Positions 1 through 64,000 of a stretch of DNA of 64,000 bases are shown here, one piece after another. How positions within the stretch are numbered: position 1 is the first letter of the stretch; the number at the start of each line of letters is the position of its first letter. The position numbers and the translations under genes are program-made. The notes beneath the pieces are model-generated. The model was not told where the DNA came from and did no database searches. It saw nothing but the letters and a program-made list of their open reading frames with translations. The stretch comes from Candidatus Nomurabacteria bacterium (lineage in GTDB: Bacteria; Patescibacteriota; Minisyncoccia; Phycocordibacterales; JAACPR01), in assembly GCA_020632215.1 (NCBI GenBank), contig JACKFZ010000006.1, positions 12,574 to 76,573 of the forward strand, written 5' to 3'.

Positions 1-539
1 ACAATCGTGGACGGGTCAAAGGTTACCCAATCAAGTAGTTGTATGATCAAAACTACTGCTCGGCAAAGGTGTCTGTTGTGATATATTTCGTCACAACATG
101 ATCCACCAACTATGCTATTCAGAATAAAGATCACAACGGTGAGATCAGGATTTGCACTAGTGAATCTCTCTTGACTCCTTTCTTCCATCATGTCAAAGAG
201 ACCGTCAACGTCTTTATCAGACGCACCTAATAAAAAGATCTTGAGTAGTTTGTAATCACCAAAAACATCCAGCCCAACAGACAGTAACTTGTGGCACAGA
301 TACCTTTTTATGAGCTCCGATCTGAAAAAAATTGACAAATCACCTGCATATAGATAATCCTTTTCATTCAAGCTTAGTAACCAAACAACCTTGCCAATAG
401 CTTGCATGATCGGACCACACCTAAAAAGTCTATCTATGTTGTCATCAGACAACTTCCCACGCAACATTGGAATTAAAAAAGCAAGAGTACCAATTACCAC
501 AAAGGTTATAGAAACCAATATTACAATAATTGTATTCAC
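1..539 (-). CDS. hypothetical membrane protein (partial; runs off the window start)
   Basis: Reverse-strand reading frame that is open from the window edge. A GTG start at 537-539 is preceded by a GGAGG ribosome-binding site (complement of 551-555). The N-terminus is a hydrophobic transmembrane segment (NTIIVILVSITFVVIGTLAFLIP). No recognisable family. Confidence 0.3.
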   Translation of the reverse strand, partial: MNTIIVILVSITFVVIGTLAFLIPMLRGKLSDDNIDRLFRCGPIMQAIGKVVWLLSLNEKDYLYAGDLSIFFRSELIKRYLCHKLLSVGLDVFGDYKLLKIFLLGASDKDVDGLFDMMEERSQERFTSANPDLTVVIFILNSIVGGSCCDEIYHNRHLCRAVVLIIQLLDWVTFDPSTI

Positions 540-643
540 GATATTAAGCGCCTCCTTTCAAGCGCAGGATTTTTTGAGTTAAAGTTCTACGGTTCAGGTT
601 TGAATATAGAATAAAAGTAAAAGAGATGCAAATAGAAAAAACC

Positions 644-757
644 GTCATCCCCGATTCGCCTACGGCGAATCGGGGATCTCGCTCAATTACAGAAAGTGCC
701 TGAAGTTCTCGGGATTCCAGAACAACCTGCCTGCAGGCAGACAGGGTCTGGAATGAC
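644..757. repeat. GTCATCC...GGAATGAC palindromic intergenic element (family P, long form)
   Basis: Left arm gtcatcc-ccgattcgcc-tacg-ggcgaatcgg-ggatctcg; right arm tctggaatgac. Nested hairpins. Confidence 0.6.
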
Positions 758-837
758 AATACGTGCCTAAAGTTGTACGAGATCCTGACCGCGTCTGATG
801 CGGCAGGAAGACGGTAATTTTAATTATCAATTATGAA

Positions 838-1824
838 TTAGACCACAAAATCATCTAGAGAGTAGCTCTCTTCATCATCTTTCTGTTTCTCCTCGTCACT
901 TCTATCATCAGATAGTTCTACCTGTTCATCTTCTGGCTCTTTTTCCACTCCCAGATTGTCATTATTAACAACATTATTTGAAACTTCTACTTCTTTATTC
1001 AAAACTGCCAAGATTTTTTTCAAATCATCTTCATTGAAATAGTCTATTTGTATCTTTCCTCCTACTTCTTTTGGCTCTATGTGAACTCTAGTTCCAAGTG
1101 AGTCACTAGCTTGTTGTTCCATCTCTACAATATCTGGAGAAAACATTCGATCTTTTTTACGAACTTTGTCATAGGCTATTTGTCTAGATATTCTCTCTGC
1201 TTCCCGAACAGTCATTTTTTTCAAAAGAATTTCTCGGAATAAAGTACTTTGTTCTTCTGGTCTATCGATAAGCATTAAGAGAGGACGAGTATGTCCTTCA
1301 GATATTTTTCCTTCTGCAAGAGCGTTGAGTATTTCTTCTGACAACATTAGCAGACGCAAGGTGTTTGATACATATTCCCTACTCTTTCCGACTTTTTTGG
1401 CAACATCAACATGTTTCAATCCAAATTCGTCTACCAATTGTTTGAAAGCTCTGGCACGATCTACAGCGTTCAAATCCTCTCTTTGTAAGTTTTCAATGAT
1501 GGCCAGTTCTAGTTTCACTCTATCATCATCTTCTTGAGAACGAATAAGGACTGGCACTTCACGCAAGCCTGCAAGTTTTGATGCTCTTAATCTTCTCTCC
1601 CCAGAAATAAGTTCGTATTCCACTGCCAAACCACCATCATCTTTCTGATATTCTTTTCTAGTAACAACCAGAGGCTGTAAAACGCCATACATACGAATAG
1701 AATCTGACAAACTTTTCAACGGTCCTTCATCAAACTCCTTTCTAGGTTGATACGGGTTTGGCTTTATTTTTTCAACTTCTACAAAATAGACTGAATTGTC
1801 CTGAAATGCTGTGTTGTTGTTCAT
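838..1824 (-). CDS. parB: ParB/Spo0J-like partition protein with an acidic C-terminal tail
   Basis: Has the ParB N-terminal box (KIKPNPYQPRKEFDEGPLKSLSDSIRMYGVLQPLVV) and a helix-turn-helix region. The ORF track extends to 1881, but the likely start is the Met of MNNNTAFQ. The C-terminus is an acidic low-complexity tail (EDEQVELSDDRSDEEKQKDDEESYS). Confidence 0.8.
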   Translation of the reverse strand: MNNNTAFQDNSVYFVEVEKIKPNPYQPRKEFDEGPLKSLSDSIRMYGVLQPLVVTRKEYQKDDGGLAVEYELISGERRLRASKLAGLREVPVLIRSQEDDDRVKLELAIIENLQREDLNAVDRARAFKQLVDEFGLKHVDVAKKVGKSREYVSNTLRLLMLSEEILNALAEGKISEGHTRPLLMLIDRPEEQSTLFREILLKKMTVREAERISRQIAYDKVRKKDRMFSPDIVEMEQQASDSLGTRVHIEPKEVGGKIQIDYFNEDDLKKILAVLNKEVEVSNNVVNNDNLGVEKEPEDEQVELSDDRSDEEKQKDDEESYSLDDFVV

Positions 1825-1876
1825 AAGTAGAAAAATTGTAACATAATTAGAATGTAGTATGAAGAATGTAGCACCA

Positions 1877-1926
1877 GTCATCCTGAACTTTGGCGCGAGC
1901 CTGTCGAGCGTTAAGGATTCAGGATC
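1877..1926. repeat. family P palindromic element (short form)
   Basis: Termini gtcatcctgaac and ttcaggatc. Confidence 0.6.
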
Positions 1927-2118
1927 TTTTTAAAATGATCTTACATAGCATGTTTACTCCTTACATAACTACAGAATGACACAGTTGCTACTTTCCCATT
2001 TTAAGTTATTATGTCTGACACAACAAAGTTTTGCCGAAGTGGCCAAAAGTATTAGCTGGTAGACGCACAGGTGCCCTTTGTCGCTAAAGTTTGTAAGATT
2101 AAAGAAAACGTATTACTT

Positions 2119-2200
2119 GCCGGAGTGATGAAATTGGTAAACATGCACGACTCAAAATCGTGTGCCGCAAGGCTTGTGGGTTCAAGTCCCACCTCCGGCA
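2119..2200 (+). tRNA. tRNA-Leu (anticodon CAA)
   Basis: Cloverleaf read by eye. The acceptor stem pairs gccggag with ctccggc. The anticodon stem-loop is cacga-cTCAAAa-tcgtg, giving anticodon CAA. It has a long variable arm (gccgcaaggcttgtg) and a T-arm GGTTCAAGTCC. The track ORF 2071..3105 spuriously reads through it. Confidence 0.75.
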
Positions 2201-2208
2201 CTATTTCA

Positions 2209-3105
2209 ATGAACAAACCAAAGATTTTAGTCATACTAGGACAAACAGCCACTGGTAAAAGTGATTTGGCTGTTGATTCAGCCAAGACATTTCATGGTGA
2301 AATTATCTCTGCTGACTCCAGACAAGTATATAAAGGGCTTAATATCGGTTCTGGAAAGATTACCAAAAAGGAAATGAAAAAAGTGCCACATCATTTACTT
2401 GATGTCCTTTCTCCAAAAAGGACTTTCTCTGTCTCTCAGTTTCAAAAGAAAAGCACTAAAATCATCAAGGATATTTTTAAAAAAGATAAATTACCTATCA
2501 TATGTGGTGGCACCGGTTTTTATATTCAATCAATAGTTGATGATCTCTCAATTCCCACTGTTAAGGAAAATAAAGAATTAAGAAAAAAATTAGAAAAATG
2601 GAAAACTGAGAAACTTTTTGAAACATTAGAAAAACTTGACCCTGAACGAGCTCAGAGTATTGATAGAAACAATAGAGTGAGATTGATTAGAGCTATAGAG
2701 ATAGTAAAGAGTATTGGTAAAGTACCAAAGATTAGAAAAAGTAGTCCCTATGATGTTCTCCAGATTGGACTAGAATGGCCAGATAATATTTTGAAGAAGA
2801 GAATAAAGGATAGACTTTTGAAAAGAATAAAGAGTGGAATGATAAAAGAAGTAAAAGATTTACATAAAAATGGTTTGTCTTGGAAAAGGATGGAGCAATT
2901 GGGATTAGAGTATAGGTATGTCTCTTTGTTTTTACAAAACAAAATATCTAAAGAAGAAATGATTGAAAAACTAAATACTGAAATATGGCATTACGCCAAA
3001 AGACAAAAAACTTGGTTTAAGAAAGATAAGAGAATAAAGTGGTTTTCTCCAAAAGAGGTTAGGAAGATAGAAAAAGAGATTAAAGGTTTTCTCTTATCAA
3101 ACTAG
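2209..3105 (+). CDS. miaA: tRNA dimethylallyltransferase
   Basis: P-loop sequence ILVILGQTATGKSDLAV followed by SADSRQVYKGLNIGSGK, typical of MiaA. The start was reset to the first ATG after tRNA-Leu. Confidence 0.85.
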   Translation: MNKPKILVILGQTATGKSDLAVDSAKTFHGEIISADSRQVYKGLNIGSGKITKKEMKKVPHHLLDVLSPKRTFSVSQFQKKSTKIIKDIFKKDKLPIICGGTGFYIQSIVDDLSIPTVKENKELRKKLEKWKTEKLFETLEKLDPERAQSIDRNNRVRLIRAIEIVKSIGKVPKIRKSSPYDVLQIGLEWPDNILKKRIKDRLLKRIKSGMIKEVKDLHKNGLSWKRMEQLGLEYRYVSLFLQNKISKEEMIEKLNTEIWHYAKRQKTWFKKDKRIKWFSPKEVRKIEKEIKGFLLSN

Positions 3106-3511
3106 CAACAGCTTGTAATTCTTCTTCCGGACTATCTTCCCTGCTACCTGGTCTATATAGAAACTTCCTAGGCTCATATTCCGTAATACCTGTATCCCCT
3201 TCTTTTCTCGGTAAAACATGAAGATGAAAGTGTGACACAGATTGACCTGCAATAGCTCCATCATTCCAAGCATAGTTAAAACCCGTAGCATCAAAAGTCT
3301 TCATCGATGCTTCTTTTATTTTCAATCTTAAATCATCAATAGCCTCTTGTTCCTCTTTACTTAGTTCATCAAAACTAGCAATACATCTCTTGGGAGCTAT
3401 TAGAATATGTCCTGGGACAATAGGAATATTTGTCAAAAAAGCCCATGCCAAATCGTTAGACAGAACTTCCCTTTCTTTAATCTCTGGAATTGTGCAAAAT
3501 GGACAAGACAT
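3080..3511 (-). CDS. HIT-family (histidine triad) hydrolase
   Basis: Contains the HFHLHVLPR histidine-triad motif. Convergent with miaA and overlaps its 3' end by 26 nt. Confidence 0.8.
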   Translation of the reverse strand: MSCPFCTIPEIKEREVLSNDLAWAFLTNIPIVPGHILIAPKRCIASFDELSKEEQEAIDDLRLKIKEASMKTFDATGFNYAWNDGAIAGQSVSHFHLHVLPRKEGDTGITEYEPRKFLYRPGSREDSPEEELQAVASLIRENL

Positions 3512-3513
3512 GA

Positions 3514-4362
3514 TTATTTTTTTCTCACATCAAAATATATGCGATATTTTTCTACTTTGTAAGTTTCATCTTCAAAAACATTAAATATTAAATTACCATC
3601 TTTATCTATAAAAAAGTTAATAGTGCCAGAAAACATATTTTCAAATTCACTTTCTTGTGCATCTTCACAATAAGCCAAAGTCGTCATCAGAAGATTAATA
3701 ACAATTCTATTAGCACTGAGACTAAATGTCCCTCCTTTACTGTTACAGTCTGTGCTAATACTAATACTGCCATCATCTGAAAAGTTTAAATTAAATAAAT
3801 CTGGATGATCTGGGTATATATCAGATCCATCATTTACCTCTGCATGATTCCATCTAAAAGTATGCTGCGCAAAGTATTCTATATTTTTTTCATTTACCAA
3901 ATCATCAGAATCTTTATATGATTCAAAAATTATTTCACCATCTTTTTTAACAATAAATTTTCCAGCTTCAGATGTTACTTCAATATTTTCTTTTGTATTT
4001 ATAAATGTAGTGTTACTAATAACATCCAAATTTAAATCATATATATTTTGTCCTGGCATATCTAACACAACAACATCAGATGTGGCGAAAAAAGTTAAAA
4101 TCAGCTCCTCATTTGCCTGTGAAAAATAATGTTCAACTGATGTGTAGATATCTTCTGGTTTTGTTTCATCAGTAATACCAGGTGGTAGGTTTTGATTCAC
4201 ATCAGATTCACCTTCTTCGTAGATCTCAACATTCGCAGACTGATCTTTGTTGTATTTATCAAAAACAAAATCCTCATAAGGATTGCTATTTAAGTAGTTG
4301 AAAAAGAAAAAAGCTGTAACAACTAGTAGAAATAAAATTATATAAATAATTAATCTTTTCAT
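3514..4362 (-). CDS. hypothetical membrane-anchored or secreted protein
   Basis: N-terminal transmembrane/signal segment (LIIYIILFLLVVTAFFFF) with an acidic extracytoplasmic body. No recognisable motif. Confidence 0.45.
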   Translation of the reverse strand: MKRLIIYIILFLLVVTAFFFFNYLNSNPYEDFVFDKYNKDQSANVEIYEEGESDVNQNLPPGITDETKPEDIYTSVEHYFSQANEELILTFFATSDVVVLDMPGQNIYDLNLDVISNTTFINTKENIEVTSEAGKFIVKKDGEIIFESYKDSDDLVNEKNIEYFAQHTFRWNHAEVNDGSDIYPDHPDLFNLNFSDDGSISISTDCNSKGGTFSLSANRIVINLLMTTLAYCEDAQESEFENMFSGTINFFIDKDGNLIFNVFEDETYKVEKYRIYFDVRKK

Positions 4363-4364
4363 GA

Positions 4365-5111
4365 TTATCTCTTTATTACATCAGCTACTATAGCATAATG
4401 ATCACTGACTCCAGTCTCAAAATACATATTTTTTATCTCATATTCTGGTGTAGAAAAAAGTCCATCAACCATATATGGTAAATAACCAGCCCGATGTAGA
4501 TTTGCATCCAAGCTAGTTTCGTATTTTGGATCTATGTTATCTTTATATTTAGAAGATATTATTTCAAAAATTTCCATACCGCGTGGTGCATTAAAGTCAC
4601 CACAAACTACAAGCTCAGAAAGATTCTCTAAACTATTCATTAATCCACCAATATGTTCTTTTTGAAAATTATCTGCCACACCATTCTCACTTTTACAAAA
4701 ATGTGTCGTTGCAATTCTAAAAGAACTATCTCCTTTTTTAAAATCAGCAGACAAAACTACCATAGCTAAATCAGTAAATATACCTTGTCTGTATATCTTA
4801 ATATTTTCTATATCTCTAAAATAATACTCTTTCCTTTCATTATTCTTTTCAAGATTGGAAATAATAGCAATACCAAAATTCCTATACTCAGTCTTTAAAT
4901 GATCTTCCCTTTTCACTTCTTTATAAAACATATTTCCAAACTGATACTGACCTCCGACCTTTTTGGCAAAATCTTTAGCATCATCTTCAAAAACCTCCAT
5001 CATGCACAATACATCAGGTTTAATTCTATCTATTAAATTATTGATCTTATCTAAATGTCTTTTTCCTTCTATATTTACTGAAAGTAGTTTTAAAGGGTCT
5101 TCTCCCGACAT
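4365..5111 (-). CDS. endonuclease/exonuclease/phosphatase (EEP) family protein
   Basis: EEP signature residues GDFNAPRG and C-terminal SDHYAIVADV. Confidence 0.6.
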   Translation of the reverse strand: MSGEDPLKLLSVNIEGKRHLDKINNLIDRIKPDVLCMMEVFEDDAKDFAKKVGGQYQFGNMFYKEVKREDHLKTEYRNFGIAIISNLEKNNERKEYYFRDIENIKIYRQGIFTDLAMVVLSADFKKGDSSFRIATTHFCKSENGVADNFQKEHIGGLMNSLENLSELVVCGDFNAPRGMEIFEIISSKYKDNIDPKYETSLDANLHRAGYLPYMVDGLFSTPEYEIKNMYFETGVSDHYAIVADVIKR

Positions 5112-5194
5112 ATAATTCCATATATTCTAACAAAAAAATTATGTGCTGGCGATTTACTGATTTGATTTATTTTGATAGAGTAAATGGCCATACA

Positions 5195-5265
5195 GGGCGA
5201 TTAGTTAAGTGGCATAATAGAGGTCTCCAAAACCTCGGTCGGGGGTTCGATTCCCTCATCGCCCG
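5195..5265 (+). tRNA. tRNA-Trp (anticodon CCA)
   Basis: Acceptor stem gggcgat/atcgccc. Anticodon arm gaggt-cTCCAaa-acctc gives anticodon CCA. T-arm GGTTCGATTCC. Confidence 0.75.
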
Positions 5266-5267
5266 CA

Positions 5268-5294
5268 TAAAATAAGATCCCCACTTTCGCGGGG
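5268..5294 (-). terminator. GC hairpin (ccccgcgaaagtgggg on the minus strand) followed by a T-rich tract; likely terminator shared by rpmG and tRNA-Trp
   Basis: Palindrome 5279-5294. Same hairpin family as the one at 7072-7087. Confidence 0.45.
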
Positions 5295-5359
5295 ACAACC
5301 AAAAACATAGTCGTCACGTAAAAACAGCTTCGCTGTTCACATGACCTCCTTGTTTTTGT

Positions 5360-5515
5360 TTACTTCTTAGTTTCCTTCCAAACAGTCTTCTTTCGGAGTC
5401 TAGGGTTATATTTTTTAAGCTCCAGCTTCTTTTCAACTGTTTTTTTGTTCTTTCGTGTATAGCGAATATCGCCTGTTTCTGAACACTTTAGTTTTACTAG
5501 TTTATCTTGAGACAT
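5360..5515 (-). CDS. rpmG: 50S ribosomal protein L33 (51 aa; too short for the ORF track)
   Basis: Manual translation of the reverse strand gives [51 protein letters not shown]. This matches the L33 pattern (Cys..Tyr-T-K-N-K.., LELKKYxPRxRKHT). Confidence 0.75.
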
Positions 5516-5651
5516 ATTTTTAGTCCCTACAGACTATCAGACTACGCTAAAAAAGCAAGTTTCCGAGCCATACTTTATCTATATTTCATCATTGACATTA
5601 GTATGAAATGCTGATATAATATGAAAATAATCAATAAATTAAGTAAAAATC

Positions 5652-7025
5652 ATGTTTAAGAGCATTTTATCAAAAGTATTGTTTGTAATCGGGATAATTA
5701 TAATCCTTGTCGTTTTGGCTTGGGCTATTATCAATTTTGTCCCTGTTATATTCTCAGGTCTAGCTAATGTCGGATCTTCAATCGGAAATATTTTCAAAAA
5801 TAAAAATGAGGCAATAGAAGTAGTAGTAAATGATACTGAGCTGGTAGACGGGGAAGACTTTAATGTTCAATGGAGTCTGGACTCAACTGAAAATGGTACT
5901 TACTCTCTATCCTACACTTGTGTAGAAGGACTTCTTTTTGAAATCACTATTGGTGACTCAACAAAAAGAATGATTTGTAATACACCTCTTTCTTTGCCAT
6001 CAGATATTAAGGAAGCTGATATAAAAACTATTTACAAAAAACCTAATTCTTTTGATGATGTTGAACTAATTGTATTCTTCACACCTGATGGACAAACTAA
6101 CTATGAGTATGCAGGAAAAACTTCTTTAACTGTTAAGAATAGTTCAGGGACTGAAAACTCAGATTCACCATCGGATAGCTCGGGAGACCTTTCAGCTTCT
6201 TCGCTTTCTAGCGAACCAGCAGAGAGTGATAACACTACAACTACTGAAACCAGTGCAACTTACACAAGCCAGCCTACTTACACATACAGAACAACTTACT
6301 CAACGCCTGCTGACCTAGCAATATCAAATATTGTTTCAATTCCTGGTAGATCAACTGTTCAATTCACAGTTGCTAATATCGGTGGCAGAAGTACAGGAAA
6401 CTGGCAACTTGCATATACAAACCCAACAACACCAATAACAACGGAGTACTCTCCCCTACAACCATCTCTGGCTCCAGGCCAATCTTTAAGATTTACACTT
6501 GCGTTCACAGAACAAAGTGCTCCTTCAAATACAATCTCAATTTCTGTTGACCCAGGAAATGTTGTATCTGAATCTTCAGAAAGTAATAACTTTGCTACTG
6601 CTATAGTTACTGGAAACTATGTTCCAAACAATAATAATGGATCATACAATCCTAATGATAATGCTGATCTAGAAATCGTTTCAGCAGAAATAGGTAGAGT
6701 TTCTGGTGGTAGATTTATCGAAGACGACAGAGTTAATGATGGTGACGACGTAGTTCTACACTTCCGAGTTTTGAACCGAGGTGGTGAATCTACAGGAAGT
6801 TGGAGATTTGAAATTACTCATACTCCTTTTGATAGCAATGATGATTACAGATCAAGCAGACAAAATTCTCTACGCCCTGGTGAGTATATGGATCTATATG
6901 TAGATTTTGACAATGTAGATGAGGGAGATTATAGAATCAGAATTGAAGTTGACTCTGACGATGATGTAAATGAGGAAAGAGAAAATAATAATACTGAGAC
7001 TGTTGATCTAGAGGTTAGAAATTAA
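5652..7025 (+). CDS. secreted or membrane-anchored protein with tandem CARDB-like domains and a Ser/Thr-rich linker
   Basis: N-terminal transmembrane segment, then an S/T/D-rich low-complexity linker. Two related ~100-aa repeats follow (ADLAISNIVSIPGRSTVQFTVANIGGRSTGNW and ADLEIVSAEIGRVSGG...VLNRGGESTGSW), which resemble CARDB domains. Confidence 0.55.
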   Translation: MFKSILSKVLFVIGIIIILVVLAWAIINFVPVIFSGLANVGSSIGNIFKNKNEAIEVVVNDTELVDGEDFNVQWSLDSTENGTYSLSYTCVEGLLFEITIGDSTKRMICNTPLSLPSDIKEADIKTIYKKPNSFDDVELIVFFTPDGQTNYEYAGKTSLTVKNSSGTENSDSPSDSSGDLSASSLSSEPAESDNTTTTETSATYTSQPTYTYRTTYSTPADLAISNIVSIPGRSTVQFTVANIGGRSTGNWQLAYTNPTTPITTEYSPLQPSLAPGQSLRFTLAFTEQSAPSNTISISVDPGNVVSESSESNNFATAIVTGNYVPNNNNGSYNPNDNADLEIVSAEIGRVSGGRFIEDDRVNDGDDVVLHFRVLNRGGESTGSWRFEITHTPFDSNDDYRSSRQNSLRPGEYMDLYVDFDNVDEGDYRIRIEVDSDDDVNEERENNNTETVDLEVRN

Positions 7026-7071
7026 ACTCAATGTCTTCCTAAAGAAACTAAAAGTCACCTACTACCTCTGT

Positions 7072-7095
7072 CCCCGCGAAAGCGGGGATCTTTTG
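7072..7095 (+). terminator. intrinsic terminator: ccccgc-GAAA-gcgggg hairpin followed by TTTT
   Basis: Perfect 6-bp GC stem with a GAAA tetraloop at 7072-7087 and a T-run at 7091-7094, lying 45 nt after the stop of the 5652..7025 ORF. Confidence 0.65.
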
Positions 7096-7276
7096 TGATA
7101 TTCAGAGTCTCTTTAGAAAGTTTATGAGAATGTAGAATGCGTGCCCCATATAGCGAAGCTTGTTTGGGGTAGTTTGTAGAATAGTTATTAAAAATCATAC
7201 AAACAAGAAAAACTGTCGTGTTAACTGCACGATTTTTTGTATTAGACAAAAATCAATCAATATTGTAGTATCGCAA

Positions 7277-7552
7277 ATGGAAAGGAGTCGGAGCAAACCA
7301 GCCGACACACAAGTTATGGTTAGAGAACGTATTACACATAAAAGTAAATTGTTTACTGTTTTCGGCAGAGTGCTTATTCAAGATCTCCTAGCCAATGCTG
7401 GTCTCGGCGATTACCTCGCATGTGACAGCGGTTTTTATGATCAAGCGGAAGATATTCCATGCTCAGACAAAACCATATTGGAAATGCTCATAAAGTGGGC
7501 TCGGGAAGGAAAAATCTCCGCCGAAAACTTGGTCGAACTCTTGAACGCATAA
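7277..7552 (+). CDS. hypothetical small protein (91 aa)
   Basis: ATG with a weak AAAGGAG-like upstream motif, locally higher GC, and a hairpin plus T-run downstream (7590-7616). No family recognised. The track ORF start at 7160 is unlikely because it sits inside repeat sequence. Confidence 0.35.
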   Translation: MERSRSKPADTQVMVRERITHKSKLFTVFGRVLIQDLLANAGLGDYLACDSGFYDQAEDIPCSDKTILEMLIKWAREGKISAENLVELLNA

Positions 7553-7589
7553 CGTGATAGTCTGCCCGACCAATCAAAAAACTTTTTAA

Positions 7590-7616
7590 AAAAGTCCTCC
7601 CCGGAGGCACTTTTTA
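7590..7616. terminator. A-run / imperfect GC hairpin / T-run, probably a bidirectional terminator
   Basis: aaaaaagtcctccccggaggcacttttt lies between convergent genes at 7277..7552 (+) and 7618..8028 (-). Confidence 0.4.
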
Positions 7617-7617
7617 T

Positions 7618-8028
7618 TTAAGTAATTTTATTAAAATTATCCTTATAAGAATAAGGTAGAAGCTCTTTCAATTTTACCAACTTATCTTTATCCAAACAAA
7701 CATCTGTTTCTTCGTTAATTGGATCAAGTTGAATCATTAATTCTCTACAACGACCGCAAGGTGGAATTACATAAACATCTCCATTCTCATCTTTCCAGAC
7801 AGCAACAACACTCTTAATCTTAGGCTCTTTCTTATCTGTCAGAATTGAACCTATTGCATTATGTTCTGCACAAAAACCCATACTAGAATTCGTATCTAAG
7901 CAAACTCCTGTATATACATCACCTTCTAATGTCTCAAGTGCACAACCAACACCTCCCCAGTAAGAATCCCCGCTTTTACCATTACTTATGACTGAAGATG
8001 CTTTTTCTATTAATTCTTCTATTTTCAT
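7618..8028 (-). CDS. cdd: cytidine/deoxycytidylate deaminase family protein
   Basis: Zinc-binding motifs CAEHNAI and PCGRCRELM. Confidence 0.75.
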   Translation of the reverse strand: MKIEELIEKASSVISNGKSGDSYWGGVGCALETLEGDVYTGVCLDTNSSMGFCAEHNAIGSILTDKKEPKIKSVVAVWKDENGDVYVIPPCGRCRELMIQLDPINEETDVCLDKDKLVKLKELLPYSYKDNFNKIT

Positions 8029-8043
8029 AATTTATATATAATT

Positions 8044-10101
<2,058 letters not shown>

Positions 10102-10224
10102 CTATTTTACCAAAAATTCAAGCTTAACTCAATGGGTAAAAGTGCTTAAAATACTACCTTTTTAGGCCATATTTTGTATAAAAATCTAAGCCGACAGGAA
10201 GGAAACCTATCGGCTTAGAATTCT

Positions 10225-10800
10225 CTATTTTTCGACAAAAATGGCAATCCTTCTCCAATACCTACGGAATCTCTCTATCTCGATAAAATGATGTGGCCAA
10301 TAGCTAGGTTCGTTGGGATCATGAAAGTAGAAACCTTCAATACCGACCCCGTCCTCAACATAGCCAGTCAAAGTAACAAGATGATTGGAACCATTACCAT
10401 TAAACCCCGGCGTGAAAGAAGCGATAACAGGAATTTCCCATTTCATTTCACTGATGATTTTTTCAATTCCTTTTCGCAACATGCGATTATCGAGATTTTG
10501 TTCCTCAAAGGTTTTTTGATCTTGATCAAAGTGCAATGAACGAAATTCTTGGCAATAAGCAACCAAACCGTAATTCCGCAAAAGCCGAACCAGTGCATCA
10601 GAATACCATCCACGACTTTCGTAGCCACCCATAGCGACACCTTCTTGAATAAGTTCATTGGTAGTTGGAGTTAAGTTTTGATCACAAAGAAAATCGATAA
10701 TCATTTTGACACAAACAACACCACAACACCTTGGTCTCCACGATTCTTCAATGTCTAACGAATGTTGAGAGTAAAACGGAATGTCAATTTTTGTTTTCAT
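10225..10800 (-). CDS. peptidase C39-like (papain-fold cysteine peptidase) domain protein
   Basis: N-terminus IPFYSQHS...WRPRCCGVVCVKMI resembles the start of Peptidase_C39_2 / BtrH-like proteins. Confidence 0.45.
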   Translation of the reverse strand: MKTKIDIPFYSQHSLDIEESWRPRCCGVVCVKMIIDFLCDQNLTPTTNELIQEGVAMGGYESRGWYSDALVRLLRNYGLVAYCQEFRSLHFDQDQKTFEEQNLDNRMLRKGIEKIISEMKWEIPVIASFTPGFNGNGSNHLVTLTGYVEDGVGIEGFYFHDPNEPSYWPHHFIEIERFRRYWRRIAIFVEK

Positions 10801-11070
10801 TTTTTAAGGTCCTTTCTAAAGTAAAAGAATATAGATTGGCGATAAATTTTAGTTAAAGAAAAAGTATAATCTAACTAAAAAATAGCTAAAGAAAAAATGA
10901 AATATTTAAAAATAATTTAGAAAGTTTTTGATAACAATTTTAGACTTTTTTATACTTTTTTTTAGAGCAAATGTGTTATGCTCAGACTAAGCGGCAAGCC
11001 CCCACCCAATTGGGTGGGTATTTTTCAATATACAAAATTCTTAAATTAAAAATGAAATTACATTACTGTC

Positions 11071-12954
11071 CTATCTCACTTCCCAACCTTTACTTTCCAA
11101 AGCTTTATTGACTTTCTCCATCACCACATTAACCTCATCGTCAGTCAAAGTTTTTTCAAAAGATTGAAATACCAATCGAAAAGCATAAGATACTTTCCCA
11201 TCTTTTTTGTACTCATCAAAAAGTTTAGTATTAACTAATAATTCTCCCGTATGTTCCTTGATCAAATTCAACAAACCATCAGTGGGTATATTATCAGGAA
11301 CCCAAACGGCTATATCACGTAAAACAAAAGGGTACTGAGAAAAAGTTTTGTATGATTCAATTTCTGTTGAATTTGCTAACAGTGGAGAATTTTTGACTGT
11401 TTCAGAATTTAATACTCGGTCTGGGATTACTACTTCTAAAATATGCTCATTTTCAGAGACTTCTTTAATTTTTAAATCCAAAGCATTGTTCAGTTCATCT
11501 ATTACCGTGTTTATAAATTCACTAGCCTTAGGTTTTTTTATCTTATTTCCCAAAACTCCAAAACATAAATGTAATTCTTCTTCACCTCTTTCAAATGTCT
11601 TTCCGATTTCAAAAACTTTTACAAAATCTAGCCCCAGTAAATCAGCATTTCTGACGTTTGTTTCTAAGGCACTTTCTATTGCATCTTTTATGTTTGTTCT
11701 CAGATACTTTTTATCTTGAGCCACAGGTTTCAAAGTGGCAATATCTCCTTCTTCTCTAAAAGAACTAGTAACAATTTCGCTGAATCCCAAATTGCACAAA
11801 AGATTTTTGATTAAAATTAAAATGGCATAATGCCCGTCTATAACATTATCGTTCTTATTATCTTCTATCGGTTTTTCTACAATATTTTCATATCCATAGA
11901 TTCTTCCAATTTCTTCTATAACATCTTCTTTGATGCGAATATCTAATCTATTCGTTGGCGCAGTAACGATAAATTTTTCTCCGTCATTTTCATATGCAAA
12001 ATTTAGTTTCTTTAATACAGCTTCTACAATATCTCCATTTAGATTAGTCCCCAATAATGAATTAATTTCTTCAAGAGAAACAGATACTTTGTGAATCTCG
12101 TCATCTTTTTCTCCAACATCAACTAACGCACCTATATAACCTCCTGCATCTTTCAGTATTAAACAAGCAACCATTTTGATGCCTTCTTCCGCTATTCTGG
12201 GACTAATTTCATTTTCAAACCTCTTAGAAGAATCAGTTTTTATGTTGACTTTGGAACTAGCCTTGCGGATGTATGCAGAATCCCAATTTGCCGCCTCTAA
12301 AACGATACTCTTTGTTTCTTTTGTAACTTCTGCTTTTTTACCTCCCTTAATACCCGCAATAGCCAAAGGTCCTTCATCGTCAGCAACAACTACAATGGTA
12401 GTATCCAAAGTAACCTCTTTATTATCCAACGTTGTTATCTGTTCACCATCTTTTGCATTACGAATTGTAATCTTTCCTTTTATTTTATCTTTATCAAAGA
12501 CATGCAAAGGTCTGCCGATTTCGTACATTACAATATTTGTAAAATCTACAACATTGTTGATAGACCTTTGTTCTAACACTTCCATTTTGTGTTTTATTAA
12601 ATTCTGAGAATCTTTAACTTCAACATTATCGATAGTTAATGAATAGTATCTTTTACAGACATCAGTATTTGAAATTTCAACTTCTACTTCCCTACCTTCC
12701 CCCAAAACCAAATTTTCTTTTTTATCAAAAAAAGACAGGCCAGTAATTACAGAGATTTCTTTTGCTATTCCTCGATGACACAGAGAGTCATGTGCTCTGT
12801 TTGGAAGAACATCGACATCTATTGAATAATCTCCATCGACCTCTTTTACTCCTTCAACTTGGTAGGCACGAGTATTTAAAATGTCAGCCAATTCATTTGC
12901 TGGTGGCAACTTATCTTTGAAATATTCTTGTAACCAATTGTATGAAACTATCAT
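11071..12954 (-). CDS. pheT: phenylalanine--tRNA ligase beta subunit
   Basis: Begins with the canonical MIVSYNWLQEYF PheT N-terminus and has a B3/B4 region. Sits immediately downstream of pheS. Confidence 0.85.
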   Translation of the reverse strand: MIVSYNWLQEYFKDKLPPANELADILNTRAYQVEGVKEVDGDYSIDVDVLPNRAHDSLCHRGIAKEISVITGLSFFDKKENLVLGEGREVEVEISNTDVCKRYYSLTIDNVEVKDSQNLIKHKMEVLEQRSINNVVDFTNIVMYEIGRPLHVFDKDKIKGKITIRNAKDGEQITTLDNKEVTLDTTIVVVADDEGPLAIAGIKGGKKAEVTKETKSIVLEAANWDSAYIRKASSKVNIKTDSSKRFENEISPRIAEEGIKMVACLILKDAGGYIGALVDVGEKDDEIHKVSVSLEEINSLLGTNLNGDIVEAVLKKLNFAYENDGEKFIVTAPTNRLDIRIKEDVIEEIGRIYGYENIVEKPIEDNKNDNVIDGHYAILILIKNLLCNLGFSEIVTSSFREEGDIATLKPVAQDKKYLRTNIKDAIESALETNVRNADLLGLDFVKVFEIGKTFERGEEELHLCFGVLGNKIKKPKASEFINTVIDELNNALDLKIKEVSENEHILEVVIPDRVLNSETVKNSPLLANSTEIESYKTFSQYPFVLRDIAVWVPDNIPTDGLLNLIKEHTGELLVNTKLFDEYKKDGKVSYAFRLVFQSFEKTLTDDEVNVVMEKVNKALESKGWEVR

Positions 12955-12957
12955 GAT

Positions 12958-13692
12958 TTAAAATTGATTAACTAATCTTAAGTCTCCGTTGTAAAACAAA
13001 CGAATATCATCCACTCCATATTTCAAGACCGCAATCCTATCGATCCCAACACCAAAAGCAAAGCCCTGATATTTTTCTGGGTCGATCCCTACATTTCTCA
13101 AAACATTTGGATGAACCATCCCTGCACCCAACACTTCTATCCAACCAGAATGAGAACAGGTTGAACAACCAGAACCCTTACATCTAAAACATTCCAAATC
13201 TATCTCAACACCTGGTTCAACAAAAGGAAAATAACCTGGCCTAAACTGAGTTTTGACATCTTCACCAAAGATCTTTCTTAAAAAAGAATTCAAATAATAT
13301 TTCAAATTAGCCATTGAGACATCCTCGCCAACCGCCAAACCTTCTAACTGATAAAACTGTACTTCATGAGTTCTATCAGTAGCCTCATTTCTAAAAACTT
13401 TTCCGGGAACTATGATCTTGAAAGGTGGCTTATTTTTTTCCATATACCTAATTTGGACATTCGAAGTCTGAGTTCTTAGTAACTTTGGAATATCCTTCAA
13501 CCAAAAAGTATCTTGCATGTCCCTGGCCGGATGATCTTTAGGGAAGTTCAAAGCATCAAAGTTGTGATATTCATCTTCAAGTTCTGGACCTGCTGCCACA
13601 TCAAAACCCATTTCCAAAAAGGCTTTCACCATCTCGTTGGTAATATGAGTTACTGGATGTATATGGCCTTTTTCTGAATTCATAGGGTTCAT
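12958..13692 (-). CDS. pheS: phenylalanine--tRNA ligase alpha subunit (short form)
   Basis: Class II aminoacyl-tRNA synthetase motifs [14 protein letters not shown] and [10 protein letters not shown]. Paired with pheT with a 3-nt gap. Confidence 0.8.
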
Positions 13693-13715
13693 TCTATCTC
13701 TTCAACACCTTTATT

Positions 13716-14690
13716 TCAAATCAATACTTCTCTATAAATATCTCCCTGTCTGATAAAGATAGTGTTATTGTCTCTAACTCTAAAATCTAGATTTCTACCT
13801 TCCAAAATTGGTTGAATATTTGGCGTAGATCTATTGTCGATTTCTATGACATAAACTCCATTTTCATTCAAAATTAGCAAAACATCATTTCTACCAGGAA
13901 GAAAATCGTAGTAGACAATCTCTCGCCCAAAAGATATATCTATATATTCGTTACATTTTTCTAGACAGAAAAAGTATGGTGTCGCTTCTGTCTCCCCAGA
14001 CCACATTACTCGTACATTACCTCTTTCTAACCATGTCAAGATTCTCTGTTTTTCCCTAATCAATTCTTTTGACTGAATGTCGGTTATTTCCAATTCTTCA
14101 ACAAAATCTGGCAGAACTAACACTGTTGTTGTAGAAACCACCAACTGTGTTTGCCCTCGAACGACTTTTGGAGTGGTAGTTGAAACTACAGCCTCAAACT
14201 GATCCAAATTATCTTTATCAAATAAACTTTCAATGATGCTATACTCTGGATTTTCCACTGGCTTTTCAATGGCACTGCTTGTTGTTGAGTTTACAGGATT
14301 TGTTTTTTCAATATCTCTAAATTCAATATCTGTTGGCAACATTAATACCTGACCTTCTGTTACCAAATTTGGAAATACAAAAAGTTCTTTTATCCAAGTA
14401 TGATGTCCTTCTTTTTCTACTCTTATCTGATAGCTTCTATTTGGCCTCAAATCCTGAATCAAAGTATTTCTAAGAATTAATCCATTATCTTCAACAAACT
14501 CTCCATCTATATATACCTGTGTACCTGATAAGTTTGAATGAATAAATATCCCTCCAGTCTTGATAATAGACAAAGCATCTCCCAACCTATATCCTGTCGA
14601 ATAGAAAATAATAAAAGGTGCACCAAAAATAAAAACCATGACAAGAGTTAGTAATAGTAATGTTCTTTTTTTTCTTGAAAGTGGTTGCAT
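13716..14690 (-). CDS. hypothetical membrane-anchored protein
   Basis: N-terminal transmembrane segment (LLLLTLVMVFIFGAPFIIF). No recognisable motif. Confidence 0.45.
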   Translation of the reverse strand: MQPLSRKKRTLLLLTLVMVFIFGAPFIIFYSTGYRLGDALSIIKTGGIFIHSNLSGTQVYIDGEFVEDNGLILRNTLIQDLRPNRSYQIRVEKEGHHTWIKELFVFPNLVTEGQVLMLPTDIEFRDIEKTNPVNSTTSSAIEKPVENPEYSIIESLFDKDNLDQFEAVVSTTTPKVVRGQTQLVVSTTTVLVLPDFVEELEITDIQSKELIREKQRILTWLERGNVRVMWSGETEATPYFFCLEKCNEYIDISFGREIVYYDFLPGRNDVLLILNENGVYVIEIDNRSTPNIQPILEGRNLDFRVRDNNTIFIRQGDIYREVLI

Positions 14691-16288
14691 TATATATTTT
14701 GTCCTGTCGGTGCTATATCGACAGTATCACCCTTACGATGCTTTGGTGTGACCCAAAACCCCATATACCGACCAAACATTAATCTAGTTTGTGCATCAAG
14801 ACCAGGAATAGCTCCGAATATTATTATTGTAAAAGGAACCAATAGCCATTGCAAAAACATCATGACCCATCGAGATTTTCGACGCCTATAACTTTCTGGC
14901 ATTTTGGGTACCAGACTAGCTCCAATTATTGCAGATAGTATCAACCCTGCCATAGCCAATGCCATCAAGTTTCTAGTAATCAGTGGTAGATTATATGATA
15001 GAACGGTACTTCTAAATGCGGTACCTCCCAGAATGATTGGCAACCAACCTAGCAAAAGAATTACCAAAGGATTTGTTGCTAACGACCAGAATCCCTCTAT
15101 TTGAACAAAAGAATATCTAATCTTTTTTCGCAATGGAATTTTTTTATTTTTTATAAAATTAAACAAAACATAAGGAATATTCTCTACACCCCACGACCAT
15201 CGTCTATGTTGTTTATAAATATTTCTCATTGTCTTCCAAAATGATTCTGCCAGATTAGCATCCATAGAGACAGGATATGAAATCGGAACCACGTTGTAAT
15301 TTCCATTATGAGCCATTAGCATATTCCAAAAAATTCTAGAGTCTTCGGAAACCATATTTCTCTGCCAATATTTATTTTCGAAAAGAGTTCTGAAACTTAC
15401 TGCATGAGAAGAAAACGTCGCCAACTTCTCAGGTCTTTCTTGCTGAATCATTTGCCAATAAGTACTAGTCAAAGCTGCCACTCGAGAAATTGGATTAGCC
15501 TCCCAAATGTTATTGTTATACAAAGGAATGGGCTGGAAAGAAGATTTGTATGGATCTTCTGCTGTTAGAAAGTGCCATGTTAAACACAAAAAATATTGCG
15601 GATAAACAACGGTGTCAATATCAAAAGCAGAAACTAAGACATTTTCATAAGAAATATTTTCTTTATCCAAAATCTCAATTCTCCCCTGTTCTGCAGCATA
15701 AGAAATGTTAGAACCTTTACCTGCCATTTCTCCTGGTAAATCTTCTGGATGAACAGTAGTAATGATTTTTGCAAAAACATTGGCATATTTAACTTCCATT
15801 TCCCTACCAATTTGAATTGCTTCTGTGCCTGCTCTCTCTTCAGCCGCAAGAATAATAAGCATTCGATCTTTTCGATAATTTGTATTTTCTAGAGATTTTA
15901 ATGTGCCTTCTATTACTTCTCTACTTTCTGTGTAGTAAGGCAATATAACAATGTGATAAATATGCTCGTATTTCAAATTACCAATCATGTCCTGCCAATC
16001 AACTTTGATATTGTGAAGCATTCGCTTCCAGTTGTATCTATGATGAAAGGATAAATGAACTGTTTTTAATAACCAGTAAAAATCAAAGGCAAGAATAAAA
16101 TATGCAGCCCAAGTTGGCTTATATATAGAAAGAATAACAATTAGTAAAATAGTCCCCCAAGATAGAGCCCCTGGCAGTATTTCCAACAAACGAAAAAGAA
16201 GCTTGTCTTTACCCGACAAGTCTCGTGCATGAGCCACATGATAATATGGCGAATTAGAATAGTTATATTCTTGCCCTGACATAGCCAC
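14690..16288 (-). CDS. family 2 glycosyltransferase, membrane-embedded processive type (cellulose/chitin-synthase-like)
   Basis: Q-x-x-R-W motif (KQHRRWSWG) and multiple C-terminal transmembrane segments. Confidence 0.65.
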   Translation of the reverse strand: MAMSGQEYNYSNSPYYHVAHARDLSGKDKLLFRLLEILPGALSWGTILLIVILSIYKPTWAAYFILAFDFYWLLKTVHLSFHHRYNWKRMLHNIKVDWQDMIGNLKYEHIYHIVILPYYTESREVIEGTLKSLENTNYRKDRMLIILAAEERAGTEAIQIGREMEVKYANVFAKIITTVHPEDLPGEMAGKGSNISYAAEQGRIEILDKENISYENVLVSAFDIDTVVYPQYFLCLTWHFLTAEDPYKSSFQPIPLYNNNIWEANPISRVAALTSTYWQMIQQERPEKLATFSSHAVSFRTLFENKYWQRNMVSEDSRIFWNMLMAHNGNYNVVPISYPVSMDANLAESFWKTMRNIYKQHRRWSWGVENIPYVLFNFIKNKKIPLRKKIRYSFVQIEGFWSLATNPLVILLLGWLPIILGGTAFRSTVLSYNLPLITRNLMALAMAGLILSAIIGASLVPKMPESYRRRKSRWVMMFLQWLLVPFTIIIFGAIPGLDAQTRLMFGRYMGFWVTPKHRKGDTVDIAPTGQNI

Positions 16289-16521
16289 TACTCTACCATT
16301 TTAGCAAGGTTTTTCAATATTATTTATATATTTATCCAAACAATACTTTGAAATTTCTAGTATAACTTTTTGATGGTAATCATTAGTCTTTTATAAGAAA
16401 ACAGCAATTTCATCTATTCAATAATAACGCAGTTCTAGAATTTAATATTTAATATTTAGTATTTGTTTCGGATTTCGTGCTTCGAATTTCGAATTTTAAA
16501 ATCTGCTTGCAGATTTTACTG

Positions 16522-16594
16522 AGCCACTTGTCAGGCTCGAACTGACGACCTGCCGTTTACAAAACGGCTGCTCTACCAACTGAGCTAAAGTGGC
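16522..16594 (-). tRNA. tRNA-Thr (anticodon UGU)
   Basis: Reverse complement reads gccactt-tagctcagttggtagagca-gccgt-tTTGTAa-acggc-aggtc-gtcagttcgagcctgac-aagtggc-t. Anticodon is TGT. Confidence 0.75.
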
Positions 16595-16755
16595 AATTGT
16601 TGGTATGTTGCTAAAAGCAACGTGTCAAAGATTATATAGAAAAATATGGATTTGTAAATGAATTTCTAGGCTCTTAGATATCAGACAGCAAACATTGTTT
16701 ATTAAGTCTATGATTATCAGATTCTTTTGCCCAGCAATGGGCTAGCATCTGCTAT

Positions 16756-17127
16756 CTAATGTCTAATTTCTTCTTTATGCTCCTGCAAACTACTGATGAA
16801 AAAAGAAGCAGAACCCTTATTCTTCAAAACTCCTTTGCCTCTAATAGAATCTATATATTTAGCGCTCTTTCTAACAAATATTTCCCACAAATCAACCATT
16901 AGGTGAGCAACCGTTCTAAATATATTTTTGAAAAAGTTAGATATAGAATTATTTACAATAGACAAAATATTTCTAACCCAGTTCCAGACAGTAAGAACTA
17001 TCTTGTCACCTGACTTTCTAAAAGATTGAGAAACAATATCTTGACCCCTCTTAATCTCAAGCATTCTGATGCCCACAATAGACACCATCAAAACTATAGA
17101 AACTGAAAAAATAATGATTTGTGTCAT
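16756..17127 (-). CDS. hypothetical small membrane protein
   Basis: N-terminal hydrophobic segment IIIFSVSIVLMVSIVGI. Confidence 0.35.
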   Translation of the reverse strand: MTQIIIFSVSIVLMVSIVGIRMLEIKRGQDIVSQSFRKSGDKIVLTVWNWVRNILSIVNNSISNFFKNIFRTVAHLMVDLWEIFVRKSAKYIDSIRGKGVLKNKGSASFFISSLQEHKEEIRH

Positions 17128-17131
17128 AAAA

Positions 17132-17719
17132 CTATTCTAACACTCCAAAACGAGCCATCCTTGTGATTTCGATTTTTTCACCAAACTTTTGAATAGCTTC
17201 TTGGACCAGATCAGAAATTGTCTTACTAGGATCTTTGATAAAATCTTGCTCCAAAAGAGTTTTTTCTTTGAAATACGCTTTTAGCTTTCCATCAATAACT
17301 TGTTCTCTGATATTATCTGGCTTACCTTCTGCTTCTTTTTCAAAAACTTCCTTTGCCTTAGATTTTGCATCTTCATTTATATCATCAACGCTCAAAAACT
17401 CAGGAACACTAGCAGCGACATGCATAGCAACATCTCTTGCAAAACTTTGAAAGTCCTCATTTCTAGCAACAAAATCAGTCTCGCACTGGACTTCAACCAT
17501 AGCTCCGACAGCTCCACCGCCGTGAATATATGACGCAACAGTTCCAGACCCCAAAGTTCTATCAGCCTTCTTTGATGCAGCCTTGGCGCTGAGTTTTTGT
17601 AGAATAATTTTTGCTTTATCCATATCTCCTCCTGCTTCTTCTAAAGCATTTTTGCATTGCATCACAGAAACTCCTGTTGCATCTCGTAATTGTTTGATTT
17701 GATCTGTTGTAATTGCCAT
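17132..17719 (-). CDS. tsf: elongation factor Ts
   Basis: N-terminal UBA-like MAITTDQIKQLRDATGVSVMQCKNALEEAGGDMDKA. Sits downstream of rpsB. Confidence 0.85.
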   Translation of the reverse strand: MAITTDQIKQLRDATGVSVMQCKNALEEAGGDMDKAKIILQKLSAKAASKKADRTLGSGTVASYIHGGGAVGAMVEVQCETDFVARNEDFQSFARDVAMHVAASVPEFLSVDDINEDAKSKAKEVFEKEAEGKPDNIREQVIDGKLKAYFKEKTLLEQDFIKDPSKTISDLVQEAIQKFGEKIEITRMARFGVLE

Positions 17720-17785
17720 ATTTGTGAATTTTAATTATTTAAACAAAAAATCGTTCAGTGATTTTGAACAATTTATTATAACTTA

Positions 17786-18496
17786 TTATTTATCTCCTGC
17801 TACTGTCTTCTTGTTTTTTGCTCCTTCCTTATAAGCTTCGACAATTTCTTTTACAAAAAATCTAATACTATCAACAGAAGAATCATTAGCGACTATAGGA
17901 TAATCAATCTTTGAGATATCACAATCAGAGTTACAAAGACTAACCACAGGAACATTCATTTTCAAAGCTTCTGCTAGTGCAATATCTTCTTGCAAAGAAT
18001 CAACAATAAAAACAGCTGCTGGCTTTTGTCTCATAGAAACAACGCCACCAAATCTTTCTTCTAGCTTTTCGATTTCTCTATCAATAAGAAGTCTTTCCTT
18101 CTTTGTATACTTTGCTAGTAAACCTTTTTCCTTTTGTTCTGTTAAAGTTTCTAGTCTTGAAACTCTTTTTTTCATTTCATCAAAATTAGTGATTGTTCCT
18201 CCAATCCATCTACCGACAACGAATGGTTGATCAATACTCATAGCAGCATCCTTAACGATACCGATAGCTTGTCTTTTTCCAGAAACAAATAGCACTTGCT
18301 GTCCTTCACTAGCTACCTTAGAAACAAATTCTTTTGCCTTAGCTAACAGATCATCAATTTTCTCCAAATCAAAAATCTCGACGCCATTTTTAGCGCCAAA
18401 GATAAATGGAGCAACAGTTGGGTGTCTTCGGCTCTTTGAATAACCATAATGAGCACCGACTTTGAACATTTCTTCGACTGTATTTGAATTCGACAT
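17786..18496 (-). CDS. rpsB: 30S ribosomal protein S2
   Basis: MFKVGAHYGYSKSRRHPTVAPFIFG plus GIVKDAAMSIDQPFVVGRWIGGTITN. Confidence 0.9.
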   Translation of the reverse strand: MSNSNTVEEMFKVGAHYGYSKSRRHPTVAPFIFGAKNGVEIFDLEKIDDLLAKAKEFVSKVASEGQQVLFVSGKRQAIGIVKDAAMSIDQPFVVGRWIGGTITNFDEMKKRVSRLETLTEQKEKGLLAKYTKKERLLIDREIEKLEERFGGVVSMRQKPAAVFIVDSLQEDIALAEALKMNVPVVSLCNSDCDISKIDYPIVANDSSVDSIRFFVKEIVEAYKEGAKNKKTVAGDK

Positions 18497-18595
18497 GTTG
18501 GGAGAGTTTAGCAGAAAAGGTCAAAGCTGGCAAGGGTTATTTTAAAAATAAAAAGGTCGAACACTAGCCAAAAGACTATTGATGTTCAACCCAAA

Positions 18596-19057
18596 TCAAT
18601 ATTCAAACAAACCCCTCAACACCACTCCTCTTCTCCTAAAGTAATCCCACGGGTTAGAAGGTAATCCTGGGCATTCCTTATAACGTTTCGCGTACTCAAC
18701 CTGACTGCAAATTTCCATATCTTTGACAATCTGTTTCAATCTTTCAACAGTCAAAGTCGTTGGTAGAAGTATTTTTTCTTCCCTGTTTTCCTTAAAAATA
18801 GCACAGATTAGAGGTCGCAGATTCTCTCCATAAGTCACCGTAGGATTTGAAGGAAGTTTATCTTCAAACTTCTCATAACGCGCAGCGTAGTCACGCCACG
18901 AGACAAATTTATGCTCTCTAAGCAGTTGGAGAAATTTTGCCGGTGTACAAAATCCCCTTCTGAAACCACTAGGATGTTTTCTGTACAAAGGGCTACGATA
19001 AAATTCTACTTTTTTGCCCTTTGCCGTCGTAAAAGTAATCAGAAATCCTTCTTTCAT
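18596..19057 (-). CDS. hypothetical protein with an internally duplicated Y-A-x-R-Y...LPSNP motif
   Basis: Two copies of the motif: YAARYEKFEDKLPSNPTVTY and YAKRYKECPGLPSNPWDYF. Slightly higher GC than its neighbours. Inserted between rpsB and prfA. Confidence 0.45.
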   Translation of the reverse strand: MKEGFLITFTTAKGKKVEFYRSPLYRKHPSGFRRGFCTPAKFLQLLREHKFVSWRDYAARYEKFEDKLPSNPTVTYGENLRPLICAIFKENREEKILLPTTLTVERLKQIVKDMEICSQVEYAKRYKECPGLPSNPWDYFRRRGVVLRGLFEY

Positions 19058-19132
19058 TTTTACCTCCTTTCTAGGTTAAGGTTTAACTTTTTTCTCCCCC
19101 CTTATTATCAAAATATATATAAAAAATCAACC

Positions 19133-20086
19133 TTATTCCCCCCTACTAGCTTCAGATAGCTTATCCAAAATATCATCCAGATCTCCAAGCATAATACCTT
19201 CGATATTGTGCCAACTCTCCTTGATTCTGTGATCTGTCACCCTGTTCTGAGGAAAATTATATGTTCTAATCTTTTCAGAACGATCTCCTGTCCCCACTTG
19301 ATTCTTTCTTTCTGAAGCATACTTCTTAGCTTCTTCCTCTTCTTGCAGAGCTTCTACTTTTGCAGTCAATATTTGTAATGCTCTCTCCCTATTGGCCTGT
19401 TGGCTTCTTTCAGCTGTTGATCTGACTTCAAGACCTGTTGGCTTATGCACTAAACGAACAGCAGTCTCAACCTTATTTACATTCTGTCCCCCTTTCCCAC
19501 CAGCTCTTGAGAACTCCATTTCTAAATCTTCTGGTCTCAGAACTACTTGAGACTTTTTCCTCATTGGTAAGATAGCTACTGAGGCTGTTGAAGTATGTAT
19601 TCTTCCCTGTTTTTCAGTGGCTGGAATTCTCTGTACTCGATGCACACCAGTTTCAAATCTAAGATTTTCATAAACTCCCTGACCTCTTATTTCAAAACTA
19701 GCTTCTTTGTAGCCTCCAATATCATTTGTAGATTCATAAAGCTTACGAACAGACCATTCTTGTCTTTCAGCATATCGACTATACATTTCCGCTAATTGAT
19801 AAGAAAAAATAGACGCTTCATCACCCCCAGCGCCAGCCCTAACTTCCAAAACAATCTCATTAGGAAATTCATCTTCTTTTTCTTCCTGAGTTAAGATATC
19901 GTCCATCTGGGTTAATATAGCTTTTTGTTGTTCATCAATCATCTTTAACTCATCTTCGGCCATTTCTTTCATAGCTTCATCACTAGCCATTTCCAAGACT
20001 TCTTCTCTTTGTTTTTGTAGTCGTTCAAACTCCCCCGCTAAAAACTGAGTCTTTTGATTCTCTTTGTATTTTGTTAGATCAGTCAT
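19133..20086 (-). CDS. prfA: peptide chain release factor 1
   Basis: GGQ motif ([18 protein letters not shown]) and the PAT tripeptide ([14 protein letters not shown]) that is characteristic of RF1 rather than RF2. Confidence 0.8.
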
Positions 20087-20087
20087 G

Positions 20088-20127
20088 TTAGTAAATAGTA
20101 AATAGTAAATAGTAAATAGTAAAGTAG
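20088..20127. repeat. heptanucleotide tandem repeat (TAGTAAA) x5
   Basis: Sequence gttagtaaatagtaaatagtaaatagtaaatagtaaagtag. Confidence 0.8.
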
Positions 20128-20169
20128 ATTGGATTAGAAGTCTCTACTTACTACTATTGTATTTATTAC

Positions 20170-20379
20170 TTACTTTTTTGCCGCAGCCTTTCTTGCCTTA
20201 AATCTTTCAACTCGTCCAGCAGTATCTAGAACCTTTTCTTGGCCTGTATAGAAAGGATGGCAATTGCTACAGATCTCTACTTCTATCTTCTCTTTGGTAG
20301 AACCAACAGAAAAAGAATTGCCACAAGCACAAGTAACTTTCGCGTCTTTATGATATTCGGGGTGTGTCTCTTTTTTCAT
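20170..20379 (-). CDS. rpmE: 50S ribosomal protein L31
   Basis: [10 protein letters not shown]...CxCG...[10 protein letters not shown], the zinc-ribbon form of L31. Confidence 0.85.
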
Positions 20380-20607
20380 AATATAATGGCAAAGACTATA
20401 TCAGATAATGTTTCGATTGGCAATAATTTAGGAAATCCTAAATTCGAATATCGAAATAGGAAACAAATTCTAAATATTAAATATTAAAATTAAAAAAACA
20501 AGTAAATTATCATTTAGTTTATAATTTAGAGATCAGTGCTTAGAATTTGTTTCGTATTTCGTATTTAGTGCTTCGGATTTTAAAACAAGTTTGCTCGCAA
20601 ACTTGTT

Positions 20608-21960
20608 TTATTGACTATCAACATCCTTCAAGAAGTCGATTTGCTCTTGGAATTCAGTTGCGTGAGCCATAACTTGGTTTCCGTAGAATTGGTTCTGAGG
20701 CAAGCTCCAGTTATTTCCAGCGTAATATTTCAAAGCTGCTGTTTTTTCTGCAGTATATCCACCAGCTGCTGCCCCCAAATCTTTAACATACAGAGCTGTA
20801 GCAGTGAAAGCATGCTCTGGATTCCAAGGGTTTGGAGTAGAAATTCCTAATGCTGAAGCTATGCGACTATCGTACGCGTTCCATGTATAAGGGATAAATT
20901 GAGATGGTCCCATGGCCCCTCCCCAACCGTTACCAATAGGACAAGATAATGGTGTTGACTCTGGGTCTAGACCAAGTTTCTTAGTGATAGCTAGAAAGAT
21001 GGTTTGATCATCTCTCCATGATCCATCATTTGGACCAGGCATAATGTTGTACCATTTCTTAGATTCTGGATCTCCTGGTCTATTACAAGTACCAACATTT
21101 TTACCAAGATCAGATTCTTGTTTCAAAATAGCAAGAATAAAGGCAGCCCTAACACCGGTGGCTCTAGAAGCTTCGTTGGCATATTCTAAAGCTTGCCCAA
21201 AAGAAATCCCCGCAGAATCTCTCAACCGGAATAATGCTTCTCTAATAGTTGCAGCTTTCGCCCTCCTATCTGCTAACAGATCCTCATATGTTTTTTCAGT
21301 CTGCTTGCTGATAGCAAGAACATTTTTCTTTTCTGCCTCTTTAACTTGTACTTGTTTTTTTTCAGCCTCTATCTCTGCTTTAATGTCCCTTTCTTGAACC
21401 TGTCTGGCTTCTAATTTTTTCTTCTCCTCTTCTGTTAACCCACGGATTTCTCTGATTTCATCAAAAAGATTTTCCAAAGCACCTCTAATTTCAAAGTATG
21501 TATCTGAATTTACAAAAAAATCTGACAACCGATCATTAGCCAGTAGTATTTCCGTTAAAGAAATGGAATCTTGTTCGTTAGTCTTTTTTATAAGTTGTGC
21601 CAAAGAATCCATTGATCGATCCATCTTGGCATTTAGTTCAGAAACTGTTTTGTCTTTCAGTTCAATATCTTGACCTAATGTTTTGATAATATTATTTTTT
21701 AAATTAATACTAGTTTGAGCTTTAGTAATTTCAGTAGTTAGAACATCTACATCTCTCTGAATAGTAGCTATTTTAGATTTTTGAACATTCAATAATCCAT
21801 CAAATTTCTCAATTTCCTGATTGTATTGATCAAGTTGTTGTTGTAGTTCCTTTTCTAAATCTGCACTGTTATCTGCAGCGTCTATTTTAAATACAAAAGA
21901 AAAAGATAACGTAAAAACAAAAAGCCAAACAATTGAGTTTTTCAAAAAAACTTTCTTCAT
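20608..21960 (-). CDS. secreted coiled-coil protein with a C-terminal lytic transglycosylase (SLT-like) domain
   Basis: Signal peptide, then a ~250-aa coiled coil. The C-terminal block AAFILAILKQESDLGKN has a catalytic-Glu-Ser motif of SLT type. Confidence 0.55.
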   Translation of the reverse strand: MKKVFLKNSIVWLFVFTLSFSFVFKIDAADNSADLEKELQQQLDQYNQEIEKFDGLLNVQKSKIATIQRDVDVLTTEITKAQTSINLKNNIIKTLGQDIELKDKTVSELNAKMDRSMDSLAQLIKKTNEQDSISLTEILLANDRLSDFFVNSDTYFEIRGALENLFDEIREIRGLTEEEKKKLEARQVQERDIKAEIEAEKKQVQVKEAEKKNVLAISKQTEKTYEDLLADRRAKAATIREALFRLRDSAGISFGQALEYANEASRATGVRAAFILAILKQESDLGKNVGTCNRPGDPESKKWYNIMPGPNDGSWRDDQTIFLAITKKLGLDPESTPLSCPIGNGWGGAMGPSQFIPYTWNAYDSRIASALGISTPNPWNPEHAFTATALYVKDLGAAAGGYTAEKTAALKYYAGNNWSLPQNQFYGNQVMAHATEFQEQIDFLKDVDSQ

Positions 21961-21998
21961 GTTGTATAATTAGAATTATACAGCAATATTAGGATAAT

Positions 21999-22025
21999 GA
22001 AAAAAACGGCCTTTTGACCGTTTTC
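21999..22025 (-). terminator. intrinsic terminator downstream of rplY
   Basis: The minus strand reads aaaacggtcaaaaggccgttttttt (hairpin followed by a T-run), 27 nt after the rplY stop. Confidence 0.55.
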
Positions 22026-22051
22026 CTTACTCAGCAACATAACATTGCAAG

Positions 22052-22687
22052 CTAGTCTTCTTCTGAAACCTCTTCTTCTTTCTTTTCTCCAGCTACTTCA
22101 ATCTTGCTCATATCGATTGCTTCTACTGGTTCTTCCACTTCTTCCTTAGGCTCTTGAACAAGAGCAATGACTTCGTTTGGATCAACTTTTAGCTCAACTC
22201 CTTCTGGCATTACTAGATCTTTTGCATGAATTTGACTTTCAAAATCAACGAGAGATGAGACATCCACTTTTATTTCATGTGGTAAATGTCTAGGTAGTGA
22301 TTCTACTTCAATATCATGAGCAACTTTCACAAGAACTCCCCCTAGGGTTTTTTCTGCAGGTGCTTCACCCTCGAATATTAGAGGTACGGTAACTTCCAAC
22401 TTCTTTCCCCTTTCAATAACATAAAAATCAACATGAGAAATCTGATCAGAGACAGGATCTCTGTCAACGGAATGAATTAGTACTTCGTGATTCTCATCAC
22501 CAACTTTCAAATCTACGATAGTAGACTCGCCAGCTTCTTTAAAAACTTTTTCAAACTGTAAACTCTCTATTTTTACAGCTTGAGACTTTTCTTTCGGACC
22601 ATAGAAAACCGCTGGAATAATTCCCTGAGATCTTAGATTTTTTACATCTTCTTTTGTGTCACGCACTAGGGCGTCAATCTTTTGCAT
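22052..22687 (-). CDS. rplY: 50S ribosomal protein L25 / general stress protein Ctc
   Basis: VRDTKEDVKNLRSQGIIPAVFYG and a Ctc-type C-terminal extension with an acidic tail. Confidence 0.8.
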   Translation of the reverse strand: MQKIDALVRDTKEDVKNLRSQGIIPAVFYGPKEKSQAVKIESLQFEKVFKEAGESTIVDLKVGDENHEVLIHSVDRDPVSDQISHVDFYVIERGKKLEVTVPLIFEGEAPAEKTLGGVLVKVAHDIEVESLPRHLPHEIKVDVSSLVDFESQIHAKDLVMPEGVELKVDPNEVIALVQEPKEEVEEPVEAIDMSKIEVAGEKKEEEVSEED

Positions 22688-23145
22688 AGTGGGTAATAGT
22701 ATACATAAAAAGCTGAAGTGTGCAATCAGTCAGAATGTAGAACTTAGTATCTAGAATGTAGAATGTAGTTTGTAGGAAATAGCGTTCAGAAGTCAACGAC
22801 CAGCTTTCAGAAGTAGTTGTCTTGTCACCAAGGTTTGCGAAATGCAATTGATTGTTTATCTGAATTTGCAAGGATTTTAGTCATAAGCTTATCTTCCCCT
22901 TCTCAAAATAAAACATCTCCTCCTGGACAAACAGAGTCAACATGTTGGTTTTATTTGTTAAGACAATCGAATCTATCTTTACCGTTTTCTAATATTGAAA
23001 AACCACATATTTTATAAAAGTCTGATTTATTATGATTATAAAAACCAATAGCTGTTTTACTAGCTTCTTCTTTATATTCTTTGATCTTCTCCATAATCGA
23101 AATCTTTCATAGATGTTACTTTTTCTACATTCTATATACTACATA

Positions 23146-24792
23146 CTACATTCTAGTAATATGCTTCTCCATATACTCTTTACTACCTCCCACCTTCTTC
23201 CCAGGATTAAAAATATTATTTGGATCAAAAATATCTTTAACCGTCTCAAAGAGTCTATAAACTTCTTTACCAAACATTTCTTCTAAATATGGTGTTCTCA
23301 CTATCCCATCATTATGTTCAGCAGTAATAGTTCCTCCATATTCAATCACTAGTTTATAAACTTTATCAGCCACAATTCTAATCTTATCTCTTTCTTCTTT
23401 CTTATCTAGCTCCATCAGAGGAATGATGTGTAAATTACCACTACCAGCATGGCCGGCAATATTCACTTTGACATCATGTTCTTTGAGAATAGCTAAAAAC
23501 CTTGGCAAAAATTCGGGTAACTTATCAGGAGTAACACAGATATCATCTATAAACGGAGCGGTTTTTTTTCCTTTTACTTTTTGTCTTAATAGATTGAAAC
23601 TTTCGCGTCTCATAACCCAATACTTTTCAGCATCCTCATGGTCTCTAGAAACTCGATAAAGAAGTTTTTGTTTGTCCAATACTTCCTTAATCACTTTTAC
23701 TTTATTGTCCATGGCTGCCTCAGTTTTCTCAGAAATTTCCAAGAGTACAATAAGTTTTGGTAATCCCATCATTCTTATTCCAATAAAAACTTCGGGCAAA
23801 AATTTCCAGGCAAAAGATAAAAAGTTCATGCCGACTTTTTTGGCAACTTCAGGCATAAATCTCAATCCCAATTTCAAAGTTGTATCGTCAAATGTTTCCA
23901 TACTTTCTAGTTTCAATGGTAATAATTCATTGACCAATATTGGCAGATCATTCCAATTATCCAAAAAAACAGCTACCAATTTTTCATGATCATTAGACTC
24001 CACCAAACGCATTTCTGCTTCGGTTAACAAGCCCAAAGTTCCTTGTGAACCTACAAAAAGTTGTGTCAGATCAAAAGTACCAGCTTCTCTATTGTAAACA
24101 TCCCACAATGCATAACCGGAAGAATTTTTTGTTACTTTTGGTTTGGCTTTTTGAATCAAATCGTAATTTTTATCTATCAAATCAAACATTTGACGATATG
24201 TCTCTCCCTCAAAATCAGTTTGAGATTTCTTTTTTTCTAATTCCTCCCTATTCAACTTTTTGAACCTATATTCCTTTCCATTTGCCAAAACCATTTTCAA
24301 ACCCAAAACAAAGTTTCTGATCTGACCATAGCGCAAAGTTTTTTCTCCTCCACAGTTATTCATAATCATGCCACCAAGAGCAGCTAAAGATTTTGAAGCT
24401 GGATAAACAGGCATTGATATATGTTGTGGCAAAGTATCTTTTTCAAAAGTTCTAAAAAAAATTCCTGGTCCCACAATGGCTCGCAAATCTTTGACACTAA
24501 TATCTTCCTTTTTAAAATATCTTGTAAAATCTAGAATAATACCTTCATTGATGGCTCCTCCTGACATATCAGTACCAGCCGATCTACCAGTAATTGAAAG
24601 GTTTTTGTAATTCTTCTTATTCTCATTTACAAAAGAAACAATTTTGGAAACATCTTCTGTATCTTTTGGAAAAGCAACTATCTGGGGACGCACCTCGAAC
24701 AGACTAGCATCATGACTATATTTAGAAAGTGTCTCATTGTCTGCTAATACTTCTCCTTTTATAACTTTGGATAAATCGTCAGCAAGTGACAT
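23146..24792 (-). CDS. FAD-linked oxidase (GlcD / D-lactate dehydrogenase-like)
   Basis: FAD_binding_4-like N-terminal half (RSAGTDMSGGAINEGIILD) and a C-terminal FAD-oxidase domain. Confidence 0.7.
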   Translation of the reverse strand: MSLADDLSKVIKGEVLADNETLSKYSHDASLFEVRPQIVAFPKDTEDVSKIVSFVNENKKNYKNLSITGRSAGTDMSGGAINEGIILDFTRYFKKEDISVKDLRAIVGPGIFFRTFEKDTLPQHISMPVYPASKSLAALGGMIMNNCGGEKTLRYGQIRNFVLGLKMVLANGKEYRFKKLNREELEKKKSQTDFEGETYRQMFDLIDKNYDLIQKAKPKVTKNSSGYALWDVYNREAGTFDLTQLFVGSQGTLGLLTEAEMRLVESNDHEKLVAVFLDNWNDLPILVNELLPLKLESMETFDDTTLKLGLRFMPEVAKKVGMNFLSFAWKFLPEVFIGIRMMGLPKLIVLLEISEKTEAAMDNKVKVIKEVLDKQKLLYRVSRDHEDAEKYWVMRRESFNLLRQKVKGKKTAPFIDDICVTPDKLPEFLPRFLAILKEHDVKVNIAGHAGSGNLHIIPLMELDKKEERDKIRIVADKVYKLVIEYGGTITAEHNDGIVRTPYLEEMFGKEVYRLFETVKDIFDPNNIFNPGKKVGGSKEYMEKHITRM

Positions 24793-24807
24793 AAAAAATT
24801 AATTAAA

Positions 24808-25677
24808 TTACAAATTATTAAAAAGTTTCAATCTTTCTTTTACTTTTTCTTCTACAGCCGAAACAGAAGGTTTCAAAAACTTATACGGTGCCACTTCATC
24901 TGGATCATCTTGTAGAGATTTTTTCAAAGCATCTCTGTAGGCTAAACGAATCTCAGTATTGATGTGAACGATAGACATTCCAGCTTTTATAGCTTCCACA
25001 AAATCATCATCAGAAATTCCAGATCCTCCATGCAGAACTAACGGCACTCCAGCTCCTTCTCGTAATGCTTTCACTCTCGCTGTATCAATCTTAGGATTAT
25101 GACCACCTTTCAGAATGCCATGCATATTACCAACTGCTGGAGCAAGAAGATCTATTCCTGTCTGATCTACAAAGTCTTTAGCTTGATCAACATTTGTCAA
25201 AAACTCTTCATCGGTAGCCACTCCTTCTGGAATTTCATCAACAATTTTTGATGATTGTCCTATGTTACCCAGCTCAGCTTCTACTAAAACATCTCTCCCA
25301 CAAGCTCGTGCATAGTCCACACATTTTTTAGTTACCTCTACATTTTCTTCATAAGACAATTTTACTCCATCAAAAATAACCGCGTCATAACCAGTATCAA
25401 TAGCTTCTTTCACTTTTTCAAAAGAGTAAGAGTGATCAGCATTAAGAAAAATCGGATAATCATATTTTTCTCTGAGAGTTTTCACTAGAGCCACTGCTTC
25501 ATTTACTCCAACAAAGTCTCTTTCTCCTTCTGATGTGCCGATAATGACTGGCAAGTCTAGATCTTTAGCAGCATTAAAAATTCCATGTAATCCTTCTAAA
25601 TTTGAAATATTAAAATGTCCAATAGCTACATGTTTTTCCTGATCTGCTTCAGAAATATATTCTCTCAATGTTTTCAT
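24808..25677 (-). CDS. fba: class II fructose-bisphosphate aldolase
   Basis: HVAIGHFNISNLE...IIGTSEGE...LHGGSG motifs. Confidence 0.8.
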   Translation of the reverse strand: MKTLREYISEADQEKHVAIGHFNISNLEGLHGIFNAAKDLDLPVIIGTSEGERDFVGVNEAVALVKTLREKYDYPIFLNADHSYSFEKVKEAIDTGYDAVIFDGVKLSYEENVEVTKKCVDYARACGRDVLVEAELGNIGQSSKIVDEIPEGVATDEEFLTNVDQAKDFVDQTGIDLLAPAVGNMHGILKGGHNPKIDTARVKALREGAGVPLVLHGGSGISDDDFVEAIKAGMSIVHINTEIRLAYRDALKKSLQDDPDEVAPYKFLKPSVSAVEEKVKERLKLFNNL

Positions 25678-25769
25678 AGAAATATTGTAACATGACTAGT
25701 CTGGTGGTAGTATCAGGAATAGGACACGTTCCACAAAATTCAAACCCAAACCAAGGAAAGGATTAGGCT

Positions 25770-26039
25770 ATGCAATTCATTTCTAAAAGAATTTTTGCAA
25801 AACTCTGTGATTCATCTCCTGTCGCATGGGTAATGTTCGCCTTTTGGCTGATATTCCTAGTGACTGTAGAGTTCTGCAAAAAACAAGGGCGAAAGAAAAC
25901 AACTTCCAGCCCGACCCTCTACAACTACGACGATATGGACGATGACGAAAAAACTGAGTGGTGGTTGCGAATTCTTGCCTTACCACTCATAGGACTGGAG
26001 TTAATCAGAAAAACATTTCCAAAAATCTTGAAACCCTAA
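25770..26039 (+). CDS. hypothetical small membrane protein
   Basis: ORF with two hydrophobic segments and locally higher GC. No similarity recognised. Confidence 0.3.
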   Translation: MQFISKRIFAKLCDSSPVAWVMFAFWLIFLVTVEFCKKQGRKKTTSSPTLYNYDDMDDDEKTEWWLRILALPLIGLELIRKTFPKILKP

Positions 26040-26052
26040 CCACCGAAAAAAC

Positions 26053-26328
26053 ATGTCCGACGAAGAACCAAACCCTGTAAACTGGGAAGATTCGCCACAA
26101 ACGCGGAGTGAGAAACCAGACACCATCTGTAAAATAATAATCGGAAAAAATGTGACATATCCTCAGGATAAACCCGTCGCAGTAAATCCTATTGGAAGAC
26201 AAATCCGTAAAAAAGACGCCCTAAGAGAATATTTTTTCCATGGAGATGGCATCATCGACGGCACCGATTGGGGCCTCGACGAAGAAACCAGACAAAAAAT
26301 CGTGGAAGCTGGAGGTACAACATTATAG
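26053..26328 (+). CDS. hypothetical protein
   Basis: ORF only. 14-nt gap from the previous ORF. Confidence 0.3.
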   Translation: MSDEEPNPVNWEDSPQTRSEKPDTICKIIIGKNVTYPQDKPVAVNPIGRQIRKKDALREYFFHGDGIIDGTDWGLDEETRQKIVEAGGTTL

Positions 26329-26497
26329 TTTCTGGTTTAAGGCGGCAGAACCTAATGCTTGCCAACTGGCCAAAACCCCAAAACCCGGTACACTCTGAAC
26401 CTCCAAGGTTCTGGGCTAGGCCGGATTTTTATTTAAGCCAAATCAATTTTTCTGCCAGAATCTAGAATTTAGTATGTATAGTTGATATATTACTTTT

Positions 26498-26543
26498 CTA
26501 CATACTACATACTACATACTACATACTACATTCTACATACTAA
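26498..26543. repeat. heptanucleotide tandem repeat (CATACTA) x5-6
   Basis: Sequence ctacatactacatactacatactacatactacattctacatacta. Confidence 0.8.
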
Positions 26544-26561
26544 ATAAGTTATAATTTTCAC

Positions 26562-27560
26562 ATGAATAATGAAAAAATAGATTTCCTAGCTGTTGGTGAC
26601 ATTGTCACTGACGCTTTTATTGAACTAATAGATGCATGGATTGAAATAGACAATCCTGACAAATCCAAGGAACTCTGTATGCGCTTTGGAGACAAAATAC
26701 CTTACAAGGATGTAGTTGTAGTGCCTGCTGTTGGAAACAGTCCAAATGCGGCCGTTTCAGCCCATAGACTTGGCTTAAAATCAGCATTAGTAACTGATTT
26801 GGGTGATGATAAGTTTGGTATAGAACAATTAGAAACCTTGAAATCTAAGGGTATTATTACTGACTTTGTTACTACTCACAAAGAACAACAATCAAATTAT
26901 CATTATGTTCTAAGATATGGACCTGAAAGAACAATCTTAGTAAAACACACAGAATGGAGATATAAATTCCCAGAAATTTTTCCTGCTCCAAAATTTATGT
27001 ACCTTAGTTCCCTTGCTTCTAATTCTTTAGCCTATCACTACGAAATAGTTGAGTATTTGAAAAGACATCCTGATACAAAATTATCTTTTCAGCCAGGAAC
27101 ATTTCAAATAAAATTAGGAAAAGAAAAAATGAAAGATCTCTACGAATTATCTTATTTATTTTTCTGCAACAAAGAAGAAGCACAACTAATTTTAGGAACC
27201 AAAGAAAATGATATAAAAACTTTATTAAAAATGATGAGAGACATTGGACCAAAGATTCCAGTCATCACTGATGGGCCAAAAGGAGCCTATGTTTATGACG
27301 GCACAAAATGTCTATTCACACCAATGTATCCAGATCCAAAAGATCCTATCGATAGAACTGGTGCCGGAGATGCCTTTGCAAGTACTTTCACTTCTGCTTT
27401 AGCACTTGGTAAAAAAATTGAAGAGGCTCTGGCATGGGGACCAATCAATTCTATGAATGTCGTTCAATATATTGGTGCACAAAAAGGGTTGTTAAAAAGA
27501 GAAGAGTTAGAAGAATTACTAAGTAAAAGACCTTCTGAATATGTGGTTAGAGAGATTTAA
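26562..27560 (+). CDS. PfkB-family carbohydrate kinase (ribokinase-like)
   Basis: The DRTGAGDAFASTF anion-hole motif near the C-terminus is typical of PfkB kinases. Confidence 0.75.
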   Translation: MNNEKIDFLAVGDIVTDAFIELIDAWIEIDNPDKSKELCMRFGDKIPYKDVVVVPAVGNSPNAAVSAHRLGLKSALVTDLGDDKFGIEQLETLKSKGIITDFVTTHKEQQSNYHYVLRYGPERTILVKHTEWRYKFPEIFPAPKFMYLSSLASNSLAYHYEIVEYLKRHPDTKLSFQPGTFQIKLGKEKMKDLYELSYLFFCNKEEAQLILGTKENDIKTLLKMMRDIGPKIPVITDGPKGAYVYDGTKCLFTPMYPDPKDPIDRTGAGDAFASTFTSALALGKKIEEALAWGPINSMNVVQYIGAQKGLLKREELEELLSKRPSEYVVREI

Positions 27561-28084
27561 TTTTTCTTTATCATTTCTGTTTCAGGGATAATTGATCCGC
27601 TTTTAAAACGGAACCTTTCATCATATGCTATATTTCCAGTATTAGTGAATCCAAGTTTTTTATAAAAATTAATGGCTTTTTCATTATAAGATGCGACCAT
27701 TACCTTTATAGGTTTACTGTTGCTAAATTTTTTATTTGCTTCATTCCACAACATTAGACCAACTCCTTTGCTTTGATACTGGAGCAGAACGTAAATAGAT
27801 TTCAATTCATCAACTTCATCACCAATCACAACAGAACATACACCAATAACCACATCGTCATCTCTGGCTATAAATATAAATCGATTATCTGGCTTATTTT
27901 TAAGAAAATCAATTTTCTTTTCTATCTGTTCTTCAGAAAAACTTTTCTTAAAATGATCCTCGATATCTTCTCTAGTAATACCGAGCTCTTTGTTTGGATA
28001 AGTATCTAACCAAGTTTCATATAATAGTTTCCTAGTATCAATAATTTCTTCTCTATTTGCTTGTGCTTCCGTAATCTTGACCAT
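27557..28084 (-). CDS. GNAT-family N-acetyltransferase
   Basis: Acetyl-CoA-binding motif QYQSKGVGLML. Confidence 0.7.
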   Translation of the reverse strand: MVKITEAQANREEIIDTRKLLYETWLDTYPNKELGITREDIEDHFKKSFSEEQIEKKIDFLKNKPDNRFIFIARDDDVVIGVCSVVIGDEVDELKSIYVLLQYQSKGVGLMLWNEANKKFSNSKPIKVMVASYNEKAINFYKKLGFTNTGNIAYDERFRFKSGSIIPETEMIKKN

Positions 28085-28086
28085 AT

Positions 28087-28347
28087 CTAATCTATTTTTA
28101 TAAACCTCAAACCTTTGTATTCATCTCTATCTACTTCTTCCATAAACATCTTTAATGGCCTAGAAAAATACTGCGCACTTTTTCCTATTAAAAGTTCGGA
28201 AGTGTTCAAAGGTTCATAAACCACATATTTTTCTTCTGTTTCTGTATCTACCGAAATTCCGACTATTCTGTAAATATGATTATTCTCTTCCCCATTAGGA
28301 TCATGTTTGAAATGTTTGTATATTTCTCCCTTTTTAGGTTTATTCAT
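28087..28347 (-). CDS. DUF1653-like small protein
   Basis: GEIYKHFK...YRIVGIS...VYEPL pattern, recalled as DUF1653. Weak. Confidence 0.4.
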   Translation of the reverse strand: MNKPKKGEIYKHFKHDPNGEENNHIYRIVGISVDTETEEKYVVYEPLNTSELLIGKSAQYFSRPLKMFMEEVDRDEYKGLRFIKID

Positions 28348-28786
28348 AATGATAAATTTTATTTTCTAAAAAGTTACTCAAAACTCTTTCAGAGCTTTTA
28401 TATATTGGGCTTGGCAAATTACCTTTACTAAACCATTTCCATTCTACACATTTTTCTGGTTCCATTAATTTTATCTCTTGACCAGAATATCTAGCTTTTA
28501 ATCCGATACCAACTCCATGTCGATTATCACTATCGATAAAACTTAACTCATCAAAAACACAAATAATTGCTAAGTCTTCTTTTAGAAAATCTATTCCCAG
28601 CTCTTCTTTTAATTCTCTTTGTGCACATTCAATTATAGTCTCCCCAAAATCAATATGCCCTCCTGGAAAAGCCCACTGTCCTTCTCCAAAAGAACCCTTT
28701 CTTAAACCAAAAAGAAATTCTCCTTTTTCATTTTGAATTAAAACACCAACCCCTGGTCTTATTTGTCCTTCTCCTTTATTTTCCAT
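28340..28786 (-). CDS. NUDIX hydrolase
   Basis: Nudix box GGHIDFGETIIECAQRELKEELGI. Confidence 0.75.
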   Translation of the reverse strand: MENKGEGQIRPGVGVLIQNEKGEFLFGLRKGSFGEGQWAFPGGHIDFGETIIECAQRELKEELGIDFLKEDLAIICVFDELSFIDSDNRHGVGIGLKARYSGQEIKLMEPEKCVEWKWFSKGNLPSPIYKSSERVLSNFLENKIYHYE

Positions 28787-29144
28787 CTTCTAATTTTAAA
28801 ATTCTATCTTCATGATTAGACAACCAGTTCTCAGATCTCCACATCCTTCTCTCTAATCTATCAAATCTCTCATCTATTCTGGCAAATTTGGCATCCAATC
28901 TAATCTCCAAGCCTTCAATAGCTACTGTTATTTTTTGAGTAAAATCTTCTGATATCAGTCCAAAGTAATGTGCGAATTTATCTTCTAAATAGTCTTTAGT
29001 AACATAATTTTTACTTTCTAAATATTCTTTCGTTATGTAATTTTGAGATTCCAGATAGTCTACTAGATAACCTTTTGTAACCACTTCCTCCCTTTCTTTT
29101 TTAGATAGTTTTTTCATAAGTTCAGCCATTATATCACAGACCAA
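28776..29144 (-). CDS. hypothetical protein with short KxYLxxKNY repeats
   Basis: Repeats YLVDYLESQNYITKEYLESKNYVTKDYLEDKF followed by a coiled coil. Confidence 0.35.
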   Translation of the reverse strand: MVCDIMAELMKKLSKKEREEVVTKGYLVDYLESQNYITKEYLESKNYVTKDYLEDKFAHYFGLISEDFTQKITVAIEGLEIRLDAKFARIDERFDRLERRMWRSENWLSNHEDRILKLEDGK

Positions 29145-29182
29145 TTTTGACCTGTGGATAGAATTTCATAAAAAATTTAGGG

Positions 29183-30178
29183 CTATTTCTTACGCAAAAT
29201 CACTTTATGCACCGCTTCTATAATATGACTTTTATCCATTCCATAATGTCCAATTAGCTCGTTAGGTGTCCCAGATTGACCAAAAAGATCTTTCACTCCA
29301 ACAAACTCTTGTGGTACTGGATAATTTTTTGCCAAACACTCAGCGACCGCACTTCCCATTCCTCCAGCAATTTGATGTTCTTCTACAGTGACAATAGCTT
29401 TTGTACTTTTTGCTAATTCAATAATTGCGCTGTCATCAAGCGGTTTAATTGTCGCTAAATTCATGACAGTCACTTTCACTTTTTTCTCTTCTAAATCTTT
29501 AGCTGCTAACAAAGCTTTGTGTAAAAGCGCTCCAGTAGCAATTATCCCAACATCAGACTGACCTTCTGGTTGATAAAAAATTGAAGCTTTGCCTATTTCA
29601 AATGGGGTATCTTCTGTGGTCATCACAGGTGTTTTTTCTCTAGCTAAACGAATATATGTCGGCTCCTTGGTTTGTATACAAGCTAATGTAGCTTTCTTTG
29701 CTTCAAGAGCATCACAAGGTGAAATAACAACCATATTTGGAATAACTCTGGTGATGGCGATGTCTTCAATAGCTTGATGTGTTCCCCCGTCTGGACCAAC
29801 AGAAACACCAGCATGGCTTCCTGCAATCTTTACCGGCACATCGTTATAACAAATAGTGGTACGAATCTGCTCCCAGTTTCTCCCAGGAGAAAACATAGCA
29901 TATGAAGAGATAAAAGGAATTTTTCCCATTGCTGCCATCCCAGAAGCAACTGAAGCTAAGTTTTGTTCTGCTACCCCAATTTCAATAAATCTTTCAGGAA
30001 ACTTTTTGGCAAACTTATCCATCTTGGTAGATTCTGTTAGATCAGCACAAAGACCAACAACTCTCTCGTCTTTTTCTCCAGCTTGCAATAAACCCTCACC
30101 AAAACCAAGACGAATAGCTTCTTGCTCAACGTCCTCTAAAAAAATATTTGGATTTAATTTTTGTTTATCGTTTAACAT
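29183..30178 (-). CDS. transketolase, C-terminal (pyrimidine-binding) subunit
   Basis: FIEIGVAEQNLASVASGMAAMGKIPFISSYAMF together with a C-terminal transketolase_C region. Confidence 0.85.
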   Translation of the reverse strand: MLNDKQKLNPNIFLEDVEQEAIRLGFGEGLLQAGEKDERVVGLCADLTESTKMDKFAKKFPERFIEIGVAEQNLASVASGMAAMGKIPFISSYAMFSPGRNWEQIRTTICYNDVPVKIAGSHAGVSVGPDGGTHQAIEDIAITRVIPNMVVISPCDALEAKKATLACIQTKEPTYIRLAREKTPVMTTEDTPFEIGKASIFYQPEGQSDVGIIATGALLHKALLAAKDLEEKKVKVTVMNLATIKPLDDSAIIELAKSTKAIVTVEEHQIAGGMGSAVAECLAKNYPVPQEFVGVKDLFGQSGTPNELIGHYGMDKSHIIEAVHKVILRKK

Positions 30179-30875
30179 GTTTTCTCCATATTGTAGCTAA
30201 TGTATGTCGAACATAAGACTTACCATGCATTATACCTTCTTTTTCTTTATCCAATAACATCTCTAATGAAAAAAAGTTGCTCATTTCTTCAACTAATTCT
30301 TTCAGGTCAAATAATACGCTACCAACATCAATCTCTGGATCAATAATCTTTTTTAACTTGCCACCATTTTCGATAATTGGGCATTGGCCGTAATATCCAT
30401 CGTCCTTATAAGCCAGTGACACAAGAAACTTCCCATCTTCTTTAAGAACCCTATTGGCTTCAGATCTATAAAACTTTCTGACTTCATCATCAACTTGATG
30501 TTTATAGACAAAAGTATCGGAAATAAAATCAATCGTTGAATCATCTACTGGTAATCCACTACTTAAATCTCTAACTTCAAATGTAATATTATTACTTTCT
30601 GTATTTAACCTACTATTAGCTTTTTGAATTGCACTTTTTGAAATATCAAAACCAATAACCCTTGAGCCCAAACTGTTTATAAATATAGAATTTCTTCCTG
30701 TACCACAACCAACATCTAAACTATTTTTAGGATATTCATTCTTAGAAATAAATTTCCAATTACTCATAGCCCAAATCAATGCCCCAGAAGGCTCTTCTTT
30801 AATACTTGATGGAATGCCTTGTTTTGAATACTCTTTGTCCCATTTTGAAGAATGCTCTTCATTACTCATGATCAT
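30165..30875 (-). CDS. class I SAM-dependent methyltransferase
   Basis: Motif I LDVGCGTGRNSIFI. Inserted between the two transketolase halves and overlaps both by 14 nt. Confidence 0.7.
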   Translation of the reverse strand: MIMSNEEHSSKWDKEYSKQGIPSSIKEEPSGALIWAMSNWKFISKNEYPKNSLDVGCGTGRNSIFINSLGSRVIGFDISKSAIQKANSRLNTESNNITFEVRDLSSGLPVDDSTIDFISDTFVYKHQVDDEVRKFYRSEANRVLKEDGKFLVSLAYKDDGYYGQCPIIENGGKLKKIIDPEIDVGSVLFDLKELVEEMSNFFSLEMLLDKEKEGIMHGKSYVRHTLATIWRKHVKR

Positions 30876-31761
30876 TACAAGTTATTTTCCCTCCTAAAGT
30901 TCGAAGTCTTTTCAAAGCTTCCGTTGCTTGTTCATCTTTTTTATATACATCCTCTGGCCCCTTACCTGGCGGATTTCCATGCCATTCAAATCTTCTTTCC
31001 ATAAAATCAACACCTTTACCAGGAATAGTGTGAGCAATGATAACAGATGGCATATCAAAAACTGTTTTAGCTTGACTAATGGCATCATCAATAGCTTCAA
31101 AATTGTGTCCGTCTATTTCAATAACGTGCCAATTGAAACTTTCAAATTTCTCACTTAATTTTTTGAGTGGCATTATATCTTCCGTAAATCCATCTATTTG
31201 AATATTATTTCTATCAATAATCATTATGAGATTATGTAATTTTTCCTTTGCTGCCAACATTACAGCTTCCCAATTTTGTCCTTCATCTAATTCCCCATCA
31301 CCCGTTAGACAGTAAACAAACTTATTAGAAGTTTTTCCTTCATCAATTCTAATTGCCAATGCCATACCTACAGATTGTGACAAACCAGAACCAAGTGGTC
31401 CCGAAGATGTTTCCAATGCTGGCAAAAATTCTCTGTGAGGATGGCCTTGCAACTTGGAACCAAATTTTCTTAAAGTCTTTAAATCTTCTATTGGAAAATA
31501 CCCCGAATGCGCCATTGTTGCGTAAAGAACAGGACAAATGTGCCCATTTGATAAAACTAGTCTGTCTCTTTGTTCCCAACTAGGATTCTTTGGATCATGT
31601 TTCAATGCATGAAAATATAAATAGGTAAAAATGTCTGCCATGCCCAATGGTCCAGCAGTATGTCCAGATCCAGCTTCTATCAGCATTTCTAAAATAGATT
31701 GACGAATATCATTAGCTTTCTTTTGCAAATCGCAAACTTGCTCATCAGTGATGTTTCCCAT
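30862..31761 (-). CDS. transketolase, N-terminal (thiamine diphosphate-binding) subunit
   Basis: GHTAGPLGMADIFTYLYF...GDGELDEGQNWEA. Confidence 0.85.
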   Translation of the reverse strand: MGNITDEQVCDLQKKANDIRQSILEMLIEAGSGHTAGPLGMADIFTYLYFHALKHDPKNPSWEQRDRLVLSNGHICPVLYATMAHSGYFPIEDLKTLRKFGSKLQGHPHREFLPALETSSGPLGSGLSQSVGMALAIRIDEGKTSNKFVYCLTGDGELDEGQNWEAVMLAAKEKLHNLIMIIDRNNIQIDGFTEDIMPLKKLSEKFESFNWHVIEIDGHNFEAIDDAISQAKTVFDMPSVIIAHTIPGKGVDFMERRFEWHGNPPGKGPEDVYKKDEQATEALKRLRTLGGKITCNDHE

Positions 31762-31793
31762 AATAAGAAATTATAACTTAGTTACACAAGACC

Positions 31794-31887
31794 GTCATCC
31801 CAGACTTGGTCTGGGATCTCGTCAACTTAATTATCTAAAGTTTTTCGAGATCCTGAAAATCCTCTGCTACGCAGGGTTTCAGGATGA
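31794..31887. repeat. family P palindromic element (long form)
   Basis: gtcatcc-cagacttggtctgg-gatctcg ... cgagatc-ctgaaa...tttcagg-atgac. Confidence 0.65.
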
Positions 31888-31895
31888 CAACTCAA

Positions 31896-32591
31896 CTACT
31901 TATTCGCCAATCTTTCTAATTCATCTATTGTTCCCTTCACATCTCCAGATTCAAATATTAGAGATCCAGAAACAATTCTAGTTACACCAGCTTTTACTAA
32001 ATCTTGAACATTATCAAAGTTAACACCACCATCTATTGAGATTGGAATTTCTTTATTTTTATTTCTAAAATCCGCAATATTATCCAAAACACTTTCTTGA
32101 AATTCTTCTCCTTGAAATCCTATCCTTTCGATTCCCATAAACTGGACGGCATCGTAGTAGCCTTCTAGTTTCTCTAACAAATCAAGATTGTCTCCAATAT
32201 TTATAGCAATCGAAATTTCCACCAAACCTTCTGCTTTTATTTTTTTTATAAAATCAAAATCTTCTTCTTTTTTTAATGTTTTCAGATGAACAATTATTCT
32301 CGAAACTCCAACTTCAATCCATTTTGGAATTTCTTCTACTGGATTAGCAATCATCATATCAACTTCAAAATTTACATTTTGCCAATGTGGTAATCCTTCA
32401 TCTTGATGTATTAGTTGATCAAAATGGCTTTTATCACTATATGGCCAACTAATAGAACGAGTTAATTTTCCATCCATAACATCTACTTGTACCCATTCAG
32501 TATGATGATTAACTAAATTTAATTTTTCTACCAAATCATCAAAGTCGTCTGGCATTATGGCTGGTATGATTTCTATTTTCATTTTATTCAT
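31896..32591 (-). CDS. rpe: ribulose-phosphate 3-epimerase-like protein
   Basis: VQVDVMDGKL near the N-terminus and a TIM-barrel-sized protein. Its pentose-phosphate neighbours (rpiB, tkt) support the call. Confidence 0.6.
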   Translation of the reverse strand: MNKMKIEIIPAIMPDDFDDLVEKLNLVNHHTEWVQVDVMDGKLTRSISWPYSDKSHFDQLIHQDEGLPHWQNVNFEVDMMIANPVEEIPKWIEVGVSRIIVHLKTLKKEEDFDFIKKIKAEGLVEISIAINIGDNLDLLEKLEGYYDAVQFMGIERIGFQGEEFQESVLDNIADFRNKNKEIPISIDGGVNFDNVQDLVKAGVTRIVSGSLIFESGDVKGTIDELERLANK

Positions 32592-32605
32592 TTTAATTTT
32601 TAAAA

Positions 32606-33103
32606 TTAAAACATTGAGTCAATCTCTTCATTTCTTCTTCTATGTCTCTCCTCACCAGAAAAAGCAGTTTCTAACCAAAGAGTTACGGCTTCCTCTGCTT
32701 CTTCATTATTCAAAAATCTAGCACCCAAACTTAGAATGTTCGAATCATTATGTTCTCTGGAAATAACAATTTCATTTGGCACTTCTCTACCATCTTGAGG
32801 TTCATATTGACCATTAAAAACTACCGCTCTAATACCTGGGAATCTATTGGCCATAATAGCTTCACCTTGTCCCGAACCTCCAAGAATAATTCCTCGTGAT
32901 TCATGATCTATTGCCACAGCTTGAGCTACTGCTGCCACAAACTCAGGATAATCATCATCTTCGTCATATTCAAAATTACCATGATCAACTACTTCATAAT
33001 GTTGTTTTGATAAAAAATCTTGCAAATGTTCTTTCATCTCAAAACCAGCGTGATCAGACGCTAAGTATATCTTTGTAATGTTTTGCATTGAATTCTCGTT
33101 CAT
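32606..33103 (-). CDS. rpiB: ribose-5-phosphate isomerase B
   Basis: KIYLASDHAGFEMKEHL...GILGGSGQGEAIMANR. Confidence 0.8.
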   Translation of the reverse strand: MNENSMQNITKIYLASDHAGFEMKEHLQDFLSKQHYEVVDHGNFEYDEDDDYPEFVAAVAQAVAIDHESRGIILGGSGQGEAIMANRFPGIRAVVFNGQYEPQDGREVPNEIVISREHNDSNILSLGARFLNNEEAEEAVTLWLETAFSGEERHRRRNEEIDSMF

Positions 33104-33188
33104 AAATTAGTATGTAGAATGTAATATATAGAATTTAGAATGCCTGCCCCGTATATCGAAGCTTGTTCGGAGCAGTATGTAGCTTCCG

Positions 33189-34220
33189 TCATCCTGAAAC
33201 AACTACACTCCCTGTCTTTATTACATGCTCTACTAATGAGTTAGTATACCCAATTTCGTTATCATACCAAGCCAATACCTTAACCAGATCACCATCTACC
33301 ACTTTTGTAAATGATAAATCAGCAATAGAGGCGTGGGTATTACCGACAATATCCTGAGAAACTATTGGCTCATCAGTAACCGCAAATATACCCTTCCACC
33401 TATCTTCTGTCGCTGCTTTTTTTAATATTTCATTTACTTTTTCAACTGTTGTTTTCTTTTTTGATATAAAAGTAATGTCAGCTATAGAACCAACAGGTAC
33501 TGGCACTCTGAGAGAAATTCCATCAAATTTACCTTCTAAACTTGGCAAAACTTTTGTAGTAGCAATTGCCGCACCAGTTGTTGCAGGAATAATATTCAAT
33601 GCAGCCGCCCTACCAGAACGCAAATCTTTTTTAGCTGGGCCGTCAACCAGAGATTGAGAAGCTGTGTATGCATGCACAGTATTTAAAACAGCTTTCTTTA
33701 TCCCTAACCCCTCACTTAGAATTGTCATAACCGGACTTCCTGCGTTTGTTGTACAAGATGCATTTGAACTCACAACGCAAGTAGCAAACTTATCTTCATT
33801 AACTCCCATCAAGATAGTTCCTTCACTTTCTCCACTTGGATCATCTTTGGCAGGTGCTGAAATAACCACTCGCTTTGCTCCAGCCATAACATGAGCTCTG
33901 GCATCAGCAAATTTTGTGAAAAATCCTGTAGATTCAACCACCACATCTATTTTCATTTCACCCCATGGAAGTTTAGACGGATCTTTTTCTTGAACTACTC
34001 TTACCAAATGTCCGCCAGCAATGATGTTTCCATCTTTCACTTCTACCTCAAATCCAGAACGTCCGTAGACAGAATCATATTTCAAGAGATAAGCTAGATT
34101 ATCTATATCACCTAGATCATTGATGGCGACAATCTCTATTTCTTCTCTTTGTTGAGCTAACTTAAAAAAAGCTCGACCGATTCTTCCAAAACCATTAATG
34201 GCAACACGAATTTTACTCAT
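33189..34220 (-). CDS. gap: glyceraldehyde-3-phosphate dehydrogenase
   Basis: Rossmann MSKIRVAINGFGRIGR and the catalytic SNASCTTN. Confidence 0.9.
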   Translation of the reverse strand: MSKIRVAINGFGRIGRAFFKLAQQREEIEIVAINDLGDIDNLAYLLKYDSVYGRSGFEVEVKDGNIIAGGHLVRVVQEKDPSKLPWGEMKIDVVVESTGFFTKFADARAHVMAGAKRVVISAPAKDDPSGESEGTILMGVNEDKFATCVVSSNASCTTNAGSPVMTILSEGLGIKKAVLNTVHAYTASQSLVDGPAKKDLRSGRAAALNIIPATTGAAIATTKVLPSLEGKFDGISLRVPVPVGSIADITFISKKKTTVEKVNEILKKAATEDRWKGIFAVTDEPIVSQDIVGNTHASIADLSFTKVVDGDLVKVLAWYDNEIGYTNSLVEHVIKTGSVVVSG

Positions 34221-34353
34221 AATAAAAAGCAGTGGTTATTTGTAATGGTTTTATTATAGCAAGGTTAGGTAGTAGATAATAGGTAATAGTGAATAGTAAA
34301 AGCTGTCAGAAGTCAGCGGTCAGCTTTCAGAAATAGCATTGTATTACCACACA

Positions 34354-34397
34354 GTCATCCTGAAACCCTGGAGTGAAATGGAAGGGGTTTCAGGATC
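34354..34397. repeat. family P palindromic element (short form, 12-bp stem)
   Basis: gtcatcctgaaaccc / gggtttcaggatc. Confidence 0.65.
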
Positions 34398-34414
34398 TTT
34401 TTAATTGAAACTTT

Positions 34415-35821
34415 TTATTTTAGTTCTTCTAAAAACAAATCTTTCAAAATCTGTGGATTAGCACTTCCTTTTGTTTCTTTCATACCTTGCCCTATTAAAA
34501 ACTGTAGAGATGCTTCTTTTCCTCCCTTATACTCTTCAACCACTTTCTGATTATCATTGATAATCTTTTGAACAATTTCTTTCAAAGCACCTTCGTCACT
34601 TTGTTGTAACAAACCTTCTTTCTCCGCAATCTCTTTAGGATCTTTGTCCTCTTTGACCATCATAGCTAGAATGTCTTTTGCACCTCTAGAAGAAACCTCA
34701 TTAGCCATAATCATCTTTATCAAATTAGAAAAGTTCTCTGCTGAAGGAAGTTGTCCTCCTTCTTTTCGTAGAGAAACTAGATCAGAAGTAATGTAGTTAG
34801 AAGTTAATTTTATAAAATCAATGTCTGTAGTATCACCGACAATCTGATCAAAGAACTGAGACATCTCAAGATCAGAGACAAAAATATCAGCAGCTTCTTC
34901 ATTTAAACCAACCTCAACCGTCAGTCTTTCTTTCTTCTGCCATGGTAGTTCTGGTAATTGCTCTTTTAAAGCATCTAAATTAAAAACTTCATGTAGCATC
35001 ATTTTTGGCAAATCTGGTTCTGGGAAATATCTGTAGTCATCTGATGTCTCCTTTCTTCTTTGTGAAAAAGTTATTTCTTTATTTTCATCCCATCCTCTAG
35101 TTTCTTGAACAATTTCATCTCCTCTTCCTGCTTCTAGAAGCTCTGTCATTCTTTTTATTTCATATTCAATAGATTTTTCTACAACCTTGAATGAATTTAG
35201 GTTTTTAATCTCAACTTTTGTACCAAGTTCTTTTGTATCACTCAGAGAAATATTCACTTCCACTCTCATTTCTCCTTTTTCCATATTAGCGTCACCAGCG
35301 CCTAGATATCGCAATAACATTTGTAAATTCTTTGCAAAATCTACTGCTTGTTTTGCAGAATGAATGACTGGCTCTGTCACAAGTTCCATTAGAGGTATGC
35401 CCGCACGATTGTAATCTACTAGAGAAAAATCTCCCCTATCATGCTTAGACAAACCTGTATCTTCTTCTAGGTGAATTCTGGTAATTTTAACACCATTAAT
35501 TTCTCCACCAGAAACAATAGGATACTTATACTGACTAATTTGGTATCCTTTTGGAATATCCGGGTAAAAATAATTTTTTCTATCAAATTCAGTAAAGTTG
35601 GCAATTTCTCCTCCAACTGCTAAACCAACCTTTATTACATGTTCAACCGCCTTTTTGTTGATAGTAGGCAAAGTTCCAGGATGACCCAGATCTATAGGAT
35701 TTATATTAACATTTGGTCTTTCCTCATCAGGGTTATTTTTAGCATTAGAAAACATTTTAGAATTTGTTTTCAATTCAGCATGGATCTCAAGACCAATAGT
35801 TGGAGTATATTTTGATAACAT
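34415..35821 (-). CDS. gatB: aspartyl/glutamyl-tRNA amidotransferase subunit B
   Basis: PTIGLEIHAELKTNSKMFS N-terminus and a C-terminal GatB/YqeY domain. Confidence 0.85.
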   Translation of the reverse strand: MLSKYTPTIGLEIHAELKTNSKMFSNAKNNPDEERPNVNINPIDLGHPGTLPTINKKAVEHVIKVGLAVGGEIANFTEFDRKNYFYPDIPKGYQISQYKYPIVSGGEINGVKITRIHLEEDTGLSKHDRGDFSLVDYNRAGIPLMELVTEPVIHSAKQAVDFAKNLQMLLRYLGAGDANMEKGEMRVEVNISLSDTKELGTKVEIKNLNSFKVVEKSIEYEIKRMTELLEAGRGDEIVQETRGWDENKEITFSQRRKETSDDYRYFPEPDLPKMMLHEVFNLDALKEQLPELPWQKKERLTVEVGLNEEAADIFVSDLEMSQFFDQIVGDTTDIDFIKLTSNYITSDLVSLRKEGGQLPSAENFSNLIKMIMANEVSSRGAKDILAMMVKEDKDPKEIAEKEGLLQQSDEGALKEIVQKIINDNQKVVEEYKGGKEASLQFLIGQGMKETKGSANPQILKDLFLEELK

Positions 35822-35931
35822 GGAGAAAATATATCAAATACTTGATAAAACACAAATTCTTGCTTCGTCATCCTGAACCATGTACTAAACTTGATTCAGT
35901 ATTGATTCAAGATACCGTACAGCTTAGGCAC

Positions 35932-37572
35932 TTATTTAGCCAATGGAATAGTAATGGTGAATGTAGAACCTTGATCACGTCCTGGTGAAGTAGCAGAGAT
36001 TTGACCTCCATGATCTGTCACAATCTTGTGCGTGATGTATAGGCCATATCCTGTGCTGTTAACATTTCTATGAGCGGCTTCTTCACCTCTTCCTCCTTGT
36101 GAGAATAGGACAGATTTATCTTTTTCTGTTAGACCAAGACCAGTGTCTGAAACAGAGAATACTGCAAAGTCATTCTGCTTTGCCAAATTAACAGTAACCT
36201 TACCCTTTTCGGTATATTGAATAGAGTTTTCTATAAGGTTTCTGACAGCTTGAGCAAATTGGGTTAGGTCACCATGAATGATCATTTCTTGCCTCGGATC
36301 AACATTAATTTCAAATTCTAAACCTTTATCATCAACAACAGACTTCAATTGAGTAGTAATATCACTAACCAGCGCTCTAAGATCAAAATCAATCATTGTA
36401 TATTTAACAGCGCCATCATGTAGATTGGCAGCATCTAGAATAGATTTGACCATTTGCACAGCTTGAGTACTAGTATCAAAACCGACATTTACCAGATTAC
36501 CAACTTCTGGCTCCAGTTTTCCAAAATCACCATTCTTTAGTGAATCAAAAATGGTTCTAGTTCTAGTCAAAAATCCCTTCACTTGGTGATTTATAAATCT
36601 CATAAGAGATTGTTGTTGTGCGTTGGCTTTTTCTAGGGCGACTCGCTGTCTTTCGACTTCTTTGACGCTACGGACAAGGAAATATCCTAGAACAGAGAAT
36701 AAGACTATGTTTATAAATACAACAACTCTAATAACGTCTACTGTTCGCAAAAACAGTAAGGCAACAGTTAGGAGCCACAGTGTTACAACAAATATTTGGG
36801 TCGAAAGGACTCTTACATTAAATAAGTTATAGTTCACAATCAAATAGGCCAAGAATCCCATAAATATCGGCATGCCAAATAAACCATATTGAGAAATTGT
36901 CCAATCAAAAGAAAAACTCCCAATTAAATTACCAAGAGAAAATGACAGTAAGAAAAATACGATTCCAACAACCATTAAGGTTATGCTTTTCCTTCTTGCT
37001 TTATCGTCGCTGTCTCTAAAAGCTTTGATACTGATAAAAGCAGTGGCAATAACAATTAAAATCTCGACTAAATAAGCATAGTGCCACAAGACTCCTTCGA
37101 TTGCTTCTCTTTCACAATTACTAAAGTCAAAACCTATTAGGTTGAAAGATGATGGAGCTAAAAATAAAATCGGTAACAAAAGAGCGAACATGCCCAGAGT
37201 ATGCTTCAGAGGTGCAAAACTTTTGAACAAGAAGAAATATACAAAATAGTATGATATTACATAAATTAAAACATCGAAATGTATAAGTATAGACCAAAAG
37301 AACATTATGTAATCTGCCCTATCCATAGCCCACAAGATCAAGTCGGAAAGAGACCATAATGTAAAAACAAGAGTTAGTAAAAATAGCATTCTGTTTAGTT
37401 GACCCTTTGGATTATTGAGTAAAACAAAAACAGCTAGCAGTAGAGCAATCAAGGCAGGAAATAAATGAGAGTAATAAATTAAATTAGCAAAAACATTACC
37501 AGAAAAAAAGAAATAAGGCGCTGGTGTCCATTCGCATATCGAAGCTCCTATACTTTGTATATTTTCTAACAT
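35932..37572 (-). CDS. membrane sensor histidine kinase
   Basis: About ten transmembrane segments. H-box region (ERQRVALEKANAQQQSLMRFINHQVKG) and HATPase_c motifs (TGYGLYI, GRDQGSTFTITIP). Confidence 0.7.
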   Translation of the reverse strand: MLENIQSIGASICEWTPAPYFFFSGNVFANLIYYSHLFPALIALLLAVFVLLNNPKGQLNRMLFLLTLVFTLWSLSDLILWAMDRADYIMFFWSILIHFDVLIYVISYYFVYFFLFKSFAPLKHTLGMFALLLPILFLAPSSFNLIGFDFSNCEREAIEGVLWHYAYLVEILIVIATAFISIKAFRDSDDKARRKSITLMVVGIVFFLLSFSLGNLIGSFSFDWTISQYGLFGMPIFMGFLAYLIVNYNLFNVRVLSTQIFVVTLWLLTVALLFLRTVDVIRVVVFINIVLFSVLGYFLVRSVKEVERQRVALEKANAQQQSLMRFINHQVKGFLTRTRTIFDSLKNGDFGKLEPEVGNLVNVGFDTSTQAVQMVKSILDAANLHDGAVKYTMIDFDLRALVSDITTQLKSVVDDKGLEFEINVDPRQEMIIHGDLTQFAQAVRNLIENSIQYTEKGKVTVNLAKQNDFAVFSVSDTGLGLTEKDKSVLFSQGGRGEEAAHRNVNSTGYGLYITHKIVTDHGGQISATSPGRDQGSTFTITIPLAK

Positions 37573-37817
37573 CTATTTTAGTTATTCTTCCAATATCTCA
37601 GGTATACCTGTGTCGGAATAAAAGACTTCAAAATCTTTATCTACCATATATCTTTTGTAAGTCATAAAAATAGAAACTCCTAATAAGACAAGGAAAAGAA
37701 GTATTACTAATTTATGAGTTTTACTAATCATAGATACCTGTAGGTTCATTGTAACACAATGACTCTGTCAAAAATGAGAAATCCACAATAAAAAATCCCT
37801 AGGCGAACACTTGGTCG

Positions 37818-38492
37818 CTAAGGGTTTTTTCTCTTTTCTCCTTTCATTTTTTTGTTTTTAAGTTTTCTTATAGAGAATAAGCCGACTAGGCCATGCAAGA
37901 TCGCACAGCTAATCGGATAGATTAGCATTTCTAATCCGACCTGTTCTCGGCCAATCTCTATAAAAGTTGTCACCGTCAGAACGCTGTAGGCCAAAGCCCA
38001 CACTGTCCATGGCGCCCAATTTTCCAACCAAGGAGCTTGGTATGTCTCCTTCAACATTGGAAAAAATGAGGTCAATGTCGTGGCGTTGGAGCCGAAAAGG
38101 AATATCAGTGTTGCCAGTGATTTTCCTTCATCAGTCAGATTGCCACTAGCCTTTGCCAAAACGCTGATCAGATAAAGCACCGTCAGAGATAGGTCAGCAA
38201 CAATTGCTGCTCTTGTAAAACCATCCTCTGGCCAGCTCATCTTTCCGCGCCTCCAACAGAGGTATGCCACATAGACACCACAAGTTGAACAAGTCACTGG
38301 AAGAATCAAGATGAAAGGGCTTGCACCTCGATCAAATTCCAGAACTGTCAATAGTGTGGTGCCGTAGGCGAACATGAACCACGTGAAAGGGTTAGGATCA
38401 ATCTCTTTGGAGAGAGACTTTTTAATGTAAAGACCATAACCCAGCATCTGGAGAAGACCAGATGCAATCGACAATATATCGATAATTTCCAT
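37818..38492 (-). CDS. hypothetical polytopic membrane protein
   Basis: Multiple hydrophobic helices. No motif recognised. Confidence 0.4.
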   Translation of the reverse strand: MEIIDILSIASGLLQMLGYGLYIKKSLSKEIDPNPFTWFMFAYGTTLLTVLEFDRGASPFILILPVTCSTCGVYVAYLCWRRGKMSWPEDGFTRAAIVADLSLTVLYLISVLAKASGNLTDEGKSLATLIFLFGSNATTLTSFFPMLKETYQAPWLENWAPWTVWALAYSVLTVTTFIEIGREQVGLEMLIYPISCAILHGLVGLFSIRKLKNKKMKGEKRKNP

Positions 38493-38581
38493 CTAATGTC
38501 TCCTTTCTTGAAGCTTGAAGTTGGGGTTGATTTTTTCTAATTTAAATTATATAATAAATTCTATTAAAAGTCAAATAAAGC

Positions 38582-39076
38582 TTGGGCTTTTTCTTTAGGT
38601 ATTTATTGGATAATTGTTATAATAAAAACCAACTACACAGGGTTATGTTGATGATAAAAACAAAGGTTAAAAGGAGTACTATCCCAGATGCAGGTCTAGG
38701 TCTATTTGCAGATGAATTTATTAAAAAAGGAACTGTTACCTGGCGATTTTGTCCAGGTTTTGATCAAATAATACATGAGGATATTCTTCTTAAACTATCT
38801 GAGCCAGCAAGAATAGCATTCTTAAAGTATGCTTACCATAATGGAAAAAAAGACTACTTTGTATTATGTGGAGATGATGAACGTTTCATTAATCACTCTG
38901 ATACACCAAATATCAAAGAAGGAAAAGTTGAAGGAGGATATGAAACCATATCATTAGCAGCAAGAGACATAGAGCCAGGAGAAGAGCTATTTTGTAACTA
39001 TTACGATTTTGACATTAATGCTGGGATGAAACTGGCTAAAGAAGGTATCTACTCCTATTATAAAGAACACCTCTAA
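38582..39076 (+). CDS. SET-domain protein (putative lysine methyltransferase)
   Basis: GLGLFA N-terminal SET motif, RFINHSDTPN (variant of the NHSC-x-PN pseudoknot motif) and EELFCNYYDF (post-SET ELxxxY). The true start is probably the internal Met at 38645. Confidence 0.6.
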   Translation: MGFFFRYLLDNCYNKNQLHRVMLMIKTKVKRSTIPDAGLGLFADEFIKKGTVTWRFCPGFDQIIHEDILLKLSEPARIAFLKYAYHNGKKDYFVLCGDDERFINHSDTPNIKEGKVEGGYETISLAARDIEPGEELFCNYYDFDINAGMKLAKEGIYSYYKEHL

Positions 39077-40284
39077 AACGTCGAACTAATATTGTAAATA
39101 GGTATCAAGACTGATGCCAAGAGGGTACCTACTCCCAAAGCTAGCAAAATAATCATTGTAGGCTCTATAAGACCAACTAGTGTATCTACAGCATTTGTTA
39201 CTTCCCTTCTATAAAACTTAGCCAGACTAGAGAGAATACTCCCTAGATTTCCAGATTCTTCTCCAACACGCATCATTTGTATAAAAATATTTGGAAACTG
39301 TTCCTGATGTTTTGCGAAAGCATCTGAGACAGCAGAACCACCCTTAACTATCTCTGTACTTTTCTCTATTGCATCAAGGTAAATACGATTGTCTACAACT
39401 GACTGAGTAAGCTCTAAGGCTTTTACAACTGGGATACCAGAAGCAAGCATGGTATCCATGTTGTCTGCAATTCTTGAAAGATATAGCTTCTTATACAGAT
39501 TCCCAACATAAGGAACTTCCAATTTAAATCGATCATACGATTCTTTTCCTGTTTCTGTTCTAACAAATCTAAACAGAAAAAATAACCCGACGATAAAAGC
39601 GATCAATAGAAAGATTCCGTAGTTAATAAAGAAATTAGACAAACCAATTACAACTTGTGTGTAAGCAGGCACATCTTGACCTGATTCAGTCAAAATAGCA
39701 CTGATCTTTGGAATAACCAAAGTTAGCATAAGAACCATTACAACAATAAAGGTAAAAACAACGAATGCAGGATATATCAAAGCGTTTTTGGCCTTTTGTG
39801 TAACTTCATATGTCCTATCAAGATAGTCAGCAAGGTATTCAAATGTCTCGTCCAACTTTCCAGACTCTTCTCCAGCTTTAACCATGTTGACATAAAAAGG
39901 AGAAAAAACATCAGGGTGTTTTGCCAGAGAATCAGATATGGTACTTCCTCCCTGTAGACTTTCCGATATATCAGCTAGCTTTCTAGATAGTTTTGGGTTT
40001 TCTGTTTCAGCTGCTAAAAGTCTAAAAGTTCTTAGAGCAGAAATCTGTGACTCGAAAAGAGTAGCCATTTGCCTAGACAAAATGACAATGTCTCTATTGC
40101 TAACTCTATCAAAAATAGCAATATTTTTTGATAGAACTGATCCCTCAGTTTCAGCTTCATTAATGTTAGAAATAACGAAACCTCTTCTTTGTAAAGAAGC
40201 AATAGCCACATCAAGATTTATAGCCTCAATAGTTCCCTTTTTTTCTTGTCCTTCTGTATCTATTGCTTGATAAACAAATAACAT
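39073..40284 (-). CDS. pilC: type IV pilus / type II secretion platform protein
   Basis: Two GspF-like repeats and three transmembrane segments. Confidence 0.8.
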   Translation of the reverse strand: MLFVYQAIDTEGQEKKGTIEAINLDVAIASLQRRGFVISNINEAETEGSVLSKNIAIFDRVSNRDIVILSRQMATLFESQISALRTFRLLAAETENPKLSRKLADISESLQGGSTISDSLAKHPDVFSPFYVNMVKAGEESGKLDETFEYLADYLDRTYEVTQKAKNALIYPAFVVFTFIVVMVLMLTLVIPKISAILTESGQDVPAYTQVVIGLSNFFINYGIFLLIAFIVGLFFLFRFVRTETGKESYDRFKLEVPYVGNLYKKLYLSRIADNMDTMLASGIPVVKALELTQSVVDNRIYLDAIEKSTEIVKGGSAVSDAFAKHQEQFPNIFIQMMRVGEESGNLGSILSSLAKFYRREVTNAVDTLVGLIEPTMIILLALGVGTLLASVLIPIYNISSTF

Positions 40285-40289
40285 AATTT

Positions 40290-41351
40290 TTAAATTAATT
40301 TTTCCAAAACATTTGGTTTAACAGAATGTAAGAATGCATTCTCAGCAGTAATCTCTCCTTTTCTCACTAAATCAGCTAAATTCCTATTCATATCAATCAT
40401 GCCGTGCTCAGAACCAGTCTCGATTATAGTATCTATCTCATGAGTTCTTTGATCTCGAATCAGGTTAGAGACAGCATTAGTATTGATAAGTAATTCGTAA
40501 GCAGGGATCAAACCTCCAGAAATTCTCGGAATAAGTCTTTGTGAAAAAATAGCTGTTAGAGAGCTAGCTAACTGAATTCTTATTTGATCTTGTTGTTCAG
40601 CCGGAAATGAGTCGACGATACGATCAATGGTCTGAGCGGCATTATTGGTATGTAGAGTAGAAAGCACAAGGTGACCAGTCTCAGCTGCAGTAACAGCAGC
40701 AGAGATAGTATCCTTACCTCTCATTTCACCAACCAAAATAACGTCGACATCTTGTCTAAATGTTCCGGTCAAAGCAGTATAAAAATCTTTGGTATCAATC
40801 CTGACTTCTCTTTGATCAATGATAGACTTCTGTGGCTTGTAAACATACTCAATTGGATTTTCGATGGTAATAATATGATCGGATCTTTCTCTGTTAATCA
40901 AATCAACCATAGCAGCCAAAGTAGTGGTTTTTCCTTGTCCTACAGGACCTACCACCAAGAAAAATCCCTGCTTCTTACGAGCAAAAGTCTCAAGAACAGA
41001 AGGTAGTCCTAGATCTTCCAAAGTTTTTATTTCATTTGGGATAAGTCTTAGAACAACACCAACTTGCCCTTGTTGAATAAATGCATTGCCTCGAAACCGA
41101 TTGCCATCATCATGTTGATAAGCAAAATCTAATTCTTTGTTAACATCAAAAATAGATTTCAAGTCACCCAACACCATAACATCTAGAAATCCTTTCATGT
41201 CTTCTTTGGTGGAAGATTCCATATTCAGAAGTGGTAACAATTCACCATCAACTCGAATGGTAGGTTTACGTCCTTCAGCCAAGTGAAGATCAGAACCTCT
41301 TTGCTTTGTTACCACATCGATTATTTCTTTTAATTTATTTTTATAATCCAT
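40290..41351 (-). CDS. pilT: twitching-motility (retraction) ATPase PilT
   Basis: Walker A LVVGPVGQGKTTTLAAMV, ITIENPIEY, and a size (353 aa) typical of PilT. Confidence 0.8.
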   Translation of the reverse strand: MDYKNKLKEIIDVVTKQRGSDLHLAEGRKPTIRVDGELLPLLNMESSTKEDMKGFLDVMVLGDLKSIFDVNKELDFAYQHDDGNRFRGNAFIQQGQVGVVLRLIPNEIKTLEDLGLPSVLETFARKKQGFFLVVGPVGQGKTTTLAAMVDLINRERSDHIITIENPIEYVYKPQKSIIDQREVRIDTKDFYTALTGTFRQDVDVILVGEMRGKDTISAAVTAAETGHLVLSTLHTNNAAQTIDRIVDSFPAEQQDQIRIQLASSLTAIFSQRLIPRISGGLIPAYELLINTNAVSNLIRDQRTHEIDTIIETGSEHGMIDMNRNLADLVRKGEITAENAFLHSVKPNVLEKLI

Positions 41352-41353
41352 AA

Positions 41354-41761
41354 TTATTTGCTTAAATACTCTTCTACTTTTTTTACAACCTCAGAAGGTG
41401 TAGACATTGCTTTGACAATAAAACCATCTACCTTAAATTGTGCTGCATGATCTTTTTCTTCATTTTCACCCTGGTTAGACAAAATGATTATCTTGCTATC
41501 TTCAGCGAGTCTATTTTCCCTAACTTGCTTAACAAAAGTCCAACCATCCATACCAGGCATAATAATGTCACAAAGCAAAGCATCTGGCATCAAGCCGTCT
41601 CTTAATTTTTCTAAACATTCTTCTGCTTTAGTAAATACCATAACTTCATAGTTCCCTTTTTTAAACTTCATTGAATACATATCTAGTAAGAATGAATCAT
41701 CATCGATCATTACTACTAGCGGTTTTTTATTATTATCTGTTGTTTCTGTCATATTAAACAA
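41354..41761 (-). CDS. single-domain response regulator (CheY/PilH-like)
   Basis: Receiver-domain residues VVMIDDD...DIIMPGMDG...K. Confidence 0.7.
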   Translation of the reverse strand: MFNMTETTDNNKKPLVVMIDDDSFLLDMYSMKFKKGNYEVMVFTKAEECLEKLRDGLMPDALLCDIIMPGMDGWTFVKQVRENRLAEDSKIIILSNQGENEEKDHAAQFKVDGFIVKAMSTPSEVVKKVEEYLSK

Positions 41762-41774
41762 ATTATATCAAATA

Positions 41775-43502
41775 CTAAAAGTTATTCACTTCTTCAAATG
41801 GAATTTCTTTCTTTAATGACTTAATAATGGCGTCTTCTTTCATAGTAATCATACCTTTCTTTCGTACTATGTCGTATACGGCAGATTCAACTGGATTATC
41901 CAAGATAATTTTTTCAATATCTCGATCCATTTCAAACATCTCAAATACAGCCTCTCGACCTCTTGTCCCATTGGGACAGTTAGAGGTAGGCTGTAACTTC
42001 AAGACTTCTTTTGAATCTGGGATCATATCGTGAAATTCTACTGGCAAATCAGCAAATTGCTTATCCATCATCTCTTGAATACTTCCTTCGATCGGTGTCG
42101 GTATGCCTGATCCAGGACAAATCTTTCGACTTAATCGTTGAGCAACTCCCAATATCAGAGTTGGTGGAATAAGATAAGGATCGATACCCATATCGATAAG
42201 TCGTGGCACTATTCCAGCTGCTGAGTTTGTGTGAATAGTTGAGAGCACAAGGTGACCAGTAAGTGCAGCTTGAATTGCCAGCTTTGCAGTTTCTCCATCA
42301 CGAATCTCACCGACCATTATAATATCAGGATCTTGTCTCAAAGTAGTTCTCAAACCATTTGCGAATGTATAGCCAATCTCAGCATGAATTTGTGATTGAC
42401 TAACTCCTTCGACACTATATTCAACAGGATCTTCTAGAGACAAAACATTATTTGTTTCTGTATCTAACTCATTAAGAATTGAGTAAAGAGTTGTAGTCTT
42501 TCCAGAACCAGTTGGACCTGAAATAAGAATCATTCCGTATGGTTTTTGAATAGCATCTTTTAGCATTTTTAGATACCTTGGATTCAAACCAATCTCTTCT
42601 AATTTCTTTACACCTTTTTCTTGATCAAGAATACGCATCACAACCTTTTCTCCATAATAAGAAGGAAAAGTAGAAACACGAAAGTCTATTTTTCTGCCAT
42701 CAATTCTAGCAGCAAAACGTCCGTCTTGTGGTTTTCTTTTTTCATCTAACTTTAATCTGGCAAGGATCTTGATACGTGCAACAACCGCTAAATGAACATT
42801 GATAGGCAAAATCAAACTAGTGTTCAAGACACCATCCACTCGAAATCTGACACGGATTTTTTCTCTCAATGGCTCAATGTGGACATCGGAAGCATTGCCC
42901 TCAACCGCATACCGCAAAATAGTAGCCACAATTTTGGTAACGGGAGCATCCTCAGTAATTTGCTCATTGATGGTTTCGTCAGTAACAGGCGTTTTGGCAG
43001 TTTTTTGTAACTGCTCTTCAAGGTCAGCATCTTCTACTGAAGTCTCGAATTCCGACAAAGCTCGCGTGACCTGCCCAGAAAGTCCTTTGTATACTTCTAG
43101 AACATGTTTAAAATCTTCCTCTGAGATGAGAAAAATTTTAAAAGGAACATCATTTTTTGAAGCGATAAAATTCAAAGCATCTCTGGCTTCTAGATCATTC
43201 GGATTCATCACCCCAACTTCTAAGAATCCATCTTTCAGATCAATCGGCACAAATTTGTAATAGTCAGCAGATTCTTCCGGAATATATTTCAAAATATCAA
43301 AAGGAACATCAACATTTGATAAATCTCTATATGGCACTTTGTAATACTCCGCCTTGGTTTTCAGAAGATCTGTCGGCATAACCCCATGACGAGTAAGCAA
43401 CTCGTCAACACTGATGTCGCTTTCGCGCATTTCCTTTTTAATCTTATCGACATCATCTGAATCGATAAGTTTTTTTTGTTCAAAAAATTCGACTATGCTC
43501 AT
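41775..43502 (-). CDS. pilB: type IV pilus assembly ATPase PilB/GspE
   Basis: Walker A ILISGPTGSGKTTTLYS and a tetracysteine-like C-terminal region. The track start at 43574 would overlap the upstream gene; the likely start is MSIVEFF at 43502. Confidence 0.8.
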   Translation of the reverse strand: MSIVEFFEQKKLIDSDDVDKIKKEMRESDISVDELLTRHGVMPTDLLKTKAEYYKVPYRDLSNVDVPFDILKYIPEESADYYKFVPIDLKDGFLEVGVMNPNDLEARDALNFIASKNDVPFKIFLISEEDFKHVLEVYKGLSGQVTRALSEFETSVEDADLEEQLQKTAKTPVTDETINEQITEDAPVTKIVATILRYAVEGNASDVHIEPLREKIRVRFRVDGVLNTSLILPINVHLAVVARIKILARLKLDEKRKPQDGRFAARIDGRKIDFRVSTFPSYYGEKVVMRILDQEKGVKKLEEIGLNPRYLKMLKDAIQKPYGMILISGPTGSGKTTTLYSILNELDTETNNVLSLEDPVEYSVEGVSQSQIHAEIGYTFANGLRTTLRQDPDIIMVGEIRDGETAKLAIQAALTGHLVLSTIHTNSAAGIVPRLIDMGIDPYLIPPTLILGVAQRLSRKICPGSGIPTPIEGSIQEMMDKQFADLPVEFHDMIPDSKEVLKLQPTSNCPNGTRGREAVFEMFEMDRDIEKIILDNPVESAVYDIVRKKGMITMKEDAIIKSLKKEIPFEEVNNF

Positions 43503-43503
43503 T

Positions 43504-43911
43504 TTACTCTGTATTTGTTGTATCCCCCGTTGTTTGATCAGCGTCATCAGCAGTATTATCCTGAGGAATCTCAATGGTAGTGCTATTGCCTAGGTTAACT
43601 CCCAAAGGAGCGAATGGATTGCTTCGACCAACAGGTTCTGGGGTCAGAACCTGACTTCTGTCTACTAAACTTCTATAAACTGGGTCTTCAAAAATTTGCC
43701 CATCTAATTTCAAGGTTTCTATCTGATTCAAAGCTTGGATTATTTCTGAACCAATAGCTTCAGCTCCAGAAGGAGAATTAACCGTACTCTTTATTAAAGC
43801 AGTATTGCTACTGCCTCCAGTAAAATAAAGAAAGACGAAAAATAGAACTATCGCTATGCCTACAATTATTATTATTTTTTTATATTTTCTAATCATAATT
43901 ATCGAAGCCAA
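43504..43911 (-). CDS. hypothetical membrane-anchored protein in the pilus cluster (PilP-like?)
   Basis: Single N-terminal transmembrane segment. Position between pilO-like and pilB. Confidence 0.35.
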   Translation of the reverse strand: MASIIMIRKYKKIIIIVGIAIVLFFVFLYFTGGSSNTALIKSTVNSPSGAEAIGSEIIQALNQIETLKLDGQIFEDPVYRSLVDRSQVLTPEPVGRSNPFAPLGVNLGNSTTIEIPQDNTADDADQTTGDTTNTE

Positions 43912-44447
43912 TATGTATTAAGAGTAACACCAAAATTCATAAACTGCCCATTGTCACCATCAATTGTTAATTTTTCAACATCAACCACTCTTAGGGCCTC
44001 TTCCAAATCTTTCAAAAATTCTAGAAAAACATCATAGGTAGAAGTCATTGAAAAACTTAAAGTGATGATTCCTATCTCATTTGAGAGTTCAGGCTGAACT
44101 TTTTTACTATCTGGTTTCTCTTCTTCTTGGCCACCAGAGACCGCTATATTTCTAATGGTAATTCCATAGGTCTCAGCGATATTGTTAATATCTAAAATCA
44201 GACGAACATTATCGACAGTATTTGGTAGTAACTTTTGTAATTGTTCCTTTTCACTAGCACTAATACTATTAAAGGATGCGTGCAATTTATCTCTTTTACT
44301 TTGTAAATCTTGAGATAATCCTAGAAGAGTATCGTTATCGGCTTTAGAATTTTGCAAATCCTTAATCTGTTTATATTGTGGGTCAATAAATAAGAAAAAG
44401 AGAGCGATGGCGATGATTATTAAAATGATTGGTGTGTACTTTTTCAT
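43899..44447 (-). CDS. PilO-like pilus assembly protein
   Basis: N-terminal transmembrane segment plus coiled coil, and its position in the pilMNO block. Confidence 0.45.
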   Translation of the reverse strand: MKKYTPIILIIIAIALFFLFIDPQYKQIKDLQNSKADNDTLLGLSQDLQSKRDKLHASFNSISASEKEQLQKLLPNTVDNVRLILDINNIAETYGITIRNIAVSGGQEEEKPDSKKVQPELSNEIGIITLSFSMTSTYDVFLEFLKDLEEALRVVDVEKLTIDGDNGQFMNFGVTLNTYWLR

Positions 44448-44449
44448 AA

Positions 44450-45130
44450 TTATTGTTGACTATTACCAAAAACTCCCAGATCATTAGCGGGCTGAGTGTT
44501 TTGACTATTATCTTCAGCAGTAGGAGTATTGTCTATCGGTACTAGATTTTTTCTAAACAAAACTAATTGAGGATCAATAGAGACAGACAGTTTAAAATTA
44601 ACATTGCCATCATCATTGGGCTCTAAACCATCAAATATTAAGTCTCTCATATAACCACTTTGATCAAATTTATCAGATTGCAGAACAACCGACTTGAAAC
44701 TATCAGCTTCTCCAGTAGCGGTTACTTTCAAAGCACCATCTCCCCCATCAGCAAAAACAAAACTTTTGAAAGAAACTGTTTGCAAAGTGAATTTTTCTAA
44801 TAAGTCAAAAATAGCAGATGGAGATAAGTGGTTATTTAATATCTTATTAGCACTCACAATTCTAGTGTTCAATCTAGTTGCTTCAGAAATAAAACCAGGA
44901 TCAAAGGCTTCTCTAGCTTTTTCTAAAGTTCTTAATTGAAGCTCAATCCTTCCTTTCAAAGTCAGTTTGTAAGCAAAAACTGCAACAGACAACAAGACAG
45001 CAGTGACAAAAATAATAACAGCAACTAGCATAAAGAAGTTAACACCCTTTTCATTTTGTGCCACTTTTTTATCCAAAGAAGGTTGAATTGGTTTCTTTGG
45101 AATAAAAGATGTTTTAAACTGCGGCTCCAT
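44450..45130 (-). CDS. PilN-like pilus assembly protein
   Basis: Single transmembrane segment after a basic N-terminus. Follows pilM. Confidence 0.45.
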   Translation of the reverse strand: MEPQFKTSFIPKKPIQPSLDKKVAQNEKGVNFFMLVAVIIFVTAVLLSVAVFAYKLTLKGRIELQLRTLEKAREAFDPGFISEATRLNTRIVSANKILNNHLSPSAIFDLLEKFTLQTVSFKSFVFADGGDGALKVTATGEADSFKSVVLQSDKFDQSGYMRDLIFDGLEPNDDGNVNFKLSVSIDPQLVLFRKNLVPIDNTPTAEDNSQNTQPANDLGVFGNSQQ

Positions 45131-45204
45131 AATTAAAATTATTATACCATTAAGAGTTTTAAATCTTCTACAAATTAAATAATAAAAGTGTTGATTAGTT
45201 TAGT

Positions 45205-45258
45205 TAGTATTTACTATTTAGTATTTAGTATTTACTATTTACTATTTACTATTTACTA
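45205..45258. repeat. heptanucleotide tandem repeat (TATTTAC / TATTTAG) x7
   Basis: Sequence agtatttactatttagtatttagtatttactatttactatttactatttactag. Confidence 0.8.
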
Positions 45259-46386
45259 GTCAAGTTCTTGCAACTCTCTCAAAGCTAAACCAATAGCAGT
45301 TGAAAATGCTAGTCCTGTATTTTCTAGAACACCTTGCAAAAAAGCAGGAGCTTCTAGACGACCAAATGGTTGTCCGTTTTCTACGGGTATTCCAAGTTGA
45401 TTTTGTGCCTGGTCTTTTAATCCTTTTATCATTGCTCCTCCGCCAACCAAAATAACTTTGCCAATATTTTTGTTACTTTTTTTCTGATAATTCATCATAA
45501 CAGTATTGGTGTCACTAAATATTGGAGACATGACTAACTCAATAATTTGACCGATTTGCTCGTCTTGCTCTCTGGTATTTTTACCAAAGTTTCTTTTTAG
45601 CTTTTCGGAAAAAGAAACATCAACGCCCATGGATTTTGAAATATTAAGCGTAACATCTTGAGAACCTCGATTGATAATATGAGAGTCACGAACAATTCCC
45701 CTCTCTACAATATAGAGTTTAGTTGCTCCAGCACCAATATCGCAGATCATGATTGGCGAATTATCACGCGGATCAATAACAGAACGAATGGTACTAAACA
45801 TTTCTACTTCAAAAAAAGAAGTACTGAGTTTGGCATTAGTAACAATAGAATTAAAGTCATTCAGAACGTTATTATGAATAGCCACAACTAACGCTTCGAA
45901 AAACTCAGTTTTGTTTTCGGCCATTTTGTTTTCATCGTCTTCATTTGCAATTTTAGGAATAATAAACCAGTCAAGAGCTACCTCTGAAATAGGGACCGGT
46001 ATATATTTTCTAGCCTCAATAGGAATCATCTTTGGCAACTGACTTTCATCTAATGTCGGAATTTTCATAACGGAAACCATACTAGACTTCATGGGTATAG
46101 CAACAGCACAATTGGTTGTAGAAGTATTTGCCTCTTTTAATACATCGTTCAGAGCATCGACAATTTGTTCTGGTTTCAGTTTAACAGCTCGTCCGATCTC
46201 TATACCACCATATGGTCCAAGCGCTAATTCACCATAAGTTTCTAGAACAGCTTGACCTTTTCTTCTTCTGATTTGAACAACCTTAATAGAGGCAGATCCA
46301 ATATCAATACCAAGCACACTTTGATCTTCTTTTTTTAAAAAAGATTTAAAGAAATTATGAAATGGATTTTCCATAGCAGTTACCAA
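45256..46386 (-). CDS. pilM: type IV pilus assembly protein PilM (actin-like ATPase)
   Basis: Actin-fold GIDIGSASIKVVQI...DIGAGATK. Confidence 0.75.
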   Translation of the reverse strand: MVTAMENPFHNFFKSFLKKEDQSVLGIDIGSASIKVVQIRRRKGQAVLETYGELALGPYGGIEIGRAVKLKPEQIVDALNDVLKEANTSTTNCAVAIPMKSSMVSVMKIPTLDESQLPKMIPIEARKYIPVPISEVALDWFIIPKIANEDDENKMAENKTEFFEALVVAIHNNVLNDFNSIVTNAKLSTSFFEVEMFSTIRSVIDPRDNSPIMICDIGAGATKLYIVERGIVRDSHIINRGSQDVTLNISKSMGVDVSFSEKLKRNFGKNTREQDEQIGQIIELVMSPIFSDTNTVMMNYQKKSNKNIGKVILVGGGAMIKGLKDQAQNQLGIPVENGQPFGRLEAPAFLQGVLENTGLAFSTAIGLALRELQELD

Positions 46387-46410
46387 ATATTATATCATTG
46401 AGATTATACA

Positions 46411-47067
46411 ATGTCTGGGTATAAGATATTAAAAATAGTGAAAAAAGTTTTTTTCTTTTTAATTGACTCTCTTTTCCCTCTTGATAAATTCTCAACAGAA
46501 TTAACAACATTAGATCTGCAACACTGGTTGGCAGAAGTAACAAAGCATGAACAATACTTCGATAATTTTATATATTCTTTTTTAGATTATAGAAAAGAAA
46601 TTGTTGAAAAAACTATTTGGCAAATGAAATTTAATAGGAATGCAGATGCTCTTCGCCTACTTGGGGAATTTATCAGTCAGGAGATTTTGAAAAAAATAGA
46701 TCGCCAACCCTTCCTCATCATTCCTGTGCCAGTTTTTAAAAATAAAATGAAGAGCAAAGGTTTTAATCATACAGAGTTATTGGTTCAAGAAATTCTTAAA
46801 TATGATCACGACAAAATATTTACCTATCAAAAAGATTTGATTAAAAAAGTTAAAAAGACAAAAGATCAAAAAGAAACTAAAAGTAAAAAAGAGAGGACAG
46901 AAAACCTAAAAAATGCTTTTCAAATTACTAACCCAAAACAAATTGCAAATAAAAATGTCATTATCATAGATGATGTTCACACTACTGGTGCTACTCTGAA
47001 TGAAATGAGAAAGATATTAATGAAAGCTGAAGCAAAGTATGTTATTGCTTTTGTAGTGGCACATTAG
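46411..47067 (+). CDS. ComF-like phosphoribosyltransferase-domain protein
   Basis: C-terminal PRTase motif VIIIDDVHTTGATL. The position beside the pilus genes is consistent with a competence role. Confidence 0.6.
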   Translation: MSGYKILKIVKKVFFFLIDSLFPLDKFSTELTTLDLQHWLAEVTKHEQYFDNFIYSFLDYRKEIVEKTIWQMKFNRNADALRLLGEFISQEILKKIDRQPFLIIPVPVFKNKMKSKGFNHTELLVQEILKYDHDKIFTYQKDLIKKVKKTKDQKETKSKKERTENLKNAFQITNPKQIANKNVIIIDDVHTTGATLNEMRKILMKAEAKYVIAFVVAH

Positions 47068-47096
47068 ATGAATAAAAAGGAAACCACCCGAAGTTT

Positions 47097-47780
47097 CTAA
47101 GACTCAGGTGGTTTATATAAATTATTCTCAATCAAAAAAGTTCTGGTTTTAGACTTCATCCGTTCAAACCGCTTCGACAGAGTATTAGCGTTTACAGGTT
47201 TGGAGAGTTTACGTGCCAAATAATTCACCTTGACCCCCCCAATAAAATGTTGGAAGAAAGCATCGACAATCTCTTTATCATACTCTTCCTTTAAAAAACT
47301 AAGTATATATGGTATGAGATCGTCGAATTCCAAACTAAAAGTCTCCGACACAATCAATGTATCTGCTGGATTCAAGCCATTCGAGAGGAATCCCAATCCT
47401 CCAGAAACATCCGGAAGTTCATACGACACAATCGGCACAAGACGATGCCTCCTAACTTTCTTCCTAACATGATTATTGCAGGTGAAATTTGTCACCTTCT
47501 TAAGCCATGCGCAGAAATTTCCACCGATTACATGAATTTCTGAAATCTTTCGCCAGACAGTAATTGATACTTCTTGAAAGACATCCTCATGATCAGATTT
47601 GTCCCAAACACGTGCACAGATAATTTGTTTCACCATAGGAGCGTAATACGCCATCAACTTATCAAAGTCATGTGTATTTCCATTCTTGGCAGATCTAATG
47701 AGTTGATGCTCTAGTTCTATAGAGAGAGGTTCTGTGTTCATTATTTTGTAAATTTCTAGGGGTTTACTTTGTTCTAACAA
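47097..47780 (-). CDS. sigma-70 family RNA polymerase sigma factor (ECF-like)
   Basis: Region 2 DVFQEVSITVWRKI and a C-terminal helix-turn-helix. Confidence 0.55.
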   Translation of the reverse strand: MLEQSKPLEIYKIMNTEPLSIELEHQLIRSAKNGNTHDFDKLMAYYAPMVKQIICARVWDKSDHEDVFQEVSITVWRKISEIHVIGGNFCAWLKKVTNFTCNNHVRKKVRRHRLVPIVSYELPDVSGGLGFLSNGLNPADTLIVSETFSLEFDDLIPYILSFLKEEYDKEIVDAFFQHFIGGVKVNYLARKLSKPVNANTLSKRFERMKSKTRTFLIENNLYKPPES

Positions 47781-47815
47781 AGAACCCTATCAAATTTTTT
47801 ACCAAAAAACAAAGT

Positions 47816-48694
47816 CTATTTCTTACCCAAAAAATCTCTCAGGTATTCTTCAAAATCTTTTTTCAAATCTTCCCTATCAAATGCAAATTCCACAGAAGCC
47901 TTTAGAAAGTTCAATGGATCTCCAGTCGTAAACCAATCCCCTTCTATTTTATGAAAAATAACTTTCTCACTTTTTGCCAATTCAATAATGGCATCTGTTA
48001 GCCACAATTCATTATCTTTACCAACAGCTAAACTTTCTATGATTGGTAATATTTTTGGTGTAAACAAGTATCGGCCACAAGCAGCAAGATTTGATGGTGC
48101 TTCATCAACTTTTGGTTTTTCAACAAAAGTTTCAACTTCATTTGTTGTCCCTTCTTTTATTTTTACAATTCCATATTTACTTGTTTCTTCTTGCGGAATT
48201 TCTCTAACACCAATAACAGCAGCTGCATCTGGATTTTGTTCCAAAGCTAATGCAAGCTGTTTACATACTGGCACTTTCGCTCTTGTAATATCATCTCCAA
48301 AAAGATAAAAGAATGGTCCATCAGAAACTATGTCAGCAGAAATTTTTAAAGGAGTTCCGTTTCCATATGGCATTGATGATTTTTGTCTTAGAAAGATAAA
48401 GTTTGCAAGTTCAGCACTTTTTCTCACTTCTGCTAAAAATTTAGTCTTCCCTGTCTTTTCTAATTGATCTTCAAGCTCAAAATGATCATCAAAATGATTC
48501 TCTGTAATGTGTCCAGTTTGTTTGGTCACAATGATAATATCCTTCACCCCAGAATCTGCTAATTCTTCTACTGAGTATTGAATAATAGGCTTGTCTATTA
48601 TTGGCAGCATTTCTTTTGGTTGGGCTTTGGTTGCAGGCAAAAAACGAGTTCCACTTCCCGCTGCTGTAATAATAGCTTTTTTTGGCATTTGCAT
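47816..48694 (-). CDS. galU: UTP--glucose-1-phosphate uridylyltransferase
   Basis: KAIITAAGSGTRFLPATKAQPKEMLPIIDKPIIQY. Confidence 0.85.
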   Translation of the reverse strand: MQMPKKAIITAAGSGTRFLPATKAQPKEMLPIIDKPIIQYSVEELADSGVKDIIIVTKQTGHITENHFDDHFELEDQLEKTGKTKFLAEVRKSAELANFIFLRQKSSMPYGNGTPLKISADIVSDGPFFYLFGDDITRAKVPVCKQLALALEQNPDAAAVIGVREIPQEETSKYGIVKIKEGTTNEVETFVEKPKVDEAPSNLAACGRYLFTPKILPIIESLAVGKDNELWLTDAIIELAKSEKVIFHKIEGDWFTTGDPLNFLKASVEFAFDREDLKKDFEEYLRDFLGKK

Positions 48695-48804
48695 GGTAAA
48701 AGCGATTCTATATTATTTTCACTAAATTATCTAGTCAGAAAATTTGCGGGCTACCCCGAGCCGGAACCGTATATGCCGTGTTATATGATGTTGTGCTGTT
48801 TTTT

Positions 48805-49494
48805 TCAATCAATAAACCTGAATGTTTTAATTATCCCCAAGTGAGAGTCATCATAATCTTGGAAACTAATTATATAAGATTTATTGGCTCGAGAAATAAA
48901 TATAAAACTTTGGTCAAGTCCTATTGCGGTTGTCATCACTAGTTTATTGCTACTAATACCATTGAGAGTATAGCTTTCTTGGCTAACTATCGAGCCACCA
49001 TAATAAGAAGGATTGTCTTTATACTCTTCGAGAAATTGCTCCAAAGTTTTATCTTCAACAGAAATCACTACTGATCCACCTCCTTCTGGCATTTGTCGCC
49101 ACCCAGGATATGAAATATAAACTTCGCCTTCCTTGTATCCCGTAACTTCCCAGTCGCAAGGATAGTCAACACTATAGCCGAACTCCTCATCGCTGTAAGT
49201 TTTCCAATTACCAGGCGTTACGGATACAGGTGAAGTTTGCTTTTTATCCTCTTCTTCCCGAGTGGCAACAGATTGCTCTTGTTTCATTGCATCCTGTAAT
49301 TCTTTAATTTGATTTTGTAAAGTAGTGATTTCTGTCTGTAACGATTGCTCAGTTTTATTTAGTGAGGTTTTTTGCCAAGCATAAACTGCGCCACCAACAA
49401 CAAGTGCTGTGATTAGTATAAAAGGAACAATCGTTATAATAGTTTTCGAACCAACAACAGGCTCGTTCGGTTGTGGAAGATTTTCGTTGTCCAT
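48805..49494 (-). CDS. hypothetical membrane-anchored protein
   Basis: Transmembrane segment followed by a coiled coil. Confidence 0.4.
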   Translation of the reverse strand: MDNENLPQPNEPVVGSKTIITIVPFILITALVVGGAVYAWQKTSLNKTEQSLQTEITTLQNQIKELQDAMKQEQSVATREEEDKKQTSPVSVTPGNWKTYSDEEFGYSVDYPCDWEVTGYKEGEVYISYPGWRQMPEGGGSVVISVEDKTLEQFLEEYKDNPSYYGGSIVSQESYTLNGISSNKLVMTTAIGLDQSFIFISRANKSYIISFQDYDDSHLGIIKTFRFID

Positions 49495-49651
49495 ATTATT
49501 TTAATTAATTGATTAGATTATAAGTGAAAGAAAAATTCAGCACAACATCATATAAAACAAGTATAAATACAGGTAATCAACCCAAGGTTAAAGAATATCA
49601 AAAGCCCATTATAAAATTGTGATTAGATCACTCCGATACTTTGTTTTTACT

Positions 49652-49845
49652 GCGGTGTTTTTTGAACGAAGTTCGAACATTTTTTGAGCAAAACCTTGAA
49701 AACTAATTTGGACTCGGCGGGGCAAACTATTTTTCTGGGGAAATGGAATTGCCCCGCCTCGGCTTTCTTCCCGCCCGCAGGAGGGGTCTGGGGAGGAATG
49801 CGGGCGGGATTTTGAACCTTTCCTTTTTCGCTTCCGAATTTCGTG
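49652..49845 (-). repeat. copy 1 (inverted) of the ~194-bp GC-rich structured repeat A
   Basis: Reverse complement is identical to 58467..58659 along the portion compared by eye (the ~130-bp core). Contains two long GC hairpins (tcccgcccgca...tgcgggcggga and gaggcggggcaa...ttgccccgcc). The track ORF 49647..49868 is most likely not coding. Confidence 0.8.
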
Positions 49846-49868
49846 CCAGTTGAAAACTGGCGCGCCAC

Positions 49869-50459
49869 CTAATAATACTTCAATTTTGAATAATGCAATT
49901 TGTCGTGTGCTTCAAACAATATCTTGATCGCTTTTTTTGCATTTTTTTCTATTTCATTTTGTAAAACACTTGATTCAGTCCACATAAACGCATTTTTTAT
50001 TGAATCTTTAAATTGCGGTCTCGTTCCTTTTTTGTCTGTTGTGTTTTCTTTGCTTATCCCGTGAACAAATTCATTCCTTAAATCAAAAAGCGTCACTAAT
50101 TTTTCAAATAAATCTTGATCAATAATTTTCTTGTTTTTTGCGGCTTCTAAAATTTTCCATCCAGTTTTTGTTTTCGCCGTTTCTTCATCAACTGGATTTT
50201 GATATGGCAAATCAAGCAATTTTGCAAGTTGTCGCTCTATTGTTACGGCGCACATTATAATACTTGCCACAAAATCGCCCACCAAAAAGGCGTGGCGCGC
50301 TTCTTCAAAGCAGGAATGAACATCGGGAGAAGAAAGATAGTCTTCATTTTCTGGGTTGTAATTGTCCAAAAGAAAACGCAAGCGCTCTTTTACCTCTTTT
50401 TCGTTACTCCGGATATAATCTTTCCAATACTGATCAATTTGTGTTTGGGTGTAGTGCAT
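49869..50459 (-). CDS. HEPN-motif protein (putative RNase) co-operonic with type I R-M
   Basis: R-x4-H signature RNEFVHG at residues ~129-135 of 196. Start codon lies 3 nt after the hsdR stop. No other domain recognised. Confidence 0.45.
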   Translation of the reverse strand: MHYTQTQIDQYWKDYIRSNEKEVKERLRFLLDNYNPENEDYLSSPDVHSCFEEARHAFLVGDFVASIIMCAVTIERQLAKLLDLPYQNPVDEETAKTKTGWKILEAAKNKKIIDQDLFEKLVTLFDLRNEFVHGISKENTTDKKGTRPQFKDSIKNAFMWTESSVLQNEIEKNAKKAIKILFEAHDKLHYSKLKYY

Positions 50460-50461
50460 AA

Positions 50462-53400
50462 TTAGATATCGGTGTATTTTTTAAAATTTTCCGCTTGCTC
50501 AAATATTTCTTTAAACACCTCATCTTTTGGCACAGGAGGATAGCCATTTTTATCAAGCGTAAGAATTAAATCAACTTTCAATTCGGCTTTGATATTATCT
50601 CTAGCTGACCAATCTGTGTATCTGGCTTTATCGTCGACAATTTTTTTAATCTCTTGCGACAATATAATCAATTTATCTTCGGGATATTCAAATTTATATT
50701 TTTCAGCAACTGCCTTCAAAATATCGTAAAAGGCTTTTTCTTCAAAATCTATCCCTAACCCTTCAAAAGATTTTCTTTCTTCTTGTAGTTGCTTGAATAG
50801 ATCAGCAAATTTATCTGCCACATCATCCAAAACATGACTTTGAAATACGTCAAAATCTTTTCGTTCGTTATAAAGTTCAATAAGTTTTTTTAGTTTCTTT
50901 GAAAAATCAACACCTTTAATTCGGTTTGTCTTCTTAAACTCATTAATAGCTTTTGCTAAAAGTTTTTGTAATAGTTTGATTTTCGTGTTTGGCAATTTAA
51001 TTTTTTCAATTTTTGCCAAATATTCATCACTAAAAATATCTGCGTTATTTTCCGGTTTGTTTTTATCAAGTTTAAATATTTCTTCTACTCCTTCACTAAT
51101 CAATGCTTCTTGTATCATCTGACGCACTTTTTCATTCATTTGTGCGGTATCCGGCGCATCTCCCTTGGTTAGTTTGTGAATAATTGATTTAATGGCAAAA
51201 TAAAAATGAATATAGTCTCGTTCAATCTGCGAAATTTTCTCACTTGCACAACAAAGATCATAAGCAGACCGCAACTTCTTCGTTATAGACATGAAGCGAT
51301 TCTCTAAATCAGCCGTAACTTGAACAAATTCAGCTGACCGATTCAAGCAATTCAATTTTTCCAAAGGAGAACCCTCAAAAAAAGGCTTGGTATCAAATCC
51401 ATGAAATAATTTTGAAAGCAAGTCGAGTTGATCTTTCACAATCCCCACCGCTTTATCTGCATCTGCAAAATCATCGCCATGCACCTTACTATATTTTGCA
51501 AGAGCAATATTCATGTTGCTTTTTATTCCAATATAATCAACTACCAAGCCAACTTCTTTACCTTCATAAACACGATTGACGCGAGAAATTGTTTGAATTA
51601 GTGAATGTTGTTGAACAGGTTTGTCAATATAAATCGCCTCCAAAAAAGGCACATCAAAACCAGTAAGCCACATATCAACGACAATAGCGATTTTGAAATT
51701 TGATTTTGCATTTTTGAACTGGCGATCAAGCTCTTTTCTATCTTCTTTTGTCCCTAGCATGTCATACAGCGCTTTTTCATCATCCTTATTGCGAGTCATC
51801 ACCATTTTAATCTTCTCAATTGGCTTGATTTCTCGCTTTTCCTCTGTAGTGAGTTTTGCGCCTTCCTCGCATGCTTTAATTTCCCCCCATTCTGGTCTAA
51901 GTGAAATCACTTCTTTATAAAAATCGTAAGCAATCGGTCGGCTAGAGCAGACGAACATAACTTTACCTTTGACGCTTGCTCCTTCCTCAATTCGCTTTTC
52001 ATAATGTTCAACAAAATCTGTCGCTAAAAGTTTCAATCTCTTTGGATCACCCAAAATAACTTCCATCTGCGCTACAGCTTTTTTGCTTTCTTCTATTTGA
52101 TATTCATTTGCTCCTTCTTCTGCGCATTTGGCATAGTACTCTTCAATTTCCTTCAATTTAGCCTCATTTAATAGAACCTTCGCTGCTCGTCCTTCATAAA
52201 CAATTCTCACGGTAATTTCATCTTCTACCGATTCTTTCATTGTGTAGGCGTCGGCAACTTCACCAAAAACAGACAATGTGCCGTCAATCGGCGTACCGGT
52301 TACGCCAACATAAGTCGCATTTGGCAAAGAATCATGGAGGTATTTTGCAAACCCATATTTAACTTCCACACCCTTATCGGTAACCTTTAATTTTTGATCA
52401 AGATTTATCTGTGTTCGGTGTGCCTCATCGGAAATACAAATAACATTTGGCCTATCAGTCAAAAGCTCCGTATCTTCAGTAAATTTTTGAATCGTTGTAA
52501 GGTATACACCACCACCTTTGATACCTTGTAAGTGTTTTCGCAAATCAGCACGACTTTCAACGCTCAAAATCTTTTCTTCATTGATAAAGTTTTTGGCATT
52601 GGTAAATTGCTCAGACAATTGATCGTCCAAATCGGTTCTATCGGTAATGAGTACAATTGTCGGGCTAGATAATTCAACGCTCTTCATCAAGAGGCGTGAT
52701 AAATACAACATCGCAAAACTTTTACCCGATCCAGTCGCTCCAAAATATGTTCCACCTTTTCCGCTTCCGGTTGGCTTCATGTTCACCTTTATGCTTTCAT
52801 AGAGCTTTCGAGCGGCGTAATATTGCGGATAACGACAAACGATTTTTGCTTCGCTTTTTGAAGTGTCGGGGAAGTAGATAAAATTATGAATAACATCAAG
52901 TAGCCTGTTTTTGTCAAACAATCCTTTAATCAAGGTATAGAGTGAATCAATACCCTCACTTGGTTCATCAGTATTATTTACTTTTCTCCACGCGTAGAAA
53001 AAATCATAAGGTGAGAACAAAGACCCCATTTTGTTATTCACGCCATCGCTTATGACGCAAAAAGCGTTGTATTTCAGAAGTTCAGGAATATCTCGGCGAT
53101 AACGAACGGTCAATTGAGTATAGGCGTCTTTAATCGTGCAATTTTCTTTGACGGCACTTTTGAATTCAAAAACCACCAAAGGCAAGCCGTTTATATACAC
53201 GATTCCATCAGGAATTCTTTTTTCAGTTCCTTGAATTTCTAATTGATTAACAATTTTGAATATGTTATTCGAAGCAGTTTCAAAATCCAAGAGTTCAATA
53301 TAAATATCTTTTTGACTGCGATCTTCTCTTTTGAGAGTAAAGCCGTCAGCAATCAAACGAATAATATCCCTGTTGCTTTCATACAGCGCCGAGCTTGGAT

Positions 53401-53608
53401 AGAGATCGAGTTTTCGCAAAATTGAATCAATTTCATTTTGCGTTATACCAACACCCGCATATCTATTTTGAAGAAACGCACGCAAATCGTCACGCAGCAA
53501 AACATCACTCATTTCTTTGTGAATGGTTTCTCCGTGATGGTGCGGGATATCCACTTCTCCAAAAAGTTCTATAACCGCTTGTTCTAATGTTTCTTCAGTA
53601 AATTTCAT
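50462..53608 (-). CDS. hsdR: type I restriction enzyme R subunit
   Basis: Walker A GATGSGKS, DEAH box ISDEAHR, helicase motifs, length 1048 aa. Confidence 0.85.
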   Translation of the reverse strand: MKFTEETLEQAVIELFGEVDIPHHHGETIHKEMSDVLLRDDLRAFLQNRYAGVGITQNEIDSILRKLDLYPSSALYESNRDIIRLIADGFTLKREDRSQKDIYIELLDFETASNNIFKIVNQLEIQGTEKRIPDGIVYINGLPLVVFEFKSAVKENCTIKDAYTQLTVRYRRDIPELLKYNAFCVISDGVNNKMGSLFSPYDFFYAWRKVNNTDEPSEGIDSLYTLIKGLFDKNRLLDVIHNFIYFPDTSKSEAKIVCRYPQYYAARKLYESIKVNMKPTGSGKGGTYFGATGSGKSFAMLYLSRLLMKSVELSSPTIVLITDRTDLDDQLSEQFTNAKNFINEEKILSVESRADLRKHLQGIKGGGVYLTTIQKFTEDTELLTDRPNVICISDEAHRTQINLDQKLKVTDKGVEVKYGFAKYLHDSLPNATYVGVTGTPIDGTLSVFGEVADAYTMKESVEDEITVRIVYEGRAAKVLLNEAKLKEIEEYYAKCAEEGANEYQIEESKKAVAQMEVILGDPKRLKLLATDFVEHYEKRIEEGASVKGKVMFVCSSRPIAYDFYKEVISLRPEWGEIKACEEGAKLTTEEKREIKPIEKIKMVMTRNKDDEKALYDMLGTKEDRKELDRQFKNAKSNFKIAIVVDMWLTGFDVPFLEAIYIDKPVQQHSLIQTISRVNRVYEGKEVGLVVDYIGIKSNMNIALAKYSKVHGDDFADADKAVGIVKDQLDLLSKLFHGFDTKPFFEGSPLEKLNCLNRSAEFVQVTADLENRFMSITKKLRSAYDLCCASEKISQIERDYIHFYFAIKSIIHKLTKGDAPDTAQMNEKVRQMIQEALISEGVEEIFKLDKNKPENNADIFSDEYLAKIEKIKLPNTKIKLLQKLLAKAINEFKKTNRIKGVDFSKKLKKLIELYNERKDFDVFQSHVLDDVADKFADLFKQLQEERKSFEGLGIDFEEKAFYDILKAVAEKYKFEYPEDKLIILSQEIKKIVDDKARYTDWSARDNIKAELKVDLILTLDKNGYPPVPKDEVFKEIFEQAENFKKYTDI

Positions 53609-53610
53609 AA

Positions 53611-54741
53611 TTATTTAGTCGTTAAAGTATCAACCACTCCTTTCATCAAAACCGGACACAAAGGTGTAATCATATTTTTTAAATCTTCATTGAGTTTTTT
53701 TCTTGATTCCAAAACATAATGAATGGCAACAATTGATTTTTGCACTTCAATATCGGGTATTGGCAATCTTACTTCGCACATATCCTCCCAGTTAAATGTT
53801 TCTCTAGCACTACCCCAAGAATGAAAACGCGCGTATCTATCAAAATCAGAACGAGTGAACCAAAGATAAAGAAATTCAGGCAATAATTCTTCTTTTTTTG
53901 TAATCTCAAAAACGGGATAAATTTTTGAAACGATAAAATCTTCTTCTGTATTTAATGAAATTGGAATTCTTTCTCCCATTCTCGCCGTATTAGGGTTGAA
54001 TACAAATTGACCAACTTTCAAAAGTTTATAGCCAGAAAGTTCTACATCAGTCATGTTAGCTTTTGGCTTTATCAAAATTTTATGGATTGATACACCTCTT
54101 ACTTTACTAAGGGGCAAACCATAATTTTCGTATTCAGATTGCTGAATATAATCACCCAACCTCTTCAAGTCTTTTTTCTTTGCCAAATCTTCAATAAAAG
54201 TATCACAAATCAATTGCAAATCATCCAGACTGCTCTCATAACATTTCTGATTGCGAAGTAGTTCGTTATAAACCGCCACAACATTTTTTTGAACCCCGAT
54301 ATCATCTGGAATTGGTATCTCAATTTCACAAAATCGCTCCCATTCCAAACCACCCCTAACACTGCTATCACTAACATACCAAGAATATCTATCAAATTCC
54401 GGTTTTTGGAAAATCATCATTAGATATTCGGGAAGTAGCTTATTCGAATCTAAAACTTCAAAAGTAATATATGCAGGAGAAACAAGCGCAGGTTTATCCT
54501 CTGAATATAAAGATATCGGCAATCTTTCATCTCTGCCAACGTGCATAATGTTGCAAGCAAATCTATCTTTTCTAACTATTTTGTATTTTGATAAATCAAG
54601 ATCGGTTTGATTTGCCACCGACGGCATATAATTCTTGGTGATATTGATACCCAAAAGATTGCTTATCTCTAAGTTCTTGTTTCGCTCGTCTACGAGTTGA
54701 ATATAATCGCCAAGTTTTTTATAATTCAATTTCATAGCCAA
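53611..54741 (-). CDS. hsdS: type I restriction-modification specificity subunit
   Basis: Two target-recognition half-domains of similar length, separated by a conserved helical spacer. Sits between hsdM and hsdR. Confidence 0.8.
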   Translation of the reverse strand: MAMKLNYKKLGDYIQLVDERNKNLEISNLLGINITKNYMPSVANQTDLDLSKYKIVRKDRFACNIMHVGRDERLPISLYSEDKPALVSPAYITFEVLDSNKLLPEYLMMIFQKPEFDRYSWYVSDSSVRGGLEWERFCEIEIPIPDDIGVQKNVVAVYNELLRNQKCYESSLDDLQLICDTFIEDLAKKKDLKRLGDYIQQSEYENYGLPLSKVRGVSIHKILIKPKANMTDVELSGYKLLKVGQFVFNPNTARMGERIPISLNTEEDFIVSKIYPVFEITKKEELLPEFLYLWFTRSDFDRYARFHSWGSARETFNWEDMCEVRLPIPDIEVQKSIVAIHYVLESRKKLNEDLKNMITPLCPVLMKGVVDTLTTK

Positions 54742-56299
54742 GATGTTTAAATGCCTCCATTAGTTTTTCTTGCGAATCCTTTTCCTCTGCAAGAATATTG
54801 GTGAATTGTTTTTGAATCCGCTTCATTTCTTTGTCGTAGTTAATTTTGCTATCACGATCAACAAATTCAATGTATTTGCTCGGAATGAGCGACCAATTAT
54901 TTTTCTCAATTTCTTCGATGTTTGCGCTATAGCAAAACTCCGGAATATTTTTGTAGCTTTTTTCAAAACCCTCTCTCTGCCAGTTGTGATATGTAGAGAC
55001 TACCTCTTGGATATCGGCATCAGTGAGCTGAATATACTTTTTTTCGTATTCTTCACCTTTTCGGCGTAAATCCATAAACAATATCTCATCTTGTCTGTTG
55101 CGGTATTTCACCATTGCACCATTATGTTCAATGCTTCTAGCTTGCTTGTTTTTATTAAGAATCCAGAGCGTAACACTAATATCCGTGCTATAGAACATAT
55201 CTCGTGGCAAAACGATAATTGCTTCTACAAGGTGATTTTTGATAAACTGTTTTCTTATTGCAACCGTGTCAGGATCTCCAAGTGCGCCATTGGCAAGCAA
55301 AAATCCGGCTACTCCATTTGAGGAAAGCTTGGATGCCATATGTAAAATCCAGCCATAATTTGCATTACTAACCGGAGGCACATCATATCCCGCCCATCGC
55401 GGATCAGTGGTGAGTTCATTTGCACCTCGCCAATCCTTTTGATTGAATGGCGGATTTGCCATTATAAAATCTGCTTTGAGATCTTTGTGTTGATCTTTGC
55501 CAAAAGTATCAGCGGCGGTTTCTCCCAAATTTGAAGAGATGCCACGAATAGCCAAGTTCATTTTTGCCAGTTTGTATGTAGTCGGAATACTTTCTTGTCC
55601 GTAAATCGCAACTTCTTTGGTGTTTCCGTGATGCGCTTCAATAAATTTTATTGATTGCACAAACATACCGCCGGAACCACAGCAAGGATCATAGATTTTA
55701 CCTTTGTATGGCTCAATAAGTTCAGCAATCAGATTGACTATATTTTTGGGAGTATAAAATTCACCTTTACCTTTTCCTTCTGCGATCGCAAACTTTCTCA
55801 AAAAATATTCGTAAATTCTGCCGATAATATCGTGGGACTTATCTTTGAGTGTATCAATTTTGTGAATTTCATCTAATAAGGCTCCGAGTTTTGTAGTATC
55901 AAGATTTAATCGTGAATAGTAGTTATCTGGCAAAGCGCCTTTGAGTGCAGGATTCTTTTTTTCTACAGTAAATAATGCCGTATCTATTTTTATTGAAATA
56001 TCACTTTGTTTGGCGTTTTTTATCAAATAACTCCATCTTGATTCTTCGGGGAGATAAAACACGTTTTTCATCGTGTAAAAATCCACCATCTCCAGATATT
56101 TTTCTTTACCCTCGGCGATAAGTTCATTTCTTCGTTCCTCAAATTTATCACTGGCAAATTTTAAAAATATCAAGCCGAGCACAACGTGCTTGTATTCAGA
56201 AGGCTCAACAGTTCCCCGAAGTTTATTGGCAGATTCCCAAAGAGATTCTTCAATACTCTTCTGCTTCTTTTCTTTTTTAGGTTTAGTAGTTCTTGTCAT
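54719..56299 (-). CDS. hsdM: type I restriction-modification N6-adenine DNA methyltransferase subunit
   Basis: N-terminal HsdM_N (LWESANKLRG), SAM motif I DPCCGSGGMF, and motif IV FIMANPPFN. Confidence 0.85.
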   Translation of the reverse strand: MTRTTKPKKEKKQKSIEESLWESANKLRGTVEPSEYKHVVLGLIFLKFASDKFEERRNELIAEGKEKYLEMVDFYTMKNVFYLPEESRWSYLIKNAKQSDISIKIDTALFTVEKKNPALKGALPDNYYSRLNLDTTKLGALLDEIHKIDTLKDKSHDIIGRIYEYFLRKFAIAEGKGKGEFYTPKNIVNLIAELIEPYKGKIYDPCCGSGGMFVQSIKFIEAHHGNTKEVAIYGQESIPTTYKLAKMNLAIRGISSNLGETAADTFGKDQHKDLKADFIMANPPFNQKDWRGANELTTDPRWAGYDVPPVSNANYGWILHMASKLSSNGVAGFLLANGALGDPDTVAIRKQFIKNHLVEAIIVLPRDMFYSTDISVTLWILNKNKQARSIEHNGAMVKYRNRQDEILFMDLRRKGEEYEKKYIQLTDADIQEVVSTYHNWQREGFEKSYKNIPEFCYSANIEEIEKNNWSLIPSKYIEFVDRDSKINYDKEMKRIQKQFTNILAEEKDSQEKLMEAFKHLGYEIEL

Positions 56300-56301
56300 A
56301 C

Positions 56302-58068
56302 TTATATTTTATTAAATGCCTTTCTTATAACTCCCGCCATGAGTTTTCTTCTTTCTTGGAGGAATGTATCATATTCAAGCTGATAAAAATTTTCTGGAAT
56401 AGCGTGCTCTGCCAGCATTTCTTTAATTTCGCTCTCGCCGAACCTTTTTTGCACCATTGCAAAATATTCGCTTGGTTTGTCGTCGCTGATTTCGATATTA
56501 TCTTCAAATTCCAAAAATGTCAGATTGGCAATCTGGTTTATTTTTGCCTTGTCTTTGTTCTTATCAAATCCATATTTTGAAATGAGATAATTTCGTGGGA
56601 ATATGTGATGTTTTTCCAAACGCTTCTTTTTAATCTTTAAAGACGGATCATAAAGATCGCCTACAAGTTTGCGAGAAAATAAAACTGGCGAGCCGAGCTT
56701 GTTGAGCGCGGCATAAAAAGCATTTGCCTCTGGGCTTCTTGCTGATGATGTTTCCATTTGCCCGACAAGCGTAATATCCCAAAAATCATTGGTTAAATTC
56801 TCACCAATTATCTTTTCAAGTCCGCTGATAAATCCGTCGTGGCTAAACTCTTTTATTCTGTTTAGATCCTTTTCAAAGGCGGTTTCTGGTGAAGAAGAAT
56901 ATCTACCTGTCAGAGAAGACATCACGAACCAGCGCCCGATAATTCTTTGCAATTCGTGATTTTGCGTATTGAAATTTTGTTTTCCAATAAGATAAAGAAT
57001 ATAGCTATACAAAACGGCATTTTTTGACGATATAAGTTCTTCATCTTTATATCCGCCACCAATAAGAATTTTCAGAAAACTTTGCCAATTCGTATTATCA
57101 AGGATAGTCGGCAAATTTAATTTCAATTTATCAAATTGATGCGTTCGCAATTCTTCTGAAAATTCTCCTGTTTCCATATCGCGTCCGCGAATAATGGAGT
57201 AGACATCTTTCATTTTTGCTCGGTGGAATGTCAGACCAACTAAAACGCGAAGCATATCGTCCGGATCGGGCTTTATCAAATAATTGAAAGACGAAAAACG
57301 AGTTTCTTTTTCTGGAATTTTTCTTGAATCAATACAAAACTGCTCAATTTCTTTCCTGCCCTCTTCCCAATAGACGGAAAGTAAAGTCAAAATGAAATCA
57401 GCTTGCGTCAAACTCACCCCTTGACTGTTTATGCGAACAAAAATATCCGAGACAATTTCTTCCTCTAAATTCGGGGCAATTTCAAGAGCCGTGAGAGGAT
57501 ATTTATTGATGTTTATAAGCGATTGAATGTTTGAGGAAATTGTCTTTTCCTCTTCCTTTGTGATTTCTCTTTTTTCTTTAAGTGCCGAAATGAAATTGCT
57601 AATGATAGCAAAATCACCCTCGCCAGACCAAAGAGCTGAAAGGTCGGGAATATATTCGGGGTCGCGATCGGTCGCCGCGTCGCCGACTTTGAAAAGTGCG
57701 TCTATTGGGCGAAAAGCAATTTTGATAGCTTTGCTTTCATAATCAGGGGTCAAAACTTCCTGATTTTTCATAACGGCAAAAAGAGCCGTCAATCTTTGCT
57801 GTCCGTCAATTATCAAAAATCTCGGAATTTTCCTTTTCTTCTCATCAAAGCCAATATTTTTATAATCACTGCGATTGGCATTTTCCCAGAAAAGCAAATA
57901 TCCGATTGGATAACCACGATATATTGAATCAAATAAATCTCTAACTTTTGAGATTTTTTTATACCAAACGAACGGGCGTTGAATGTCTGGCAAAGCAATA
58001 TCGCCAATTTCAATATCGTCCATTAGTTTTCCAATCGTATAATCTGTTGTTTTGAATACTTGTGCCAT
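56302..58068 (-). CDS. GmrSD-like type IV restriction endonuclease (DUF262 + DUF1524)
   Basis: N-terminal DUF262 with DGQQRLTAL and C-terminal His-Me finger EKHHIFPRNY...ANLTFLEFEDN. Confidence 0.7.
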   Translation of the reverse strand: MAQVFKTTDYTIGKLMDDIEIGDIALPDIQRPFVWYKKISKVRDLFDSIYRGYPIGYLLFWENANRSDYKNIGFDEKKRKIPRFLIIDGQQRLTALFAVMKNQEVLTPDYESKAIKIAFRPIDALFKVGDAATDRDPEYIPDLSALWSGEGDFAIISNFISALKEKREITKEEEKTISSNIQSLININKYPLTALEIAPNLEEEIVSDIFVRINSQGVSLTQADFILTLLSVYWEEGRKEIEQFCIDSRKIPEKETRFSSFNYLIKPDPDDMLRVLVGLTFHRAKMKDVYSIIRGRDMETGEFSEELRTHQFDKLKLNLPTILDNTNWQSFLKILIGGGYKDEELISSKNAVLYSYILYLIGKQNFNTQNHELQRIIGRWFVMSSLTGRYSSSPETAFEKDLNRIKEFSHDGFISGLEKIIGENLTNDFWDITLVGQMETSSARSPEANAFYAALNKLGSPVLFSRKLVGDLYDPSLKIKKKRLEKHHIFPRNYLISKYGFDKNKDKAKINQIANLTFLEFEDNIEISDDKPSEYFAMVQKRFGESEIKEMLAEHAIPENFYQLEYDTFLQERRKLMAGVIRKAFNKI

Positions 58069-58072
58069 ATTT

Positions 58073-58282
58073 TTATTTCATTAAATCATCAAGCGAAACG
58101 CCAAGAGCATCCGCAATTTTTTTAACTGTTTCAATGGTGGGGTTGGGAGTAGAGCCAGCTTCAATTTTGGCAATCGTATGAAAAGCCAAATCCGCCTTTT
58201 TTGAAAGCTGATCCTGCGAAATGCCGAGCTTGTTTCGGTATTTCTTTATATTGTCTGCGATTGTGGATTTTTCCTTTGACAT
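58073..58282 (-). CDS. XRE-family helix-turn-helix transcriptional regulator
   Basis: NIKKYRNKLGISQDQLSKKADLAFHTIAKIEAG. First gene of the operon, with a 4-nt gap to the GmrSD-like gene. Confidence 0.7.
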   Translation of the reverse strand: MSKEKSTIADNIKKYRNKLGISQDQLSKKADLAFHTIAKIEAGSTPNPTIETVKKIADALGVSLDDLMK

Positions 58283-58466
58283 ATTCGTATAGTTTTACTA
58301 TTATAGTTGTATAGTATTAAAAATATCACTTATCAATAGTTAGTATATGAAATTTTTAGCATTTAGTCAAAGAAAAATTTTAGGGAGTTCCTTAGTGTTG
58401 CCCGCGAATGGGTTGGGTGGGTCAAGGGCAACATCTTCTTTGGCGGCGCATTTTACTTTGCAAAAT

Positions 58467-58659
58467 ACGAAATTCGGAAGCGAAAAAGGAAAGGTTCAAA
58501 ATCCCGCCCGCATTCCTCCCCAGACCCCTCCTGCGGGCGGGAAGAAAGCCGAGGCGGGGCAATTCCATTTCCCCAGAAAAATAGTTTGCCCCGCCGAGTC
58601 CAAATTAGTTTTCAAGGTTTTGCTCAAAAAATGTTCGAACTTCGTTCAAAAAACACCGC
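58467..58659 (+). repeat. copy 2 (direct) of GC-rich structured repeat A
   Basis: Inverted repeat of 49652..49845. The track ORF 58347..58916 runs through it. Confidence 0.8.
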
Positions 58660-58789
58660 CAATTTTCACTTTTTGTGAAATCGTAAGAAACAGCCTCGGC
58701 GCAAAGCGCCTCGGCATGGTATTTTTCCGCAATTTTGAAGGCATTTTTGAAATCCAAAACCAAAGTGCGGTCGGCAATGCGGAAGTTCG
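58656..58789 (-). repeat. repeat B: inverted duplicate of the last ~134 bp of the serine recombinase gene
   Basis: Reverse complement equals 60273..60406. Ends in the hexamer ccgcca, which is the 3' end of tRNA-Ser. Confidence 0.8.
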
Positions 58790-58903
58790 CAGAGCGAAGC
58801 TCTGGCAAAATGAAATTTTGCAAACCAATCTTTTTTCTTTCGCCTTTGGCGAAAGGTTGAGCGTATTTTTCTTTGATTGCCCAAAAACTAACTATCAAAA
58901 AAT

Positions 58904-60634
58904 ATGGACAACATAAATTTACAAACCAAAAAGATTTTTCTCTATGCCCGTAAATCCACGGACGAACCCGAAAGGCAGGTTTTGAGTATTGAGGCGCAAA
59001 TGTTTGAATTGCGAGAATATGCCAAAAAAGAGGGATTGAATATCGTCCGTGAATTTGTGGAAAGCAAAACCGCCAAAGAGCCGGGCAGAGAGATTTTTAA
59101 TGAAATGGTTGCAAGCATAGAGAAAAATGAAGCCGAAGGAATTTTAGCGTGGCACCCCGATAGATTGGCGAGAAATAGCATAGACGGCGGAAGAATAATT
59201 TATCTAGTAGATACTGGTAAAATAACCACGCTAAAATTTCCCACTTTTTGGTTTGATCCGACACCGCAGGGAAAATTTATGTTATCAATCGCTTTTGGGC
59301 AATCAAAATATTATGTGGATAATCTTTCGGAAAATATAAGGAGGGGTATTCGCCAGAAATTGCGAAATGGAATATGGCCCGCTTGGGCGCCACTCGGATA
59401 TTTGAACGACAAAAATCAGAGAAAAATTGTGGTTGATAAGGAAAAAGCAAAATATATAAAGCGGGCTTTTGAAATGTATGCAACTGGCGAATACCCCCTC
59501 TCTCAAATCCGAAAGATTATCAATTCCTTGGGCTTGGTTGGCAAGAAAGGCAAAATGCTTTCCGTCTCCAATTACCAATATATGCTCAAGAACAAAATCT
59601 ATTACGGCGTGATTGAATACAATGGCGAATTGTATGACGGAAAGCACGAACCGATTATCACAAAGAAACTTTTTGATTCCGTTCAAGAAGTGATGATGAA
59701 TAAAAGCAAACCGAAAACGCCAAAATTGAAACCTTATGTGTATAGAGGATTTTTCCGTTGCGGAGAGTGCGGTTGCTTCATCACTACCGAAACCCAAAAA
59801 GGTCACAACTATTTGCGATGTACCAAGCGGAAAAATCCTTGCCAGCAAAAATATGTCCGCGAAGAAATCATCACTTCTCAAATAAAAAAAGAAATCAAAA
59901 AAGTTTCTTTGTCTTCCGCTTGGGCAAACGCTTCAATCAATTATTTTGAAAACGAAAAAATGAAAATTGCCCAAGCGGAAAGCTCTTTCGCCCAAAAAGC
60001 GAGAAATGAGCTGGTAGAAATAGAAACGAAACTTGATCGCTTGCTTGATTTACAGTTAGACGGCAATTTGTCGCAAGCGGAATATACCGCTAAAAAACAA
60101 AAGATCATTCTCGCTAAAAAAGATTTGGAAGAAAAAATCTCGTCTTTTGGGCGAAAGAGCAATAATCGGTTCGAACTTGCCATTGCCTTTCTAAAAGACG
60201 CCAACCAAGCCGAAAAATACGCTCAACAAGAAAATCCCGAAAGGATTCGGGATTTTCTCAAAAAGATTGGTTCGAACTTCCGCATTGCCGACCGCACTTT
60301 GGTTTTGGATTTCAAAAATGCCTTCAAAATTGCGGAAAAATACCATGCCGAGGCGCTTTGCGCCGAGGCTGTTTCTTACGATTTCACAAAAAGTGAAAAT
60401 TGGCGGAGAGTTAGGGATTCGAACCCTAGAAGGGCTATAAACCCTTACCTCGTTAGCAGTGAGGCGCTTTCGACCACTCAGCCAACTCTCCAAGTAGAGC
60501 AAAATGTAACATATTTTATTCTTTTTTTCTATCTCCATTTATATGCTATATTCTTTTATGGAAAAAACGCCCATGACAACAAGAGAGACCCTTCAAGGAC
60601 TCCCGTCCTTCGAATACTTGGTGGGTCTAGTTAG
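58904..60634 (+). CDS. large serine recombinase (resolvase/invertase N-domain, recombinase domain, zinc ribbon, coiled coil)
   Basis: Catalytic YARKSTDEPERQ...SIEAQ, zinc ribbon CGECGC...C, and a long coiled coil. The frame stays open through the antisense tRNA-Ser, so the true C-terminus is uncertain. Confidence 0.7.
   Translation: MDNINLQTKKIFLYARKSTDEPERQVLSIEAQMFELREYAKKEGLNIVREFVESKTAKEPGREIFNEMVASIEKNEAEGILAWHPDRLARNSIDGGRIIYLVDTGKITTLKFPTFWFDPTPQGKFMLSIAFGQSKYYVDNLSENIRRGIRQKLRNGIWPAWAPLGYLNDKNQRKIVVDKEKAKYIKRAFEMYATGEYPLSQIRKIINSLGLVGKKGKMLSVSNYQYMLKNKIYYGVIEYNGELYDGKHEPIITKKLFDSVQEVMMNKSKPKTPKLKPYVYRGFFRCGECGCFITTETQKGHNYLRCTKRKNPCQQKYVREEIITSQIKKEIKKVSLSSAWANASINYFENEKMKIAQAESSFAQKARNELVEIETKLDRLLDLQLDGNLSQAEYTAKKQKIILAKKDLEEKISSFGRKSNNRFELAIAFLKDANQAEKYAQQENPERIRDFLKKIGSNFRIADRTLVLDFKNAFKIAEKYHAEALCAEAVSYDFTKSENWRRVRDSNPRRAINPYLVSSEALSTTQPTLQVEQNVTYFILFFYLHLYAIFFYGKNAHDNKRDPSRTPVLRILGGSS
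60273..60406 (+). repeat. repeat B' (recombinase 3' coding end)
   Basis: Inverted partner of 58656..58789. Its right boundary coincides with the 3' end of tRNA-Ser. Confidence 0.8.
60401..60490 (-). tRNA. tRNA-Ser (anticodon GCU) with encoded CCA
   Basis: Reverse complement reads ggagagt...anticodon loop cTGCTAa...a long variable arm...T-arm GGTTCGAATCC...actctcc-g-cca. Confidence 0.75.
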
Positions 60635-60989
60635 CGAAGCTGAGAATAGGATCATGCAAGCAAGTGGCCTTTTTGGTCCATACTTTCTTCACAACTTTGA
60701 TCTGGTGGAGCGAAAATCTTTCGTATCCCAATTCCCAGTTCATCGCAGACCCCAAAACGGAGATGTCATTACAATAAATTCATTTTTATTGTGTGGATCA
60801 TCCGACATGTTGGTTTCTTCCAAGATAGTATTCTTCGCGAAAGTCTTGAGGAGAAAATCCAATGGTAAGATGGAAAGAGTTTGGTTGTTCCGACAAGATT
60901 ACGAGGCTATCCCCAAGCAAGCCAGAGCATTCGATCGGAGACTTCTCTTTTCCATTAGAAAAAAAGCTTATGAACTCTCAACCCCGTGA
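60543..60989 (+). CDS. hypothetical protein
   Basis: ORF with locally higher GC. No motif recognised. Confidence 0.3.
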   Translation: MLYSFMEKTPMTTRETLQGLPSFEYLVGLVSEAENRIMQASGLFGPYFLHNFDLVERKSFVSQFPVHRRPQNGDVITINSFLLCGSSDMLVSSKIVFFAKVLRRKSNGKMERVWLFRQDYEAIPKQARAFDRRLLFSIRKKAYELSTP

Positions 60990-61028
60990 TCAGTCAAGAT
61001 AAAATCAAATCGCGGGAAATCTTTTTGT

Positions 61029-61319
61029 TTAATCTCTAAAGTGATTTGAGTCTTTAACTATGTTATACAGAGAAAGCAGTGGTGATAAATCTTTTTTCTC
61101 TTCTAACCTCTTTTTTAAATTATCAATTTTTTCCTCAGTCAGAAAACCCATACACTGACTATCAGTAATGTTTATCTCTTCTAGCAAATGAACAATCTCT
61201 TCATCAGATAATCTAGGTTTTAAATCTATTAGAATCCTTCCACTAGAAACACTCACTCTATACTTTTTCTCTTCTGCTTGTTCAAATTGTCCTCCTTTCA
61301 TAAAGTTATTTTTTGACAA
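61029..61319 (-). CDS. hypothetical small protein; downstream partner of an overlapping gene pair
   Basis: ORF. Its start overlaps the stop of the 61306..61914 ORF by 14 nt. Confidence 0.4.
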   Translation of the reverse strand: MSKNNFMKGGQFEQAEEKKYRVSVSSGRILIDLKPRLSDEEIVHLLEEINITDSQCMGFLTEEKIDNLKKRLEEKKDLSPLLSLYNIVKDSNHFRD

Positions 61320-61914
61320 ATTTAATATTATTAACTAGAAGTGTAGCATAAAATTCATTATGATCACCTTTCTCTATAAACGACCTTAATTTTTGAATCA
61401 ACTCTTTATCTATTAGATCAGATAGACCAGACTCTTTCTTTTGTGTACTTTCTAATATATTTAGAATATCTGTTTCACTTTTATCTTCACCCCCAATAAT
61501 ATAAAAATTTAGACCTTCTCTTTTAGCTTCCTTTAGTTCTTCAGGATCAACTGATGCAAGGTATATCCTTAATTTATCAACGACTCCACGCCAATATGAT
61601 AGAACTCCTGAACCTAACTTTTTTAAAAAATCTCCGTGCACTTTTTCAAATGACTCGATGTCGTCTATGAGTTCAGTAATATGGTCACACTTATTATATT
61701 TTCTAACTATACTCATATCCCCATACCTGATGTGTTTAGGCTTTATTAAAGGAGTTGTAAGATTTTTATCTACCACACCTTCTTCAATCAATTCTAGTTT
61801 TTCGTTAAATTCCCTAGCAGTATTATTTATACGTTCGGCTTGCCTGTATTCCTCTTCAGTTACTCTAACAAACTGATCGTCATCATTATACTCTGGCAAT
61901 ATACTTTCCCTCAT
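61306..61914 (-). CDS. hypothetical protein; upstream partner of an overlapping gene pair
   Basis: ORF of 202 aa with no recognisable family. Divergent from recG. Confidence 0.4.
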   Translation of the reverse strand: MRESILPEYNDDDQFVRVTEEEYRQAERINNTAREFNEKLELIEEGVVDKNLTTPLIKPKHIRYGDMSIVRKYNKCDHITELIDDIESFEKVHGDFLKKLGSGVLSYWRGVVDKLRIYLASVDPEELKEAKREGLNFYIIGGEDKSETDILNILESTQKKESGLSDLIDKELIQKLRSFIEKGDHNEFYATLLVNNIKFVKK

Positions 61915-61972
61915 ATCTCATTAATTTACCATATTTCACCTAAATTTCACCAGCTTATGATATAAATATGGC

Positions 61973-64000
61973 ATGAATTTGGATTCTAAAATATTAGATT
62001 TTCATCTATCTGAACTTCAGAAAAAGGCTTTGAAAAAGCTAAAAATCGAAAAAGTCAGGGATTTGCTTTACCATTTCCCTACTCGTTACGGTGATACTTC
62101 TCAAACCAACTTTGTAGAAAATCTAGAGTCTGGTATGCAAGCTACACTTTTTGGTAGAGTAAAAAATTTAAAAACTGGAAAAACTTTTCGTAGCAAAATG
62201 TCACAAGCCACTGGAACTTTTTATGACGACACGGGTGAGATAAAAGTAGCCTGGTTCAATCAACCTTATTTAGCCAAAATGTTAAATGAAGAAAAAATTA
62301 TTCGATTAACAGGAAAAGTGTCTGAATACAATGAGAAACTAAGAATTAACAATCCGAAGGTTGAAGAGGTTTCAGAAATTCCGATCGGTGTCGGCAATTC
62401 TCTTTTTGGTAAAGATGGAGAACAACATACGCTTTACCCTGTTTATTCAGAAAGCAAAGGTCTTACTTCCAACTGGATTTATCACAATATAAAAAAGATT
62501 TTTAAAAATAAATTTTTTGAAAAAATAGAAGATCCAATACCAATAGAAATTTTAGAAAAATATAATTTGCCAAAGTTAAAGACAGCTTTGATCTGGATTC
62601 ATAGTCCTCATAAAGAATCCGACGCTTTAGCAGCTAGAAAAAGATTTGCCTTTGAAGAAATTTTCTACATTCAATTACAAAGACAATTGGCTAGAAAAGA
62701 ACGAGGTCAAAAAAAGTCTTTCAAAATTCCAGTTGATCAAAAAGAGATAAAAAAATTTGTAGATAGATTCCCTTTCGAATTAACTGATTCTCAAAATCAT
62801 GCTATTGGTGACATTTTGAATGACTTCAAATCAGGAAAACCGATGGCTCGCCTACTTGAAGGTGATGTTGGTTCTGGAAAAACTGCAGTGGCAGCTGCTA
62901 CTGTTTATGCAGTAACAAATGCAACGCCAAATGAAAAACAAAACTTTGGTCATTTGCAAACTGCATATATGGTGCCAACAGAAATTTTGGCCAAGCAACA
63001 TTTTCAAAACTTCATTACTTTTTTTGAACACATGCACATCAGTATCGGTCTGATAACTTCCAGTGGTTGCTACAAGTTCCCATCGAAAATCAATCCGAAA
63101 GAAGCGACGAAAATTTCTAGAACTCAACTGCTTAAATGGGTAGCAAATGGTGAAATACCAATTTTGATCGGCACACATTCTCTGATTCAAAAATCAGTAA
63201 AATTTGAAAATTTAGCTTATGTCATTATTGACGAACAGCATCGCTTTGGAACATTACAAAGACAGAAGCTTGCACGAAAAGACGACTTTGAGCCACATTT
63301 ACTTTCCATGACGGCGACTCCTATTCCTAGAACCCTTGCCCTCACAATTTATGGTGACCTTGATCTAACACTACTCGATCAAATGCCCATGGGCAGAAAA
63401 CCGATTATTACAGAACTTGTTCTGCCAAATCAACGTGAAAAAATTTATGAAAAAATAAAAGAAGAAATAGCAAATGGCAGACAGATATATGTCATTTGTC
63501 CTCGCATAGAAGAGCCAGACCCCACAAAACAAACTGCTTTGAATGTTAAGTCAGTAAAAGCCGAGGCCAAAAGACTAAAAGAAAAAATATTCACAAAACA
63601 AAACATCGCCATCCTCCACTCCAAAATGAAACCGGATGAAAAAGAAAAAGTAATGAAAGATTTTGAAGATGGAAAAATAGACATATTAGTTTCCACTTCT
63701 GTAGTCGAGGTCGGAGTTAATGTACCGAATGCCACCAACATCATAATTGAAGGGGCCGAGAGATTTGGTTTATCACAATTACATCAGTTGCGAGGAAGAG
63801 TCTTACGAAGTAATCATCAAGCGTATGCTTACCTATTTTCTGATACAAAATCAGATACTTCTATTGAAAGATTGAAAGCTTTGCAGACTGCTAAAAATGG
63901 TTTCGAACTTTCAGAATTTGACTTGAAATTTAGAGGTGCAGGAGAACTTTATGGCAAAAAACAATGGGGTGTTTCTGATCTAGGTATGGAAGCTATTAAG
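61973..64000 (+). CDS. recG: ATP-dependent DNA helicase RecG (partial; continues past the window end)
   Basis: Manual translation from ATG 61973 gives MNLDSKILDFHLSELQKKALKKLKIEKVRDLLYHFPTRY. Walker A LEGDVGSGKT, IIDEQHRFG and LSMTATPIPRTLA lie downstream. Not in the ORF track because no stop falls within the window. Confidence 0.8.
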   Translation, partial: MNLDSKILDFHLSELQKKALKKLKIEKVRDLLYHFPTRYGDTSQTNFVENLESGMQATLFGRVKNLKTGKTFRSKMSQATGTFYDDTGEIKVAWFNQPYLAKMLNEEKIIRLTGKVSEYNEKLRINNPKVEEVSEIPIGVGNSLFGKDGEQHTLYPVYSESKGLTSNWIYHNIKKIFKNKFFEKIEDPIPIEILEKYNLPKLKTALIWIHSPHKESDALAARKRFAFEEIFYIQLQRQLARKERGQKKSFKIPVDQKEIKKFVDRFPFELTDSQNHAIGDILNDFKSGKPMARLLEGDVGSGKTAVAAATVYAVTNATPNEKQNFGHLQTAYMVPTEILAKQHFQNFITFFEHMHISIGLITSSGCYKFPSKINPKEATKISRTQLLKWVANGEIPILIGTHSLIQKSVKFENLAYVIIDEQHRFGTLQRQKLARKDDFEPHLLSMTATPIPRTLALTIYGDLDLTLLDQMPMGRKPIITELVLPNQREKIYEKIKEEIANGRQIYVICPRIEEPDPTKQTALNVKSVKAEAKRLKEKIFTKQNIAILHSKMKPDEKEKVMKDFEDGKIDILVSTSVVEVGVNVPNATNIIIEGAERFGLSQLHQLRGRVLRSNHQAYAYLFSDTKSDTSIERLKALQTAKNGFELSEFDLKFRGAGELYGKKQWGVSDLGMEAIK

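Follow-up and report, generated by a model that had tools for sequence, protein, structure and literature searches.

A minimal HEPN protein encoded at the 3′ end of a type I restriction-modification (R-M) operon was recognized in a 64,000-nt stretch of DNA from a Candidatus Nomurabacteria bacterium (GCA_020632215.1, contig JACKFZ010000006.1, positions 12,574–76,573 of the forward strand), hereafter called the window. The gene is a portable 3′ module of R-M operons and not the particular partner of HsdR, since the same protein is found with varied R-M types. The reading favored here, to which we assign a probability of roughly 55%, makes the protein a HEPN ribonuclease that gives the R-M defense cassette a second effector, directed at RNA. 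DUF4145-like HEPN proteins “in operon with R-M” were described by Anantharaman, Makarova, Burroughs, Koonin & Aravind in 2013 (PMC3710099), and the window gene is a new example of the HEPN/R-M linkage predicted at that time, not a new kind of system. The link itself and a licensing model for it had thus already been proposed; documented here are an unannotated family and the swapping of modules around it. With 196 aa and no sensor domain, the protein provides a very compact test case for a prediction now twelve years old, namely that restriction enzymes are backed up by HEPN RNases. The features of the operon and its surroundings are collected in Table 1.

Table 1. Features of the R-M cassette and its surroundings (positions are those of the window)
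Feature	Position	Strand	Evidence or remark
Inverted-repeat arm A′; outer end is the putative island boundary (attR-like)	49652..49844	.	193 nt
Conserved 24-nt stretch with GCCAGTT/AACTGGC hairpin, directly past the HEPN stop, inside the putative island	49845..49868	-	Kept with the gene in type I and type III cassettes
HEPN gene, minimal DUF4145-like, 196 aa, ATG start, last gene of the operon	49869..50459	-	ORF list
Rx4H motif codons, R128-N-E-F-V-H133-G134	50058..50078	-	Read from sequence
hsdR stop/HEPN start junction, TAA-TT-ATG	50457..50464	-	2-nt spacer
hsdR, type I restriction subunit, 1048 aa	50462..53608	-	Pfam HSDR_N, SWI2_SNF2, T1R_D3-like, T1RH-like_C (8e-92)
hsdS, specificity subunit	53611..54741	-	Pfam Methylase_S
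hsdM, methyltransferase subunit	54719..56299	-	Pfam HsdM_N, N6_Mtase
GmrSD-family type IV restriction enzyme, same operon	56302..58068	-	Pfam GmrSD_N (1.6e-31), GmrSD_C
HTH_3 (XRE-type) regulator, first gene of the cassette	58073..58282	-	Pfam HTH_3 (3e-17)
Inverted-repeat arm A	58467..58659	.	100% complementary to 49652–49844
Second recombinase 3′ end, truncated and with the native C-terminus; runs across arms B and A	58605..58898	-	
Large serine recombinase	58904..60634	+	Pfam Resolvase, Recombinase, Zn_ribbon_recom
Inverted-repeat arm B′, abutting the tRNA 3′ end (attL-like)	60273..60406	.	134 nt, 100% complementary to 58656–58789 (arm B)
tRNA-Ser(GCT), putative integration target of the island	60401..60491	-	ARAGORN

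Profile searches with the query itself stayed below every curated threshold. DUF4145 (PF13643) was matched at 12.4 bits (E = 0.17; gathering threshold 23.1), HepT-like of Pfam at 13.3 bits (E = 0.069; threshold 23.5), HEPN_RiboL-PSP at a likewise sub-threshold E of 0.2, and the NCBIfam equivalog HepT_toxin at 14.7 bits (E = 0.021; cutoff 60). The interpretable sub-threshold matches in Pfam and NCBIfam were to HEPN-clan families only. In the query itself, the clan hit for which the initial annotation had proposed a Pfam search fell short of all curated limits. A scan against PADLOC-DB v2 returned no defense family at E values up to 10, and PDB sequence searches with both family profiles gave no significant match. 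The predicted structure is an all-α up-down helical bundle, the fold of the HEPN clan (Pfam CL0291), and HEPN proteins make up the top of the Foldseek list against the PDB, with the HepT structures 5yep, 7ae2, and 7ae8 among the best matches and no E value at or below 0.001.

The clan link of the query is transitive and runs through relatives detected by profile. The close family comprises 41 clusters at 90% identity, one of them assigned to Candidatus Dojkabacteria, and, if one plainly erroneous JGI label is set aside, all are unnamed or labeled “hypothetical protein”; a gap in annotation is filled here, as the query is missed by the thresholds of Pfam, NCBIfam, and PADLOC. Four HEPN families recur at E < 1 among 35 close members, 20 of which match DUF4145, merely at that level (best E = 0.0015). 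A profile search of 1.84 billion representatives retrieved 180 relatives at E < 1e-3, nearly all of them stand-alone proteins of 170–210 aa. Within an alignment of 71 relatives (18–35% identity to the query), DUF4145 is matched by 23 (E < 0.01, best 1.2e-8) and HEPN by 11. Two relatives exceed curated cutoffs: P0049 (E = 2.8e-13 to the family profile) scores 35.3 bits against DUF4145, above its cutoff of 23.1, and P0045 (E = 4.8e-19) scores 22.1 bits against PF05168 HEPN, for which the cutoff is 22. Judged from these comparisons, the window protein is a divergent, minimal member of the HEPN superfamily nearest the DUF4145 group; because its own score lies below 23.1 bits, it is filed as DUF4145-like and not as a member of PF13643.

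The initial annotation had described a stand-alone HEPN-motif protein with RNEFVHG in a predicted helical region near residue 130, and this description is borne out by the fold, the conserved Rx4H, and the profile matches of the relatives. The heptapeptide occupies residues 128–134 at the C-terminal end of a predicted helix spanning residues 115–133 (AF2, mean pLDDT 81), and RNEFVH at residues 128–133 has the Rx4-6H form of catalytic HEPN domains. Shuffling of the protein produces at least one Rx4-6H in 47% of cases, so the weight of the motif comes from its conservation and the fold. R128 and H133 are the sole invariant columns in the alignment of 71 relatives, which settles in its favor the check on motif conservation that had been named at the outset; R26, E53, G61, E75, and A174 are near-invariant there. 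When 35 close members are aligned, R128 and H133 are at least 90% conserved and E53, H56, T73, and E75 are invariant. As had also been stated, the protein contains no NTPase or sensor domain, in keeping with the stand-alone build of its relatives, although about 45 aa at its N-terminus, R26 among them, form a conserved helical extension to the core. The gene is under purifying selection: among eight homologues, the seven pairs with measurable divergence gave dN/dS values of 0.12–0.27, and the eighth (L015, 0.70) is nearly identical to the window gene, which makes its ratio uninformative.

The HEPN gene is tied to the R-M operon, as had been recognized initially, being co-oriented with it and tightly abutted. 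The junction with hsdR reads ...ATC TAA TT ATG CAC..., such that the ATG begins at the third base past the stop and the spacer is 2 nt; the start “3 nt after” the hsdR stop in the initial annotation is correct in this sense. A specific, stoichiometric coupling to HsdR had been derived from this spacing and does not hold up, since the same 2-nt TAA-TT-ATG junction also joins hsdS to hsdR in the same operon. The stop-TT-ATG junction (TAATTATG) is found again at hsdS–hsdR and at 41351 in the window, whose GC content is 35.6%. A Shine–Dalgarno-like site precedes only 6 of the 41 long ORFs of the window. Because the hsdS–hsdR junction is identical and Shine–Dalgarno sites are rare, the tight hsdR–HEPN spacing reflects the style of the operon and genome and is nothing special. 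The missing Shine–Dalgarno sequence was likewise considered as support for coupling and set aside as uninformative, as the organism seldom uses such sites. No internal promoter or terminator signal above shuffle expectation was found around the HEPN gene. Cotranscription with the operon, probably followed by translation through termination–reinitiation, is plausible from the arrangement and has no specific bearing on the ratio of HsdR to the HEPN protein.

To place the gene in its wider context, 57 related loci were examined together with the window; six were too short to judge, and 52 were informative. In about 45 of the 52, the HEPN gene is part of an R-M operon, either internally or as its 3′ end. 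It follows hsdM-hsdS-hsdR in the window, L006, L007, L014, L015, L022, and L023, and an EcoEI-type R gene plus a fused methylase-specificity (M-S) gene in L037 and L010. Type III mod-res genes precede it at 19 loci, including L001–L004, L016, L017, L020, L021, L024, L028, L029, L031, and L041–L048, and it is placed between mod and res with 4-nt overlaps in L013 and L055. A PLD-SNF2 helicase gene and an Eco57I/MmeI-type methylase gene stand ahead of it at 12 loci, including L005, L012, L035, and L052. Single arrangements are an Eco57I-type methylase, an AAA_22 ATPase, and a 325-nt gap before the HEPN gene (L026), DndB upstream and Mrr downstream (L057), and the order hsdS, unknown gene, HEPN gene, AAA_13 ATPase, hsdM (L025). 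No R-M genes are in view in L008, L009, and L011/L039, and three informative loci are ambiguous, L018 with mod present and res missing, and L027 and L056 with upstream proteins that have no Pfam match. Almost all partners are ATP-dependent systems with SF2 motors, and the gene appears to be a portable 3′-terminal add-on to ATP-dependent R-M of type I, of type III, and of the kind that pairs PLD-SNF2 with an Eco57I-type methylase. A tblastn search of plasmid and phage collections found no homologue.

Exchange between R-M types is most directly seen in a comparison of the window with L001. The HEPN protein of L001 (P0002), encoded behind a type III Res gene, is 90% identical in amino acid sequence to that of the window behind the type I HsdR gene, and nucleotide identity of 94% begins at 50464, where the upstream stop codon starts, and continues to 49653, with unrelated sequence upstream. 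A stoichiometric or specific tie to HsdR, as initially annotated, finds no support in this pair or in the members that follow an Eco57I-type methyltransferase or fused M-S gene, lie between mod and res, or have no R-M neighbor. The TAA-TT-ATG junction itself also follows the type III Res genes of L001, L017, L021, and L028. The spacer between R-M and HEPN genes measures 2 nt in type I and most type III loci; it widens to 5 nt at L024, which is also of type III, to 6 nt in the Eco57I-type arrangements, and to 26 nt behind the fused M-S gene. Two allele groups of the HEPN protein, one of 196 aa and one of 191 aa lacking five residues past the motif, each occur with both type I and type III systems. 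Near-identical proteins with type I and type III systems, and members about 50–57% identical with SNF2-PLD, amount to natural swap experiments. Even the “orphan” loci L011/L039 keep a 40-nt fossil that matches the M-S gene of L037/L010 at its 3′ terminus and suggests descent from an R-M-linked ancestor. The HTH gene that opens the window cassette has a counterpart at the head of type III cassettes as well. A GmrSD copy 91% identical to that of the window is present in L024 (375–2151), ahead of a type III system and the HEPN gene, which is further evidence of module shuffling.

Other subgroups of the HEPN gene carry conserved flanks of their own, next to the gene in L037, L010, L011, and L026 and downstream in L006, L024, and L025. 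In one subgroup, 40 nt upstream and a GC-rich hairpin element downstream are common to loci with different neighbors; another has a shared terminator-like element. Directly past the stop of L057, whose protein is 36% identical in amino acid sequence, a CACGAAATTC-containing stretch is found as in the window.

By what is known of catalytic HEPN domains, the protein is most likely a metal-independent ribonuclease with R128 and H133 as its active site. HEPN RNases form composite Rx4-6H sites across dimers (summarized in PMC13017515), and that of the window protein is probably likewise shared across a homodimer. The enzyme would be inactive in normal cells and switched on during infection, with an outcome of the abortive-infection type. 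Since one and the same protein accompanies unrelated restriction enzymes, its trigger is more likely to be a shared feature or a general signal of infection or damage than HsdR. For that reason, and because the protein follows different subunits, direct control by HsdR is disfavored.

A more specific form of this mechanism borrows from PrrC/EcoprrI, in which the RNase is silenced by the R-M enzyme and freed when phage blocks restriction (summarized in PMC3710099). By analogy, the R-M complex might silence the HEPN RNase until restriction is blocked, a proposal that we hold only tentatively. An RNase responding to restriction failure is not a new idea, as Anantharaman et al. already proposed PrrC-like licensing in 2013 (PMC3710099), with reference to 16 or more R-M-linked HEPN clades. 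The window protein resembles the proteins of that study in its HEPN fold, Rx4-6H, R-M operon, and proposed role as a PrrC-like RNA-directed backup, and relatives of its family score above the PF13643 threshold. It differs in that the query and the 41 close clusters remain below the DUF4145 threshold, that it is free-standing and not fused to REase or helicase modules, that it bears the conserved 45-aa N-terminal helix, and that its family is exchanged across a fixed junction between systems of type I, type III, and SNF2-PLD. With PrrC and RloC it shares the placement of a HEPN-type RNase gene in a type I R-M locus, although the window gene comes directly after hsdR and the linkage is not exclusive to type I. 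PrrC and RloC, however, carry a large N-terminal ABC-ATPase sensor, whereas the 196-aa window protein has no P-loop domain, and prrC lies inside the hsd genes, whereas the window gene is terminal. At the type I locus L025 (1–6559), the HEPN gene adjoins a gene for an 801-aa AAA_13 ATPase between hsdS and hsdM; such a pair would correspond to the two halves of a PrrC/RloC-like architecture in separate genes.

Other known systems offer partial parallels. BxaP, a BREX-associated DUF4145 protein, was shown to confer phage defense through abortive infection (PMC10799925) and, like the window gene, represents an accessory DUF4145/HEPN gene attached to a methylation-based defense system. It differs in an extra HEAT-like C-terminal domain (gene ORF376, PMC10799925) and in its link to BREX instead of classical R-M, and no sequence match between BxaP and the window HEPN protein was detected. 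HepT, of the MNT-HEPN type VII toxin–antitoxin modules, resembles the window protein as a small HEPN RNase with Rx4H, and it supplies weak profile matches and is among the best structural matches. In contrast to HepT, the window protein has no MNT nucleotidyltransferase antitoxin gene as its neighbor, and neither do its relatives at R-M-linked loci. L008 does encode a classical HEPN/NTP_transf_2 pair, but as a separate unit 2 kb from the family HEPN gene.

An unlikely competitor to the R-M-linked reading is that the protein acts as an autonomous abortive-infection HEPN RNase, sensing a phage component directly in the manner of RAZR and HepS; it would itself be co-regulated cargo of R-M operons and defense islands, with no functional cross-talk to the restriction enzyme. 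This account accommodates the appearance of the same protein behind mechanistically different systems and subunits (R, Res, methylase, and fused M-S), and some members and distant relatives do occur alone in settings that resemble defense islands. The five distant relatives sampled are free-standing, three beside type II R-M or other defense genes and two not, and relatives of this kind have long intergenic regions upstream. A precedent is RAZR, a single-gene DUF4145 system activated by phage proteins, in which the catalytic R and H of the HEPN domain are needed for abortive-infection defense and ssRNA is cleaved (PMC13017515). RAZR and the window protein have in common a DUF4145-type HEPN domain with catalytic R and H. 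Unlike the window protein, RAZR possesses an N-terminal zinc-finger sensor, is encoded by a single gene that is not linked to R-M, and is activated by phage ring proteins; the window protein has no separate sensor domain beyond the 45-aa N-terminal helix, which counts against direct sensing. Also against an autonomous RNase, the position of the subfamily is strikingly constant, 2–6 nt past the last R-M gene, through repeated exchange of R-M types. Were the protein nonetheless an ordinary stand-alone abortive-infection RNase, it would be a routine addition to the HEPN catalogue.

The constant terminal position could be read differently, as that of an RNA-level operon regulator in which the HEPN RNase processes the R-M polycistron, for example so as to adjust the R:M ratio or hold back restriction once the island has reached a new host. 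In favor of this, the gene always closes the operon, the mobile cassettes that carry it need methylation before restriction, and a controller-like HTH gene opens the cassette. An Rfam search, however, found no conserved RNA element in the operon, and members of the family also exist without R-M. We know of no precedent for a HEPN protein in R-M autoregulation, and such a role is considered quite improbable.

A 193-nt perfect inverted repeat starts 24 nt past the HEPN stop and brackets the HTH-GmrSD-hsdMSR-HEPN cassette, and a 134-nt inverted pair (58656–58789 and 60273–60406) brackets the large serine recombinase. Judged from the sequence, 49652–60406 appears to be an island of 10.75 kb that has inserted at tRNA-Ser and whose outermost cargo gene is the HEPN gene. 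The 193-nt repeat, at 97% identity, also brackets type III cassettes in L001/L016 (227–419 and 5409–5600) and L003 (3432–3623 and 8613–8748). In other loci, too, the HEPN-side arm ends in ...AACACCGC and is then followed by at least nine different flanks. The chromosomal flank LMWPc-VanW-PspC-LiaF is joined to the HEPN-side arm in L001 but to the opposite, HTH-side arm in L003, so both orientations of the repeat-flanked R-M cassette exist in nature. The 193-nt repeat is a frequent breakpoint of metagenomic contigs, and because of these breaks the window alone, among L001–L057 and the window, has a full-length recombinase beside the cassette.

The location of the attachment site was suggested by homologues of the recombinase, of which at least 7,959 were found at E < 1e-50. 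They split into classes of C-terminus exactly after ...NWR, residue 501, and the codons TGG CGG at the split are the complement of the tRNA 3′ end, CCGCCA; the recombinase gene thus seems to hold the attachment core within its own 3′ end. The native class ends in ...CFLxEVRTFFxxNP, the product expected from the window after a joining of arm B′ to arm A′; the same C-terminus is encoded by the truncated copy at 58605–58898. In the other class, the ending ...R(G/E/V)RDSNPR... is the antisense of a tRNA T-arm, and the window recombinase ORF continues past residue 501 across arm B′ and into antisense tRNA-Ser. Integration would accordingly replace the last 17–20 codons of the recombinase gene. At 58467–58898, inside the putative island, a complete copy of the joined att arms (A.B) stands in inverted orientation, together with a truncated, partly diverged recombinase 3′ end. 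This copy creates both perfect inverted-repeat pairs and may be the remnant of a second element.

Two candidates within the GC-rich stretch that follows the HEPN gene were rejected. Arm A′ holds two GC-rich hairpins, and its + strand encodes the last 20 codons of the native recombinase C-terminus. An RNA gene or RNA antitoxin at 49652–49868 was dismissed, as an Rfam search of this stretch returned nothing and it consists of the inverted-repeat arm with its hairpins and these 20 codons. A 73-aa ORF at 49647–49868, which corresponds to a 105-aa gene in L001, was weighed as a partner or antitoxin; it lies in the inverted repeat, opposite a strand made up of the recombinase C-terminus and terminator hairpins, and it is absent from other HEPN subgroups.

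The island illustrates how tiny-genome bacteria of the candidate phyla radiation (CPR) move and reshuffle defense cargo. An ambitious extension of the favored HEPN effector reading, which we regard as improbable, combines the two lines of observation: the small HEPN protein would be a universal “restriction-failure” effector that reads an SF2-motor feature common to HsdR, Res, and SNF2-PLD, such as stalled or inhibited translocation. It would form a plug-in 3′ module exchanged with the att-proximal end of CPR integrative islands, in which R-M cargo is swapped within a conserved HTH...HEPN frame, the 193-nt repeats allow the cassette to invert, and the gene for the serine integrase shares sequence with its own attachment site.

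A further locus, L063 (1–11596; GCA_040772285.1, a 1.06-Mb contig), contains two tandem recombinases of the same family, each after an HTH gene and divergent cargo, which is a DpnII-type type II R-M system in one case and GreA/MFS/Na-Ca exchanger in the other. The recombinases measure 519 aa, the native length, and 531 aa, with a C-terminus that runs into antisense tRNA (RDSNPR).

HEPN toxins are common in toxin–antitoxin modules, and the HEPN gene sits at the very edge of the 10.75-kb tRNA-integrated island, beside the att-like arm, from where it might act as an addiction toxin that stabilizes the island by post-segregational killing instead of serving in defense. This role is judged highly doubtful: no adjacent antitoxin was found, neither an MNT gene nor a conserved small ORF, and the family also occurs in cassettes without these repeats. 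R-M systems, moreover, already provide addiction. For the HEPN gene as such, no antitoxin or sensor partner is evident.

Some HEPN domains are noncatalytic, and many classical ones are not RNases, as in sacsin, MtlR, and the C-terminal domains of kanamycin nucleotidyltransferase. That the window protein is such a noncatalytic domain, an adaptor subunit that binds nucleotide or protein within the restriction complex, is the least credible of the alternatives, for although some non-RNase HEPN domains are among its structural matches, exactly the two catalytic residues are invariant family-wide, and a single adaptor for unrelated enzymes is hard to picture.

Truncated, split, or chimeric copies of the family also occur (L038 and L041–L048; proteins P0038, P0039, and P0040). 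P0039 ends within the motif, and P0038 keeps the N-terminal half joined to another C-terminal half with an R-x4-H of its own (RCEYAH).

Follow-up and report, generated by a model that had tools for sequence, protein, structure and literature searches.

Integrases of the large serine recombinase type, such as those of phiC31, Bxb1 and A118, are productive only in attP x attB recombination, or in attL x attR recombination with the help of a directionality factor (RDF). The SSV-type 'suicidal' integrases, whose genes are disrupted by their own integration, are exclusive to Archaea, and in these systems the complete gene then serves as the directionality factor (PMC8371274). Genes have also been described in which one arm of an inverted repeat lies inside the coding region, referred to as intragenic invertons (bioRxiv 10.1101/2023.03.11.532203). 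Here, we describe an element found in the window, by which we mean the whole 64,000-nt stretch of DNA that was analysed. The element is a compact defence island (GmrSD plus Type I R-M) at the 3' end of a tRNA-Ser(GCU) gene in a Patescibacteria genome near Nomurabacteria. In the reading that we favour, and in which we have moderate confidence, its recombinase would be a bacterial serine-recombinase counterpart of the archaeal 'suicidal' integrases, with a built-in spare 3' end and attP. A full-text literature search turned up no account of this architecture.

The body of the recombinase gene lies at 58904-60400 on the plus strand and comprises 499 codons up to the crossover, its assignment being based on Pfam, Foldseek and phmmer. 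Pfam recognizes the domains Resolvase (PF00239; residues 12-157, E 1.8e-20), Recombinase (PF07508) and Zn_ribbon_recom (PF13408). In the YxRxS(T) motif, all 40 aligned homologues have D17, and R13, K14, S15 and T16 each occur in at least 90% of them. The AF2 model (mean pLDDT 78.6) contains two long helices (334-381 and 387-411) and a terminal helix (494-509) that crosses the crossover point. The best Foldseek matches are full-length serine-integrase cryo-EM complexes, Bxb1 and 4kis (E 5e-18 to 1e-11), and phmmer finds a match to the A118 integrase. By its domains, motif, fold and short-core att sites the protein is a large serine recombinase (LSR), and it is predicted to catalyse integration. 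No LSR with more than 30% identity was present in annotated phages and plasmids, IMG/VR gave a single distant match (58%), and the read-through LSR protein of the window has no exact match on record. No RDF candidate was found, a 69-aa XRE HTH protein being the only recurrent neighbour.

The mobile unit has a length of 10,751 bp (insertion at 49652-60406). Its boundaries are given by two other samples of the same organism (L176/L177), where the left flank is fused straight to the tRNA at GCGG (tactGCGGagagttaggg); this is the empty tRNA-Ser site that the initial annotation had proposed to look for in relatives, and it defines attB. An occupied attL is found in a further locus of the same organism (L178), and right-flank contigs of this organism end within the tRNA. 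Alignment of the att sites with the empty site places the attL core GCGG, where the B flank meets P', at 49652-49655 (left crossover) and the attR core GCGG, where P meets the tRNA, at 60403-60406 (right crossover). GCGG is the only stretch common to attB, attL (tactGCGGtgtttt), attR (attgGCGGagagtt) and the internal attP (attgGCGGtgtttt); there are no long direct repeats, and in L038 the shared core is down to CGG. ARAGORN and Rfam place the tRNA-Ser(GCU) gene, which forms the B' half of attB, at 60401-60491 on the minus strand, and the last 6 nt of the right repeat arm (tggcgg = CCGCCA; see below) are therefore the tRNA 3' end, where the element had already been suggested to end. At the gathering threshold, the Rfam scan reported tRNAs only. 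Crossover takes place in (G)CGG, that is, in the acceptor end plus discriminator of the tRNA. The T-arm motif TTCGAA is located 12-17 nt from the core CGG in the tRNA and 17-22 nt from it in P', and is thus 5 bp farther from the core in the P' half-site than in the tRNA half-site. This offset matches the A118-type LSR model that Rutherford et al. reportedly put forward in 2013, in which the position of the zinc-ribbon domain differs between attP and attB. The P half-site pattern AAAnGTnnAAnnTGGCGG is retained even across arms of unlike cassette types. CG, a candidate for the crossover dinucleotide, is palindromic and in that role would imply a loss of polarity. Every junction seen is of the P/tRNA type, which argues that core polarity is kept.

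The LSR gene holds its own attP (attP1), with the crossover at codons W498-R499, so that integration swaps the conserved last helix RCFLNEVRTFFEQNLEN for antisense-tRNA read-through. As had been noticed initially, the ORF has no stop before the antisense tRNA: it runs from 58904 to 60634 (576 aa), into and through it. Integration at attP1 drops the 16 last residues beyond R499, which the model puts in the terminal helix, and leaves the catalytic, recombinase and zinc-ribbon domains untouched. The conserved native C-terminus of the LSR family is CFLNEVRTFFEQNLEN, and homologues fall into two classes after ..NW, continuing either as RCFLDEVRTFFEQNP..stop or as RRxRDSNPR.., which is the antisense tRNA. 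Tail codons 9-15 vary mostly at the third position (pS 0.43, pN 0.19); in CGG and GTTCGA none of the three codon positions varies.

Two perfect inverted repeats are associated with this gene end. The first, with arms at 58656-58789 (minus strand) and 60273-60406 (plus strand), is 134 nt long and 100% complementary, its arms being separated by 1483 nt; the repeat search thus reproduces what the initial annotation had reported, and a perfect inverted repeat of this length in 64 kb is far outside chance expectation. The right arm is the P arm of attR and, according to the AF2 secondary structure, codes for an LSR segment that forms a beta-hairpin, a helix and the terminal helix up to its first turn, and the left arm adjoins a spacer (S). 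The second repeat, 193 nt and also 100% complementary, connects the P' arm at attL (49652-49844, plus strand) with 58467-58659. As the two repeats abut, overlapping in the 4-nt core GCGG, positions 58467-58789 form a complete inverted attP copy (attP2, minus strand), composed of a P' half (58467-58659), the core (58656-58659) and a P half (58656-58789). What had been described as a duplicated gene end is therefore the P half of a second, complete attP, the P' half of which is repeated at attL. The minus strand of attP2 reads NFRIADR...SENW followed by RCFLNEVRTFFEQNLEN and a stop codon (58605-58607); as described initially, the minus-strand ORF 58605..58898 contains the same 44 residues and then CFLNEVRTFFEQNLEN. 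This ORF was considered as a gene of its own (an RDF or a trans-acting C-terminal domain) and rejected, as several lineages have in-frame stops upstream of the arm, with 0-30 nt open in this part in Elusimicrobia, L024, L035, L112 and L133. Its start codon, 5 nt from the LSR start on the opposite strand, also counts against a separate gene. In the P' arm at attL, native LSR tail codons occupy 49656-49706 (CFLNEVRTFFEQNLEN plus stop), of which 49656-49689 repeat the tail sequence without a mismatch, and are followed by GC-rich hairpins.

attP2 is situated between the promoter-like site of the cargo and the LSR gene. Its inverted position between cargo and LSR means that the LSR module is enclosed by inverted P arms (134 nt) and the cargo by inverted P' arms (193 nt). 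The initial idea of an invertible or transposable module is correct in that inverted repeats bracket the recombinase, but this module of about 1.6-1.75 kb is not the mobile unit, which is the whole 10,751 bp. An independent IS-like transposon with 134-nt terminal repeats was likewise dismissed, as the empty site shows that all 10.75 kb were inserted. We regard the anatomy and the element boundaries as nearly certain; with perfect 134- and 193-nt arms, the orientation in the window's own assembly is formally ambiguous.

The layout B/P'-cargo-rc(P')/rc(P)-LSR-P/tRNA is common to about 150 related loci in Patescibacteria and Elusimicrobia, with LSRs of 61-97% amino acid identity. The survey covered 152 LSR matches in about 175 loci, some contigs being present in two collections. 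A downstream tRNA together with an upstream inverted attP is seen in 74 loci, and in at least 74 the tail ORF of this upstream attP is intact; in 14 further loci the contig stops within the arm, and another 8 show a variant tail. Insertion is at the extreme 3' end of tRNA-Ser or, less often, of the tRNAs for Gln, Asp and Trp. At least 538 loci are found in species-representative genomes and at least 571 in JGI metagenomes; the family's sole annotation had been "recombinase family protein". The initial annotation had allowed for relatives with one copy of the segment and a clean stop before the tRNA; the opposite was found, nearly all of them carrying both copies and reading into the tRNA. The median arm identity is 99.25%, with perfect arms in 40 of 94 loci, and 67 of 94 have arms of 133-134 nt, despite cassette types that differ between elements; in about 15% of elements the arms are mismatched, at 75-90%. 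The window and 23 other loci with sufficient flank also have the outer P' repeat (155-420 nt, 90-100%). Chance and assembly error are excluded by the occurrence of the same repeat in 94 related full-arm loci, 14 of which have arms less than 90% identical that an assembler cannot confuse. Comparison of the arms indicates that they evolve in concert within each element, among LSRs down to 61% identity.

Alternative states are also seen in nature; those with an intact LSR are rare (about 3 clear cases vs about 96). The 543-kb contig L105 has the order tRNA-Ser(+)/rc(P)/114-nt S/LSR/P/native tail, with an intact LSR facing away from the tRNA, and its arms, 86% identical, make this assembly unambiguous. 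In L001, which matches the window at 91% in the HTH region and at 97.7% in the P arm plus tail, the LSR is flipped relative to the tRNA and to the HTH alike. Flipping had been predicted to keep the gene intact and to swap its tail; the flipped arrangement of these two loci bears this out, the new tail being the native CFLNEVRTFFEQNLEN. Identical copies of the LSR protein P0097 have the cargo next to them in either orientation in different samples, and contig comparison reveals orientation differences between samples and between genomes. No closed circular form was recovered among the contigs; L101 has attP on either side of the LSR, and its ends do not overlap.

In the proposed model, the excised circle would contain two inverted attPs. 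Integration via attP1 would produce the self-truncated ('suicidal') state seen in the window, whereas integration via attP2, or inversion of the LSR module (about 1.6-1.75 kb) over the 134-nt arms, would yield a full-length gene with its native tail. Recombination and gene conversion between the arms would keep them near-identical. In our view attP2 is probably a used partner, as an alternative integration site and/or as an inversion partner. We infer both the inverting enzyme and the physiological role. As canonical LSRs do not carry out attP x attR recombination, upkeep of the arms would most simply be RecA-dependent. The spare would enable a self-disrupting integrase to regain an intact gene without an outside helper and would separate a locked from a mobile state, a role that we suggest only tentatively. 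Possible but on the unlikely side is the fuller proposal of a self-rescuing 'suicidal' integrase, the first from beyond the Archaea and the tyrosine family, in which the clipped helix would lock the element, the inverted spare would rebuild the enzyme and the joined 3' end, with no separate directionality factor, would set mobility.

Inversion could instead be a programmed switch, in which the LSR would join attP2 in recombination to attR as well as to attL, either by itself or helped by, for instance, the adjacent HTH protein. As attP2 has P in common with attR and P' in common with attL, these reactions would regenerate the same site types and produce a freely reversible flip-flop, as in Hin/Gin and the 2-micron plasmid. 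The sites are inverted with a common core, so that inversion suits core polarity, both isomers occur, and the conservation of the P half-site pattern across unlike cassette types fits as well. However, attP x attR and attP x attL are established as not productive for phiC31, Bxb1 and A118, and a core-only crossover would not homogenise 134 + 193 nt, the arms being 99-100% identical, which makes a programmed switch rather improbable.

attP2 has the cargo operon on one side and spacer S on the other. The cargo operon (49869-58282; ORFs, Pfam) is encoded on the minus strand and consists of an XRE-type HTH protein (58073-58282), GmrSD (56302-58068), HsdM (54719-56299), HsdS (53611-54741), HsdR (50462-53608) and a 196-aa ORF of unassigned function (49869-50459); neither a replication gene nor an origin was seen in the cargo with ORFs and Pfam. 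A promoter-like site (TTGACT-17-TATACT) is found at 58370-58342 on the minus strand. On the other side, spacer S (58790-58903, plus strand) is a degenerate remnant of an LSR 3' end (EKYAQ..KKIG), broken by tandem hairpins (58790-58804 and 58805-58821) and a T-rich run (58822-58840). Its reading frame is closed in some lineages, and a comparison of 15 diverse loci reveals compensatory changes in 8 of the 10 hairpin pairs. Spacer S must hold the LSR promoter, and the double hairpin plus T-run, whose position coincides with the arm boundary, would stop read-through arriving from the tRNA when the module is flipped. attP2 might be mainly an operator and insulator, combined with bidirectional terminators. 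The LSR would act there as a repressor of two promoters, its own and the divergent one of the cargo, much like Tn3 resolvase at res, and inversion and alternative integration would be incidental. It lies exactly between the divergent promoter-like site and the LSR start, its P' region is rich in GC and hairpins, and covarying hairpins flank it. Yet about 50 bp would suffice for an operator, vs 323 bp at 100% identity, attP2 retains the tail frame, the stop codon and a coding-type third-position substitution pattern, and L105 has this arm joined to the tRNA; we consider a mainly regulatory attP2 improbable.

Very improbable is a third model, in which attP2 acts as a single-strand splint, pairing at once with the attL P' arm and the attR P arm in ssDNA (competence, conjugation, lagging strand). 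This would recreate a duplex attP from which the host flanks protrude as flaps, so that a single strand could be circularised or integrated precisely. The internal copy is contiguous (P' plus P) and inverted, as a splint requires, complementarity extends at the nucleotide level over 134 + 193 nt and co-varies between elements, the elements reside in CPR bacteria, and type IV pilus/T2SS-like genes lie in the flank of the element in the window. Serine recombinases, however, work as a synaptic tetramer on double-stranded sites and cleave all four strands, the element encodes neither an HUH nor any other single-strand nuclease, and gene conversion accounts equally well for the arm identity, leaving the splint purely speculative. 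A non-functional scar (from nested or tandem integration or rearrangement, as the initial annotation had offered) or an assembly artefact is barely credible: degenerate remnants do occur at such sites in L087 and L183, and assemblers can mis-resolve perfect repeats longer than k, but the layout recurs in about 100 independent assemblies across phyla with LSR lineages 61-97% identical, arms co-evolve within an element at constant length, and loci with non-identical arms cannot be artefacts.

We therefore return to an integrase with a spare 3' end and attP, whose relatives define a very widespread family of small LSR elements. LSRs with more than 90% identity are shared between CPR classes, and the elements thus seem to be one of the main carriers by which restriction and defence genes move from one ultra-small bacterium to another. 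CPR bacteria are hard to manipulate genetically, and more than 100 natural attP/attB/attL/attR sets, together with one exact empty site, provide material for serine-integrase tools and CPR genetics. The "suicidal integrase" paradox, archaeal until now (PMC8371274), would be extended to Bacteria and to serine recombinases, and the spare inverted attP with the gene 3' end represents a directly testable answer to how suicidal elements later excise. Should the C-terminal helix gate activity or directionality, a serine integrase would be controlled here in a new way that needs no RDF.

With phiC31, Bxb1, A118(LI) and TP901-1, the window LSR shares the architecture of resolvase catalytic domain, recombinase domain and zinc ribbon with coiled coil, and like serine integrases in general it has a common core of very few nucleotides, inserts a circle at one chromosomal attB, and has the outer motif of the P-type half-site displaced outwards by 5 bp relative to the B-type half-site. 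Unlike known serine integrases, it is at most 30% identical to annotated phage and plasmid LSRs, its attP lies inside the recombinase 3' coding end, a second inverted attP is carried, and an extra C-terminal mini-domain has its end helix cut by integration; the target is the extreme tRNA 3' end, and the cargo is a few defence genes and no phage. As in the yeast 2-micron plasmid (Flp/FRT), the proposed circle would have a pair of long, nearly identical inverted repeats with a recombination site in each, would be split by them into two unique segments, one with the recombinase, and would exist as two isomers. Flp, in contrast, is a tyrosine recombinase that acts on identical FRT sites in replicon copy-number amplification, whereas no replication gene or origin was seen in the window element, and we know of no LSR reaction between two attP sites. 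In Mu Gin/G segment, P1 Cin, shufflons and intragenic invertons, as here, one repeat arm lies in a coding region and inversion swaps a C-terminal end, but there an outside small invertase or tyrosine recombinase flips another gene (tail fibre, pilin) at 26-34-bp sites, whereas in the window it is the recombinase's own gene that is flipped, between arms that are 134-nt att-site halves. Hin/Gin invertases are small, have a C-terminal HTH, ~26-bp sites and a Fis-dependent enhancer and lie outside the segment, in contrast to an LSR of 499+ aa that has no C-terminal HTH and lies inside it. Like the SSV-type integrases (SSV1, pTN3, pT26-2), the window LSR has attP in the integrase ORF, a tRNA target and a gene that is disrupted by integration. 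SSV-type enzymes are tyrosine recombinases of the SSV/Phage_integr_3 family with a mid-gene split into Int(N)/Int(C), whereas the window element has a serine recombinase, resides in Bacteria, exchanges only 16 residues beyond the crossover and carries a spare copy of the lost end. With serine recombinase domains only and bacterial hosts, the window LSR works like the 'suicidal' family and is not a member of it.

The window carries a large serine recombinase (LSR) element whose attP lies within the 3' coding end of its own recombinase gene, with the crossover at the tRNA acceptor end, and which holds a second, full attP in inverted orientation, both arm pairs evolving in concert. A repeat search of the window returns two perfect inverted repeats that share the four bases GCGG. 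The first consists of 134-nt arms at 58656-58789 and 60273-60406 (100% complementary, 1483 nt between them), exactly as described in the initial annotation. Since tRNA-Ser(gct) is placed on the minus strand at 60401-60491, the right arm closes with six bases (tggcgg, i.e. CCGCCA) that are the tRNA 3' end, where the arm had been said to stop. The second, of 193 nt, pairs 49652-49844 with 58467-58659, and a second copy of the sequence flanking the left arm lies in direct orientation at 49656. With P denoting the LSR 3' end and P' its continuation in the uninterrupted gene, the order is left flank, P' (49652-49844), cargo, the reverse complements of P' and P (58467-58789), a spacer S, the LSR gene, P (60273-60406) and the tRNA. 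Comparison of the junctions at attL (tactGCGGtgtttt), the internal site (attgGCGGtgtttt) and attR (attgGCGGagagtt) identifies the internal site as a full, inverted attP (attP2); the left arm, first read as a plain duplicate of the gene end, is half of this second attP.

The predicted empty site, tactGCGGagagttaggg, is present in L176 and L177, contigs of the same organism from two other sequencing runs, in which the left flank is joined straight to the tRNA at GCGG; contig L178 carries the occupied attL. An unoccupied tRNA-Ser site, which the initial annotation had proposed to seek in related genomes, is thereby available and defines the mobile unit as a precise 10,751-bp insertion (49652-60406), so that the whole element measures 10.75 kb and is not the repeat-bounded module. 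The tRNA-Ser gene ends in ...CTCTCCGCAG, without an encoded CCA, when the site is empty and in ...CTCTCCGCCA when it is occupied (CCGCAG to CCGCCA; window 49650-49657 and 60401-60408, L176/L177), and it is therefore the element that brings in the encoded CCA as well as a new 3' trailer. The cargo is a single minus-strand operon for an XRE HTH protein (69 aa, 58073-58282), GmrSD, HsdM, HsdS, HsdR and a 196-aa ORF, with a promoter-like site at 58370-58342; a flanking protein falls in a cluster of at least 90% identity with a Candidatus Nomurabacteria protein. An HTH related to that of the window adjoins attP2 in 32 of 54 loci, and the identical 69-aa protein, whose cluster has 264 members with names from several phyla, leads Type I, Type III and Type IIG R-M and GmrSD cargos (loci L184-L192), which suggests a controller-like protein heading exchangeable defence cassettes.

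The recombinase ORF (58904..60634; Resolvase, Recombinase and Zn_ribbon_recom domains) indeed lacks a stop and reads on through the antisense tRNA, and the minus-strand ORF 58605..58898 repeats the same 44 C-terminal residues, followed by CFLNEVRTFFEQNLEN and a stop codon, as the initial annotation had noticed. Past a conserved ..NW, the C-termini of the 120 best homologues (60-96% identity) form two classes, one reading RCFLDEVRTFFEQNP.. and then a stop, with a tail identical to that of the window's inverted copy, and the other RRxRDSNPR.., which is the translated T-arm of the antisense tRNA. The former represents the uninterrupted gene and the latter its integrated form. Among 43 distinct tail copies, codons 9-15 (TFFEQNP) vary mostly at third positions (pS 0.43 versus pN 0.19) and codons 1, 7 and 8 (CGG, GTT CGA) are invariant at all three, so the tail codes for protein and at the same time belongs to the P' half-site. 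In P', TTCGAA stands 17-22 nt from the core CGG, and in the tRNA half-site 12-17 nt; in the A118-type LSR-DNA model of Rutherford et al. 2013, the zinc-ribbon motif reportedly lies 5 bp further out in attP than in attB. The A118 integrase is among the phmmer matches of the LSR. An AlphaFold model of P0044, a full-length homologue (mean pLDDT 78.6), is similar as a whole to serine-integrase structures. Its coiled coil is followed by a beta-hairpin at 452-466 and then by two helices, of which the first covers 470-485 and the terminal one, 494-509, straddles the crossover codons; as modelled, the last LSR helix is thus cut by integration.

Relatives number at least 538 loci in species-representative genomes and at least 571 in JGI metagenomes; among the matches listed, most hosts are Patescibacteria, spread over many classes, and there are Elusimicrobia as well; LSRs more than 90% identical are found in different classes. 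From about 175 fetched loci, some contigs being present in two collections, 152 LSR hits were classified: in 74, the LSR lies between an upstream inverted attP, its tail ORF intact, and a downstream antisense tRNA; 14 further hits have an arm cut by the contig end and eight have variant tails. A rearrangement scar left by integration, raised initially as an alternative, is ruled out by the recurrence of this layout across the family. The 94 full arms (40 perfect, 71 at 97% or more, median identity 99.25%; 133-134 nt long in 67) vary in sequence between elements, the last 45 residues being mosaic 'cassettes', and the two arms, alike within an element and different between elements, thus evolve in concert within each. 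In 23 loci with enough flank, cargos of ~1.3-7 kb lie between the copies of an outer P' repeat of 155-420 nt (90-100%), and the window adds a further case at 8.6 kb. Targets are four tRNA-Ser isoacceptors (110 loci), tRNA-Gln (five), tRNA-Asp (two) and tRNA-Trp (one). In L051, L054, L064 and L107, where tRNA-Gln or tRNA-Asp is targeted and not tRNA-Ser, core and tail differ accordingly (..IPW followed by LRLLNEIRTFFDENPDSDF). A 1.06-Mb contig (L002, 4643-11587; GCA_040772285.1) holds two diverged family elements 5 kb apart, one at tRNA-Ser(tga) and the other at tRNA-Ser(gct), and both have matched arms of their own; their repeat segments share 75-81% nt identity, and the second LSR has 61% aa identity to that of the window.

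The spacer S retains traces of the LSR 3' end (EKYAQ..KKIG), which two tandem hairpins (CAGAGC-GAA-GCTCTG and GCAAAAT-GAA-ATTTTGC) and a T-rich run at 58790-58840 split from the first base past the left arm, and this heterology accounts for the sharp end of the repeat between KKIGS and NF. The hairpins are kept throughout the family, eight of ten pairs showing compensatory changes; together with the T-run they may terminate transcription at, or insulate the recombinase gene from, the att arm, and in a flipped or attP2-integrated state they would separate the tRNA from the LSR gene. A 97-aa ORF through S was rejected as a gene because the reading frame across S is not conserved. An imperfect (71%) 42-nt inverted repeat links S (58845-58886) with LSR codons ~130-143 (59293-59334) and is also present in L086 and L105, both too close to be independent.

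Truncated and intact arrangements both occur in nature. On a 543-kb contig (L105), the order is tRNA-Ser on the plus strand, the reverse complement of P, a 114-nt S, the LSR gene, P and the native tail, and the far end of the cargo adjoins P'; at an arm identity of only 86% the assembly leaves no ambiguity, and the arrangement is the product expected of a circle integrating via attP2, with the LSR left intact. In the related locus L001, the HTH region (91%) and the P arm with the tail (97.7%) match those of the window, but the LSR is flipped relative to tRNA and HTH alike. Samples differ in the orientation of the cargo that follows one and the same LSR protein, P0097; the arrangement in L087 is unambiguous, since its second arm is degenerate. 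In L029 (the same contig as L120), two inverted, 90/90-identical copies of tRNA-Ser(gga) (9669-9758 and 11498-11587) flank the LSR module, with differing outer flanks and no cargo between them, an arrangement suggesting that each attP had recombined with an attB site. Alternative states are rare (about three clear cases versus about 96), and that most loci are truncated may reflect a locked end state to which a mobile one leads. Recombinase-less remnants in L183 (3670-3830; closed genome CP129470.1) and L087 (11499-11610) join a tRNA 3' fragment and 44-45 nt of reverse-complemented P to distal P', after which come the HTH gene and cargo, and appear to be defence cargo fixed after loss of the LSR module from the flipped state. 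In L183 the parts meet across a microhomology of 8 nt, GCCTCGGC, and the distal P' of the fusion begins ~100 nt from the core. The octamer GCCGAGGC is the microhomology of this deletion; its two copies in the window's P arm (60345-60367, also 58695-58717) code AEA..AEA, and a single inverted copy lies in P' (49766-49773 and 58538-58545), ~110 nt from the core.

We propose that the excised circle would hold two inverted attPs. Integration via attP1, at the LSR gene 3' end, would produce the self-truncated state, as in the window, and integration via attP2, or inversion across the 134-nt arms, would give or restore an intact gene, the arms probably being homogenised via homologous recombination and gene conversion. 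The initial annotation's reading, incomplete on element size, on the left arm as half of a second attP and on the scar it kept as an alternative, was right in part: the module appears to be invertible and the tail swap is real. A flip by RecA-type recombination is favoured, since canonical LSRs are not known to join attP to attR and a crossover limited to the core would leave the 323 nt unhomogenised. An LSR-catalysed flip-flop is less likely; it would be reversible, as attP x attR and attP x attL give back the same site types.

In sequence, fold and att sites the window LSR conforms to the serine integrases, but no annotated LSR of a phage or plasmid exceeds 30% identity to it. A description of the layout, with an embedded attP and an inverted spare attP, was not found in the literature searched, a statement that holds for searchable literature only. 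The putative two-repeat circle is reminiscent of the 2-micron plasmid, and 3' ends are likewise exchanged by inversion in Gin/Cin segments and in intragenic invertons (10.1101/2023.03.11.532203). In its logic the system comes nearest to the archaeal SSV-type 'suicidal' tyrosine integrases, which carry attP inside the gene and are said to be exclusive to Archaea (PMC8371274); it works like them without being a member of that group.

What the first reader, a model, noticed from the sequence alone, without database searches (positions are those of the whole stretch)
58904..60634. Large serine recombinase reading frame is open through tRNA-Ser(GCU) on the opposite strand
Integration next to a tRNA 3' end is typical of genomic islands, but those usually use tyrosine integrases. 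Here the recombinase has a resolvase-type catalytic serine (YARKST), a recombinase domain, a zinc ribbon and a coiled coil, which are the features of a large serine recombinase. Its ORF continues for 78 codons past the conserved region across the tRNA gene. The effective C-terminus is therefore dictated by the insertion context. This supports the idea that 49.65-60.49 kb is one acquired element.
Basis: partly seen in the sequence, partly recalled or inferred. Interest (0 to 1): 0.5.

Follow-up and report, generated by a model that had tools for sequence, protein, structure and literature searches.

The report
Serine-integrase defence island in tRNA-Ser
A 10.75-kb mobile island carrying restriction systems is inserted by a large serine integrase into the last bases of a tRNA-Ser gene, and it belongs to a widespread, apparently undescribed family that keeps a spare upside-down copy of its own attachment site and of the integrase gene's 3' end.

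Summary
ORF 58904-60634(+) is a true large serine recombinase (LSR). It reads antisense through tRNA-Ser(GCU) at 60401-60491(-).

The island reading is now shown directly. A conspecific contig (L091, 99.6% identical flanks) carries the empty site L1|GCGG|tRNA. The 10,751-nt segment 49656-60406 is absent from it.

Three further results:
- The crossover (within GCGG/CGG) lies inside the recombinase ORF. The native 16-codon tail (CFLNEVRTFFEQNLEN) is encoded on the far side of attP and is under coding selection. Integration replaces it with antisense-tRNA junk of 2-131 codons across loci.
- The island holds an exact inverted copy of attP (58467-58789). This creates two perfect nested inverted repeats: 193 nt around the cargo and 134 nt around the recombinase gene. 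More than 50 independent assemblies of Patescibacteria and Elusimicrobia share this layout.
- Only the tRNA arm of the target is conserved (40 bits against 8 bits for the other arm). Any tRNA-Ser isoacceptor is used.

Cargo here is a type I R-M system, a GmrSD enzyme and an HTH regulator. Both modules occur in flipped orientation in other loci.

What the spare attP does is inferred, not shown.

The parts
49652..49655 (.). attL crossover core GCGG (host trailer L1 | element arm X)
   Evidence: Empty-site contig L091 and the window share only these 4 nt at the joint. The minimal overlap across loci is CGG, seen in L035.
49652..49844 (+). X arm (P'-type arm). Left copy of the 193-nt inverted repeat. 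Its first 51 nt after CGG (49656-49706) encode the detached native recombinase tail CFLNEVRTFFEQNLEN plus stop. GC-rich hairpins follow.
   Evidence: 100% complementary to 58467-58659. The conserved motif TGTTTTTTGRWYGAWGTTCGAAC appears in all loci, 52 bits over 32 nt.
49869..50459 (-). Cargo gene, 196 aa, unknown function
   Evidence: No Pfam or PADLOC hit. It travels with the same cargo in L098, L099, L101 and L102.
50462..53608 (-). Cargo: type I restriction enzyme R subunit (hsdR)
   Evidence: Pfam HSDR_N, SWI2_SNF2, T1RH-like_C. PADLOC REase_I, 1228 bits.
53611..54741 (-). Cargo: type I specificity subunit (hsdS)
   Evidence: Pfam Methylase_S. PADLOC Specificity_I, E 2e-105.
54719..56299 (-). 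Cargo: type I methyltransferase (hsdM)
   Evidence: Pfam HsdM_N and N6_Mtase. PADLOC MTase_I, E 8e-145.
56302..58068 (-). Cargo: GmrSD-type (type IV) restriction enzyme
   Evidence: Pfam GmrSD_N E 1.6e-31 and GmrSD_C. PADLOC HEC-05.
58073..58282 (-). Conserved XRE/controller-type HTH gene, first gene of the cargo module, divergent from the recombinase
   Evidence: Pfam HTH_3 E 3e-17. PADLOC Control_protein E 3e-11. Found next to the internal site in nearly all related loci with upstream sequence (about 24 loci); it lies at the far end of the cargo in L044 and L045.
58467..58659 (-). X' arm: inverted copy of X, including the tail-coding sequence (58605-58655 on the minus strand)
   Evidence: Translation of the minus strand gives ...SENWRCFLNEVRTFFEQNLEN*.
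58656..58659 (.). Core (CCGC) of the internal inverted attP copy (X'|Y')
   Evidence: The two repeat families overlap by exactly these 4 nt. The reverse complement equals the attP predicted from attL x attR.
58656..58789 (-). Y' arm: inverted copy of the last 44 conserved codons of the recombinase gene plus the core
   Evidence: 100% complementary to 60273-60406. BLASTP gives 41/43 identity to aa 456-498. The same 134-nt geometry, with 1483 nt between arms, occurs in L001, L004, L008 and others.
58790..58903 (+). Unique region upstream of the recombinase start. In several related loci it is weakly homologous to codons 437-455 in inverted orientation.
   Evidence: tblastn second hits 437-498 at about 70% in L004, L013, L017 and others. 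Not significant in the window itself.
58904..60634 (+). Large serine recombinase ORF as integrated. aa 1-501 are conserved. aa 502-576 are antisense tRNA and host DNA.
60273..60406 (+). Y arm (P-type arm). It holds recombinase codons about 458-501 and supplies the tRNA 3' end ...CCGCCA.
60403..60406 (.). attR crossover core GCGG. On the tRNA strand this is CCGC: the last two acceptor-stem bases, the discriminator G and the first C of CCA.
60401..60491 (-). Host tRNA-Ser(GCU), intact. Its body is the B'-type target arm (GAGAGnnnGGGATTCGAACCC).
   Evidence: ARAGORN. Rfam 55.6 bits. The arm holds 40 bits over 32 nt in 59 distinct sites.

Best explanation
Window 49656-60406 is an integrative genomic island of Candidatus Nomurabacteria. 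A large serine integrase (LSR) moved it into the extreme 3' end of tRNA-Ser(GCU).

Shown:
- Recombination joins element arms Y|X (attP) to host arms trailer|tRNA (attB). The crossover lies within GCGG, narrowed to CGG by locus L035.
- The tRNA 3' end is rebuilt by the element.
- The crossover lies inside the integrase ORF. The native gene runs Y then X and ends in a conserved 16-20-residue C-terminal helix. Integration through this site detaches the tail, leaving it at attL. The ORF then runs on through antisense tRNA for an arbitrary length.
- The element keeps a second, inverted copy of attP together with the last 44 conserved codons and the tail. This copy sits between the divergent HTH and integrase genes. 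As a result the integrase module (1.5 kb) and the cargo module (8.6 kb) are each bracketed by near-identical inverted repeats.
- Target recognition uses only the tRNA arm. The TTCGAAC motif lies 5 bp nearer the crossover in the tRNA arm than in the X arm, which is the standard LSR attB/attP geometry. Any tRNA-Ser, or an already occupied site, can therefore be hit, giving tandem arrays.

Inferred:
- The excised form is a circle with two inverted attP sites, comparable to the 2-micron plasmid layout.
- Integration through the attP in the gene's 3' end, or inversion of the integrase module, yields the common tail-less state seen in the window.
- Integration through the spare attP, or the reverse flip, yields the rarer state with an intact integrase reading into Y|X.
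- The repeats stay identical through homologous copy correction.
- The tail swap probably lowers or changes integrase activity, so elements accumulate in the state seen here.
For: Mobility and boundaries:
- Empty site in L091. Occupied junctions in L092 and L093.
- The predicted attB, attP, attL and attR sequences fit the junctions read.

LSR identity.

Architecture is real and conserved:
- 54 loci show the Y'/Y repeat and 19 also show X/X'. These include a 1.06-Mb contig (L001, two copies) and loci with imperfect arms of 85-99% identity.
- Within-locus arm identity is a median 100% for Y and 98.7% for X. Between loci it is 88% and 63%.

The tail is coding:
- The consensus is R-[CS]-F-L-x-x-V-R-T-F-F-[ED]-[EQ]-N-P.
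- Summed codon-position entropy for codons 9-14 is 2.2, 2.0 and 6.5 bits at positions 1, 2 and 3.
- The AF2 model places a helix at 494-509 spanning the crossover, with pLDDT about 86.
- About 20 of 120 homologues end in this tail.

Half-site target:
- Information over 32 nt is X 52 bits, tRNA arm 40 bits, host trailer 8 bits.
- Trailers of unoccupied tRNA-Ser genes are unrelated to each other.
- The 5-bp motif shift fits the LSR rule stated in PMC11722253.

Polarity: 73 X-junctions and 87 tRNA-junctions were found, and none has a specific arm on both sides.

Flipped states:
- Integrase module: L084 (tRNA(+)|diverged Y'-rec->Y|X-HTH), L043, and the deletion derivative L097 in a closed genome.
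- Cargo module: L044 and L045, and contigs L085/L089 against L086-L088 for one identical recombinase.

Arrays and re-use of occupied sites: L022, and Y-like remnants at attL in L008, L028, L029 and L040.

Modular, mostly defence cargo. An identical 8.8-kb cargo sits in another genomic context in L099.
Against: - No circular form was observed. Its junction is indistinguishable from the internal site in short contigs.
- No recombination, inversion or effect of the tail has been measured.
- Orientation calls in short-read assemblies can be arbitrary when the repeat is as long as or longer than k. Several of the contigs that read into X are only 1.8-2.3 kb.
- LSRs are not known to recombine attP with attR, or to accept a target with one recognisable half-site. 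The arrays could have other histories.
- Most integrated copies (tail-less state) still have intact ORFs, so the tail-less protein may be fully functional.
- The AF2 model is of moderate quality (mean pLDDT 73, 22 sequences).
- No recombination directionality factor was identified.
Confidence: 0.8

Rival explanations
1. The internal inverted attP copy is a functionless relic. It could be the stump of a second, inverted recombinase copy or of a former tandem array, inherited by the whole family and kept identical only by gene conversion. The element would then work as an ordinary one-attP serine-integrase island.
For: In several loci the region upstream of the recombinase shows diverged homology to codons 437-455 next to the perfect repeat, as expected for a decayed gene copy. 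Arrays and deletion derivatives are common: L022, L085, L097. Inverted repeats are known to be homogenised passively.
Against: The same geometry persists down to 61% recombinase identity, in Elusimicrobia and in the tRNA-Gln sub-clade. It consists of a 134-nt arm, about 1.48 kb of spacer, and a site placed between the HTH and recombinase genes. Arms co-vary within each element although X differs by about 37% between elements. A relic should often be lost, yet it is present in nearly all loci that have upstream sequence. L084 shows recombination at the internal site even though its Y arm has diverged.
Confidence: 0.3
2. The internal site is mainly an operator. The integrase binds this high-affinity attP copy between the divergent HTH and recombinase genes and represses them, as Tn3/gamma-delta resolvase does at res.
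For: The site lies in the 620-nt divergent intergenic region. Promoter-like sites flank it at 58276-58304 (+) and at 58370->58342 and 58329->58300 (-). This position is conserved in nearly all related loci with upstream sequence; the cargo is flipped in L044 and L045.
Against: Binding needs only about 50 bp, not 327 bp of perfect repeat. This role would not explain the matching X copy at the far end of the cargo. The promoter scan is not above the shuffled expectation (7 found against 5.1 expected). This reading is compatible with the best explanation rather than exclusive of it.
Confidence: 0.15
3. The inverted repeats are assembly artefacts produced by a mixture of integrated and excised forms.
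For: Many family contigs break inside the repeats. Short contigs of 1.8-2.3 kb could be ambiguous graph traversals.
Against: The same structure appears in more than 50 assemblies made with different assemblers and from different samples. These include a 1.06-Mb contig with two copies and a remnant in a closed genome. Several loci have non-identical arms of 85-99%, which cannot come from collapsing one sequence. Simple excision plus integration would give direct junctions, not inverted ones.
Confidence: 0.03
4. The recombinase module is a phase-variation switch. Its inversion would turn the restriction or defence cargo on and off.
For: An invertible segment containing its own recombinase resembles the Salmonella Hin H-segment. 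The cargo is mostly R-M systems.
Against: The cargo operon has its own promoter-like sites inside the cargo module, next to the HTH gene. Inverting the 1.5-kb module does not move them. Cargo also includes transporters, GreA, a carbamoyltransferase and a radical SAM enzyme.
Confidence: 0.05
5. The repeats serve a single-stranded stage. After uptake as ssDNA, X pairs with X' and Y' with Y, rebuilding a double-stranded attP. CTX-phage attP and integron attC sites work in a comparable way.
For: The two stems would abut exactly at the core, since the arms overlap by 4 nt. Competence/type IV pilus genes lie nearby in the host. The element has no transfer genes.
Against: Serine recombinases cut both strands of duplex sites, and no ssDNA substrate is known for them. 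A complete duplex attP already exists in the element. There is no direct evidence for this reading.
Confidence: 0.04

Closest known systems
Phage and ICE large serine integrases (phiC31, Bxb1, A118/LI, SPbeta SprA, TP901-1)
   Same: They share the domain order (resolvase, recombinase, zinc ribbon with inserted coiled coil) and the fold. Their att sites are short with a crossover of only a few bases. The DBD2 motif is about 5 bp nearer the centre in the attB-type arm than in the attP-type arm (rule quoted from PMC11722253).
   Different: Here attP lies inside the integrase ORF, so integration swaps a conserved C-terminal helix. Only one arm of attB is conserved. The target is a tRNA 3' end, which is usual for tyrosine integrases. 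An inverted second attP is carried inside the element. Sequence similarity to solved LSRs is low: phmmer reaches only catalytic-domain fragments.
SSV1-type archaeal integrases, whose gene is partitioned on integration into a tRNA gene
   Same: attP lies within the integrase coding sequence. The target is a tRNA gene. Integration splits the gene and excision restores it. (Comparison from general knowledge.)
   Different: Those are tyrosine recombinases in archaeal viruses and plasmids, and their split removes a large part of the gene. Here only the last 16-20 codons are detached, and an intact spare 3' end is kept in inverted orientation.
Hin/Gin-type invertible segments (small serine invertases)
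   Same: A DNA segment containing the recombinase gene is bracketed by inverted repeats with the crossover at the repeat ends. Both orientations are found in nature (L084 and L043 against the majority).
   Different: The enzyme here is a large serine integrase, not a small invertase with a Fis-dependent enhancer. The repeats are 134-400 nt, not 26-bp sites. No switched promoter or alternative gene is evident apart from the recombinase's own 3' end.
Yeast 2-micron plasmid (FLP/FRT in long inverted repeats)
   Same: The inferred excised circle would have two unique segments separated by long identical inverted repeats, each holding a recombination site. One segment encodes the recombinase.
   Different: FLP is a tyrosine recombinase used for copy-number amplification of a replicating plasmid. 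Here neither a circle nor replication functions were observed. The resemblance is in layout only.
tRNA-targeting genomic islands (Islander-type, tyrosine integrases) and tRNA-linked chromosome flipping by the pTN3 integrase (PMC5495485)
   Same: The element inserts at a tRNA 3' end and restores the gene. The integrase is next to the tRNA. Cargo is defence genes. Some loci suggest recombination between tRNA copies (L027).
   Different: The recombinase is of the serine type. Only 3-4 nt of shared core flank the island, with no displaced tRNA fragment. All four tRNA-Ser isoacceptors are used by near-identical enzymes.

Membership tests
Large serine recombinase / serine integrase | N-terminal resolvase-type catalytic domain with the nucleophilic serine in a Y-x-R-x-S motif | tested here: met
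   PF00239, E 1.8e-20, aa 12-157. The sequence is Y14-A-R16-K-S18. R13, S15 and flanking residues are invariant in alignment A1, in the numbering of its first sequence.
Large serine recombinase / serine integrase | Recombinase domain (DBD1) followed by a zinc-ribbon domain (DBD2) with four Cys | tested here: met
   PF07508 E 1.2e-16 and PF13408 E 8.7e-8. C282, C285, C302 and C309 are invariant.
Large serine recombinase / serine integrase | Long coiled-coil motif inserted in DBD2 | tested here: met
   The AF2 model has helices at 334-381 and 387-437, with pLDDT 75-91.
Large serine recombinase / serine integrase | Overall fold matches solved serine integrases | tested here: met
   The top 18 Foldseek PDB hits are all LSRs, with a best E of 7.5e-13 for 9dxh. 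TM-scores are low (0.2-0.3) because the multi-domain arrangement differs.
Large serine recombinase / serine integrase | Short att sites with exchange at a 2-bp central dinucleotide and no long shared core | tested here: met
   attL, attR, attP and the empty attB share only GCGG. The smallest overlap is CGG in L035. The exact dinucleotide (CG or GG) is not resolved.
Large serine recombinase / serine integrase | DBD2 motif about 5 bp closer to the centre in attB-type than in attP-type half-sites | tested here: met
   After GCGG, TTCGAAC lies at +12..18 in the tRNA arm and at +17..23 in the X arm. The rule is taken from PMC11722253.
Large serine recombinase / serine integrase | Both half-sites of attB recognisable (quasi-palindromic attB) | tested here: not met
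   The host trailer arm holds 8 bits over 32 nt, against 40 bits for the tRNA arm. Trailers of unoccupied tRNA-Ser genes are unrelated.
Large serine recombinase / serine integrase | Unidirectional attP x attB reaction reversed by a recombination directionality factor | not testable with these tools
   No RDF was identified. The 69-aa HTH protein is the only conserved small partner.
tRNA-integrated genomic island | Presence/absence polymorphism with a precise empty site | tested here: met
   L091 is empty. L092, L093 and the window are occupied.
tRNA-integrated genomic island | The element restores the interrupted tRNA end | tested here: met
   The occupied allele ends ...CTCTCCGCCA, supplied by Y. 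The empty allele reads ...CTCTCCGCAGT. The tRNA is scored intact.
tRNA-integrated genomic island | Direct repeat of a displaced tRNA fragment (15-50 nt) at the far end | tested here: not met
   Only 4 nt (GCGG) are repeated at 49652 and 60403.
Site-specific inversion switch (Hin/Gin type) | Inverted sites bracketing a segment found in both orientations | tested here: inconclusive
   The repeats are present. Flipped recombinase modules occur in L084, L043 and L097, and flipped cargo in L044, L045 and L085/L089. No within-population read evidence is available, and it is unknown whether the enzyme or homologous recombination does the flipping.
Site-specific inversion switch (Hin/Gin type) | Small serine invertase with C-terminal HTH and enhancer dependence | tested here: not met
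   The enzyme has the large-serine architecture.

The most novel reading that the evidence does not exclude
A self-rewiring serine integrase. Because attP sits inside its own ORF, each recombination event swaps the enzyme's conserved C-terminal helix on or off. The helix follows DBD2, near where directionality factors act in other LSRs. The inverted spare attP and 3' end let the enzyme, or homologous recombination, flip the 1.5-kb gene module between an intact, active state and a tail-less, quiescent state. Directionality or activity would then be controlled without a separate RDF. The enzyme would also need only one sequence-specific half-site (the tRNA-Ser acceptor/T-arm) in its target.
Probability: 0.3. 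Interest if true: 0.8.

Novelty: new variant of a known kind. Interest (0 to 1): 0.62.

Why it matters
Serine integrases are leading tools for inserting large DNA. Three properties of this family would be new design principles and are directly testable in vitro:
- it tolerates an arbitrary second half-site;
- it targets a universally conserved tRNA arm;
- it may regulate itself by rewriting its own C-terminus.

On the biological side, the family seems to be a major vehicle for restriction-modification and other defence genes. It occurs across many Patescibacteria (CPR) lineages at about 94-95% protein identity, and in Elusimicrobia. These organisms have few known plasmids or conjugative elements, so the family gives a concrete mechanism for their horizontal gene flow. 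It could also explain tRNA-linked rearrangements. In practice, the nested repeats explain why these loci fragment metagenome assemblies.

Tried and rejected
- Exact look-up of the 576-aa ORF: not on record.
I could not ask whether the window's own element occurs in the flipped state.
- JGI metagenome scan for the predicted empty site: 0 hits. The empty site was then found through the flanking PsbP-like protein in Logan assemblies.
- Viral contigs: one distant hit at 58% identity. A prophage reading was dropped, and the island holds no phage genes.
- Rfam on 48-62 kb: only the tRNA reached its family's gathering score; two sub-threshold hits look like chance. The GC-rich hairpins in X are not a known RNA family.
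- PDB sequence search: only catalytic-domain fragments. Fold search was needed to place the protein.
- BLASTP of the upstream minus-strand ORF against the recombinase: only the 43-aa repeat is significant. I do not claim a longer decayed gene copy in the window itself.
- The terminator scan did not flag the X hairpins. The promoter scan was not above the shuffled expectation.
- Four literature searches found no description of this family or layout.
- Assembly artefact and phase-variation readings were considered and rejected. Reasons are given under the rival explanations.
- My first regular expressions for the X arm had the wrong spacing and were corrected.
- The Y-arm classifier failed. Only the absence of junctions with two specific arms is used from that call.
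Full report
**The observation.** ORF 58904-60634 (+, 576 aa) and tRNA-Ser(gct) 60401-60491 (-) are both present. Rfam scores the tRNA at 55.6 bits. The ORF has the three Pfam domains of a large serine recombinase (LSR). An AF2 model of a 91%-identical homologue shows the long coiled coil, and it matches only solved serine integrases (SPbeta, LI, Bxb1, phiC31) at the top of a PDB fold search. Family conservation ends at W500-R501 (60401-60406). The remaining 75 codons are antisense tRNA and host sequence. In 48 related loci this read-through is 2-131 codons, median 27.5, so its length is accidental.

Two perfect inverted repeats were found: X = 49652-49844 with X' = 58467-58659 (193 nt), and Y' = 58656-58789 with Y = 60273-60406 (134 nt). 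X' and Y' overlap by 4 nt (CCGC). Reading the three joints together:
- 49652 is host trailer|X.
- 60406 is Y|tRNA.
- The reverse complement of 58467-58789 is Y|X.

Y|X is the attP that attL x attR excision would create. It is present inside the integrated element, in inverted orientation.

**The island is mobile, and its ends are exact.** The flanking PsbP-like protein led to three Logan contigs from the same species. L091 (SRR26387399) matches window 38805-49655 at 99.57%. It then runs straight into window 60403-60471 (100%), and the two matches share only GCGG. This is the predicted empty site ...TTTGTTTTTACT|GCGG|AGAGTTAGGGATTCGAACCC. L092 and L093 are occupied and stop 30 nt into X. The insertion is 10,751 nt (49656-60406). 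The source is a Candidatus Nomurabacteria bacterium, as named for P0121. GC content is only slightly raised: 0.373 against 0.352, while same-size windows elsewhere range 0.345-0.362.

**Cargo.** All cargo genes lie on the minus strand:
- a 196-aa unknown protein;
- hsdR, hsdS and hsdM of a type I R-M system;
- a GmrSD-type enzyme;
- a 69-aa XRE/controller-like HTH protein.

**The family.**
- A protein search returned many close homologues of variable length (499-580 aa). Many sit on 1.8-2.3-kb contigs.
- More than 538 GTDB species genomes encode a relative. The best 80 loci are mostly Patescibacteria of many named classes at about 94-95% aa identity, plus Elusimicrobia at about 62%.
- In every locus with enough sequence, the recombinase reads into the 3' end of a tRNA-Ser on the opposite strand. 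The anticodons gct, tga, cga and gga are all used. A 69-76% identity sub-clade uses tRNA-Gln.
- 54 loci have the Y'/Y repeat, typically 134 nt with about 1.48 kb between the arms. 19 also show X/X' (155-403 nt) around cargo of 1.3-8.6 kb.
- These include a 1.06-Mb contig carrying two copies (L001). Several loci have arms only 85-99% identical. The layout is therefore not an assembly artefact.
- Arms co-evolve. Within loci, identity is a median 100% for Y and 98.7% for X. Between loci it is 88% and 63%.
- The HTH gene lies next to the internal site, divergent from the recombinase, in nearly all related loci with upstream sequence (about 24 loci); in L044 and L045 it lies at the far end of the cargo.
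- Cargo elsewhere is mostly type I, II, IIG and III R-M systems, GmrSD and AAA_13 proteins. Transporters, GreA, a radical SAM enzyme and a carbamoyltransferase also occur.
- The window's cargo occurs at 100% identity over 8.8 kb in another genome context (L099), and with variations in L098-L104.

**The sites.**
- attR is ...GTGAAAATTG-GCGG-AGAGnnnGGGATTCGAACCC.
- attP is ...GTGAAAATTG-GCGG-TGTTTTTTGRWYGAWGTTCGAAC.
- attL is arbitrary host sequence followed by (T)GCGG and X.
- The smallest shared core is CGG, in L035.
- Over 32 nt, X holds 52 bits, the tRNA arm 40, Y 44 (Y is coding) and the host trailer 8.
- Trailers of unoccupied tRNA-Ser genes are unrelated to each other.
- TTCGAAC is 5 nt nearer the core in the tRNA arm than in X. 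This is the attB/attP relation described for LSRs (PMC11722253).
- Among 160 junctions, none has a specific arm (X or tRNA) on both sides, so left/right polarity is kept. This favours a non-palindromic dinucleotide (GG), but does not prove it.
- Y-like remnants at attL (L008, L028, L029, L040), and the array L022 with two recombinases 52% identical, indicate integration into already occupied sites.

**The crossover is inside the gene.**
- About 20 of the 120 listed homologues do not end in antisense-tRNA sequence. They end in WR-CFLDEVRTFFEQNP....
- This tail is encoded by the first 50-60 nt of X.
- Across 45 distinct X arms, codons 9-14 have summed entropies of 2.2, 2.0 and 6.5 bits at codon positions 1, 2 and 3. 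Synonymous variants include AAC/AAT, CCN and TTT/TTC.
- The pattern persists in the distant Elusimicrobia group (RSFRxKVRHYFAxHP).
- The model places a confident terminal helix at 494-509 across the crossover.
- The native protein here would be 517 aa. Integration through this attP leaves the 16-codon tail at 49656-49706. The internal copy at 58605-58789 (minus strand) preserves an intact 3' end.

**Alternative states.**
- L084 has tRNA-Ser(+)|diverged Y'-recombinase->Y|X-HTH(+). The recombinase module is flipped relative to the window, and the tail is native. Because its arms have diverged, this cannot be an assembly ambiguity.
- L043 begins the same way.
- L097, in a closed genome, is a deletion derivative of that state without a recombinase.
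- Flipped cargo is seen in L044 and L045. For one identical recombinase it is also seen in L085/L089 against L086-L088.
- In the unbiased GTDB set the window's configuration predominates: about 58 of 66 right-hand junctions are tRNA-Ser and 3 are X.

**Interpretation.**
- Shown: this is an LSR-driven island with exact ends, an attP embedded in the gene, a target with only one conserved half-site, and a conserved inverted spare attP.
- Inferred: the free form is a circle with two inverted attP sites. Either site can be used for integration. The modules flip by homologous or site-specific recombination. Loss of the tail alters activity, which would explain why elements accumulate in the tail-less state.
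- The main rival is that the spare copy is a homogenised relic. An operator role for the spare copy is compatible with the best explanation.
- No paper describing this family was found in four searches.

Noticed in passing
window 58276-58304 (+); 58370->58342 and 58329->58300 (-): A strong sigma-70-like site (TTGACA-17-TATTAT, 11/12) overlaps the HTH start codon and points through X'Y' into the recombinase gene. It lies back-to-back with the HTH promoter-like sites. A transcript from it would carry Y' at its 5' end and Y near its 3' end, giving 134 nt of perfect self-complementarity. The scan as a whole was not above the shuffled expectation.
   Followed up: partly
window 58845-58886 and 59293-59334: An imperfect 42-nt inverted repeat (71%) links the recombinase leader to codons about 131-143. 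The same pair, also 406 nt apart, occurs in L001 and L002. Its meaning is unknown, and it may simply be inherited.
   Followed up: no
window 49715-49830 (and the inverted copy 58480-58595): GC-rich hairpins (GGCGGGGCAA...TTGCCCCGCC; CCCGCCCGCAGG...GCGGGCGGG) follow the detached tail's stop codon. The X arm has GC 0.50 in a genome of GC 0.35. There is no Rfam hit, and the simple terminator scan did not flag them.
   Followed up: partly
L027:9661-11596: The recombinase module is flanked by two inverted copies of tRNA-Ser(GGA) with different Y variants. This could be a product of recombination between the internal attP and a second tRNA-Ser, or a cassette exchange. It could signal tRNA-linked chromosome rearrangement.
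   Followed up: partly
L022:232-7782: A tandem array: recombinase 1 (94% identical to the window's) reads into Y|X, followed by cargo, X'|Y2', recombinase 2 (52% identical) and tRNA-Ser(CGA). Two different integrases share one cargo module.
   Followed up: partly
L097:9338-12014 (closed genome CP129470.1): A recombinase-less remnant: intact tRNA-Ser(CGA), about 250 nt, a duplicated tRNA 3' fragment, 45 nt of Y', distal X, then HTH and GmrSD. The deletion joint lies at GCCTCGGC, a sequence shared by Y' and X.
   Followed up: partly
L099:1-8817 (GCA_020632355.1, JACKFS010000004.1): The window's whole cargo module plus X is 100% identical over 8.8 kb but joined to a different host flank (X'|CCGCCA-TTCTTAATGC...). 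This points to very recent transfer between genomes, or populations, in the same study.
   Followed up: partly
L049, L051, L062, L065: A sub-clade of the recombinase (69-76% identity) is inserted at tRNA-Gln instead of tRNA-Ser. L049 and L051 show the same Y'/Y repeat layout; in L062 and L065 the contig begins inside the gene, so the upstream side cannot be checked.
   Followed up: no
L003:2367-2442; L039:1737-2189: Extra partial or duplicated tRNA-Ser copies and a Y remnant lie next to occupied sites. This suggests repeated insertions and decay at the same tRNA.
   Followed up: no
window about 38.8-47 kb (annotated through L091): A type IV pilus / T2SS-like gene cluster (PilM, PilO, two T2SSE ATPases, T2SSF) lies just upstream of the insertion site. 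It may be relevant to DNA uptake in an organism whose island has no transfer genes.
   Followed up: no

Follow-up and report, generated by a model that had tools for sequence, protein, structure and literature searches.

Two small adjacent genes of a Candidatus Nomurabacteria bacterium, orf202 and orf90, probably form an orphan operon that belongs to a single species of this group and sits between tRNA-Ser(GCT) and recG, in a slot whose content appears to have been replaced repeatedly. They were analysed within a 64,000-nt stretch of DNA, hereafter the window. A preliminary description of the window had listed three uncharacterised ORFs in this slot, 60543..60989 (+), 61029..61319 (-) and 61306..61914 (-), all of which were found (Table 1). 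Both ORFs of the minus-strand pair are present, but their described overlap of 14 nt and the product of 96 aa require an upstream TTG start at 61319, whereas orf90 starts at ATG 61301 in GenBank and in the gene calls of four independent Logan contigs. The 96-aa form, as well as the 148-aa form of orf138, is absent from every collection searched. A 4-nt gap separates the two genes (TAA-CTTT-ATG, the orf202 stop codon occupying 61308-61306). The corrected gene model for orf90, with an ATG start, 90 codons and no overlap, is a useful outcome of this analysis.

Table 1. Coordinates of the features in and around the tRNA-Ser(GCT)-recG slot (window positions).
Feature	Coordinates	Strand	Remarks
tRNA-Ser(GCT)	60401..60491	-	left boundary of slot
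orf138	60573..60989	+	138 aa from ATG 60573; 148 aa if the start is ATG 60543
orf90	61029..61301	-	90 aa from ATG 61301; GenBank H6775_03210, MCB9806141.1, hypothetical protein
orf202	61306..61914	-	202 aa; GenBank H6775_03215, MCB9806142.1, hypothetical protein
spacer orf202-recG	61915..61972		58 nt between divergent starts
recG	61973..64000	+	right boundary of slot; continues past the window end; translation read

The remaining layout agrees with what had been described: a tRNA-Ser, identified as tRNA-Ser(GCT), flanks the slot on one side, and the pair diverges from recG on the other. The identity of recG is backed by the same gene on contig L001, which has the Pfam domains RecG_wedge, DEAD and Helicase_C. 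orf138 points towards orf90 and away from the tRNA gene, and its higher GC content was borne out, with 0.42 for the 148-aa ORF as compared to 0.31 for the pair and 0.356 for the whole window.

orf202 and orf90 are genuine protein-coding genes, because their codon usage is typical of the host and their ORF lengths lie far beyond chance. The codon-usage log-likelihood of orf202 (0.417 bits per codon, GC3 0.22) equals the host mean, set by 23 confident genes (0.41 +/- 0.09 bits per codon), and is strongly frame-specific; orf90 scores 0.353 bits per codon with a GC3 of 0.23, and for both genes the other five frames are all negative. In 5000 shuffles of each region, a 202-codon ORF in DNA of 31% GC is matched in length about once (P ~0.0002). 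GenBank and four independent assemblies call both genes identically, at 202 and 90 aa. The sole variant strain has zero substitutions in either gene, and no diverged alleles exist. On contig L001 a zero-divergence patch spans the pair while the flanks are ~3.4% diverged, a pattern that could stem from the cassette having recently moved from one strain to another. On contig L002, frameshifts change orf90 to 79 aa and orf138 to 142 aa; they are uninformative because both fall in A7/T6 homopolymers.

As had been proposed, none of the three ORFs belongs to a recognisable family: significant matches were found for none of them in Pfam, NCBIfam, PADLOC or PHROGs, and these HMM libraries returned sub-threshold noise alone (Spc25, DUF1836, FUT8, 2TM effector). 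The profile searches recommended for the pair thus ended without a family match in the four libraries. A word-indexed search of 5.8 billion protein clusters with each of the three ORFs yielded self-matches alone. For orf202 alone, 1.84 billion representatives were also scanned in full with phmmer, and this too recovered nothing but orf202 itself. Phage and plasmid records contained no match at E <= 1 (tblastn), and among PDB sequences (phmmer) the best hit, 33 residues long, was to a designed TIM barrel (E 0.037). No paralogue of the ORFs occurs within the window, the loci of 14 relatives show no trace of any of the three, and scans of contigs from viruses and metagenomes, seeded with patterns of orf138 and orf90, gave nothing. 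Neither homology to housekeeping proteins nor conservation of the pair elsewhere in related genomes was seen. On this evidence, orf202 and orf90 are taken to be taxonomically restricted orphans of one Candidatus Nomurabacteria species. As such they resemble other orphan genes in genomes of the Candidate Phyla Radiation (Patescibacteria), being small hypotheticals of native codon usage with no homologue outside the species, and differ from these only by their tight pairing and their position in a variable slot beside a tRNA gene bearing defence and integrase genes.

The orf202 product, of pI 5.1, is predicted to be a soluble acidic protein that lacks transmembrane or hydrophobic segments and has one cysteine (C76); the orf90 product is likewise acidic (pI 5.4). 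As no alignment could be assembled, structure prediction did not succeed: single-sequence AlphaFold2 reached pLDDT values of 45.5 (orf202) and 49.6 (orf90), the models were unusable, and Foldseek comparisons of these low-pLDDT models with the PDB gave nothing below E = 1 (best E 5.1 and 1.6). By eye, orf90 shows a succession of strand, helix and helix compatible with an RHH fold; no score supports this resemblance, and the structure model of orf90 is unreliable. No DNA-binding antitoxin Pfam domain of the HTH, RHH, AbrB or Phd type was detected in either protein at E <= 1. Homology searches and structure prediction from single sequences cannot reveal what the pair does; for that, experiments or the genomes of further relatives are the only route.

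The tRNA gene that bounds the slot is associated with an island, as suspected. Directly at its 3' end lies a large serine recombinase of phage type, followed by an HTH gene, by GmrSD, a type IV restriction enzyme that matches the PADLOC HEC-05 models, and by a complete type I restriction-modification (R-M) system. These genes occupy 50462-60400, 3' of the tRNA, and the pair lies 5' of it, beyond orf138. A putative inverted repeat of 134 nt surrounds the recombinase gene within 58656-60406. The codon log-likelihoods of the island genes are atypical (0.17, 0.19 and 0.09 bits per codon for GmrSD, the HTH gene and the recombinase, respectively). No duplicated tRNA 3' end, the expected sign of an island boundary, was detected in the window. 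The tRNA gene itself is native, because an orthologue stands near recG in related genomes: among the 14 closest relatives (RecG 54-72% identical), nine carry tRNA-Ser(GCT) 0.7-5.3 kb upstream of recG. It was matched by blastn in nine related loci, and in one of them, L007, the match runs 27 nt past the tRNA 5' end. Comparison of this locus among relatives, advised in the preliminary description, revealed that the three ORFs are absent and that the slot is occupied by a HhH-GPD glycosylase, by a CDP-alcohol phosphatidyltransferase with an M3 peptidase, or by other unrelated ORFs. Searching 60400-62000 for remnants of these genes (glycosylase, M3 peptidase and others) returned the tRNA match alone. 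From these comparisons, the content of the tRNA-Ser(GCT)-recG slot appears to have turned over repeatedly in this bacterial group.

Several features of the pair are compatible with its expression as one unit. Both genes lie on the same strand, separated only by the 4-nt gap, with no terminator-like site between them. In the spacer shared with recG, -10-like boxes were seen by eye close to each ATG, TAAATT at 61923-61928 (-) and TATAAA at 61961-61966 (+). In most genes of the window no Shine-Dalgarno motif is present, and a TATAAT-like box lies 5-15 nt ahead of the ATG. Scanning for promoter and terminator consensus sequences yielded no excess of sites over shuffled sequence, and the promoter function of the spacer boxes is putative. 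Under the proposed scheme, the pair would be transcribed leftward from this spacer into an mRNA probably having a short leader, as is usual in this genome. Translation of orf90 would proceed by re-initiation 4 nt past the orf202 stop codon; re-initiation so soon after orf202 would therefore result in joint production of both proteins. Two small soluble acidic cytoplasmic proteins would thus be made together, most probably to work as one complex. The shared transcript, the coupled translation and the complex are predictions.

A two-gene cassette in such a place invites comparison with toxin-antitoxin (TA) and anti-phage systems, which the preliminary description had brought up. The pair could be an unseen TA or abortive-infection module, made of a toxic effector and a co-translated neutraliser, in a defence hot spot formed with the type I R-M system and GmrSD. 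We regard this as unlikely. The co-directional genes are tightly coupled across their 4-nt gap, the slot varies among relatives, and the pair stands 0.8 kb from a tRNA gene anchoring R-M, GmrSD, HTH regulator and phage-type serine integrase genes, a proximity that raises the prior for such a role. In addition, a passage of PMC12366544 reports that functional screens uncover many defences unrecognisable by sequence. Against this, the pair has no PADLOC, Pfam, NCBIfam or PHROG match. With PADLOC-DB v2, the best hit of orf202 was a 2TM effector model (E = 0.014, 12.8 bits, 49 residues), and orf202 lacks a hydrophobic segment; the 148-aa and 96-aa ORFs had no match. Native codon usage sets the pair apart from the atypical island genes, and the native tRNA gene and orf138 stand between the pair and the island.

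TA and defence families typically spread by horizontal transfer. Unlike these, the pair has no homologue in any genome, phage or plasmid searched, and the patchy horizontal distribution expected of type II TA systems is not observed, as self-matches alone were recovered. The likeness to type II TA systems consists of two small, co-directional, nearly abutting genes near a tRNA and mobile-element hot spot. The pair departs from them by the absence of a toxin or antitoxin family match (Pfam, NCBIfam, PADLOC, PHROGs and PDB sequences giving nothing significant), by the acidity of both products combined with no detected DNA-binding domain, by a first gene larger than usual (202 aa), by the lack of homologues elsewhere and by native codon usage. 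With the defence-island cargo catalogued by PADLOC, the pair shares its neighbours, type I R-M and GmrSD at the same tRNA gene. Here again it differs: none of the three ORFs matches a PADLOC model, all of them lie outside the integrase-bounded block, 5' of the native tRNA, and the composition of the pair is native, in contrast to that block. A role as a TA or defence system is thus neither supported nor excluded by this analysis, which brought no positive evidence for one, and the pair is not demonstrably such a system.

That orf202 and orf90 constitute an anti-phage or addiction module of a novel two-protein type, so far confined to one Nomurabacteria species, is quite doubtful. If it were true, the pair would exemplify phage resistance in the Candidate Phyla Radiation by systems invisible to sequence search. 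Candidate Phyla Radiation genomes are full of hypothetical orphan genes. As they stand, orf202 and orf90 matter little, being another orphan pair already deposited as 'hypothetical protein', and they would gain importance only if proven to be a defence or addiction module. Orphan cassettes beside defence clusters are a natural place to look for phage resistance of small-genome episymbionts; according to a passage of PMC6509639, bacteria of the Candidate Phyla Radiation rarely carry CRISPR-Cas.

Another reading sees in orf202 a degenerate, truncated phage radical-SAM gene that lost its iron-sulfur cysteines, the cassette being leftover phage or mobile-element cargo and no longer an enzyme. When viral and metagenome contigs were scanned with seed patterns of orf202, only radical-SAM proteins sharing the string NFYIIGGE were recovered. 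Residues 23-169 of orf202 can be aligned (35.8 bits, 31-33% identity) to proteins of 430 aa from IMG/VR viral and metagenome contigs; these proteins are members of the Radical_SAM family (PF04055). In this alignment the CxxxCxxC site is paired with NKCD, and the SAM-binding motif GGE with NFYIIGGE. orf202 and the viral paralogues on L083-L085 have in common the exact NFYIIGGE, the pattern 'I.Y.DM...NKCD' and a compatible spacing (147 residues, 31% identity). When the seed was held fixed, 3 of 3000 shuffles reached that score, and designed TIM barrels give a weak match (E 0.037) to a beta-alpha-beta stretch at residues 116-148. These matches were, however, selected from huge collections by an exact 8-residue seed, and we estimate that about 800 chance matches are expected at 35.8 bits in 2.4e11 residues; the similarity is not significant database-wide. 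The unbiased phmmer scan of the 1.84 billion representatives detected nothing of this kind, hhalign against the profile of the viral paralogues gave a probability of 19.6%, and orf202 has no Pfam Radical_SAM match at E <= 1. Moreover, orf202 is half the length of these proteins and lacks CxxxCxxC (the aligned site reads NKCDHITELID, with C76 as the single cysteine), orf90 does not align with the next part of the 430-aa proteins, and codon usage is native. The NFYIIGGE similarity was rejected as a sign of homology after pairwise BLASTP, seed-fixed shuffles and hhalign, and kept only as a lead. A decayed radical-SAM gene is accordingly very improbable; the weak similarity hints at a possible phage origin.

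orf138 is a possible gene whose coding status is less certain than that of the pair. Its product would be basic (pI 10.0), and it is called by the Logan gene caller only (138 aa). An RNA element in its place was considered and rejected, as Rfam matches the tRNA alone and folding z-scores are ordinary. A reading in which one or more of the ORFs are non-coding, orf138 in particular being a chance or decayed frame in foreign DNA beside the tRNA, is very improbable: despite the low codon log-likelihood of orf138 (-0.08 bits per codon versus 0.41 +/- 0.09 for confident genes), its GC3 of 0.44, its lack of GenBank annotation, the two of three substitutions on contig L001 that alter an amino acid in the 138-aa frame, and a similarly scoring frame in a nearby GC-rich patch (58347..58916, 189 aa) antisense to a recombinase fragment, the codon signal of the pair is strong, frame-specific and host-typical, with an ORF length at P ~0.0002, no RNA family or unusual RNA structure occurs in the region, the 148-codon length of orf138 has P ~0.0002 in 5000 shuffles of its own region, and, like that of the bona fide recombinase, its frame scores best of the six, by ~0.2 bits per codon. 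The GC3 of orf138 resembles that of the serine recombinase (0.42), and with its foreign composition orf138 was probably acquired with, or in the manner of, the integrase-bearing element across the tRNA.

The 1.48-kb slot between tRNA-Ser(GCT) and recG in the source genome, a Candidatus Nomurabacteria member of the Candidate Phyla Radiation, contains all three ORFs that the preliminary description had placed there, and orf202 is indeed divergent from recG, with a 58-nt spacer between them. The 14-nt overlap reported for the orf202-orf90 pair is obtained only with the most upstream start, TTG 61319; it disappears with the ATG used in GenBank and in four independent Logan assemblies, which leaves a 4-nt gap after the orf202 TAA. 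The third ORF is called in Logan assemblies only, in the shorter form termed orf138, and is absent from the GenBank annotation. Neither the 96-aa nor the 148-aa form was found in any collection searched. Since nearly all genes of the window lack a Shine-Dalgarno motif, such motifs are no guide to the start choice in the pair. In many window genes the ATG is preceded, at 5-15 nt, by a TATAAT-like box, and gene starts across the window suggest that mRNAs of this genome have short leaders or none.

Features of the tRNA-Ser(GCT)-recG slot and of the adjoining island, with codon scores in bits per codon (window coordinates unless a contig is named)
Feature	Location	Strand	Own frame	Other five frames	GC3	Remarks
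Defence cluster left of recombinase	50462-58282					type I R-M, GmrSD, HTH_3
Serine recombinase	58904 onward		0.094	all negative	0.42	
tRNA-Ser(GCT)	60401..60491	-				left edge of slot
Third ORF, preliminary form	60543..60989	+				148 aa
orf138	start ATG 60573	+	-0.08	about -0.3 to -0.45	0.44	138 aa
orf90 region, preliminary form	61029..61319	-				96 aa, TTG start
orf90	start ATG 61301	-	0.353	all negative	0.23	90 aa; H6775_03210 (MCB9806141.1), 'hypothetical protein'
orf202	61306..61914	-	0.417	-0.29 to -0.94	0.22	202 aa; H6775_03215 (MCB9806142.1), 'hypothetical protein'
recG	ATG 61973 onward, past window end	+				right edge of slot
Serine recombinase relative	L087 1-4365					IMG/VR UViG 3300025323_000028

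Coding status was assessed with a codon log-likelihood trained on 23 confident window genes (mean 0.41, sd 0.09 bits per codon). orf202 and orf90 are real genes of a composition native to the host, their GC3 falling in the range of host core genes (0.18-0.30); a 202-codon ORF in DNA of 31% GC was matched by about 1 in 5000 region shuffles. The own frame of orf138 is the best of six, its composition profile is like that of the serine recombinase nearby and its length is equalled by about 1 in 5000 region shuffles. Consequently, orf138 is probably a foreign-derived gene, its status being less secure than that of the pair. The tRNA is the sole Rfam family in the region, where RNA folding is ordinary.

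The absence of a recognisable family was confirmed for all three ORFs, with nothing significant in Pfam, NCBIfam, PADLOC and PHROGs. Each ORF, searched against 5.8 billion protein clusters, matched only itself; for orf202, phmmer was also run exhaustively over 1.84 billion cluster representatives and retrieved no other protein. PDB sequences gave no significant match, phage and plasmid records none at E <= 1, and the rest of the window holds no relative. The pair products are soluble and acidic (pI 5.1 for orf202, 5.4 for orf90), with one cysteine apiece and no hydrophobic segment, while that of orf138 is basic (pI 10.0). AlphaFold2 models built without alignment were unusable (mean pLDDT 45.5 for orf202 and 49.6 for orf90), and Foldseek found no PDB match to them with E < 1.

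Pattern-seeded scans of viral and metagenome contigs provided a lead, not a finding, that orf202 may be related to viral radical-SAM proteins. Its residues 23-169 align with 430-aa radical-SAM (PF04055) proteins placed in tandem paralogue arrays (31-33% identity, 35.8 bits), its NKCD facing the CxxxCxxC site and its NFYIIGGE the GGE motif. This score exceeds the plain-shuffle maximum of 27.7 bits, and with the seed held fixed only 3 of 3000 shuffles reach it. However, the matches were chosen by exact 8-mer out of very large collections, the unbiased phmmer scan retrieved nothing beyond orf202 itself, hhalign gave a probability of 19.6%, orf202 lacks the radical-SAM cysteine motif and orf90 does not continue the alignment. 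The arrays themselves (L083 4348-12140, L084 4309-8927, L085 4339-12173; viral or metagenome contigs of 11-46 kb) comprise three to five tandem paralogues of 405-707 aa having in common an N-terminal cysteine-rich CPLPF motif; two members, in L083 and L085, were confirmed as PF04055. They are an unusual amplification on what is apparently a phage genome.

Among GTDB species representatives, the 14 loci with the closest RecG (54-72% identical) were compared with the slot. tRNA-Ser(GCT) lies 0.7-5.3 kb upstream of recG in 9 of these 14 relatives, which shows that the linkage is ancestral. Between the two, loci L005 and L008 carry an HhH-GPD glycosylase (Pfam), a similar ORF, judged by ORF only, abutting recG in L014; L010 carries a CDP-alcohol phosphatidyltransferase and an M3 peptidase (Pfam-confirmed), matched in size and start by ORFs of L011-L013, L016 and L072; and L007 carries an unrelated 185-aa ORF. 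The presence/absence check proposed earlier found relatives of the three ORFs in none of these loci, and the window retains no remnant of the genes filling the relatives' slots. Slot content has turned over, and orphans occupy the slot in this genome. A different small unannotated ORF pair (products of 150 and 90 aa, neither with a Pfam match) occurs at L072 2249-3025 (RecG 60% identical), immediately next to the orthologous tRNA-Ser on its 3' side; it is a further case of an orphan pair located at this tRNA.

The identical pair was recovered in four Logan contigs, each from a different sequencing run and all stopping inside the tRNA (~60462). L001, one of these contigs, has 98.8% identity with the window (60462-64000) and patchy substitutions: 4 in 60560-60678, none in 60679-62889 (2.2 kb that takes in the pair plus the initial 900 nt of recG) and 38, mostly synonymous, in 62890-63982 (3.4%). 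The pattern points to a tract of recent recombination or to a contig that is a mosaic of strains; the pair, being substitution-free, gives no sites for measuring selection. A second contig, L002, shows two indels, both in homopolymers.

The tRNA is island-associated as had been suggested, with the recombinase, the small HTH_3 regulator gene and the GmrSD and type I R-M cluster on its 3' side. The R-M system is complete (hsdM, hsdS and an hsdR of 1048 aa), and the GmrSD type IV enzyme matches PADLOC HEC-05 models. Resolvase, Recombinase and Zn_ribbon_recom domains make up the large serine recombinase. A relative with 58% identity to it is encoded at the extreme end of a viral contig of 21.6 kb (L087), next to an Amidase_2 endolysin, and the window's recombinase is therefore a phage-type integrase. 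The pair sits on the opposite (5') side of the tRNA and differs in composition from the island genes.

The best-supported reading is that the pair forms an operon of two genes, resident and restricted to one species. It would probably be transcribed from the spacer common with recG, its genes are probably translationally coupled, and the two small acidic proteins probably act together as a complex. The toxin-antitoxin or anti-phage module of the preliminary description would suit the tight gene pairing, the variable slot and the adjoining defence cluster, but we consider it unlikely given no family match, no detected DNA-binding domain, the acidity of both products, native codon usage and no horizontal spread seen. 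The pair is an ordinary example of orphan hypothetical genes in a Candidate Phyla Radiation genome, its gene model now corrected.

The recombinase gene is flanked by the two arms of an inverted repeat of 134 nt, perfect and sharp-ended (58656-58789 and 60273-60406). The right arm coincides with the recombinase ORF's 3' end and takes in the final 6 nt of tRNA-Ser (CCGCCA); in its present orientation this ORF is stop-free up to the tRNA and runs antisense through it to 60634. The 576-aa read-through product was found in no other assembly. The left arm is inside a minus-strand ORF (58605..58898), which would contribute a normal C-terminus, ending in SENWRCFLNEVRTFFEQNLEN before the stop. The repeat may be a segment able to invert, the gene-converted remnant of another recombinase, or an artefact of assembly. 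The stretch separating the left arm from the HTH gene includes a GC-rich patch (58347-58916, up to 0.49, especially 58504-58596) without Rfam match, which contains a plus-strand ORF of 189 aa with a poor codon score (-0.12) and two strong GC-rich hairpins, at 58504-58546 and 58553-58596.
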